Source of the DNA: Sulfurimonadaceae bacterium
GTDB lineage: Bacteria; Campylobacterota; Campylobacteria; Campylobacterales; Sulfurimonadaceae
Direction of reading: 5' to 3'
Length of the DNA: 36,291 nucleotides
NCBI GenBank assembly: GCA_041562555.1
Contig: JBFEXS010000007.1
Location: 1-36,291, forward strand
Made by a program: the position numbers and the translations under genes. Positions 1 to 36,291 of this stretch are shown piece after piece (within the stretch, counting starts at the first letter, position 1; the number at the start of each line of letters is the position of its first letter). Below the pieces are notes generated by a model. That model did no database searches, had not been told where the DNA came from, and was given only the letters and a program-made list of their open reading frames with translations.

Positions 1-265
1 CCAAAGAGTAATAAGCTACAAGTGAATTCGTACGGATCAGGGATATTTTCGTAGCTATCATCGCAAAGACCAAAGAGATCGGAAACAAAATATCTAGCGC
101 ATAATAAGAGCGGAAAAGTGTATATAGAAGCTTCAAGTTGGCAGAATCGGGAAGTGAGCTCAAGTTATCCATGACATCAAAACCCACAAAGAAAAGTACG
201 AGTGCAAGCACTATAATACCCACATATTTCAAATATAATAAGGAAATGTTTTTAAATGCTAACAC
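1..265 (-). CDS. LptF/LptG family LPS export permease, 5' part (runs off the window edge)
   Basis: Not in the ORF track. Manual translation from GTG at 265 gives MLAFKNISLLYLKYVGIIVLALVLFFVGFDVMDNLSSLPDSANLKLLY...LFPISLVFAMIATKISLIRTNSLVAYYSLG, the typical YjgP/YjgQ N-terminal pattern. AAGGA lies upstream. Confidence 0.8.
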   Translation of the reverse strand, partial: MLAFKNISLLYLKYVGIIVLALVLFFVGFDVMDNLSSLPDSANLKLLYTLFRSYYALDILFPISLVFAMIATKISLIRTNSLVAYYSL

Positions 266-310
266 CGGTTTTCATCCTTCTCATACATGCCATACAGACT
301 GTTGAGTATA

Positions 311-874
311 CTATTGAGCGCAGTCTGACCTTTTGATAGAGTGCAAGGAAGCTATTTTTTCCCAATCGCCATCAATCATCTCTTCGATTGCATCTGCTGC
401 CTTGTTGATCCATGACTCAAGACAAGGTTCTTCTTTTTGTGAAAAGGATGATAACACAAAAGAGGAGACTTCCCCCTTATTTTTCGGTCGCCCTATTCCC
501 ATTCGTACACGAATGTATTCTTTTGTAATGGCTGAATCCGTCGATTTAAGGCCGTTATGACCGCCGTGACCGCCCCCAAGCTTAAAACGAAGGGCACCAA
601 AGGGAAGATCCAGGTCATCATGGATAACAATGGTACGATGCGTCTTGTAAAAATGCTTTACCTTGGCAATACTTTTACCCGACAGGTTCATATATGTTGT
701 AGGCTTAAGTAAGATCGCTTTGGAAGTTTTATAGGTATCACCCTGAAAACTCTTTTTAGTCACTTCTTGATGGGGATTTCTGCTTAACAGCTCATCAATA
801 ACCATAAAACCGATATTATGTCGGGTTTTCTCATATTCTATGCCAGGATTACCTAGACCAACAATAAGTGTCAT
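311..874 (-). CDS. pth: Peptidyl-tRNA hydrolase
   Basis: Motifs LIVGLGNPG, TRHNIGF, KPTTYMNLSG, HDDLD and GGHNGLKS. Start moved to ATG 874 (MTLIVGLGNPG). Follows rplY as usual. Confidence 0.96.
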   Translation of the reverse strand: MTLIVGLGNPGIEYEKTRHNIGFMVIDELLSRNPHQEVTKKSFQGDTYKTSKAILLKPTTYMNLSGKSIAKVKHFYKTHRTIVIHDDLDLPFGALRFKLGGGHGGHNGLKSTDSAITKEYIRVRMGIGRPKNKGEVSSFVLSSFSQKEEPCLESWINKAADAIEEMIDGDWEKIASLHSIKRSDCAQ

Positions 875-900
875 CTGTCTGTTTTTACGGGGGAAAGAGG

Positions 901-925
901 GAAAAAGGGCAGAAAGCACCCCTTT
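901..925 (-). terminator. Possible imperfect terminator hairpin between rplY and pth
   Basis: Minus strand reads AAAGGGGTGC-TTTCT-GCCCTTTTT followed by a pyrimidine tract. The stem is bulged. Confidence 0.35.
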
Positions 926-942
926 AAGTTTCAAAGCGATGA

Positions 943-1479
943 TTACTTCGCTTTGATGATACTTAGAACAGATACACGATCTGCGTCTAAGAACTGAACA
1001 TTAGCAGGTGCTTCCAGGTCACGGATAAGAACTGAATCACCAAGGTCTAATGGTGCAACGTTGATAGCGATGCTTGACGGAAGATCTTCAACTTTTGCAC
1101 GTACCGCAAGGCGTTTCTTAGCGATATGTAACATACCTTTGTTTTTAAGACCGATCGGGTCACCTTGTGCATCAACCGGAACCATATATCTTGTAACAAC
1201 ACCTGGTTGAGCAACCATAAGGTCCACGTGTACTAACTCACCGCTTAACGGGTGTGATTGATACTCTTGTACAACAACTTTAAGCTCTTTACCACCTACG
1301 TTTACATCAAATGCGATCGTTTCTTTATTTCTAACTGTACGGATATAATCATTTGATTTGAATGCAGCTTGGATGTTTTCTAAGCCTTTTCCATAGATGT
1401 TAGCAATAAGATAACCATCTCGGCGAAGTGCTTTAGCGTCCTTCTTACCAATACTCTCTCTAATAATGCCTTCTAGCAT
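943..1479 (-). CDS. rplY: 50S ribosomal protein L25 / general stress protein Ctc
   Basis: R-x-x-x-GK...LRRDG...IYGKG N-terminus, HVDL motif, Ctc-length C-terminal domain, AAGGA RBS, adjacent to pth. Confidence 0.95.
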   Translation of the reverse strand: MLEGIIRESIGKKDAKALRRDGYLIANIYGKGLENIQAAFKSNDYIRTVRNKETIAFDVNVGGKELKVVVQEYQSHPLSGELVHVDLMVAQPGVVTRYMVPVDAQGDPIGLKNKGMLHIAKKRLAVRAKVEDLPSSIAINVAPLDLGDSVLIRDLEAPANVQFLDADRVSVLSIIKAK

Positions 1480-1506
1480 GTTGTGTCCTTTAAAAAAATG
1501 TGGCGA

Positions 1507-1512
1507 ATTATA
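1507..1512 (-). promoter_or_regulatory. Sigma70 -10 box for rplY-pth
   Basis: TATAAT on the minus strand about 28 nt upstream of the rplY start, within AT-rich sequence. Confidence 0.6.
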
Positions 1513-1543
1513 GCTTAATGGTTTTTAAAATAAGATAAAACTT

Positions 1544-1573
1544 AAAAGGAAAAGTGAGAGACGCTACTCTCAC
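1544..1573 (-). terminator. Rho-independent terminator after tal-pilT
   Basis: Minus strand GTGAGAG-TAGCGT-CTCTCAC (perfect 7-bp stem) followed by TTTTCCTTTT, 12 nt after the stop codon. Confidence 0.75.
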
Positions 1574-1585
1574 ACCTGAAGTATG

Positions 1586-2824
1586 CTACTGCTTAATATC
1601 GAAGATCTCATCCTCATCAAAGACCTTCTCTACTTTTTCCGGTGCCTCTTCACCTTCGGCAAGTGGCGCTTCTTTGGTCATCGTTGAAGCCAGACCTTCC
1701 ATGCGAAGTTTAAGGTCAGATGCAGATGTTGCATAGGTGAAGGCCTCTTCTTTTGAGATCCTTTCCGCCTGATACAGGTCTAAGATACCCTGGTCAAAAC
1801 TTTGTGAACCATAAATCTCCTTACCTTCTTCGATGGCATCTTTGATCTCAACATCACGCCCTTCCATGATCAACTGCTCGATACGCGGTGTACGGACCAG
1901 CACTTCTACTGCCGCGGTACGCTTTCCATCAAGTGTCGGGATCAGACGTTGCGAAACGATTCCCTGGATAACCGATGACATCGTCAGACGTACACGGTTC
2001 TGCTCCTCACCCGGGAACATCGAGATGATACGGTTAATCGTCTCCTTTGCATCAAGGGTGTGCAGAGTTGAAAAGACCAGGTGACCCGTATCTGCGGCAT
2101 GCAGAGCAATTTCAATGGTCTCAAGGTCACGCATTTCCCCGACCAGGATGATATCAGGATCCTGACGAAGAGCTGCACGGAGCGCAGAGGAGAAGTTATG
2201 CGTATCTTGCCCGATACTTCTTTGGTTAACAATACACTTTCGATCTTTATGGACGAACTCGATCGGGTCCTCAATCGTCATGATATGTTTACGTTTTTTC
2301 CAATTGATCTCATTGATAATCGCAGCCAATGTCGTCGATTTACCCGAACCTGTAACCCCTGTTACAAGGACTAATCCACGTTCCACCTCGGTAAAACGGC
2401 GAATGACTGAAGGAAGGTTCAGGTCATCAATCGAAAGAATCTTAACGGGAATAACCCTGAATACAGCCGATACCCCATCCATTTGAAAAAAGATATTCAC
2501 ACGAAAACGCGTCTTCTCATCATATGGATAAACAAGGTCAAGCTCCTTATTCTTCACAAACTCGTTAAAACGCCCGCGCAATAACTCCTTCGCAAAAGTA
2601 AGTGCGTCCTCTTTGGAAAGGATCTCTCCCGAAAGGGGAATAATATCCCCGTTAATACGTGCGCGTACCACCGAATTTGCTTTGATATGCAAATCCGATC
2701 CGCCTGCATCGATCATACGTTGAAGGTATCCACGGATCTTTTTGAGAGTCTCAAAGGTCAACTGCTGGACATTAGGATTTGCTGCCGGAGCTCTTCGCTC
2801 TACACTTGGTTGTTGTTCTGACAT
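1586..2824 (-). CDS. PilT/PilU family type IV pilus retraction ATPase
   Basis: SDLHI, RFRVNIF, Walker A GVTGSGKST, TIEDPIE, ALRQDPDIILVGEMRD and His box TGHLVFSTLH. Confidence 0.92.
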   Translation of the reverse strand: MSEQQPSVERRAPAANPNVQQLTFETLKKIRGYLQRMIDAGGSDLHIKANSVVRARINGDIIPLSGEILSKEDALTFAKELLRGRFNEFVKNKELDLVYPYDEKTRFRVNIFFQMDGVSAVFRVIPVKILSIDDLNLPSVIRRFTEVERGLVLVTGVTGSGKSTTLAAIINEINWKKRKHIMTIEDPIEFVHKDRKCIVNQRSIGQDTHNFSSALRAALRQDPDIILVGEMRDLETIEIALHAADTGHLVFSTLHTLDAKETINRIISMFPGEEQNRVRLTMSSVIQGIVSQRLIPTLDGKRTAAVEVLVRTPRIEQLIMEGRDVEIKDAIEEGKEIYGSQSFDQGILDLYQAERISKEEAFTYATSASDLKLRMEGLASTMTKEAPLAEGEEAPEKVEKVFDEDEIFDIKQ

Positions 2825-2826
2825 CG

Positions 2827-3807
2827 CTACTCCAATTCTTTTAAGATTTGTGCAAATGCATCTTTAAACTGTTCTAATCCATCCGCTTTCAATTCAGCAA
2901 GTGCGGCATCAAAATCGATATCTGCTTGCTGCAGGCTGTGTAGATGTGTATTTATCTCTTCCTCATTAAGCGGAAGCTTCTCACTCATATCACCATTGGA
3001 AACAACAGCATGAATTGTCTCAATCGGTGCCGTATTCACACAATTGATACCGATCAGTTCATCCACATAATACGAAGGGATATAGTCATCCCCCTTTACC
3101 CCGGTACTTGCAAAGAGTACACGGCATCTCGGGACATTCATCGTCGAAACAATATTATAAATACGTGCGGCATTATAGATGCCAAGTTTACCCTGAGCCA
3201 GACCTGCATTCTTCATCTTCTCATCCAGAAGTCTGTCAATACGTGAGACAAAGACAGAGATGACCGTATATACTGCCGTAGCTGAACGTTCAGCACCTTT
3301 GGCAAAGGCTTTGGCACACGCCATCGCATCAGCAAGTGAGAAAATAAGTGTAGCATTGACATGGATACCCATGGCTGTCAACTCTTCCATAGCTCTGAAA
3401 CCAGCCTGTGTAGCCGGGACTTTGATCATCACGTTTTCACGGTCTATCATCTTATAAAGACGCTCACCCTCAGCAATCGTACCCTCGGCATCGTCGCACA
3501 GATTCGGGTCTACCTCGATACTGACAAATCCGTCATCGCCGGCTGTATAAAGAGGTTTCAAAATATCAGCCGCCTTTTGGATATCCGTAATGGCCAATGC
3601 TTCATATTTCTCTTTGGGTGAACCATCGAGAGTCGCCAGCTGTTCTTTGTACGCGGGTGATGTCAAAATCGCATTTTTAAATATTGCCGGATTGGATGTT
3701 GCCCCGTTGATAATCTTTTTCTCAATCAGTTCTTTAAACTCGCCATCGAGGTAATCACGCTCGATGAAATCTGCCCAGAGCGAAAAATTCAGTGATTCGA
3801 TATACAT
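2827..3807 (-). CDS. tal: Transaldolase
   Basis: GATSNPAIF, VSIEVDP, Schiff-base motif MIKVPAT, VNATLIFS, SVFVSRID and LFASTGVK. Confidence 0.95.
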   Translation of the reverse strand: MYIESLNFSLWADFIERDYLDGEFKELIEKKIINGATSNPAIFKNAILTSPAYKEQLATLDGSPKEKYEALAITDIQKAADILKPLYTAGDDGFVSIEVDPNLCDDAEGTIAEGERLYKMIDRENVMIKVPATQAGFRAMEELTAMGIHVNATLIFSLADAMACAKAFAKGAERSATAVYTVISVFVSRIDRLLDEKMKNAGLAQGKLGIYNAARIYNIVSTMNVPRCRVLFASTGVKGDDYIPSYYVDELIGINCVNTAPIETIHAVVSNGDMSEKLPLNEEEINTHLHSLQQADIDFDAALAELKADGLEQFKDAFAQILKELE

Positions 3808-3843
3808 ATTTTTAATGCCTTGTCATTTTGTAAAAGTACGTCT

Positions 3844-3849
3844 ATTATA
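3844..3849 (-). promoter_or_regulatory. Sigma70 -10 box for tal-pilT
   Basis: TATAAT on the minus strand about 36 nt upstream of the tal start. Confidence 0.5.
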
Positions 3850-3871
3850 ACTCATTCTCGTTACATTATCT

Positions 3872-5701
3872 TTAAAAAAAGTAATCCAAACTCAATTTAA
3901 ATGTATTCCACTCCTCTTTTTCAACAAGAGGAGCTTTCTGGACATAGTCATATTGCAGTTTTAACGCCAAATTATTAGCCAATCGAATATTTTGTGATAC
4001 TTTTCCTAGCCACTGTTCCTCTCCATTATCATAGAAACGGTGTGTTCCTTCCATGCTCGTCTTGAACATCTTTCCTTCATATAATGCTGCTCCCGCGCTT
4101 GTACCCACAGCCGCATAAAATTTGGAAGTCATATAAAAGAGGGGATCAAGTGTGAAATAGACGTATCCATACTCATTCCCCCAACTCAAACCTCCTCCAA
4201 CCGAGGTCATGAAACGACTTTTATCATCTAAAAAATCCGTATCCCAACCACTCTTCATACGCCAGGAAAAAGGTTGGAAGAAATCACTTCTTGGTGCAAT
4301 GGAGACAATAGATAAGAGCGTGAGTTTTTCCAGCCTGAGCTTCTCATCTTCATAACGTACGAGCGTGTCTAAAAATTCAATCTGTGTCCCCCGCATATAC
4401 CCTACATCACTGTCGTAGATATCATGATTTGCCGGTCGCCAGCCAAGGAACTGGGCAGCTGAACCGTTACGCCATCCCGTCTGTGCAGTAAGTCGTGTCG
4501 ACTGATGTCCTTCCAAGGGATTCGCAGGCTCTTGAATAGGAAGTTTTTCCCCTTTTCCCAGTGTTGAACGCTGGGTTAAGATACTGCGTGAATATCGTAG
4601 ATAATCTTCCTTGTTCACCGCTGCATTCATATAATAATATTGATTCAGTTCCGAAGCCGCCTCAAGGATATAGCGTCGTGTCTGCATATCAAGCATCTCA
4701 TCTTTGCTGATCGCCTCCGGATCCAATATACCTTGAGCGAGTGAGACACTCTGTTCCCGTTCATCCGAATCAAGCACTTCCTCATAGGCCAAAAGCGTGG
4801 TACGCTTCGAAGGACGGTAATGCATTGCATCAACAATACCGCTCTTATAGATTGTATGTACTGTCTCAGGAGGGATCACGTGATAAGTAAAGTCCTCACG
4901 CAGATGAACACTTTCACGGGCAACTTCGATCAGCCAAAGCATATTGTATGAACAATTCTCATCAAAGAAATAATACCAGGAATAGGTGTCTTTCAATTCC
5001 CAGATGTGTCGTACCATCTGCATCACTTCTTCCGGCGTAAGGTCAAGATCATACTCCCAGATATCACGCTGATCACTATCCCGGTACTCTTTGAGTTTCT
5101 CATAATAAGGAAGTAATGAATAGTTCCCGTGATATCCTCCAAGGAGACCCTTGATGGCAAAGAGGAAGCCATTTTCCTTATCCGGATCTGCGCCCGCTGC
5201 ATAGTTGATAGCAAACGAGAGCATCTTCGACTCATAGGAAGAATCAATACGAATAAATGTATGCCCGAACATCGATGCGGGAGAGTTTACATGGGCAAAA
5301 GGGAAAACAAGTGTCGCAGATTGAGGGTCCATCCGTTTAACAAGGGCGTCAAACGCTTTACATTCGACTTTCGGCAACCCCTCTAATCCCAACTCCTGTG
5401 TTAACCACTGCTTTCGGGCAGGAAAACGACATGCCGTTGCCTTATCATCAAACGAGGTCTCATTATACAGCGCCTCAATTGTAGCTTCCAATTCAGCCTT
5501 AGGGTTCTCAAAGCCCTCCTCTGAAAGGAAGAAATGTGCATCATCGATCTCACTTGTACCACCTATACTCGGTGTATGCAACAATAGGTGCCAATATCGA
5601 TCTTCAAAGAGCTTCTTGTCATCCGCCAGGGAAATATACTTCAGACTATCAGCATATGACACCGTTATACAAAAGCTTATAAAAAAGAAAAAACGTAACA
5701 A
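3872..5701 (-). CDS. DUF4105 (Lnb N-terminal-like) domain protein with signal peptide and probable C-terminal outer-membrane beta-barrel
   Basis: WxxLLH, CRFPAR, PASMFGHTFIRID, YRDSDQRDIWEYDL and YYFFDENCSY are typical of DUF4105 proteins. The C-terminal third shows amphipathic strands ending LSLDYFF. Confidence 0.8.
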   Translation of the reverse strand: MLRFFFFISFCITVSYADSLKYISLADDKKLFEDRYWHLLLHTPSIGGTSEIDDAHFFLSEEGFENPKAELEATIEALYNETSFDDKATACRFPARKQWLTQELGLEGLPKVECKAFDALVKRMDPQSATLVFPFAHVNSPASMFGHTFIRIDSSYESKMLSFAINYAAGADPDKENGFLFAIKGLLGGYHGNYSLLPYYEKLKEYRDSDQRDIWEYDLDLTPEEVMQMVRHIWELKDTYSWYYFFDENCSYNMLWLIEVARESVHLREDFTYHVIPPETVHTIYKSGIVDAMHYRPSKRTTLLAYEEVLDSDEREQSVSLAQGILDPEAISKDEMLDMQTRRYILEAASELNQYYYMNAAVNKEDYLRYSRSILTQRSTLGKGEKLPIQEPANPLEGHQSTRLTAQTGWRNGSAAQFLGWRPANHDIYDSDVGYMRGTQIEFLDTLVRYEDEKLRLEKLTLLSIVSIAPRSDFFQPFSWRMKSGWDTDFLDDKSRFMTSVGGGLSWGNEYGYVYFTLDPLFYMTSKFYAAVGTSAGAALYEGKMFKTSMEGTHRFYDNGEEQWLGKVSQNIRLANNLALKLQYDYVQKAPLVEKEEWNTFKLSLDYFF

Positions 5702-5735
5702 AGAGGAGACCTTTGAAGATAAATAGGTGAAGGGC

Positions 5736-5759
5736 TTACAAACGGATTCCCGTTTGTAA
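5736..5759 (-). other. Perfect 10-bp stem-loop between DUF3015 and DUF4105 genes
   Basis: TTACAAACGG-ATTC-CCGTTTGTAA, with no U-tract in the direction of transcription. Confidence 0.7.
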
Positions 5760-5766
5760 AATGAAA

Positions 5767-6207
5767 TTAGCTAGCAGAGATTGTATCTAGAACCTCAGCC
5801 ATTTTCACATCATCTTTAGAGTAGATGCTGTTATAGTTTGCTTGAAGAGCAGATGCGAATGCTTCTTTGTCTTCTACCGAAAGTAACTCAGCCAAAGTGT
5901 CTACTGACTCACCGTGTCCCATTGCGATCTCTTTTGCAAGCTGATCCATGTTAGAAGCAACAAACTCTTCAGCACGCTCATTCATAACAATCTTAGTTTT
6001 CTTACATCCTGAAGTACCTGAAGTAATACCAAAAGTCTGGTTTGCTGATGTTCCGTTTGTTGTTGCCTGAAGTGCCAGCATTAGTGCTGTAGAATCATCT
6101 TTAATGATCATAGAACCAAGACCACAACCTGTTTGTGCGTTAACACCAGCCATTGCTGCTGAGCTTAATGCTGCTACTGCAGCAATACTTACGATTAACT
6201 TTTTCAT
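5767..6207 (-). CDS. DUF3015 family exported protein
   Basis: Signal peptide MKKLIVSIAAVAALSSAAMA, followed by GCGLG, TTNGTS-NQTFGITSGTSGC and LAKEIAMGHGE motifs. GGAG RBS. Confidence 0.85.
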   Translation of the reverse strand: MKKLIVSIAAVAALSSAAMAGVNAQTGCGLGSMIIKDDSTALMLALQATTNGTSANQTFGITSGTSGCKKTKIVMNERAEEFVASNMDQLAKEIAMGHGESVDTLAELLSVEDKEAFASALQANYNSIYSKDDVKMAEVLDTISAS

Positions 6208-6279
6208 TCATTTCTCCATTGATTAAGATGGAATCAGTTTAAAACTATTAAACTTAAAATCAGCTAATATTTATCAATA

Positions 6280-6298
6280 TTTGATGACATTCATCAAA
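6280..6298. promoter_or_regulatory. Palindromic putative operator upstream of the DUF3015 gene
   Basis: TTTGATGA-CAT-TCATCAAA, perfect 8-bp arms. Confidence 0.4.
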
Positions 6299-6326
6299 CA
6301 AAAGCCTATAATCATCAAGATGTAAC

Positions 6327-7001
6327 CTAATGCCATTTTTCCAAAGTAAACGGTTTGTTAACACTCCTGGTAAGATGCTGCATAAACTCTACACGACTGA
6401 TCTCACGCGCGCCCAAAGATTGTAAATGCTTAGATGAAATCTGACAGTCGATCATCTCTACTCCATCTGCTTTCAATCTTTCTACCAGATCTGCAAAAGC
6501 GACCTTGGAAGCATCACTTACTTTGGCAAACATCGATTCTCCAAAAAACACTTTTCCGATACAGACACCGTAAAGTCCACCGACAAGCTTACCCTCCTGC
6601 CATGCTTCCACGCTATGTGCATACCCCATATCGTGTAATATACTATACCCTTCTATGACTTCGGGAATGATCCAGGTCCCTTCTTGCCCGTCTCTGGGGG
6701 CACATGCACATTCATGCATCACCTGTGTAAACACCGTGTCATAACGGACCTCAAAATGTTTTATCCGTTTTTTAAGGGATTTTCGAAGAATAAACTCATC
6801 GGTATAGAGTACAAGACGGGGATCAGGAGACCACCATAATATTGGGTCACCTGTATTGTACCAAGGAAAAATACCGTTTTTATACGCCAAGATCAATCGT
6901 TTGGGACTGAGATCTCCCCCGTAAGCCAAAAGCCCATCCTCAGTCGCAGAAGAGACAGGGGGAAAAGAGAGTTCATTGCGGATATAGGGGATCTGGATCA
7001 A
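6327..7001 (-). CDS. aat: Leucyl/phenylalanyl-tRNA--protein transferase
   Basis: GLLAYGGDL, AYKNGIFPW, WWSPDPR, AHSVEAW, LVGGLYGV, FFGESMF, DASK and IDCQ. Confidence 0.96.
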   Translation of the reverse strand: MIQIPYIRNELSFPPVSSATEDGLLAYGGDLSPKRLILAYKNGIFPWYNTGDPILWWSPDPRLVLYTDEFILRKSLKKRIKHFEVRYDTVFTQVMHECACAPRDGQEGTWIIPEVIEGYSILHDMGYAHSVEAWQEGKLVGGLYGVCIGKVFFGESMFAKVSDASKVAFADLVERLKADGVEMIDCQISSKHLQSLGAREISRVEFMQHLTRSVNKPFTLEKWH

Positions 7002-7012
7002 AAGCCTTCTCT

Positions 7013-9193
7013 CTAGCTGACTGCCTCTTTTAAGACAACTTCACCTTCTTCGATATCAACTTCAATCTCACCTTTGATACCTTCAAACAACAGCTTGTCT
7101 GTCAACGGGTTTTTCAATTCGTCTTGAATAAGTCGGTTAAGAGGACGTGCGCCCATCTCTTTGTCATACCCTTTTTCAGCAAAATATGTTTTTGCCTTGG
7201 CAGTCAGTACAACAGATATCTTCTTCGCTTTGAGCTGTTCGTTCAACTGTGCGACAAACTTATCGACGACACCTTCTACCACTTCCAAACTCAATGGTGC
7301 GAATTCGATTACTGCATCTAAACGATTTCTAAACTCAGGAGTAAAGAAATCCTTCAAAGCCTCATTACGAGAAAGGGAAGAGTCTGAATTGAATCCCATC
7401 ACCGAACGTTCCGTCGCTCCGACATTTGAGGTCATGATGATAACAACATTTTTAAAACTTGCCTTGAAGCCGTTATTATCTGTCAAGCTGGCATTATCCA
7501 TCACCTGGAGCAAGATGTTGATAAGTTCAGGATGCGCTTTTTCGATCTCATCTAAAAGCAATACCATATAAGGATGCTTTCGTGCCGCCTCAGTCAAAAG
7601 ACCGCCCTGTTCATATCCTACATACCCCGGAGGTGCACCTACTAAACGGGAAAGTGCATGTTTCTCCATATACTCACTCATATCGAAACGTTCAAAATGT
7701 ACTCCCAAGGTCTCCGCCAGGCTCTTCGCCAGTTCTGTCTTACCAACTCCTGTCGGACCGGCAAAAAGGAAGGATGCGATAGGACGGTCATCCGGATTCA
7801 GACCGGCACGGGAACGCTTGACCGCCTGTGATACCAACTCGACAGCTCTGTCCTGTCCGATAACCATTTTTTTGATATCGGCTTCTAGTGTTTTGAGTTT
7901 TGATGTATCGTCTTCACTGATACGTGATGTCGGAACGCCGGTTATTTTTGAAATAATACGCTCAACATCATGAGGTGTGACCGTTGCACGCTTTTTCTTA
8001 AGCAGATGAAAGGATGCTCCTGCCTCATCGATCAGGTCAATTGCAACGTCCGGTAAAAAACGGTCCGTGATATATTTTTTGGACAGTTCTACTGCAGAGC
8101 GTAGAGTCTTATCCGTATATTTTACCTTATGGTGTTCCTCATATTTCGGACGGATTCCCTTGAGAATCAGTACGGAATCCTCAAAAGACGGTTCATTGAT
8201 ATCTATCTTGGCAAAGCGACGTGAGAGCGCACGATCTTTTTCAAAGATATTTCTAAACTCCGAATAGGTCGTCGCACCCATACATTTCATCGCACCTGAG
8301 GCCAAAGCCGGTTTAAGCTGATTAGAGGCGTCCATACTTCCACCGTTGACTGCTCCTGCACCCACAAGGGTATGAATCTCATCGATGAACAATATCGCAT
8401 TAGGCTGTTTCTTGATCTCGTCCATCACCCCTTTAAGACGCTTCTCGAAATCACCACGATATTTCGTTCCTGCCAACATCGCACCCAGATCAAGGGCATA
8501 CAGGGAAGAATTTTTGATGATGTCCGGCACATCCTGATTGACGATACGAAGTGCCAAGCCTTCGGCGATAGCCGTCTTACCCACCCCTGGTTCACCTACA
8601 AAAAGCGGATTATTCTTCTTACGTCGACATAAGGTCTGCACAACCCTTTCGATCTCCGTCTCCCGCCCTATAACCGGATCGATCTTTCCTGAACGGGCTG
8701 CGTCCAACAGATCCATGGTATATTTACTCAAGAAAGTCTCATCCTGCTCTTCAGATCCAGACATATTGACGTCTTCATGAGAGATAACTTCCAATATATC
8801 TACCCGTGAGATATCCTGCTGTTCCAAGAGCGCCAATGCATAAGAGTGCTTCTCTTCAAACAGTGCTGCCAACAGGTCTCCCACCGAGGCATGTTCTTTT
8901 TGTGCCGATTGAATATGACGTATCATCTGATCGATCATACGGGAAAGCGCTACCGTCTCAAAGGGTTCTTGCTCCACACCTTCAGGTAGGGGTTCCATAT
9001 TCTGCATCAAAAAAGCTGCCAAAGACTCACGCATAGCATGAACATCTCCCCCGCACTCTTTTAGGATGCGGACCCCTTCATCTGAACTTAAAAGCGCAAA
9101 AAACACATGCTCAATCGTCAGGTATTCATGATGCTGATCTTTCGCATATGTCAGCGCTTTTTGAAAAATTGCATTTAATTCACTACTAATCAT
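7013..9193 (-). CDS. clpA: ATP-dependent Clp protease ATP-binding subunit ClpA
   Basis: HEYLTIEH N-domain, two AAA modules (GEPGVGKT and GPTGVGKT), no ClpB middle domain, downstream of clpS. Confidence 0.96.
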
Positions 9194-9198
9194 TATTT

Positions 9199-9498
9199 TT
9201 ATTCCTCTTCCATGATTGCTTTTAGGGGGAATCCCTGTTCTCTTGATACTTTGGTAACTTGTGCAACCTTTGTCTCTGCTATCTCATATGGATAGACACC
9301 ACAAAGTCCCTTATCATTTTTATGTACTTCAAGCATAATCTTTTCAGACTCTGCGTAGGACTTGTGAAAGATCGTCATTAAAATATCAACGACAAACTCC
9401 ATAGGAGAGTAATCGTCATTTAAAAGCAACACTTTATACCTTTCAGGCTCTTTCAATGCCAATTCATCATCAAATTCCAATGATTTTTTCGTTGCCAA
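9199..9498 (-). CDS. clpS: Clp protease adaptor ClpS
   Basis: YKVLLLNDDYSPMEFV, IMLEVH, YEIAETK and FPL. TTG start with AAGGA RBS. Confidence 0.95.
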   Translation of the reverse strand: MATKKSLEFDDELALKEPERYKVLLLNDDYSPMEFVVDILMTIFHKSYAESEKIMLEVHKNDKGLCGVYPYEIAETKVAQVTKVSREQGFPLKAIMEEE

Positions 9499-9613
9499 AG
9501 TCTATTTCCTTATAGTCTATAAATCTCTATTGTGTGTAATTTATCAAGTAAAGGGTGTGTATTTGCTTAAATGTGGAAATTAATGCATGAGACAGGGGTC
9601 TGCCTCAAAAAAA

Positions 9614-10885
9614 CTATGCTTTTACTGCCTGAAGAAAGTCTTCGATAATGTCATCTGGATTTTCCAGACCGATAGAAACGCGGATCAGCCCCGGAGTGAT
9701 CCCCAAAAAGCTTCGCTGTTCCTCATCGAAATCACTATAGATCGTAGATGCCATATGTAGAGCCAATGTGCGGCTGTCCCCGATGTTTGCCGTTATGGTC
9801 GGCAGTTTTGTCTTATCTAAAAAGGCAAAGGCTTTTTCCTTACTTCCCATGTCAATGGTCAATAGCGTCCCACACCCTCGCGCAAACTCCTTTTGATATC
9901 GCTCATGATGAGGATGCTTGCTAAGACAAGGATGATTGATATCCAATCCGGCCTTATCCAAGGCGATGGCTATCTTCTCTACACTTGAGACCACTCTGTC
10001 CATGCGTAGCGGAAGCGTCTCCAGACCCAACATTGTCAAATACGATGAAAAAGCCGATGCGCTCATCCCGAAATCGCGCATTGCACGTTTCTTGGCATTT
10101 GGGATCAATGCCATAGCACCCATCTTATTGATAAACTTATGGATATCTTTGTAACGCTCTGTTTTGAACTTATCTTCACCATCGACATCTATCGCACGAA
10201 AAACTGCTGCACCACCAAGTACCGAAGCGTTTCCTGAAATGATCTTTGTCGTCGAATAGACAATAATATCCGCACCCAATGCCAAAGGTTTGACACTCAT
10301 CGGAGTAATCGTATTGTCTACCATCAGGACAACCCCGTACTTATCAGCGATCTGAGCGATTGCTCTGATATCCGGCAAGCGCATATTCGGATTTCCGACA
10401 GATTCCAAAAAGATGATTTTTGTTTTATCGGTGATGGCAGCTTCGATACCATTCAGTTCATCCACATCAAAAAAACTTGTTGAAACACCAAAACGTGACA
10501 GCGTTTCCGTGAAAAGTGCATAGGTTCCGCCAAAAAGTCCGCCTACACTAATGATCTCATCCCCGCTGGAGACGATAGACATGACTGCCAAAGTAGTTGC
10601 TGCCATACCCGAGCTTGTACAAACAGCCCCTATTCCACCATCCATTTTCGCCAGGATGTTTTCCAGTTTTGAACCCGTTGGATTGCCGACACGGGCATAC
10701 AGAGGTTTCTTAACGGAACCATCGAAGATCCCTTCGCCGGTTGCCGAATCTCCATAAGCAAATGATGCTGATTGTGCAATAACCGGTGATATCGGTCCCT
10801 CTTTTGAACCTACTTCTTGGACAAAAAAGCTTGCATACTCTTCAAACCGCGTCGCTTCCGACGAAGTTTCATTAAAATTTTCCAT
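9614..10885 (-). CDS. PLP-dependent trans-sulfuration enzyme, O-acetylhomoserine sulfhydrylase (MetY/MetZ)-like
   Basis: YARVGNPT, SSGMAA, FGGT, ESVGNP, VDNT, PLP lysine motif YSTTK, ANIGDSRTL and IRVSIGLE. Confidence 0.82.
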   Translation of the reverse strand: MENFNETSSEATRFEEYASFFVQEVGSKEGPISPVIAQSASFAYGDSATGEGIFDGSVKKPLYARVGNPTGSKLENILAKMDGGIGAVCTSSGMAATTLAVMSIVSSGDEIISVGGLFGGTYALFTETLSRFGVSTSFFDVDELNGIEAAITDKTKIIFLESVGNPNMRLPDIRAIAQIADKYGVVLMVDNTITPMSVKPLALGADIIVYSTTKIISGNASVLGGAAVFRAIDVDGEDKFKTERYKDIHKFINKMGAMALIPNAKKRAMRDFGMSASAFSSYLTMLGLETLPLRMDRVVSSVEKIAIALDKAGLDINHPCLSKHPHHERYQKEFARGCGTLLTIDMGSKEKAFAFLDKTKLPTITANIGDSRTLALHMASTIYSDFDEEQRSFLGITPGLIRVSIGLENPDDIIEDFLQAVKA

Positions 10886-10938
10886 ATTTTTCCATTTCTA
10901 AGGATATAATTACGAAATTATATCGAAAGAATCTCATC

Positions 10939-11565
10939 ATGGCGAAACGTATTTTTATAACTGCAACAAATACTGATATCGGTAAGACATATACTACAAC
11001 TCTTCTTCTGAAAGAGTTGGCTTCGCAAGGATTTAAAGTCGGTGTATTCAAACCTATCGAGACCGGTGTTGAGACACTTCCCTTAGACGGTTCCAAGCTG
11101 TTTAACCTTGCCAAAGAGCTCAATCCCGCACTCGAGGCTCTCGACCTGGACACTATAGTTCCTTATCAGTTTAGACTTCCCGCCGCCCCCTACGTTGCAA
11201 AAGGCGATACAACCATAGACCTTGATTACATCCAGAAAAAATTGGACACGCTAGAAAAGTATTGCGACGTAGTACTTATAGAGGGAGCAGGTGGTCTTAT
11301 GGTACCGATTGAAGAAAATCTCTTCATCGTAGACTTGATCGATCTCTTTCATGCATCCGTCCTGCTCGTCGTTCCAAGCAGACTAGGTTCTATCAACGAC
11401 ACTCTCCTTAACCGCCATCTTCTTGATAACAGAAACATTTCCTATACTTGGGCGATCAATTTATATGAAGACAAAGAGAGCTTTCAAGAGGTCACTGCAC
11501 CCTTTTACAAAAATGATTTTTTGACGGTCCAAGATGATATGAAAGCTATTGCAAATAAGCTATAA
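10939..11565 (+). CDS. bioD: Dethiobiotin synthase
   Basis: [29 protein letters not shown] and LGSINDT. Confidence 0.95.
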
Positions 11566-11566
11566 T
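11561..11566 (+). promoter_or_regulatory. Sigma70 -10 box for pyrB-pabB, overlapping the bioD stop
   Basis: TATAAT 30 nt upstream of the pyrB ATG. Confidence 0.5.
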
Positions 11567-11596
11567 TACACCAGTAACCCATACAGAAGGAAAACA

Positions 11597-12469
11597 ATGC
11601 AGCATCTTATCACTACCAGAGAACTTAGCCTCGACGAGATCCAAGCACTCTATGATGATGCTGCACGTTTTAAACAGGGACATATCGTTCCACTGTTACA
11701 AGACAAGATCATCATCACGCTCTTTTTTGAAAACTCTACACGTACACGTTCCTCCTTTGAAGTCGCTGCCAAACGTCTTGGGGCGCAGATGGTTCACCTG
11801 GACGTCGCCAAAAGTTCCACTAAAAAAGGCGAGACATTAACGGATACAGCTGCTAACCTGGATGCTATGGGGCCCAATGCCATTATCGTCAGACATGCCA
11901 ATGCGGGAGTCCCTCAAATAATCTCCGAACATACCAAGGCTGCAATCATCAATGCCGGTGACGGAGCACATGCACACCCAACTCAGGCACTTCTTGACTT
12001 TTTTACACTCAAAGAGCATTTTGGCGATCTAGAAGGGAAAAAGATCGCTATTGTCGGTGACATCAAGAACTCCCGTGTCGCAAACAGCAATATCGATCTC
12101 CTGACCCGTTTGGGTATGGAGGTCATTCTTGTCACCCCACCTCACTTTTTACCGAGCACCACACTGCGTCATACCCATCGTCTTGATGAGATCATTGATG
12201 ATGTCGATGCCATCATGAGTCTTCGTACCCAGACAGAGCGACATGAACATCCTACCTATGCGTCTCTCAAAGACTATGCCAGCGACTTCTGTATAACGAA
12301 GGAACTTGTAGGAGACAGAGATATTATCCTGCTTCATCCCGGCCCGGTTCACAGGAATATCGATATTGATGATGAGATGCTCTCTGATGAACGCTGTAAG
12401 GTGCTTCAACAGGTAGAGAACGGTGTCTTTATGCGTATGGCTGTCTTAAAGAAGCTGACACTAGGCTGA
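11597..12469 (+). CDS. pyrB: Aspartate carbamoyltransferase catalytic subunit
   Basis: [34 protein letters not shown] and HPGP. Start reset to ATG 11597 behind AAGGA. Confidence 0.96.
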
Positions 12470-13398
12470 TGCACCGACTATCCGAACTCGCCGCACAAAA
12501 GGTCCCTTTTCTTTTCTATACTGATTTCAAGGCAGATGAGACACATCTCTTTACACTTGACGAACTGAAAGCTGAAGACATCGAGTTTGCCTTTGATTAT
12601 ACAGACTACACACCACATGATCATCAGTTCACCCTTTTTCCCCAAGACTTTGGCACGTACAAAAAAGGCTTTGACACGATCATAGAAAAGATCAAATCCG
12701 GTGAGACTTACCTCTTAAACTATACCTGTTCCACTCCAATGACATCAAAACTGAATCTCAAAGAGATCTTCACCTATGCCAATGCCCCTTTCAAACTGCG
12801 AGTAAAAGATCAATTTGTCTGCTTCTCTCCGGAGCGTTTTATACGGATTAGTAATAATAGTATTTTTACCTACCCTATGAAAGGCACTATCGATGCTTCC
12901 ATTGATAATGCGGAGGCAAAAATACTTGCCAATGCCAAAGAGATGGCAGAACATATCATGGTCGTTGATCTTTTACGCAATGATCTTTCCATGGTTGCAG
13001 ACCACGTCAGGGTCAATCGCTTTCGATACATCGATAAGATCCATGCAGGTTCCAAGGAACTCCTGCAGGTCAGCTCCGAGATTGAAGGCAGACTCAGAGA
13101 TGACTGGCCTGCACAACTCTCCAAGATCATCCAGACCCTGTTACCTGCCGGTAGTATCAGCGGTACTCCTAAAAAACGTACTGTCGAGATCATTCAGGAA
13201 GTCGAAGGACACCAACGGGACTATTTTACCGGTGTCTTTGGTATCTTTGATGGAGAGAACTTTGACTCAGCTGTGATGATACGCTTCATCCAGAACACCC
13301 CTCAGGGGCTTATCTACAAAAGCGGCGGAGGTATTACCCTTGAGAGTTGTGCCCAATCCGAATATCAAGAGATGATTGATAAAATTTATCTTCCCTAA
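12469..13398 (+). CDS. pabB: Aminodeoxychorismate synthase component I (short form)
   Basis: FSPERF, PMKGTI, KEMAEHIMVVDLLRNDL, LPAGSISGTPK and YKSGGGIT. Confidence 0.88.
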   Translation: MHRLSELAAQKVPFLFYTDFKADETHLFTLDELKAEDIEFAFDYTDYTPHDHQFTLFPQDFGTYKKGFDTIIEKIKSGETYLLNYTCSTPMTSKLNLKEIFTYANAPFKLRVKDQFVCFSPERFIRISNNSIFTYPMKGTIDASIDNAEAKILANAKEMAEHIMVVDLLRNDLSMVADHVRVNRFRYIDKIHAGSKELLQVSSEIEGRLRDDWPAQLSKIIQTLLPAGSISGTPKKRTVEIIQEVEGHQRDYFTGVFGIFDGENFDSAVMIRFIQNTPQGLIYKSGGGITLESCAQSEYQEMIDKIYLP

Positions 13399-13501
13399 AC
13401 CTATCTATTTCACAATTTAACAATTTATTTAAACATATATTAACTATTCGCCCACTAAGATAGTATTAGTTATCCTAATATATTATCTAGATAGGCATAC
13501 C

Positions 13502-13864
13502 ATGACAACAGAACTTGCATTGGCCTCAGGCACGATTATCTTTCTTTTGTTCTTTATTCCCTTTATGATCCATCTGAGCCGTAAACTCGGATACAGACAT
13601 AGCGAGGGGAAAGCTAAGAACGAGGTATATGAGAGCGGTGTTCGCTTTATTGTCAAAGACAGTTTCGAACGATTTAATGTGAAGTACTATCTCGTTGCCA
13701 TCTTGTTCATTCTTTTCGATGTAGAGACCCTGTTTATGTTTCCTTGGGCAGTTAATCTAAGAGACCTTGGCTATTTTGGTCTTTTTGAGATGTTCACTTT
13801 TATGTTACTGTTACTTGCCGGGCTCGTCTATATCTATAAAAAAGGAGCCCTTAAATGGGAGTAG
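13502..13864 (+). CDS. nuoA: NADH-quinone oxidoreductase subunit A
   Basis: [22 protein letters not shown] and KKGALKW. Confidence 0.95.
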
Positions 13865-14364
13865 AGCTCTTAGGGGATGCCGTAGTGACAACGCGCCTGG
13901 ATGAAGCAGTCAACTGGGCTAGAGAATCTTCCCTGTGGCCCTTTGTCTTTGGAACTGCCTGTTGTGCTATCGAATTCATGTCTACCGCCTCCAGCAAACA
14001 TGACATTTCCCGTTTCGGTGCCGAAGTCGTACGCTTCTCTCCCCGACAGGCAGATCTACTTATCGTTGCAGGGACGATCTCCTACAAACAGGCACCTATC
14101 TTGAAACAGATATATGATCAGATGCCCGAGCCTAAATGGGTGATTTCCATGGGTGCCTGTGCTTGTTCAGGAGGGTTTTACGACAATTACACGACGCTTC
14201 AGGGTATCGATGAGATCATCCCCGTAGATGTATATGTCGCTGGTTGTCCTCCCCGCCCAGAATCGGTATTGGATGCGCTAATGGTCATACAGGAGAGCCT
14301 GAAAGACGAATCCCTCTCACAAGAAAGAAAACGTGACTTTGTAGGTAGGCTGGATAATGATTAA
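13855..14364 (+). CDS. nuoB: NADH-quinone oxidoreductase subunit B
   Basis: [23 protein letters not shown] and GCPPRPE (N2 ligands). Confidence 0.96.
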
Positions 14365-16051
14365 GCGCATGCGTGAAACCTTTAAAAAAGCAGAGTTCAT
14401 CTCCAAATCTTCTACACTTCTTTTAGATGAACAGGAGATTTTCAAGGCAGTCCAAAACTGTTTCACCTTTGGAGGGACCTACCTTTTAGACATCACGGTC
14501 ATCGATTATTTGGATTATATCCATCAGCAGCCATCACGATTTGCCATCGCTTATATCATACGACACAAAGATTTCAAAGAGAAGATCATACTCAAGGCTT
14601 TTTTAAGCCAAGAAAGGTGCCAAAGCATCTGCAGTATCTATAAAAGTGCCGACTGGCTAGAAAGAGAGTGTTATGATCAATATGGCATTCATTTTGAAGG
14701 CCATCCAAATCTCAAACGCGTGCTCAACCATTCTCAATTTAAAGGGCATCCCCTCCGCAAGGATTATCCGACGACAAAAGGACAGCTGTGTACCGAGACG
14801 GAAGACCTCATGCCGGAGATGAATGCCCGTCTTTTGGAAATGGGACTTGTGACACAAGACAACAATGGCATCTACAGTGAACCCAGCAGGGATCTGATGT
14901 TTATCAACATCGGTCCTTCTCATCCGGCCACCCATGGTACTATCCGAAACTTTTGTGCCATGGATGGTGAGACGGTTATTGCCAATGTGACCGAGATAGG
15001 TTATCTGCACAGAGGCTTTGAGAAGTCATGTGAAAACCATACCTACAATCAGATCATCCCTTATACCGACCGGCTGGACTATTGCTCAGCTACGACCAAC
15101 AATATCGCCTTTGCCAAGAGTGTCGAAGAGATGCTCGGTATTTCTCTTCCTGATCGGGCCATTGCTATCCGTGTGTTAGTCATGGAGCTCTCACGTATCA
15201 TCAATCACCTCGTCTGCCTGGCAGCGCAACTGGTCGATATGGGCGCGCTTACCAACTACTGGTACCTTTACAATCCTCGAGAATCGGCCTATACCTTCTT
15301 CTCCAAACTCACCGGTGCACGCCTGACTAATTCCTACATGCGCATCGGTGGGATGAGTTACGACCTGTATGAAGGGTACGAGAGTGATCTTAGACAGATT
15401 ATCAAAGAGATAGAAGAGGGAGTCTCCACGAGCCTGAGTCTGATAGAGCACAACCGTATCTTTCAAGACCGTACTCAGAACATCTGTGCCGTATCTGCTG
15501 ATGAAGCAATTTCCAGAGGGCTTTCCGGTCCAAACCTACGTGCTTCGGGTGTCAATTATGATATGCGTACTGCACAGCCTTATTACCTGTATAAAGACTT
15601 GGACTTTGATGTGGTGCTCGGATCAGTAGGCGATATCTATGATCGGATTATGGTCCGCTTTGAAGAGATAAACCAGAGCCTTCGTATCATGAAACAGCTC
15701 CTTGGGAATATCCCAGATGGCAAAATCTGCGTTGATGATGCGTCCATTATCTTGCCTGAAAAAGAGAAAGTCTATGGTAGTATAGAGGGAGTAATGAATC
15801 AGTTCAAGCTCATCTATGAAGGAGTCAAAGTACCCGCACAGGAGTACTACAGTTCTATCGAAGCCACTAACGGAGAACTTGGATTTTATATTGTCTCAAA
15901 CGGATCAGGATACCCACACAAGGTTAAGGTACGAGCACCAAGTTTTCTAGCTATGTCAGCCTATACCTCGATGGTCGAAGGCAGCATGCTGGCTGACGCG
16001 ATCTTGAACCTTGGGAGTATCAATATCATTGCAGGAGAGATGGACCGATGA
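14357..16051 (+). CDS. nuoCD: NADH-quinone oxidoreductase fused subunit C/D
   Basis: NuoC motifs WLERE and GHPLRKDYP are in the same frame as NuoD motifs [23 protein letters not shown] and the GEMDR terminus. Confidence 0.94.
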
Positions 16052-16518
16052 GTTTTTGTTTTGATGAAGCCAACGAAAAAGCATTTAATGCCCTGCTTCC
16101 ACGATATCCCCATCCAAAATCCCTGGTTCTTCCAAGCCTATGGATGGTACAGTATCAAAAGGGGTATATATCATCTGAAGCGATGGATTATCTCGCACAC
16201 AAGTTGGATGTCCCCAAGGCCCATCTCTATTCTGTTGCGACCTTTTATACGATGTTCCATCTTGAACCTATCCCTCCTTATCATATCCAGGTGTGCAAGA
16301 CACTTTCATGCGAACTGTGTGGCAAGGCAGAAATCATCAAGACTATCGAAGAAGAGACCGGTCTAAAAGTCAATGAGAGTAATGCTCACTTCAAACTTTC
16401 TGAAGTCGAGTGCCTCGGTGCTTGCGGAGGTGCACCGATGTTGGCCCTCAATGAAAAGTATTATGAGAACCTGACTCCCGAATCGACCAGACAACTGCTG
16501 CAAAGGTGTATGAAATGA
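16048..16518 (+). CDS. nuoE: NADH-quinone oxidoreductase subunit E
   Basis: [14 protein letters not shown] and CLGAC (N1a [2Fe-2S] ligands). Confidence 0.93.
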
Positions 16519-17780
16519 TACAGAAGATCGTAAGCAGGCACTTTGACATAAAGGGCTTTCATATGCTCAGTGTCGCTAAGGAGCATGGTGCCTATAGCAG
16601 ACTGGAGGAAGCTTTTGCAAAGAAACCCTATGAACTTGAAGCGGAGGTCTCAAAAAGCGGGCTGCGAGGCAAAGGTGGAGGCGGAGCGCCGACAGGAGCC
16701 AAATGGTGCTTACTCTCAAGCAGCGATGACCCCACCTATCTTATCGTCAATGCCGATGAGAGTGAGCCGGGTACCTTCAAAGACAGACAGATACTTGAGT
16801 TTGACCCGCACCTGCTTATTGAAGGGATCATCCTCACCTGCTACGCCATCGGTGCCCATGATGCCTATATCTATATCCGTGGAGAGTACAAGTTTTTTGC
16901 CGATCGTCTTAATGAAGCCATTGCCGAAGCCTATACCGAAGGGTTGATTGGAAAAAGGGTTAAGAGTTTTGACTATCGCGTAGATATTACGGTACACCGC
17001 GGAGCAGGTGCTTATATCTGCGGAGAGAAGTCTGCGCTCATCGAATCTCTGGAGGGTAATCGTGGTCATCCGCGTCTCAAGCCCCATATTCCATCTCCTG
17101 AATACTTTTTCAACAAACCGGCTCTGGTCAACAATGTAGAGACTATCGCTTCCATTCCTTTTATCATCTATGAAGGTGCCGATGCCTATCGTGCGTATGG
17201 AACAGAAAAAAGCCCCGGCACCCTTCTCTTTGGCCTCAGTGGGCATATTAACAACTCCGGTATTTATGAGCTGGCCTTCGGATCCTCCATGCAGGAGTTT
17301 ATTGATACCATCGGCGGAGGCGTCAAGCAGGGGAAAAAACTTAAGGCCGTCATCCCCGGAGGTGCTTCTACGCCGGTATTGACAGCAGACGAAGTCAAAA
17401 CTGCCAAGCTTGATTATGAATCCATGAGAGCTATAGGTTCTGCTTTGGGTACAGGGGGTATGATTGTCATGGATGAAGACACCTGTATGGTCTCTGCCCT
17501 AAAAAACCTTCTGGCCTTTTATCATCATGAGTCCTGTGGACAATGTACCCCCTGTAGAGAAGGCACTGCCTGGGTAGACGGGATCCTTGAGAACATCTTG
17601 CAAGCAAAGGGAAAACTTGATGACCTTGATCTGCTCAGTGATATATCCAAGACGATGAACGGCAAGACAATATGCGTCTTCGCACCGGCAGTCGCTATGG
17701 TCATCGACGGTTTTATCTCACGCTTTAGGGATGAGTTTGAAACCTATATCCAGAACACCAAAGGAGCAGAACATGCCTGA
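16515..17780 (+). CDS. nuoF: NADH-quinone oxidoreductase subunit F (FMN, N3) with an atypical nucleotide pocket
   Basis: GLRGKGGGG, NADESEPGTFKDR, GAGAYICGE, NNVET and ESCGQCTPCREG...C. ATGA overlap with the nuoE stop. Confidence 0.93.
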   Translation: MIQKIVSRHFDIKGFHMLSVAKEHGAYSRLEEAFAKKPYELEAEVSKSGLRGKGGGGAPTGAKWCLLSSSDDPTYLIVNADESEPGTFKDRQILEFDPHLLIEGIILTCYAIGAHDAYIYIRGEYKFFADRLNEAIAEAYTEGLIGKRVKSFDYRVDITVHRGAGAYICGEKSALIESLEGNRGHPRLKPHIPSPEYFFNKPALVNNVETIASIPFIIYEGADAYRAYGTEKSPGTLLFGLSGHINNSGIYELAFGSSMQEFIDTIGGGVKQGKKLKAVIPGGASTPVLTADEVKTAKLDYESMRAIGSALGTGGMIVMDEDTCMVSALKNLLAFYHHESCGQCTPCREGTAWVDGILENILQAKGKLDDLDLLSDISKTMNGKTICVFAPAVAMVIDGFISRFRDEFETYIQNTKGAEHA

Positions 17781-19284
17781 AATGGTCACCTTTATCGTAG
17801 ATGATCAAAAGATTCAAGCTCCCGAGGGTGCTTTACTCCTTCCTGTACTGCTGAAGAATGGTATACATGTACCCCATTTTTGTTATCACGATGCTTTAGG
17901 ACCCGATGGGAACTGCCGTATGTGTATGGTATCTATCGAAGGACAAAAGCGTCCTCAAGTCGCCTGCGATACACCGATCAAAAAAGACATGGTTGTCAGT
18001 ACAAAAAATGAAGGTATTAATGATGTAAAACGTAAGATACTGGAGCTTGAGCTGCTTTCTCATCCTGTTGACTGTCCTATCTGTGATCAGGCCGGAGAAT
18101 GTAGTCTCCAGGATTACTATATGGAGTTTGGTCTGCATGCGTCCCGTCGTCCAAAGGAGCAGAAAAAGCATAAAGACAAAAAGCTTGACATCGGTAAAAA
18201 TATCATCCTGGATCAAGAGCGCTGTGTCCTGTGTGCACGGTGTACCCGTTTCACCCAGGAGATCACCCATACCAATGAGCTTGCCATCATCGGCCGTGGC
18301 AATGACGCCCGTGTCTCTACTCTCCCGGGTGAGGGGATGTACACCCCCTATGCAATGAACATTATCGACCTATGCCCGGTAGGCGCACTCACTTCAAAGG
18401 ATTTTCGTTTCAAACAACGGGTCTGGTTTATGCATTCAGCCAAGGGTATCTGTCACGGATGTGCCAAAGGATGCAACATCTATCTGGACCATAATCAAGA
18501 AAAATACAAGAGTGACACTCTCTATCGTTTTCGTCCACGTATCAATAGTAATATTAATGGTCACTTTATCTGTGATGAGGGAAGACTATCCTATAAAGAG
18601 GAGAATCTGGAGCGTTTGGACGGGTACTATCAACATAATAAACCTATCTCCAAAGAAGCTGCCTTAGCACATCTTCTTCATGTGTTGAACGAGTTCAAAC
18701 CTCTGCTTATAGTCTCTCCTTCCCTCTCTCTAGAAGAGCTTTGTGCCATCATGCTACTTGCTCAGCATTTCGAACTGCAGATCAATGCCTATGAAGATGG
18801 ATACTATGATGAGAACTTTGGAGATGATTGGTTGCGCCGAAATGACCGATCGGCGAATCTCGCCGGCGTCAAGAGACTGGGGATTGACTCTTCTACCTCA
18901 TCACTCATTAGCGCCTTGGATACAACAAAATTTATCATCAACTTCAATCATAAGTCCTTCATACACCCTACCCCTAGAGTACAAGGGTTTTTAGTGCATA
19001 AAAAAGAGATCCACATCGCCTCTCACACCTTTGACAACTGTAAACACAAAGAGCTCCTGATCCCAATAAACTCCTATAGTGAACATAAAGGAACGCTGAT
19101 CAATGCTGACAATATCCTTCAGCGATATGAAGCAGGTTTGTGTAATGAACGCGAAGGGATATTAACACTGATTCATGAGCTTGTCGCCTCGCCGAGCAGT
19201 GTGGAAAATATCTGGGAGGAATACCTACACGAGAGTTTCGGCTTTCATTATGAGGATATCCCCCCTGAAGGCAGGGAAATCTGA
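17773..19284 (+). CDS. nuoG: NADH-quinone oxidoreductase subunit G, short form (503 aa)
   Basis: FCYH...CRMC...AC (N1b), HPVDCPICDQAGEC (N5), CVLCARC...CP (N4) and CHGCAKGC...C (N7). AAGGAG RBS before ATG 17773. Confidence 0.92.
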   Translation: MPEMVTFIVDDQKIQAPEGALLLPVLLKNGIHVPHFCYHDALGPDGNCRMCMVSIEGQKRPQVACDTPIKKDMVVSTKNEGINDVKRKILELELLSHPVDCPICDQAGECSLQDYYMEFGLHASRRPKEQKKHKDKKLDIGKNIILDQERCVLCARCTRFTQEITHTNELAIIGRGNDARVSTLPGEGMYTPYAMNIIDLCPVGALTSKDFRFKQRVWFMHSAKGICHGCAKGCNIYLDHNQEKYKSDTLYRFRPRINSNINGHFICDEGRLSYKEENLERLDGYYQHNKPISKEAALAHLLHVLNEFKPLLIVSPSLSLEELCAIMLLAQHFELQINAYEDGYYDENFGDDWLRRNDRSANLAGVKRLGIDSSTSSLISALDTTKFIINFNHKSFIHPTPRVQGFLVHKKEIHIASHTFDNCKHKELLIPINSYSEHKGTLINADNILQRYEAGLCNEREGILTLIHELVASPSSVENIWEEYLHESFGFHYEDIPPEGREI

Positions 19285-20549
19285 TGCATAACTTCATGAT
19301 CCTTTTTCCTATTATACTGACTCTACTCTTCACACTTGCGACCATACCTCTGCTCGTGTGGATGGAAAGACGCGTCGCTGCTTTAATACAAGACAGACTG
19401 GGTCCTAACCGATGTAATATCAAGGGCGTACGCCTTGGAGGGCTGATACAACCTATTGCCGATATGTTAAAACTTCTCTTCAAAGAAGAGTTCTATCCAA
19501 AACATGTCAAACATCGTTTCTACTATATTTTGGCTCCGATGATCGTCTTCGCCTCTGCTTTTCTCTCTTTCATGGTCATCCCCTATGCCGACGACATCAC
19601 CCTGGGTGAGTATACCTATCACATTCAAGCACTTCCGATCGACATGGGTGTTCTTTGGGTCTTTGCCTTTGCCGGGCTTGGAGTCTATGGTATCATCATT
19701 GCCGGTTGGTCCAGTCATAACAAATACTCTATTTTGGGAGCCCTTCGCGCCTCTTCCCAGGTCATCTCCTATGAGATAGCTATGGGCCTCTCCATCGTCT
19801 CATTACTGATAACCTATGGTTCGATATCCCTTAATGAGATGGTGACCTATCAGGGAGGACTCCTCTTTGGATTTCTCCCTGCCTGGGGTATCATACTTCA
19901 ACCTCTCGCAGGGGTCATCTTTATCGTTACTGCCTTTGCAGAGAGCAATCGTGCTCCCTTTGATGCAGCCGAGGGCGAGAGTGAAATCGTAGCCGGCTAC
20001 CATACGGAATACTCTGCGATGAAGTTTGCCCTCTTTTTCATGGGCGAATATATTGCGATGTCTGCGGCAAGTGCACTTATCGTAACCCTTTTGTTTGGCG
20101 GATATCAGATCCCTTGGCTTAACACGCAAATCATGCGTGAGCATATGCCTTTGATCATCATGTCACTGATATTTCTGATCCCCTTGATCAGCTTAAGCTT
20201 TATCTCATGGATGAAGCACAATAACAGCTGTGATCCAAGCAGGCAAAAAGAGACCCATTACGCCACAATCATCATCACCCTGATTGTCATCATAATGGAA
20301 AGCTTTTTGTTTTATCTGCTCTCATCGGGCATGAATACGGAGCAGAATGCTCTTTTTGTGATGATCTTGCAGATCCTTAGCTTTGCCATCAAAGTGATGC
20401 TTATGAATTTTGTCTTCGTATGGGTACGCTGGACGTTTCCTCGTTTTAGATACGACCAGACCCAGCATCTGGGGTGGAGGATATTACTACCGCTTTCCCT
20501 GCTGAATATCTTTATAACGGCTACAGTCGTCGTTGTCTTAGGAGTCTAA
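19284..20549 (+). CDS. nuoH: NADH-quinone oxidoreductase subunit H with internal insertion
   Basis: ERRV...QDRLGP, QPIADMLKLLFKE, ESNRAPFD, ESEIVAGYHTEYS and WVRWTFPRFRYDQ. Confidence 0.94.
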   Translation: MHNFMILFPIILTLLFTLATIPLLVWMERRVAALIQDRLGPNRCNIKGVRLGGLIQPIADMLKLLFKEEFYPKHVKHRFYYILAPMIVFASAFLSFMVIPYADDITLGEYTYHIQALPIDMGVLWVFAFAGLGVYGIIIAGWSSHNKYSILGALRASSQVISYEIAMGLSIVSLLITYGSISLNEMVTYQGGLLFGFLPAWGIILQPLAGVIFIVTAFAESNRAPFDAAEGESEIVAGYHTEYSAMKFALFFMGEYIAMSAASALIVTLLFGGYQIPWLNTQIMREHMPLIIMSLIFLIPLISLSFISWMKHNNSCDPSRQKETHYATIIITLIVIIMESFLFYLLSSGMNTEQNALFVMILQILSFAIKVMLMNFVFVWVRWTFPRFRYDQTQHLGWRILLPLSLLNIFITATVVVVLGV

Positions 20550-20550
20550 C

Positions 20551-21063
20551 ATGGGTATAAAAGTTGTTCCGAGATATGGAAACTCAATCAAAGACAAGAC
20601 CTATTTATGGGCTCTTTTCTCTGGGATGAAGGTCACCTTTACCAAGTTTACCCAGAATCTAAATGACACCAGCTGTATTCCGACCTGCGAATACCCGGAA
20701 TCCCAACCTCTGGATATCACCGATCGATACCGTGGCATGCATAGACTAACCCATAGAGACGATGGCAGTGTACGGTGTGTTGCCTGTTTTATGTGTGCTA
20801 CAGCCTGTCCTGCCGATTGCATTTTCATCGAAGCCGAAGAGCGTCTGGATGGCATAGATGAAAAACAGCCTGCACGCTTTGACATTGATCTTCTGGAGTG
20901 TATCTTTTGCGGATATTGCGTCGAGGCTTGTCCCTGCGATGCCATTCGTATGGATACGGGTATCTTTTCTATTGTTGCCAAAAATAGAGAAGACTTTATC
21001 GTTAACAAGGACAAACTCCTCGAAAACCGCGGTGCCTTCGGTGAGGAGGACTCCCGTGCTTAG
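20551..21063 (+). CDS. nuoI: NADH-quinone oxidoreductase subunit I
   Basis: CVACFMCATACP and CIFCGYCVEACP (two [4Fe-4S] clusters). Confidence 0.95.
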   Translation: MGIKVVPRYGNSIKDKTYLWALFSGMKVTFTKFTQNLNDTSCIPTCEYPESQPLDITDRYRGMHRLTHRDDGSVRCVACFMCATACPADCIFIEAEERLDGIDEKQPARFDIDLLECIFCGYCVEACPCDAIRMDTGIFSIVAKNREDFIVNKDKLLENRGAFGEEDSRA

Positions 21064-21559
21064 CACTGTTATATTCTTTATTCTGGCAATAACGGCATTA
21101 GGCTCTGCCTTCGGAATGATCTATTTCCGTCAGCCCATCAACTCTGCTCTAAGTATGATCGTCACTCTGCTGAGCATCGCAGGTCTCTTTGCCTTGCTTG
21201 GAGGAAGTTTTCTTTTCCTGGTACAGATCATCATTTATGCTGGAGCTGTCGTCACTTTGATCTTGTTTATCATCATGTTCTTGAATATCAAGGATGAGAA
21301 CCTCCCACACGAACCCAATAAAGCCAAATGGGTACTCTTCATGAGTCTCCTGATATCTCCCTTTAGCGCTTTTTTGATCTTGGCAATCAATCGGGTTGAT
21401 TTCGCACCTTTACGTCTTGGAAACTTTGGAGATATCAAGGCCTTGGGACTTCTCCTTTTTGACAAGTGGGTTTTACCCTTCGAGATGATCTCTATTCTTT
21501 TGCTGATCTCTCTTATCGGTGTGGTCATCCTGGCAAAAAAGGAGCATGGCCATGATTAA
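21056..21559 (+). CDS. nuoJ: NADH-quinone oxidoreductase subunit J
   Basis: QIIIYAGAVVTLILFIIM and LPFEMISILLL. GTG start at 21056 behind GAGGAGG. Confidence 0.92.
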   Translation: MLSTVIFFILAITALGSAFGMIYFRQPINSALSMIVTLLSIAGLFALLGGSFLFLVQIIIYAGAVVTLILFIIMFLNIKDENLPHEPNKAKWVLFMSLLISPFSAFLILAINRVDFAPLRLGNFGDIKALGLLLFDKWVLPFEMISILLLISLIGVVILAKKEHGHD

Positions 21560-21869
21560 TATTGGATATTTTATGATCCTCTCCATCCTGCTTTTCTCTA
21601 TCGGTATTGTAGGTGTCATCAGTCGGCGGAATATCTTCGTCATGTATATGTCTATGGAACTTATGCTCAATGCCGTCAACTTGGCCCTTGTAGCCCTTTC
21701 ACACCATTTCCTGGACCTCAATGCCCAGGTCATGGCTATTATGATCATTGCCATTGCTGCCGCTGAGGCATCCATATTCTTGGCTCTTTTTGTGATGCTC
21801 TTTAAAAATGCACGTTCTTTGGATGCCAACTTTTTTGAACTGCTTAAACAGGACAAACACCATGTTTGA
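21552..21869 (+). CDS. nuoK: NADH-quinone oxidoreductase subunit K
   Basis: RRN...MSMELMLNAVNL and AAAEA. AAGGAG RBS. Confidence 0.94.
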   Translation: MINIGYFMILSILLFSIGIVGVISRRNIFVMYMSMELMLNAVNLALVALSHHFLDLNAQVMAIMIIAIAAAEASIFLALFVMLFKNARSLDANFFELLKQDKHHV

Positions 21870-23748
21870 GACTAATCTTCTCGGTTGGATTGTCGGTGCT
21901 GTCTTCTTCTCTTCACTATCCATCATGCTTATTTCTGTGTTTTCCAAATACAATAATGATGTTCCTAAGAAGATCTATACGATTATCGGCCTGGGCGGAC
22001 CGGCTGTCAGTCTGTTCCTCTCCATGATACTGATCATTGAGTTTATCATACAGCAGACCCCTTTTAGCTATAGTCCTTATATCTGGCTGGACATCGAAGG
22101 CTTTCTCCTAGAAGCACGCTTGAGACTCGATGCTCTATCTGCTGCTATGCTCACTTTTGTCAGCTTTGTAGGCTTTATCATCCATCTATATGCCCACGTT
22201 TATATGAAAGAAGACGAAGGATATGCACGTTTTTTTGCCTGGTTCAACCTCTTTATGGCATCTATGTTCCTGTTGATCCTGACTGACAATCCCTATATGC
22301 TCTTTATCGGCTGGGAAGGTGTAGGGCTCTGTTCTTATCTGCTCATCAGTTTCTATTTTGACAATGAGAGGAATGTCCAAGCAGGGAACAAAGCTTTTAT
22401 CCTAAACCGTATTGGAGATTTTGGGTTTATCTCAGGATTGGCACTGCTGTTTGTCTCTATCGGACATATGGGCTTGGACTTCAACAGCCTCGAGACCAAC
22501 ATCCATCTTATCTCCTCTGAGAGACTTAATCTTATTGCTTTTTTACTCTTTGTCGGGGCCATGGGTAAATCTGCACAGATACCGCTGTATATTTGGCTTC
22601 CTGATGCCATGGCGGGACCGACCCCGGTCTCCGCACTTATCCATGCAGCGACGATGGTCACTGCCGGAGTCTATTTGATAGCACGTTTTCATTTTCTCTA
22701 TGCCATTACTGAAGAAATCGGTCTTTTTATTGCTTATACAGGTGCTTCCTCTGCCCTACTTGCGGCACTCATCGCGATGCGTCAGGATGATATCAAAAAG
22801 ATACTCGCTTATTCGACTATGTCCCAACTGGGATATATGTTTATGGCCGTTGGTCTAGGTGCTTACTCTTACGGTATCTTTCATGTTTTTACCCACGCTT
22901 TTTTCAAAGCCCTGTTGTTTATGGGGGCGGGAGCTATCATCCTGGCCCTGCATCATGAACAAAACATCAAAAAGATGGGAGGCCTTAAAAACAAGATGCC
23001 TTTTGTCTACAGTATGATGCTTATTGCCACCCTCGCGATATCGGGTATACCTCCTTTTAGCGGATTTTTCTCCAAAGATGCAATATTGAACCATCTTTTC
23101 GCTTCGGAGCATTACCTTATCTTCACGATAGCCCTTCTTACCGCCGGTCTGACCAGCTATTATATGTTCAGACTTCTGATACTTGTATTTATCTCACCGA
23201 CGCAGAAGGAGCATCACCTCATCGATCAAGGAAGAATGATCAAGCTTACACTCTTCATACTCGGCATAGGAGCACTCTTTTCAGGCTTTATCAACCTACC
23301 TGTGCTCTTTGGAGGGAATGAGACCTATTCCCTTTGGTTAAACCTGCCTGATATCCGCGTAGGCGTTTCTCATACTACGGAATTTCTACTCTTAGGGACA
23401 AATATTCTTGTCGCTTCAATAGGCATCTATTTTGCCTATGCGCATTACAAAGAGTCTTCCAAGGATCCTTCTTTAGGTTTCTTGGACAATCCGATCAAAC
23501 ATAAGTTCTACATCGATGAAATCTTTTATACCATTTTTGTCAGACCCCTTAACTGGGCAAGTATCTTTATTGTCAGAAAAATGGATGAACAGTTTATCGA
23601 TGGGCTGATACATAAACTCAGCTCCGGATACCAAAAGCTTTCTTACTATAGCGATTACATACAAAACGGGAATGTGCGTTATTATGCCCTGTATATAAGT
23701 TGCGGTATAGTCGGCATCTTCGTTTATCTCTTTATTGGAGGATATTAA
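21862..23748 (+). CDS. nuoL: NADH-quinone oxidoreductase subunit L
   Basis: FIGWEGVGLCSYLLI, NRIGD, GKSAQIPL, WLPDAMAGPTPVSALIHAATMV and HAFFKALLF. Confidence 0.95.
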   Translation: MFETNLLGWIVGAVFFSSLSIMLISVFSKYNNDVPKKIYTIIGLGGPAVSLFLSMILIIEFIIQQTPFSYSPYIWLDIEGFLLEARLRLDALSAAMLTFVSFVGFIIHLYAHVYMKEDEGYARFFAWFNLFMASMFLLILTDNPYMLFIGWEGVGLCSYLLISFYFDNERNVQAGNKAFILNRIGDFGFISGLALLFVSIGHMGLDFNSLETNIHLISSERLNLIAFLLFVGAMGKSAQIPLYIWLPDAMAGPTPVSALIHAATMVTAGVYLIARFHFLYAITEEIGLFIAYTGASSALLAALIAMRQDDIKKILAYSTMSQLGYMFMAVGLGAYSYGIFHVFTHAFFKALLFMGAGAIILALHHEQNIKKMGGLKNKMPFVYSMMLIATLAISGIPPFSGFFSKDAILNHLFASEHYLIFTIALLTAGLTSYYMFRLLILVFISPTQKEHHLIDQGRMIKLTLFILGIGALFSGFINLPVLFGGNETYSLWLNLPDIRVGVSHTTEFLLLGTNILVASIGIYFAYAHYKESSKDPSLGFLDNPIKHKFYIDEIFYTIFVRPLNWASIFIVRKMDEQFIDGLIHKLSSGYQKLSYYSDYIQNGNVRYYALYISCGIVGIFVYLFIGGY

Positions 23749-23749
23749 G

Positions 23750-25216
23750 ATGGAAAACATCCTTTCCCTGTTGATATTCATCCCTATCCTCTCGGCAGTC
23801 TTCTTGTATCTGCTGCCCCTTAATGTACGCTATATCCGATACGCAAGTTTTGGGGTCACTCTTTTTACCACCTCCTTAAGCCTATGGATGTATGCTCACT
23901 TTGAGGTAAGCGAGCAGATGCAGTTCGTCGAACAGTATGACTGGATCAAGGCCTATGGTATCACCTACCATCTTGGAATAGACGGCGTCTCCCTGATTAT
24001 TGTGATGATGACCAATCTTATCATGCCCCTGCTCTACCTCTCCTTCTGGCACCTGGACAGAAAAGGGTATTGGCTTAACCTGCTGATCGTCCATGGAGGA
24101 CTGACCGGTTCAGCACTTTCACTAGATCTCATCCTCTTTTATCTCTTCTGGGAGACCATGCTGCTTCCGATCTTTTTTTTGATCGGACTGTTTGGACGGG
24201 AGAATAAGAACTTTATGAGTATGAAGTTCACCCTGTATACCATCTTCGGTTCCCTTATTATGCTTGTTGCGATCTTGTATCTTGGCTTTTCCTCCTATGA
24301 AAAGACACAGGTATGGGATTTTTCTCTCGCCTACATTCACACCTTGCATATTGAACCATCCCATGCCTTATTGCTCTTTGCCGCCTTTGTATTTGCCTTT
24401 TCCATAAAGATACCGCTCTTTCCTTTTCATACCTGGCTGCCTCAGACCTATCGAGCGGCTCCAATAGGAGCCATAGTGGTCATGTCCGCACTGATGGCAA
24501 AGCTGGGAGTGTATGCGATCTGGAGGTTTGTTTTCACCCTCTTTGAAGATGTCGCCTATGAATTGAGCAATTTCTTTGTCTATCTCGGACTCTTCGGCAT
24601 GCTCTATTTCGGGATCGCTGCGATGCAGCAGCGTGAGCTCAAAAAACTTTTTGCCTACTCCTCTGCCTCACACCTTTCATTGGTCATCATGGGCATCTTC
24701 GCTTTTAACTATTATGCCCACTTGGGAGCCTTTTATATGATCGCATCTCATGCCCTATCTTCAGCAGCCCTGTTCATTATGCTGGGAATGATCTATAAAC
24801 GTACTCAGAGCCTGCATATCCATACCCTCGGAGGTATCGTCCATCAGGCACCGATCTTTTCGATCTTTTTTGCGTTCTTTGCCTTGAGTATTGTAGGGAT
24901 CCCCCTTACCGGTGGTTTTGTCTCCGAACTATTGCTGATAATCGGTGCCTTTAACTACAGCCTTGCTGCCGGTTTTATTGCGGCAACCACCCTTCTGGTC
25001 GCGATCTTATTCATTTTCAAAGTGATGCAAAAAGTCATCTTTGGGAAGAAGAAACGTCAAACATTTGCCGAATTGCATCCCTATGAGCTTTTATCTCTCA
25101 TTCCCCTGGCCCTACTCATCTTGGCAATGGGTGTTTTTCCCTCATATTTTTTGCAAAAATTAAAACCGACGGCCGGTGAACACACCTATCAGGAGCGTAT
25201 GCATGCTAAGCAGTAA
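23750..25216 (+). CDS. nuoM: NADH-quinone oxidoreductase subunit M
   Basis: LGIDG, FYLFWE, IKIPLFPFHTWLP, AYSS-SH and GFVSE. GGAGG RBS. Confidence 0.95.
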   Translation: MENILSLLIFIPILSAVFLYLLPLNVRYIRYASFGVTLFTTSLSLWMYAHFEVSEQMQFVEQYDWIKAYGITYHLGIDGVSLIIVMMTNLIMPLLYLSFWHLDRKGYWLNLLIVHGGLTGSALSLDLILFYLFWETMLLPIFFLIGLFGRENKNFMSMKFTLYTIFGSLIMLVAILYLGFSSYEKTQVWDFSLAYIHTLHIEPSHALLLFAAFVFAFSIKIPLFPFHTWLPQTYRAAPIGAIVVMSALMAKLGVYAIWRFVFTLFEDVAYELSNFFVYLGLFGMLYFGIAAMQQRELKKLFAYSSASHLSLVIMGIFAFNYYAHLGAFYMIASHALSSAALFIMLGMIYKRTQSLHIHTLGGIVHQAPIFSIFFAFFALSIVGIPLTGGFVSELLLIIGAFNYSLAAGFIAATTLLVAILFIFKVMQKVIFGKKKRQTFAELHPYELLSLIPLALLILAMGVFPSYFLQKLKPTAGEHTYQERMHAKQ

Positions 25217-26681
25217 TATTATTATCTCTCTTCTCATCATTGGGGGAAGTGCTGTCATCATGATGCTTGTCGCTGCTTTTACCCGTCTGAGCAATACGGT
25301 TCTATCTTACCTCACACTGCTGATCATACTTTCTGCGATCTACTTTCAGATCAGTTATCTTGGCGAGCTTTTTGCCATCGATATCGCTCCTGAGCTTTTC
25401 AATCATATGCTGCGCTTTGATACCTTTGCCGCATTATTCAATATGATCTTCCTAGTCGGCAGCTTCTTGATGATCGCAACGGCCCGGGCCTTTATGCAGG
25501 CGACCAAGTTTTATATGGCAGAGACCTTTTCCTTACTCCTGTTTGCTCTGTTTTCGATGATGCTTCTTTCTATGGCCAATGAACTTCTTACAGCCTTTAT
25601 CGCCTTGGAATCCGCTTCCGTCTCCGTCTATATCCTTGTAGGGCTCAATCGTTACAATGTCAAAGCATCGGAAGCACTCTTTAAGTATCTATTACTTGGC
25701 TCCTTCAGCGGTGCATTTTTTCTCTTGGGCATCGCCTTTGTCTATGCCCAAGTGGGATCGACCCATATCGGTGATATCAACACCTATCTGAGTACCCATG
25801 AACAGTATGAGCTTGTATTGATCGGAGGAGTGCTGATGATGATCACCATCATGTTTAAGATCTCCGCCGTTCCTTTTCAAGCATGGACCCTGGATGTGTA
25901 TGATGGAGCTTCTCTGCCTATTACCGCCTTTATGGCAGGAACATTTAAGATCGCTATTTTTTCCATTGCCCTGCGTATCTTTTTGGTTGATTATCAGGCC
26001 CTTAACCCCATCTTTGATCCGCTCCTGATATTTGCTGCAGTCATAACCCTTGTCGGAGGTTCCCTACTCACCCTGGCGCAACAGAACATCAAACGTATGC
26101 TCGCTGCATCTTCGATTGTACATAGTGGTTATATGCTTGTTGCACTCGCTGCGACGGGAGCAATGCACACCTCTGCCGCCCCTTCAATCATTTTCTATCT
26201 CGTGGCTTATTTTCTTTCTGCCATAGGCGCATTCGGTATACTGAGCTATCTCTCCCATTGGGATACGGAACGCACGACTTATGAGGATTTCAAGGGCTTT
26301 GCCCATGAGCGCCCTATCCTTGCCGCAATGATGTCCATCTTCATGCTCTCTTTCGCCGGCTTTCCTTCGACCATCGGTTTTCTTGGCAAGTTTTATATCT
26401 TCACTGCTGCTATTGAGTCAGGTCTTACCTGGTTGGCGCTTATAGGTGTACTCGCTGCCTTTGTATCCATCTATTACTACTTCAAGGTGATCGCGATGAT
26501 GTATTTCTATCCGCAGAAGGAGCGTTACAACCTCGCCTTCAGTTTTACACCTGTCGTCATCGGTATCGTCGCACTGTCAGTGCTCTGGGGTGGAATCGGA
26601 ACAGGACTGATCTCTTATCTTCCAGGGGCGAATGTGATCATAGAGACGGCACAAGACTCTATCGCGTCATTATTTTTATAG
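25203..26681 (+). CDS. nuoN: NADH-quinone oxidoreductase subunit N
   Basis: EALFKY, FKISAVPFQAWTLDVYDG, NIKRMLA and SFAGFP...GFLGKF. AGGAG RBS. Confidence 0.94.
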   Translation: MLSSNIIISLLIIGGSAVIMMLVAAFTRLSNTVLSYLTLLIILSAIYFQISYLGELFAIDIAPELFNHMLRFDTFAALFNMIFLVGSFLMIATARAFMQATKFYMAETFSLLLFALFSMMLLSMANELLTAFIALESASVSVYILVGLNRYNVKASEALFKYLLLGSFSGAFFLLGIAFVYAQVGSTHIGDINTYLSTHEQYELVLIGGVLMMITIMFKISAVPFQAWTLDVYDGASLPITAFMAGTFKIAIFSIALRIFLVDYQALNPIFDPLLIFAAVITLVGGSLLTLAQQNIKRMLAASSIVHSGYMLVALAATGAMHTSAAPSIIFYLVAYFLSAIGAFGILSYLSHWDTERTTYEDFKGFAHERPILAAMMSIFMLSFAGFPSTIGFLGKFYIFTAAIESGLTWLALIGVLAAFVSIYYYFKVIAMMYFYPQKERYNLAFSFTPVVIGIVALSVLWGGIGTGLISYLPGANVIIETAQDSIASLFL

Positions 26682-26717
26682 GTATAGAAGAAGCTATGGC
26701 GCCGATGCGCCTGAAGT

Positions 26718-27119
26718 TTACCAACCGCGAACGCGTGAATGGCATGAGTTACATTGGCGCATAAGAAGGGATGCACTTTCCAAGGCTGCATCAAAATCTT
26801 TGGCCTCCATTGCAGTATTCAGTTCATTCGAGTATTCCATGATACGACGAAGACTCTTCTCACCAAACTTGTATGCATAAGCCGTATCCTCAGGAAGATA
26901 GCTCTTTAGATCACCCTTTTTATGGATGTTATCGACCCCCTCTTGAATGTACTTTACACCTGCGTTAATGTTGTCAGGATAGTTGTATAAAAGACCATTC
27001 ATGATCAGACCCATCCCATCCGCCATATGTTTCATATCTGATATACGCTCTTTTTGTTCTCCGGCGGATATTGATGTCAAAAAACTCAGGCTGATTAACA
27101 GTACCACTATCTTTTTCAT
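26718..27119 (-). CDS. Periplasmic monoheme cytochrome c, class II (c'/c556-like)
   Basis: Sec signal peptide, helical composition and a single CNSCH near the C-terminus. Confidence 0.75.
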   Translation of the reverse strand: MKKIVVLLISLSFLTSISAGEQKERISDMKHMADGMGLIMNGLLYNYPDNINAGVKYIQEGVDNIHKKGDLKSYLPEDTAYAYKFGEKSLRRIMEYSNELNTAMEAKDFDAALESASLLMRQCNSCHSRVRGW

Positions 27120-27139
27120 GTTCTTTCCTTTTATGTATG

Positions 27140-27868
27140 TTAGTAAGAGACTACTTCTTTGGTATATTCACTTATGGCCACCGTTTGTGCACTAAAAGAG
27201 ACAATCTTCTTTGCCTTGCGTTTTCCACCCCATTGATCTTTAAATTCTGACTTGAAGCTTTTAAAGTACTCGTGGAACTTGTCTTGTCCCAGTACGGCCA
27301 CTGCCCAAAGCGTATCGTCTTCAACATGTTCGAGCACAATTGATGCAAGAGGCTGTGTTGCCGGGCCGCTCAGATTTACTGCACCGCGTTTGGGATCAAA
27401 AGCGGAAAGGTGAGAACCGCAGACGATCACTCCCCCTTCACTGTAAGCCATCGTCTTGCCTGTCTTAGGGATATAGGAGATAAAACTGTCTTCTTTGTTC
27501 GTATGGGTAAGCTGATGTGGACATATTGCCGTATAGGCGACAATACTATTGTTCTTACCTACACCACCCTTCCATATATATTCAGTCCCGTCTTCGCTTT
27601 TGAGTTTCACTTTCTGTTCCGTTTTTTCAGGAAGGTTAAGTAAAAAACACGGAACTGCTACCTGAGGATAATTAAAGACATACGTCTTTTCTGTCTCAAG
27701 ATCAGAAGCCTTGACCGGATTCCCATCCGCGTCTACCAACTGTACCTTTTCATATGCCTTATACAGCCGTCCATCATCTGCATACAGTGTCTGTCCTATC
27801 ATTGAAGGGCAAACTGCCACGACTGCAGCACCTGTTCCAACAACACGTAAAAAATCACGCCTTTGCAT
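27140..27868 (-). CDS. Tat-exported Rieske [2Fe-2S] protein
   Basis: QRRDFLR Tat motif, AICPHQ and VCGSHLSAFD ligand boxes, GPA-QPL loop, AAGGAG RBS. Confidence 0.85.
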   Translation of the reverse strand: MQRRDFLRVVGTGAAVVAVCPSMIGQTLYADDGRLYKAYEKVQLVDADGNPVKASDLETEKTYVFNYPQVAVPCFLLNLPEKTEQKVKLKSEDGTEYIWKGGVGKNNSIVAYTAICPHQLTHTNKEDSFISYIPKTGKTMAYSEGGVIVCGSHLSAFDPKRGAVNLSGPATQPLASIVLEHVEDDTLWAVAVLGQDKFHEYFKSFKSEFKDQWGGKRKAKKIVSFSAQTVAISEYTKEVVSY

Positions 27869-27958
27869 CTGTACTCCTTATTATATATACCATCTTATGA
27901 ATAGAGGACTTCCCGTCTTGAAGCAGATAGGCAAAACCTCTATTCTGCCAATGAAAAA

Positions 27959-27967
27959 ATCATAACA
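27959..27967 (-). promoter_or_regulatory. Extended -10 promoter for the Rieske-cytochrome c operon
   Basis: TG-T-TATGAT on the minus strand, preceded by TTAAG, about 90 nt upstream of the ATG. Confidence 0.5.
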
Positions 27968-28034
27968 GCCTCATCCTTAAGCGGTTTTTAACCACATTTT
28001 TCATCTACTTATATTTATTATTTGCATACCATAT

Positions 28035-28197
28035 TTATCACTTTTTTATCACTGAACAATGTTCGAAAACCCCTGTTTCAAGGGATTTCTGTCTATTTTT
28101 TTTGCTTATATATATTTTTATCACAAAGAGATGTAAATCTAATGATCGTATATTTTTTACTTATACTCAAACTGTTTAATCACATACTTATCACATA
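28035..28197. promoter_or_regulatory. TTATCAC direct repeats with 11-nt spacing in the divergent Rieske/fccB promoter region
   Basis: TTATCAC at 28035, 28046, 28118 and 28188, plus TAATCAC at 28177. Two pairs are spaced exactly 11 nt. Confidence 0.55.
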
Positions 28198-28283
28198 AGT
28201 TAACTTTATCAAAACAGAACTTGCAATAATTACTTTTTTTGATGTATCATTGTTGCAATCAAAATTTAATACGGAGTAATCAC

Positions 28284-29612
28284 ATGGCAATTTCAAGACG
28301 TAGTGTATTTAAAATCACAGGTGTTGCAGCAGCGGCAACGGCATTATCAGGAACATCCCTTCAAGCTTCTCCTGCCCATACAATCGGTAAACATCAGGTC
28401 GTCATCATCGGCGGTGGTTTTGGCGGCCTAACCGTTGCAAAAGAACTGAAGAAGATCGATCCGAAATTCGACATCTTGATTATCGAAAAAAATGACACCT
28501 TTATGTCATGCCCTTTTTCCAATACAAACCTTGGAAAACTCAAAGGTGTTAATCTCGGTACTTTTGTATATGACTACGATCAGGCCATTGAGAAGAACGG
28601 ATACGCTATGCTTCACTCCGAAGTGACATCCATTGATCGTAAGTCAAAGACAGTAACGACAGCAAAAGGTACGATTGCTTATGACTACCTTGTACTCTCC
28701 CCGGGTATTGAATACAACTATAGAGCGCAATTCCCAGACTGGTCACAAGAGAAGATCGAGCATATCCGCCGTGTTGCACCGGCAGCGTTGATCCCGGGAA
28801 GAGAGCACGTTGTCCTTGAGCGCCAACTTCAAAATATGGAAGATGGAGATGTGATCATTACGGTTCCTGCCGGAAAATTCAGATGCCCTCCTGCACCATT
28901 TGAGCGTGCTTGTATGATCGCTGCTTACATGAAAAAAGAGGAAATACAAGGTAAGGTCATCATCTTGAATGAGACTGGAAAGATCGCCAAAGGTGCAGCC
29001 TTTAAAGAAGCATGGGAAGAGCTGTACGGCGATTATATCGTACATCATGGCGGAGCACGTGTGACAGATGTCGATCCGGACAAGAAAACCGTCTCTTATA
29101 CGATGGATGGCGATAAAGAGACGGCACAATATGAAGTACTGAATCTTATCGCATACAATAAAGCAAACCCGGTTATAGAGATGGCCGGTCTTGAGACAAG
29201 CCAGGACAACTTTGGTAAGGTTCTTATGAATGGGTGTTCATTCCAGACGAAAACCGATGCCAATGTCTATGCAGTCGGTGATGTTGTCGGCCATGCTATC
29301 CCGCCTTCAGGGCAGACAGCGGTATGGGCAGCTAAGCAGTGTGCAGCTGAGCTGGGTCACAGACTTCATGGAAAATCCTATACCTTACCGGTAAAAACAG
29401 CTACGATCAAGGCGGGTAATGTCTGCTACTCTATGGTAGGTGATCAACCTGAAGAGGGCATCATGGTAACCCATGACTTTTCATGGAACGGTACAGTGAT
29501 CAAAGGTGCAGGACATGTACCAAAAGGTCCGGATGGTAAATTCAGATCCAAAACAACAGCGAAAGCGACCCGTGAATGGTTCCGCGGGATCATGGGTGAT
29601 CTTTTCGCCTAA
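28284..29612 (+). CDS. Flavocytochrome c sulfide dehydrogenase flavoprotein subunit (FccB/SoxF family)
   Basis: Tat motif SRRSVFK, Rossmann GGGFGG, SCPFSN (FAD-attachment Cys position), and FRCPPAPFER plus NVCYS (active-site Cys pair). ATG 28284 lies behind GGAG. Confidence 0.88.
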   Translation: MAISRRSVFKITGVAAAATALSGTSLQASPAHTIGKHQVVIIGGGFGGLTVAKELKKIDPKFDILIIEKNDTFMSCPFSNTNLGKLKGVNLGTFVYDYDQAIEKNGYAMLHSEVTSIDRKSKTVTTAKGTIAYDYLVLSPGIEYNYRAQFPDWSQEKIEHIRRVAPAALIPGREHVVLERQLQNMEDGDVIITVPAGKFRCPPAPFERACMIAAYMKKEEIQGKVIILNETGKIAKGAAFKEAWEELYGDYIVHHGGARVTDVDPDKKTVSYTMDGDKETAQYEVLNLIAYNKANPVIEMAGLETSQDNFGKVLMNGCSFQTKTDANVYAVGDVVGHAIPPSGQTAVWAAKQCAAELGHRLHGKSYTLPVKTATIKAGNVCYSMVGDQPEEGIMVTHDFSWNGTVIKGAGHVPKGPDGKFRSKTTAKATREWFRGIMGDLFA

Positions 29613-29640
29613 ATACAGGCTTCTTCATACACCCAATCTT

Positions 29641-29670
29641 CAGGGAGAGAGTCTCTCCCTGTTCTTTATT
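29641..29670 (+). terminator. Rho-independent terminator after the fccB-like gene
   Basis: CAGGGAGAG-AGT-CTCTCCCTG perfect stem followed by TTCTTTATT. Confidence 0.8.
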
Positions 29671-29740
29671 CCTACAGACTTCCCGAACATCTTAATATAA
29701 TACGGTCTATAACAATGAAACAGCGATCAAGTCCATTTAT

Positions 29741-29755
29741 TGATAATGAATATCA
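29741..29755. promoter_or_regulatory. Fur-type box
   Basis: TGATAAT-G-AATATCA matches 13 of 14 positions of the 7-1-7 consensus TGATAATnATTATCA. Confidence 0.7.
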
Positions 29756-29792
29756 TTTTAATAAAATGTTAAGCTATGTTTTCCTACAATTT

Positions 29793-29807
29793 TGATATCC
29801 AATATCA
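29793..29807. promoter_or_regulatory. Second, weaker Fur-type box just downstream of a TACAAT -10 (29785-29790)
   Basis: TGATATC-C-AATATCA matches 11 of 14 consensus positions. Confidence 0.5.
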
Positions 29808-29844
29808 ATTAGAAGCTTCAAAGACTTCTATAGAAAGGATAACA

Positions 29845-29919
29845 ATGTCACCCTCAAAACAATTAGAGGTCATTCAGAATAAAGATCAGATCATTGATCT
29901 TACAGGCCGCTCTTGCTAA
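29845..29919 (+). CDS. Putative 24-aa small protein MSPSKQLEVIQNKDQIIDLTGRSC
   Basis: AAGGA RBS 5 nt before the ATG, with its own -10 and Fur-type boxes upstream. Below the ORF-track size cutoff. Confidence 0.5.
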   Translation: MSPSKQLEVIQNKDQIIDLTGRSC

Positions 29920-29953
29920 ACCTCCTACTTGGCACGAGCTCATCATAATTCTC

Positions 29954-31315
29954 CTAGAACTCCTCTGCCAGGGAGTTCGATCGATAAAACTCCACAGCAC
30001 TTTGCGATGCAAATATAAAACTCTCTATCGGCCTGCGTGTTGCCAACAGACTTAAGCGTTGCGGTGAGATCGCCCGAGAAAGCGCCACATAAAACTGTGA
30101 CGGAGCAAAGATCTCATCCAGATCAATCACAAGGTCAAGCAGACTCATGCCCTGTGACTTATGAATGGTGATCGCATAGGCCAAAGAGAGGGGATATTGA
30201 AACAGGTCGAAACGGCTTACCTCGATCTCCTGCTTCTTTCCATCGACAAGCTGTTCTTTCCACTGTTTTTTGGAATACCGCTCTTTTTCCACGCGCACAA
30301 GCTTACCGTTATCCTTAAGTACATGGATATACCCCTCTTCTTCATTGACACGTACAATCACCCCCTTTTCCCCATTGAAATAGTTCCAGGAGTTGCGCAT
30401 AAAAAGTACCGGAGCACCCACTTTGAGTTCTAAAAATCGTGGAAGACGTGAGTCATTCATAAAACGCTCAATCTCCATATCTTTGGCACCCTTTTCATAC
30501 TTCTCAACTCGGGTCTCAAAAGTATAAAGCTCTCCATCCAAAGCAGAAAGTTCTTTGATATTATGCCGATCGACAGAAACATTTTTTCCAAATAGAAGCG
30601 TATGGTTTTGCATGTCATGGGGCATTGGTCGGATAAGCGAATGAATATAGTGCAAAACCTCATCATCCCTTATACCATAGCGTATTTTCTCCAATACATG
30701 AACAAACTCCGAATCTGAACTTCGTTTGACATCTGAAAGACTATAGGTTTGAAAATCAAAACGTTGCCATGCCTCGGATTCAAAAGCAAAACCATAAATA
30801 CGCTGTATCGGGATATCCGGATTTTCAAATGCAAACCGGTTTTTATCGCTTTCACGGATCACTGGAGGAAGTTGTAAGAAATCACCACTGACGATCAACT
30901 GTGCCTTTGAATCTGCCTGTAAGAGCCGAAGTCGGATCATGTCCATGACCCCTGAGCTCACCATGGAGATTTCATCGATGATAATCAAATCGATCTGTTT
31001 GAGCAGTTTGGAGAGCTTTTTATCGATAGTGATCTTTCCTGTACGTTCAAGATCAAAAGTATGATTACAGATGCCAAGATTAAAAAAGCTATGTAGAGTC
31101 TGTCCACCGATCAAGGAAGCAGCCATTCCCGTTGACGCGAGCTTCGCTATCTTTTTGCCTTCCACCTCATAACTTGCGATAAGTGAGCGTAACAGGTAAC
31201 TCTTCCCCACACCGGCACCACCAGTGAGGAATATATGATTATCTTCAGTGACTAATGTTTTCAGTTTCATCAAATCACTTGGTGAGTCAGCTTCTTTCCC
31301 GTATCTATCCTGCAT
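29954..31315 (-). CDS. PIF1-family (SF1B) DNA helicase
   Basis: GGAGVGKS, ASTGMAA-LIGGQTLHSFF, IIDEISMV, GDFLQLPPV, QYPLSLAYAITIHKSQGMSL and YVALSR. The start may instead be ATG 31270. Confidence 0.9.
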   Translation of the reverse strand: MQDRYGKEADSPSDLMKLKTLVTEDNHIFLTGGAGVGKSYLLRSLIASYEVEGKKIAKLASTGMAASLIGGQTLHSFFNLGICNHTFDLERTGKITIDKKLSKLLKQIDLIIIDEISMVSSGVMDMIRLRLLQADSKAQLIVSGDFLQLPPVIRESDKNRFAFENPDIPIQRIYGFAFESEAWQRFDFQTYSLSDVKRSSDSEFVHVLEKIRYGIRDDEVLHYIHSLIRPMPHDMQNHTLLFGKNVSVDRHNIKELSALDGELYTFETRVEKYEKGAKDMEIERFMNDSRLPRFLELKVGAPVLFMRNSWNYFNGEKGVIVRVNEEEGYIHVLKDNGKLVRVEKERYSKKQWKEQLVDGKKQEIEVSRFDLFQYPLSLAYAITIHKSQGMSLLDLVIDLDEIFAPSQFYVALSRAISPQRLSLLATRRPIESFIFASQSAVEFYRSNSLAEEF

Positions 31316-31342
31316 CTACTTGTATGTAAAACCCAAAGGCCT

Positions 31343-32092
31343 TTAGACTTCCCCCAAAGCACGTTTGATCGTATACTGCATATCTTCGTCAAGGTCCATG
31401 TTCTTTCGCATCCAATCGATATAGCCTCTGTCACTGATAACCAGATCTTCGATTGTCTTCCCCTTGTGCTTTCCAAAACGAAGCGGCTTGTTCAAATACA
31501 CCGGCTGTTTCGTCAACTCGACCAGTTTTTGCATCGGATTATCTGAAGGATAGAGTTCTTTGACCTTTTTGGTCAATGCCGACATAAAAAGCTTAAGGAT
31601 AAGTACATCCCCAATCGCATCATGTGCTTTGATCTCAACTCCCAGCTTTTGTGCCTCTGCAGCTTCCTCTTTATACAACCCCAGTGCATAACGCAAATAC
31701 TGTAGTCTATGAAACTCCTGCTCCGTATAAAGATGTTTCGCACATCGCAGTGTGTCAATCAACTGCATCTGGTTCTTGAACCCCTCTTTTTCAAGCATTC
31801 CCAGATCAAAAGGGGCATTATGAATGATCATATAATTATCATCGGAATTAAGCTCGACAAGACGTCTATAGGCTTGCATATCTATACAGGCAGGTTTCCC
31901 GGCGATCATCTCCGGAGTAATATGATGTGTCTCCATGGCACCCAGGCCGATCTCGATCTCACTCGAGCAAAACTCATTATGCACCTCAACCCCTTCATTG
32001 GGTCTGCCCAGTACCATATACCCCAGTTGGATGATACGGTCCGATTCTCCGGTACCTGTTGTTTCTGTGTCTAAAATAATATATTTTGCCAT
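31343..32092 (-). CDS. DEDDh 3'-5' exonuclease (DnaQ/ExoX-like) with a C-terminal FGKHKG domain
   Basis: LDTETTG, HNAPFD, IDTL and HDAIGDV, followed by LRFGKHKGKTIEDL...YIDW. Confidence 0.88.
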   Translation of the reverse strand: MAKYIILDTETTGTGESDRIIQLGYMVLGRPNEGVEVHNEFCSSEIEIGLGAMETHHITPEMIAGKPACIDMQAYRRLVELNSDDNYMIIHNAPFDLGMLEKEGFKNQMQLIDTLRCAKHLYTEQEFHRLQYLRYALGLYKEEAAEAQKLGVEIKAHDAIGDVLILKLFMSALTKKVKELYPSDNPMQKLVELTKQPVYLNKPLRFGKHKGKTIEDLVISDRGYIDWMRKNMDLDEDMQYTIKRALGEV

Positions 32093-32113
32093 GATTGTCC
32101 AGTAGGAAGGAAA

Positions 32114-32500
32114 TTAAAATTCGAGGTAAGGGTTTGCGACAAATTTTTCAGTTATCGTCAGATAATCCAGATTGATTTTCAGCTTGATAACACCACCGCT
32201 CATCTCAATAGGTGCTAAAAGCGTGATGAAATCATAGGTCTGCCATTCGATCAGTTTGTGGTTGAGCTCTTTGTTGATGACTGCCACCGGCTCGCCCAAA
32301 ATCTCATCTATCAATGATGCCACAAACCGCGCAGAATCCGCATTGCACTCTTTACCAAACATTTTACAGACCTTTTCCATAGGAAATTCCAGTTCAGGGT
32401 CTCTATATTCACTACCTTGGTAAGTGTGTAAAATAGCATTTGCCAAACGTACTGCATCATCGCTTGGCCATGCGATCTCTATATCTTTTTGCGCTTCTAT
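32114..32500 (-). CDS. Hypothetical protein (start ATA 32500 or TTG 32446)
   Basis: The frame stays open upstream of the called TTG. A GAGGAG RBS lies 6 nt before an in-frame ATA at 32500. Confidence 0.65.
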   Translation of the reverse strand: MEAQKDIEIAWPSDDAVRLANAILHTYQGSEYRDPELEFPMEKVCKMFGKECNADSARFVASLIDEILGEPVAVINKELNHKLIEWQTYDFITLLAPIEMSGGVIKLKINLDYLTITEKFVANPYLEF

Positions 32501-32551
32501 ATCCGGCTCCTCATCCTCGTATTAGTGATAAAATAAATTATATCACAATAA

Positions 32552-32851
32552 CTATTTACTATGAAACAACTCATAAAAAAGTGCATTCAAATCAAAATGA
32601 CAACGGATCTCATGAGTAAAAACGGAAGGGAGATACTCCAAAAAGAAGTAACCTAACTTGATCATAGGATAAAAGAGGATCACCGACCAGTAAAACTCTT
32701 CGTAGGTAAAATGCTCTTTTAACCACTTTAGGGCGAACTTTCCGCCACTGACTGCAGCAGTCACTTCAAATGCCATGATAAATCCCATAACCAGGTAGGT
32801 CAGGATAAACGCATAGGCAATATAGATAAACCATAAGAATAAACCTGTCAT
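32552..32851 (-). CDS. Hypothetical small membrane protein
   Basis: AAGGAG RBS before ATG 32851 (MTGLFLWF...). Two hydrophobic segments. Confidence 0.7.
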   Translation of the reverse strand: MTGLFLWFIYIAYAFILTYLVMGFIMAFEVTAAVSGGKFALKWLKEHFTYEEFYWSVILFYPMIKLGYFFLEYLPSVFTHEIRCHFDLNALFYELFHSK

Positions 32852-32946
32852 ATCGGACTCCTTAATCAAGTCGTCTACTACTATTGTACTACGACATTGG
32901 TGCAAGTCATCTTAGAAGTAAAAATTAATTGAAGTGTTTAGGGGAC

Positions 32947-32965
32947 GAAGCAGATAGACTGCTTC
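32947..32965 (-). terminator. Stem-loop after the multiheme cytochrome gene
   Basis: Perfect 7-bp stem GAAGCAG-N5-CTGCTTC, 12 nt past the stop codon. No clear U-tract. Confidence 0.45.
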
Positions 32966-32977
32966 AGACGGGAGAGG

Positions 32978-35347
32978 TTACTCCCAAGAGGTTTCAACGA
33001 CCTGCGCTGATTTATCGTAAGGATATTTTTTGACCAAGGCTTTGACATCAAGTTTCTGATCCCCTGAACGCATATAGTGCGCAAGCGTTACCGAAGCCCA
33101 ATAATCTTTTTCATATTTGGTACCTTTCAACTGTACAGGGACCCCTTTGTCATTTACCGTATGACATGCAGAACAGGTCACCGGACCGGCATACTCTCCA
33201 TCAGGACTGTATTGTAGTGCTTGTTCGTGGGTTGTAACATCCACACTTCTGGATTTACCGTCATAACGGGTTGAATAAAGTCCATGCGTTGACTCATGAC
33301 ATGATTGACATGCGATATCCCCATGTCCTTTTGAATAACGATATAGTGAATGTTTATTGTTTTGATCAATTGGGAAATACTCTCCTCCCATACTTTCAAC
33401 GAATGGTGCAGTATGGCAATCTGCACAATGTGGTTCTGACGCACTTAACCACCAGTCATTACCACCCGAAGCAGCCATGTATGGAACTTCTCCACCCGTT
33501 GGGTGATTCCATGGTTTAAGATCCAGTGCACCATCTTTACCCACATTTTTCACCAGTGTCGCAGATTTATGCTCAGTATAATACGCTTGCACTTCATTAT
33601 TGCCCGTTGTCTTTGGATCGATCATCGCATTGAAACGATCTTCATCCCCACCGGCTAACGCGTCAATCACCTCTTTAAGGCTCTTATCACGAAGTGTTTT
33701 ACCCTCTTGTGTCTCTGCTACGACAAGATCATCATGGGCATATAGACCTTGGGCGATTTTAGTATGACAGTTCGTACAATATAGCCCACGAAGCTTTTCG
33801 ACTTTATTCCCTTTTTCATCCTGTGTACTTACATTCTCAAGAAGATACTTACCCACTGAGTTCAAGAAGAAAGGCGGTTTTGCATCCGGGTTACTGTGGG
33901 CATCACGGCGCACATAACATCCACCCCCACTCGTACGGATATCCTTGTCACTGAAACGTCCTTCACCATATCTGTCTGAGACACGTAACGGATTCGTATC
34001 ATTGTTCATCGATGGGTCCTGGAAGTGTGTCGGATGACATGATTGACATGACTGGCTTCTCTCTGCACCATCAGGCATCGGAACAACACCCAAGTGGAAA
34101 CCATGGATCGCTTCGCTCAATGGTTTTGCCTTGACAGCCGTATATCCGGTAGCACCCGGACGTGGTTCCTGCAAGTTACCTGAGACATTATCCCCGTGAC
34201 AGTCCGCACAGTTGATCTCTCCGGTCTTGCCCAGACGGTTTGAAGAAGCCGTGTGGTCATAATCGGATAAAAAGGTTGTGTTGTAATGACTGTCATGCAG
34301 ACTCAAGATATTGATAGAAGCTTCTGACAGGCGTGCCATATATTCACTCTCATCCGGATAGGTCTTCCAATAGGCATACTCTTTATCACTCGCCGTTAGA
34401 CCTTCATCCCTTGCCATTTGTGCTGCTTTTCCCTCTCTTGAGTGACAGGCATAACAATTAGGGATATCGACTGGATTGGTTCCGAAATATTCGACAATCT
34501 GACCGTTGTCAATGATCGGCTTACCATTTTGATCATGCAACTGTACGGTTGATTTTTGAAAAGGCTGGAAATCCTGCTCTGTCACTGAACGGATACTTCC
34601 CTTACGTGTAGAATCATTAAATGCGGTCAAAGGCAGTCCCAAAGCATCCCAGATATGTGAAGCCGTTAGTTTCAGAGGAATATTCTCAACACCCGGTACC
34701 AAGGTGTCCGTAAAGACGATATTACCACCGTCCTTACCGGCATATTCCATATATCCACCGGCCATATGCTTACCTGTCGGACCCGAATCCTGTTTGACTT
34801 TGATGTCTTTCCCCACATACAGTCTGTCTTTTTTCGTCGCACCCGCTGGAATCGTTCCCTCAAGGTCCTTATAGATATAAAGGTGTTTCCAAACATAGTT
34901 CGCGACATTATCGCCCGGATCATCCATATGACCATTTCCGTCCACATCTTTCATGACACCCCAATAACGCATCTTATTCCCTTCAGAATATGAATTATCC
35001 TTGGTGTAATAATAGAGTTTTTGATTGTCATCCGGGGTGATCAATGCCGGTAATGCACCCTGCTTCCCTGTTCTTATCGCTTGGGACTGGATCGAGTTGT
35101 ATGGAGGAATCACACAACAGTAGCTCATCTCAAAGCCTACACAGTGCATACCTAACTCATAGTTGATAAACATCTTATAATCCGTTGACGGATCATAGGC
35201 CTTCTCTTTGCTCCCATCTTCAGCTTCAAAGGTTATGAGCTTTAACTTTGAAAACTTGAATGGAGGGTTCTTATCATATGCACTGGCGAACCCTCCCATT
35301 ATCAGTATTACAGCTAGTAAAATTCCACGTAACTTAACCATTGTCAT
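32978..35347 (-). CDS. Exported multiheme c-type cytochrome with 7 CxxCH motifs, function unknown
   Basis: Sec signal, then CYACH, CADCH, CQSCH, CTNCH, CADCH, CQSCH and CSACH. N-terminal ELGMHC...CCVIPPYN motif. GAGGGAG RBS. Confidence 0.88.
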   Translation of the reverse strand: MTMVKLRGILLAVILIMGGFASAYDKNPPFKFSKLKLITFEAEDGSKEKAYDPSTDYKMFINYELGMHCVGFEMSYCCVIPPYNSIQSQAIRTGKQGALPALITPDDNQKLYYYTKDNSYSEGNKMRYWGVMKDVDGNGHMDDPGDNVANYVWKHLYIYKDLEGTIPAGATKKDRLYVGKDIKVKQDSGPTGKHMAGGYMEYAGKDGGNIVFTDTLVPGVENIPLKLTASHIWDALGLPLTAFNDSTRKGSIRSVTEQDFQPFQKSTVQLHDQNGKPIIDNGQIVEYFGTNPVDIPNCYACHSREGKAAQMARDEGLTASDKEYAYWKTYPDESEYMARLSEASINILSLHDSHYNTTFLSDYDHTASSNRLGKTGEINCADCHGDNVSGNLQEPRPGATGYTAVKAKPLSEAIHGFHLGVVPMPDGAERSQSCQSCHPTHFQDPSMNNDTNPLRVSDRYGEGRFSDKDIRTSGGGCYVRRDAHSNPDAKPPFFLNSVGKYLLENVSTQDEKGNKVEKLRGLYCTNCHTKIAQGLYAHDDLVVAETQEGKTLRDKSLKEVIDALAGGDEDRFNAMIDPKTTGNNEVQAYYTEHKSATLVKNVGKDGALDLKPWNHPTGGEVPYMAASGGNDWWLSASEPHCADCHTAPFVESMGGEYFPIDQNNKHSLYRYSKGHGDIACQSCHESTHGLYSTRYDGKSRSVDVTTHEQALQYSPDGEYAGPVTCSACHTVNDKGVPVQLKGTKYEKDYWASVTLAHYMRSGDQKLDVKALVKKYPYDKSAQVVETSWE

Positions 35348-35486
35348 CTCCCTCTTAATGTAATATTACGACATATACTTTTGCAGTTTTACATAAGATT
35401 TATTAATACCATCTTGATATGTTATTTATTACATTATTTGATAATAACTGTGATAAATACTTGATAAATGAGAATTGATGACTGTT

Positions 35487-35837
35487 TTAGAGCTTTAATC
35501 CAAACTTTTCAAGAATGTAGATAACACTATAATACGCCATGATCGTCAATGCGATCGAGATGAACATACTTGGATAAAAACCCATGCCTTTTTTGATCAG
35601 AATCGGGAAACTGATAAACAGTGTCATAGATGGGGCAATCAACCAGACAATACGGTTAGAGAATGCTACAGCGCTTTCACTGTTACCCGTATCAATATAC
35701 ATCCATGTCATTGCCAATATAGACACCAACGGTATTGCTGCTAGAAGTGCTCCTGCCAAGCTGCTGAGTTTGGCTATTTCAGAGATCAAAACGATTAAAA
35801 ATGTTGTAATAAGCAGTTTGATGACATAATACGTCAT
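35487..35837 (-). CDS. DUF3147-like small membrane protein
   Basis: IKLLIT...LISEIAK...GALLAAIPLVS.LAM.W.Y pattern with 4 TM segments. AAGGA before ATG 35837. Confidence 0.72.
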   Translation of the reverse strand: MTYYVIKLLITTFLIVLISEIAKLSSLAGALLAAIPLVSILAMTWMYIDTGNSESAVAFSNRIVWLIAPSMTLFISFPILIKKGMGFYPSMFISIALTIMAYYSVIYILEKFGLKL

Positions 35838-36049
35838 ATCAGTCCTTTGTCCTTTTTTAAAATCGTAATATAGCATCTATCAGCTATTCTGTAAACCAAA
35901 ATCTCACTGATCAAAGGCGCTTATTGGACTCTTAGAGTATAAGAATGTATGAAAGCTATAAAGTATATGGACAAAATAAGGTAAGCCAACAAAGAGTTAT
36001 ACAAAATTATTGATAGTAGTTAAGAAACTCAGTAATAGAAAATAAAAGA

Positions 36050-36134
36050 TGGTGCGAACGGAGGGATTTGAACCCTCACACCCAGAAGGCACTACCCCCT
36101 CAAGGTAGCGTGTCTACCGTTCCACCACGTTCGC
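36050..36134 (-). tRNA. tRNA-Leu (anticodon GAG)
   Basis: GCGAACG acceptor stem, anticodon arm CTACC-TTGAGGG-GGTAG, long variable arm, GGTTCAAATCC T-loop, encoded CCA end. Confidence 0.96.
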
Positions 36135-36193
36135 ATCGTGAAGAAAGTTTGTTATATCAGTAAAAGTATGATTGAGGGCTTTAACTGAATAGA

Positions 36194-36218
36194 TAAAGAT
36201 GCGAAAACCGCATCTTTA
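36194..36218 (-). terminator. Terminator hairpin after atpE
   Basis: TAAAGATGCG-N5-CGCATCTTTA perfect 10-bp inverted repeat, 13 nt past the stop codon. Confidence 0.7.
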
Positions 36219-36231
36219 AAGTGTCTTTAGA

Positions 36232-36291
36232 TTAACCTAGGAATGGGTTAGCGTAAAGAGCGATAAGCGCGATTACTAGAGTATAGATAAC
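36232..36291 (-). CDS. atpE: ATP synthase F0 subunit c, 3' end only
   Basis: The minus strand reads VIYTLVIALIALYANPFLG*, the typical subunit c C-terminus. atpE stands apart from the main atp operon in Campylobacterota. Confidence 0.85.
   Translation of the reverse strand, partial: VIYTLVIALIALYANPFLG

Follow-up and report, generated by a model that had tools for sequence, protein, structure and literature searches.

A NuoF lineage of Campylobacterota with a rebuilt adenosine pocket: a complex I that may accept NADPH

The window, by which we mean the whole 36,291-nucleotide stretch of Sulfurimonadaceae DNA that was analysed, carries a complete nuoA-N operon in which nuoF sits between nuoE and nuoG (Table 1). 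The NuoF encoded there, the query in what follows, is the flavin subunit of a complete 14-subunit-type complex I.

Table 1. The nuo operon and the NuoF motifs, in window coordinates
Feature	Coordinates	Strand	Matches and remarks
nuoA	13502..13864	+	PF00507, E 6e-31
nuoB	13855..14364	+	PF01058; NF005012 230 bits, above cut-off
Fused nuoCD, 564 aa	14357..16051	+	PF00329 and PF00346 in a single ORF; TIGR01962 459.9 bits
nuoE, 156 aa	16048..16518	+	PF01257, E 9e-47; unremarkable
nuoF ORF	16506..17780	+	PF01512, PF22461, PF10589
Gly-rich loop segment GKGGGGAPTGAKWCL	16668..16712	+	aa 55-69; R65K, A68G, F70A, F78L; K75 kept
NADESEP	16749..16769	+	aa 82-88; FMN-site motif, intact
YICGEK	17013..17030	+	aa 170-175; E184 kept, E185K (codon AAG, 17028-17030)
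PRLKPHIPSPEY	17070..17105	+	Includes PRLKPHI (aa 189-195, 17070-17090); K202 kept; P204H, F205I, A207S, G210Y
NNVET	17130..17144	+	aa 209-213; intact
N3 cysteines C344, C347, C350, C390	17535..17675	+	PF10589; intact
nuoG, short form, 517 aa	17731..19284	+	Fer2_4, NADH-G_4Fe-4S_3 and Fer4_Nqo3 domains
nuoH, long form, 421 aa	19284..20549	+	PF00146, E 6e-101, two stretches
nuoI	20551..21063	+	Fer4_7; NF004538
nuoJ ORF	20858..21559	+	PF00499 over aa 83-225
nuoK ORF	21519..21869	+	PF00420
nuoL ORF	21808..23748	+	NF005141 647.6 bits, above cut-off
nuoM	23735..25216	+	TIGR01972 427 bits
nuoN	25176..26681	+	TIGR01770 340 bits

The likely start of nuoF is the ATG at 16515, which overlaps the nuoE stop codon as ATGA and gives 421 aa; the consensus of related NuoFs opens MxxKIVS in an 18-sequence alignment, whereas a database gene model has the protein begin at M20, for 405 aa. 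The true start of nuoJ is probably near the end of nuoI, since homology begins around residues 60-83. The match of NuoG to TIGR01973 is restricted to profile positions 2-328 of 606, and NuoH measures 425-455 aa in relatives. Short NuoG and long NuoH were rejected as novel traits because both recur in the compared relatives with canonical pockets, as was the NuoCD fusion, found also at the canonical-pocket loci L107 and L111.

The query belongs to the NuoF family by PF01512 (151.8 bits, cut-off 31.2), PF10589 (95.7 bits, cut-off 23.5, E 1.5e-27), PF22461 (31.2 bits, cut-off 27) and NF010120 (464.2 versus a cut-off of 389); its TIGR01959 score of 523 lies under the equivalog cut-off of 558.65. 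The preliminary description of this DNA had held that the flavin and N3 sites are intact, and K66, NADESEP, NNVET and the four N3 cysteines are all present in the translation. These are invariant in the 18-sequence alignment (54-100% identity), which singles out N82, D84, E85, E87 and P88 within NADESEP; Y180, G183 and E184 of the FMN site are likewise present and invariant (18/18), and K75, K202 and E184 (Thermus numbering) are retained and invariant among the clade NuoFs defined below. Nothing unusual is thus seen at the FMN site, on the nicotinamide side or at cluster N3. A ligand-free AF2 model (pTM 0.87) superposes on solved NuoF chains with TM 0.92 and an rmsd of about 2.1-2.2 Å, and so predicts that the fold is preserved despite the pocket changes; its confidence is minimal exactly in the remodelled loops (block means 66-76, with residues 57-59 below 50).

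The query was aligned to Thermus Nqo1 (2fug_1) with phmmer against PDB chains. The three pocket segments align ungapped, with the equivalences (query=Thermus) K56=R65, G59=A68, A61=F70, K66=K75, L69=F78, E174=E184, K175=E185, K192=K202, H194=P204 and I195=F205. The replacements F70A, F78L, E185K and F205I, first proposed from a manual alignment, are therefore exact and their positions do not shift. Further replacements, absent from that earlier account, are R65K, A68G, P204H, A207S and G210Y; the Gly-rich loop is retained but reads GKGGGGA versus the canonical GRGGAGF. According to Berrisford and Sazanov (2009), F70, F78 and F205 reportedly form an aromatic triad that surrounds the adenine in Thermus Nqo1. 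Thermus E185 (183 in E. coli) we take to hydrogen-bond the adenosine ribose and to exclude a 2′-phosphate. Of these marks of an NADH-specific complex I flavoprotein the query has neither: the glutamate is a lysine, and the triad is A/L/I.

Conservation of the pocket was counted per alignment column in a clade set of 45 Campylobacterota NuoF orthologues and an outgroup of 78 complex I NuoFs; 11 of the 54 orthologue-bearing genomes lie outside the motif counts. Outgroup loci were retrieved with very conserved peptides from the clade alignment and come mostly from other phyla. The canonical residues R/A/F/F/E/P/F at positions 65/68/70/78/185/204/205 are 97-100% conserved in the outgroup (R65 in 76 of 78, P204 in all 78, the other five in 77 each). 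Position 185, glutamate in 77/78 outgroup rows, is lysine in 45/45 clade rows. K65 and G68 are each found in all 45, E207 in 44 (S in the query), and W, F or Y at position 210 in all 45 (Y in the query). Position 70 is A in 36 and G in 9, position 78 L in 35 and N in 8, and position 204 H in 30, K in 10 and Q in 4; position 205 varies (G, Q, N, R, I, K, T and others), and positions 70 and 205 are never aromatic in the clade. Wider sampling gives the same picture for position 185: among the query and its 120 nearest database homologues, 120 of 121 have K and one has R, while among diverse 50%-cluster representatives (n=150) E is found in 138 and K in none, the query alone having K.

The changes are concentrated in the pocket. 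Clade-wide replacement affects 11 of 103 outgroup-conserved NuoF positions, and 10 of the 11 fall within the three pocket segments (hypergeometric P 1.6e-5, for segments picked post hoc); for NuoE the corresponding count is 1 of 18. The 45 remodelled NuoFs group together as a single clade (SH-aLRT 100), and their sister sequences have the canonical pocket. Members of the clade come from Arcobacteraceae, where it is most frequent, from a second family, from one Campylobacteraceae genus and, scattered, from Sulfurimonadaceae. The remodelled pocket is a lineage signature, not drift within one genome; it arose once, in the ancestor of this Campylobacterota clade, and was then kept. Since the clade has acquired new conserved residues (K185, H/K/Q204, E207, W/F/Y210), this is a rebuilding of the pocket, not its loss.

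Canonical NuoF/Nqo1/NDUFV1 proteins (Thermus 2FUG/3IAM, E. coli, Paracoccus, Aquifex NuoEF) share with the query the fold (TM 0.92, 42-44% identity in structure matches), the domains, the FMN motifs, the N3 cysteines and the operon position between nuoE and nuoG; the query differs in replacing residues 65, 68, 70, 78, 185, 204, 205, 207 and 210 (Thermus numbering). A closer likeness at the altered positions is found in T. kivui HydB, the NADP+-specific subunit of an electron-bifurcating [FeFe]-hydrogenase (PDB 8a6t; excerpts of PMC8578170 and PMC10021017), where E185 and F205 have also been lost naturally. Our alignment of 8a6t_B places S320 opposite E185 and R340 opposite F205; the four other HydB/HoxF/NfnB chains that it shows retain E and F/Y there. 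According to the Fig. 4 legend of PMC10021017, HydB contacts NADP+ through the Gly-rich loop, Phe205 (= Thermus F70) and Arg340. The two solutions differ: HydB, part of a soluble hydrogenase, combines Ser185 and Arg205 with a retained GRGGAGF and F70 equivalent, whereas the clade enzymes, part of complex I, carry positive charge at 185/204 and have had F70 and F78 removed.

Laboratory variants point the same way. E. coli NuoF E183 variants are said to use NADPH (Morina et al., in 2011), and E341 of HoxF in the C. necator SH we take, by motif, to be Thermus E185. The engineered HoxF variant E341A/S342R switches to NADP+ (excerpt of PMC11563201). In both proteins, losing the same Glu or adding an adjacent base permits NADP(H) with the pocket otherwise unchanged; these are point mutants, while the Campylobacterota change is natural, multi-residue and clade-wide. 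Within the same phylum there are also complexes I that are not NADH-fed, namely those with flavodoxin-dependent NuoX/NuoY (C. jejuni) or with the GltD/NfnB-like replacement of NuoF in Sulfurimonas (bioRxiv 10.1101/717884), but there unrelated proteins replace NuoE and NuoF, whereas the remodelled clade keeps both and alters the pocket alone.

Our main reading, which on sequence evidence we hold at a probability of roughly one half, is that the remodelled complex I accepts NADPH, alongside NADH or preferentially. The residue taken to bond the ribose and exclude a 2′-phosphate (Thermus E185) has become a lysine, the stacking F70, F78 and F205 have given way to small or polar residues and P204 to His, Lys or Gln, and the following loop has gained Glu207 and an aromatic residue at 210. 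Lys185, probably with residue 204, may contact the 2′-phosphate of NADPH, and the adenine may stack on the new aromatic residue. Electrons would then pass from FMN to N3, along the Fe-S chain and to menaquinone, with proton pumping. The bolder form of the idea, a natural proton-pumping NADPH:menaquinone oxidoreductase whose NuoF was switched from NADH by the rebuilding of its adenosine pocket, is possible but doubtful, and we put it forward tentatively.

NADPH use, already suggested in the preliminary description, gains from the HydB and SH precedents at the same positions, but they do not account for everything. Basic residues do occur in the clade, with Lys at 185 and His/Lys/Gln at 204, but there is no consistent one at 205. 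Since NADP+-specific HydB keeps GRGGAGF and its F70 equivalent, having needed no loss of F70/F78, that loss is unexplained by NADPH use alone; and A207E brings a negative charge into the loop that could disfavour a phosphate. Strict NADPH specificity is disfavoured because the NADH made in genus g16 and in A. butzleri needs an oxidiser. For A. butzleri a pyruvate dehydrogenase complex is described (PMC2147049), and two g16 genomes (G009 and G137) both encode a 2-oxoacid dehydrogenase E2 and have one NuoD match each, so the remodelled complex is their only complex I. In the source genome an E1_dh match was rejected as a pyruvate dehydrogenase, being weak, partial and within a 611-aa ORF.

The g16 genomes, with an NADH-producing enzyme and the remodelled complex alone, equally suit enzymes that are still specific for NADH, the adenosine pocket having been re-engineered with no change of substrate, perhaps in tuning affinity or NAD+ release. 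The nicotinamide-side and FMN residues are all intact; aromatic residue 210 could restore stacking, and lysine at 185 can hydrogen-bond the ribose hydroxyls of NADH as well. Arcobacter nuoEF have also been taken as canonical and NADH listed as the donor, from genome analysis only (PMC6682613; PMC2147049). Against this, E185 is held by 77 of 78 outgroup NuoFs and 138 of 150 diverse representatives, HydB, a characterised enzyme that naturally lacks it, uses NADP+ according to the excerpts cited above, and without a new ligand it is difficult to account for ten concerted changes in a pocket that is frozen elsewhere. An acid-to-base swap beside the ribose 2′ position is moreover the classic switch from NAD to NADP. 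We therefore regard retained NADH specificity as unlikely.

A partner other than a pyridine nucleotide had also been suggested: the opened pocket might admit flavodoxin, ferredoxin or another such reductant to FMN, as an analogue of NuoX/NuoY of Campylobacter jejuni. The change of three Phe to Ala/Gly, Leu/Asn and Gly/Gln would indeed open the site. The suggestion loses force in the source genome, where another complex I cluster, of NuoX type, is encoded separately, and a second complex of that type for protein donors fits NADPH use by the NuoF complex. It stays viable for genus g18, where 9 of 10 genomes have no complex I besides the remodelled one. Both g18 genomes that were checked encode POR/OOR-type enzymes but gave no E2 match, which leaves reduced flavodoxin or ferredoxin in need of an outlet; an FqrB-type flavodoxin:NADP+ route to NADPH would, however, suit g18 equally. 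The Gly-rich loop, K75, K202, E184 and NADESEP are moreover all retained and invariant, and the conserved polar K185, H204 and E207 resemble a small-ligand site, not a docking surface; a protein donor is on balance quite improbable. Least credible of all is that relaxed selection has left a degenerate nucleotide site of low affinity in a complex that is little used: the variability of residue 205 would suit it, but it is contradicted by the near-invariance of the replaced residues over 54-100% identity (K65, G68 and K185 45/45, E207 44/45, aromatic 210 45/45), by every cofactor motif being intact, and by the lack of any complex I other than the remodelled one in 17 of 19 genomes from two genera. 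Conservation across a monophyletic Campylobacterota clade thus favours fixed replacement over relaxed selection.

As to direction, a citrate synthase gene lies inside the nuo operon of Arcobacteraceae clade members, which argues for forward, oxidative use of the complex in that family. The reverse electron flow in a lithoautotroph that had been offered as an example finds no specific support, and the Arcobacteraceae context favours forward use. No PntB was found in the source genome (89% complete), which also fits NADPH use by the remodelled complex. A PF16114 search for ATP-citrate lyase gave no match; its control also matched nowhere.

By definition complex I is an NADH dehydrogenase, and in the natural exceptions known so far the entire input module is exchanged (F420H2 in Fpo, ferredoxin in NDH-1, flavodoxin in NuoXY). 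Campylobacterota central metabolism is largely linked to ferredoxin or flavodoxin and to NADP. The field currently takes the clade enzymes for ordinary NADH dehydrogenases, and reviews label their nuoEF genes ‘canonical’. In the literature searched (main texts, for the most part from outside the subscription journals) we found no description of the remodelled pocket in Campylobacterota, no measurement of cofactor preference for any clade member, and no natural NuoF-based complex I that uses NADPH, as opposed to an engineered E. coli mutant.

If the clade uses NADPH, it would be the first natural case of a NuoF-based NADPH complex I, and it would explain how Campylobacterota supply their respiratory chain with reducing power or obtain NADPH from that chain. 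Metabolic models naming NADH as a donor for Arcobacter-type bacteria, on annotation alone, would then need correction. Should the enzymes prove NADH-specific instead, a supposedly essential Glu and Phe triad would be shown to be replaceable. The clade is also a natural residue set for cofactor re-engineering in NuoF-type modules such as those of hydrogenases and formate dehydrogenases. For the two genera that depend on this complex I alone, a switch to NADPH would mean NADPH-driven respiration or the reduction of NADP+ by reverse electron flow.

Residues of the window NuoF were numbered by a phmmer search against all PDB chains, in which it aligned to Thermus Nqo1 (2fug_1) without gaps across the three pocket motif segments. 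In sequence and translation the three altered motifs lie exactly where the preliminary description had placed them, and the substitutions it proposed, F70A, F78L, E185K and F205I (Thermus numbering), all hold in this alignment (see the residue table). The NADESEP and NNVET motifs are unaltered, as it had said, and so are all four N3 cysteines; all of these are invariant in an 18-sequence alignment reaching down to 54% identity. An AF2 model (pLDDT 83.9, pTM 0.87), least confident in the remodelled loops, can be superposed on NuoF chains of known structure (TM 0.92, rmsd about 2.1-2.2 Å), and on this basis the predicted fold is an ordinary one.

Adenosine-pocket and neighbouring positions of NuoF (clade, 45 Campylobacterota rows; outgroup, 78 complex I NuoFs from other phyla)
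Thermus Nqo1	Window NuoF	Clade	Outgroup
R65	K56	K 45/45	R 76/78
A68	G59	G 45/45	A 77/78
F70	A61	A 36, G 9	F 77/78
K75	K66 (retained)
F78	L69	L 35, N 8, Y 1, M 1	F 77/78
E184	E174 (retained)
E185	K175	K 45/45	E 77/78
K202	K192 (retained)
P204	H194	H 30, K 10, Q 4, A 1	P 78/78
F205	I195	G/Q/N/R/I and others, aromatic 0/45	F 77, Y 1

The replacements are not private to one genome. Among the query and its 120 nearest homologues (64-100% identity, n=121), whose closest members carry names that put the window's genome in Campylobacterota (Arcobacter sp., Sulfurimonas sp., Sulfuricurvum, Hydrogenimonas and Poseidonibacter), the residues G-K-G-G-G-G-A, K66, L69 and E174 (window numbering) are each present in 121/121. 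At position 175, 120 have K and the remaining one has R, position 194 is mostly occupied by H (77), Q (20), K (13) or A (7), and position 195 is variable and polar, with a single F, in protein P0060. Across 150 diverse representatives of 50%-identity clusters from the whole NuoF superfamily, position 185 is E in 138 and K in none, the query being the sole K.

A NuoF orthologue at ≥54% identity was found in 54 of the 401 Campylobacterota genomes searched. By family, leaving out the window's own genome, it occurs in 20/23 genomes of f7, which takes in Arcobacteraceae (one f7 genome shares an identical NuoF with a record named as Arcobacteraceae), 18/19 of f11, 3/20 of f4, 1/1 of f14, 10/158 of f3, all in genus g18 (10/13 of its genomes), and 1/34 of f1, the window's own family. 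The 45 clade rows comprise the 43 of these 54 genomes in which the pocket was read, the other 11 being left out, and two named loci; the outgroup includes Bacteroidota, Actinomycetota, Pseudomonadota, Bdellovibrionota, Balneolota and Ignavibacteriota. A maximum-likelihood tree unites all 45 rows in a single clade (SH-aLRT 100), whose nearest neighbours, two uncultured "delta proteobacterium" MAGs, one candidate division FCPU426 MAG and one unclassified MAG, all have a canonical pocket. The remodelled pocket thus arose once and has been kept since.

Positions were called replaced when a residue shared by at least 90% of the outgroup was kept by no more than 5% of the clade. Clade-wide replacement affects 11 of 103 outgroup-conserved NuoF positions (Thermus 58, 65, 68, 70, 78, 185, 204, 205, 207, 210 and one C-terminal position). 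Three short stretches, around the Gly-rich loop, at the GEE motif and in the PRLKPPFPA..G loop, hold ten of the 11 (hypergeometric P = 1.6e-5, for segments delimited after the data were seen); the same test on NuoE gave one of 18. Two replacements yield new conserved residues, A207 becoming E in 44/45 rows and G210 becoming W (35), F (8) or Y (2), so that the pocket has been rebuilt rather than eroded.

The gene lies in a complete complex I operon (see the feature table). One database gene model starts at Met20 (405 aa). Because relatives begin MxxKIVS in the 18-sequence alignment, the true start is most likely ATG 16515, and the longer form is the probable product, since homologue alignments start at residue 3-7 and this ATG overlaps the nuoE stop codon as ATGA. 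The assembly (2.1 Mb, 137 contigs, 89% complete) contains no further PF01512 gene. A short NuoG and a long NuoH accompany canonical NuoF as well, in uncultured deltaproteobacterial MAGs and FCPU426, and two canonical-pocket relatives (locus L107 and Bdellovibrio locus L111) share the fusion of NuoC with NuoD; these are therefore lineage traits and were ruled out as part of the pocket remodelling. Downstream of the operon, an FCSD-type flavoprotein and a multihaem-like protein are consistent with a sulfur-oxidising lifestyle.

Coordinates of features in the window and in compared loci
Feature	Position	Strand	Details
Complex I operon	13502-26681	+	complete; nuoA, B, CD (fused), E, F, G, H, I, J, K, L, M, N in this order
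NuoC-NuoD fusion	14357-16051
nuoF ORF	16506-17780	+
NuoG, short	17731-19284		517 aa; TIGR01973 match ends at profile position 328 of 606
NuoH, long	19284-20549		421 aa; Pfam match in two pieces
FCSD-type flavoprotein	28239-29612	+	flavocytochrome c sulfide dehydrogenase; FCSD_central, E 3e-32
789-aa protein	32978-35347	-	weak multihaem cytochrome matches (Cytochrome_C7, MtrC/MtrF-like domain)
Five ORFs, 110-242 aa	26718-27868, 32114-32905, 35487-35876	-	no Pfam match at E≤1e-5
NuoX-type cluster, contig C78 of the window genome	L004:521-8626	-	nuoA-B-C-D, 74-aa protein, 490-aa NuoG-C-terminal paralogue, 829-aa NuoG, nuoH
Citrate synthase gene	L055:8232-9575	+	PF00285; same position in L007, L010-L016, L018, L019, L021, L022, L025, L027-L030, L034, L056
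HoxEFUYH-type cluster, genome G213	L135:5905-10662

Work on E183 of E. coli NuoF reportedly provides an engineered precedent for altered cofactor use within the NuoF fold. According to a review (PMC11563201), the C. necator soluble hydrogenase variant E341A/S342R has its selectivity switched to NADP+; from the GEE(S/T) motif, E341 would correspond to Thermus E185. A natural case is T. kivui HydABC, described as NADP+-specific in PMC8578170 and PMC10021017; in the latter, the Fig. 4 legend names the Gly-rich loop, Phe205 and Arg340 as stabilising NADP+. Its HydB (8a6t_B) reads FVCGESTAL and PRVRPPR in the PDB search alignment, whose printed coordinates equate Ser320 with E185, Arg340 with F205 and Phe205 with F70. 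E and F/Y are retained by the four further HydB/HoxF/NfnB chains of that search output, and the discriminating changes in this one structurally characterised natural NADP+ family member are therefore those at E185 and F205.

Similar losses occur elsewhere in the family. Among diverse representatives, a HydB-like group (P0181, P0184, P0215, P0258; also P0172, P0167, P0197) has FVCGEST with PR.KY[VI]HT or PR.RPPR[LT], lacking E185 and with F205 replaced as in T. kivui HydB. HoxF-like proteins of other Campylobacterota (L046-L052, about 40% identical to NuoF) have FVCGEAT and PRQKPPHL (E185 to A, F205 to H) in six of seven, the seventh being canonical, and so form a second Campylobacterota NuoF-family module without the discriminating Glu. 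In the one genome whose context was read (G213), HoxF of an NAD(P)-linked [NiFe]-hydrogenase cluster likewise lacks the NAD-type residues.

Set against these natural and engineered precedents, Lys for Glu next to the ribose 2' position, with His, Lys or Gln for P204, is the sort of substitution that should make room for a 2'-phosphate, and we give roughly even odds (about 0.5) that the remodelled NuoF accepts NADPH, alongside NADH or preferentially. E207, however, brings a negative charge into the loop. NADPH use alone also leaves F70A/G, F78L/N, R65K and A68G unexplained, because T. kivui HydB kept its F70 equivalent and GRGGAGF, both altered in the Campylobacterota clade. Against strict NADPH specificity speaks the production of NADH, which must be reoxidised, in members of the Arcobacteraceae: in g16, a genus of this family, the remodelled enzyme is the sole complex I in 8/9 genomes (single NuoD match, E≤1e-40), both genomes checked encode a 2-oxoacid dehydrogenase E2, and a pyruvate dehydrogenase complex is reported for A. 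butzleri (PMC2147049). In g18 the remodelled enzyme is the sole complex I in 9/10 genomes, and the two genomes checked both have POR/OOR-type enzymes and no E2; there, electrons could pass from reduced flavodoxin or ferredoxin through an FqrB-type NADP+ reductase to an NADPH-using complex I and the chain. The g18 pattern would also suit direct donation by flavodoxin or ferredoxin, the other partner first proposed, but this is improbable. In the window genome, which has a NuoX-type cluster (complex I fed by protein donors) on C78, a protein-donor role for the remodelled enzyme is less needed. No PntB match was found in that genome (89% complete).

The 490-aa protein of the C78 cluster resembles the C-terminal half of NuoG and has no Pfam match. 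A 2019 Sulfurimonas preprint (bioRxiv 10.1101/717884) deals not with the remodelled NuoF but with a different complex I cluster, in which a GltD/NfnB-like protein replaces NuoF; the C78 cluster lacks such a flavoprotein. For A. butzleri, a 2019 review of Campylobacterota respiration states that it "contains the canonical nuoEF genes" and, on genome analysis, gives NADH as a donor (PMC6682613), in agreement with the genome paper (PMC2147049). We found no description of the remodelled pocket in the main texts searched, which included few subscription journals.

Judged from sequence, the rebuild of the nucleotide pocket is real, clade-wide and targeted, and its biochemical meaning is putative. 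Reverse electron flow in a lithoautotroph, raised in the preliminary description, is neither supported nor excluded for the window genome. In the window, nuoF and nuoG overlap and there is no citrate synthase gene. Such a gene (PF00285, E 9e-129) separates nuoF from nuoG in 20/20 rows of the Arcobacteraceae (f7) subclade and in 0/11 other clade loci having 1.5 kb of downstream flank. Its place in the nuo operon points to co-expression with an oxidative TCA cycle, and thereby to forward operation of the enzyme in Arcobacteraceae.
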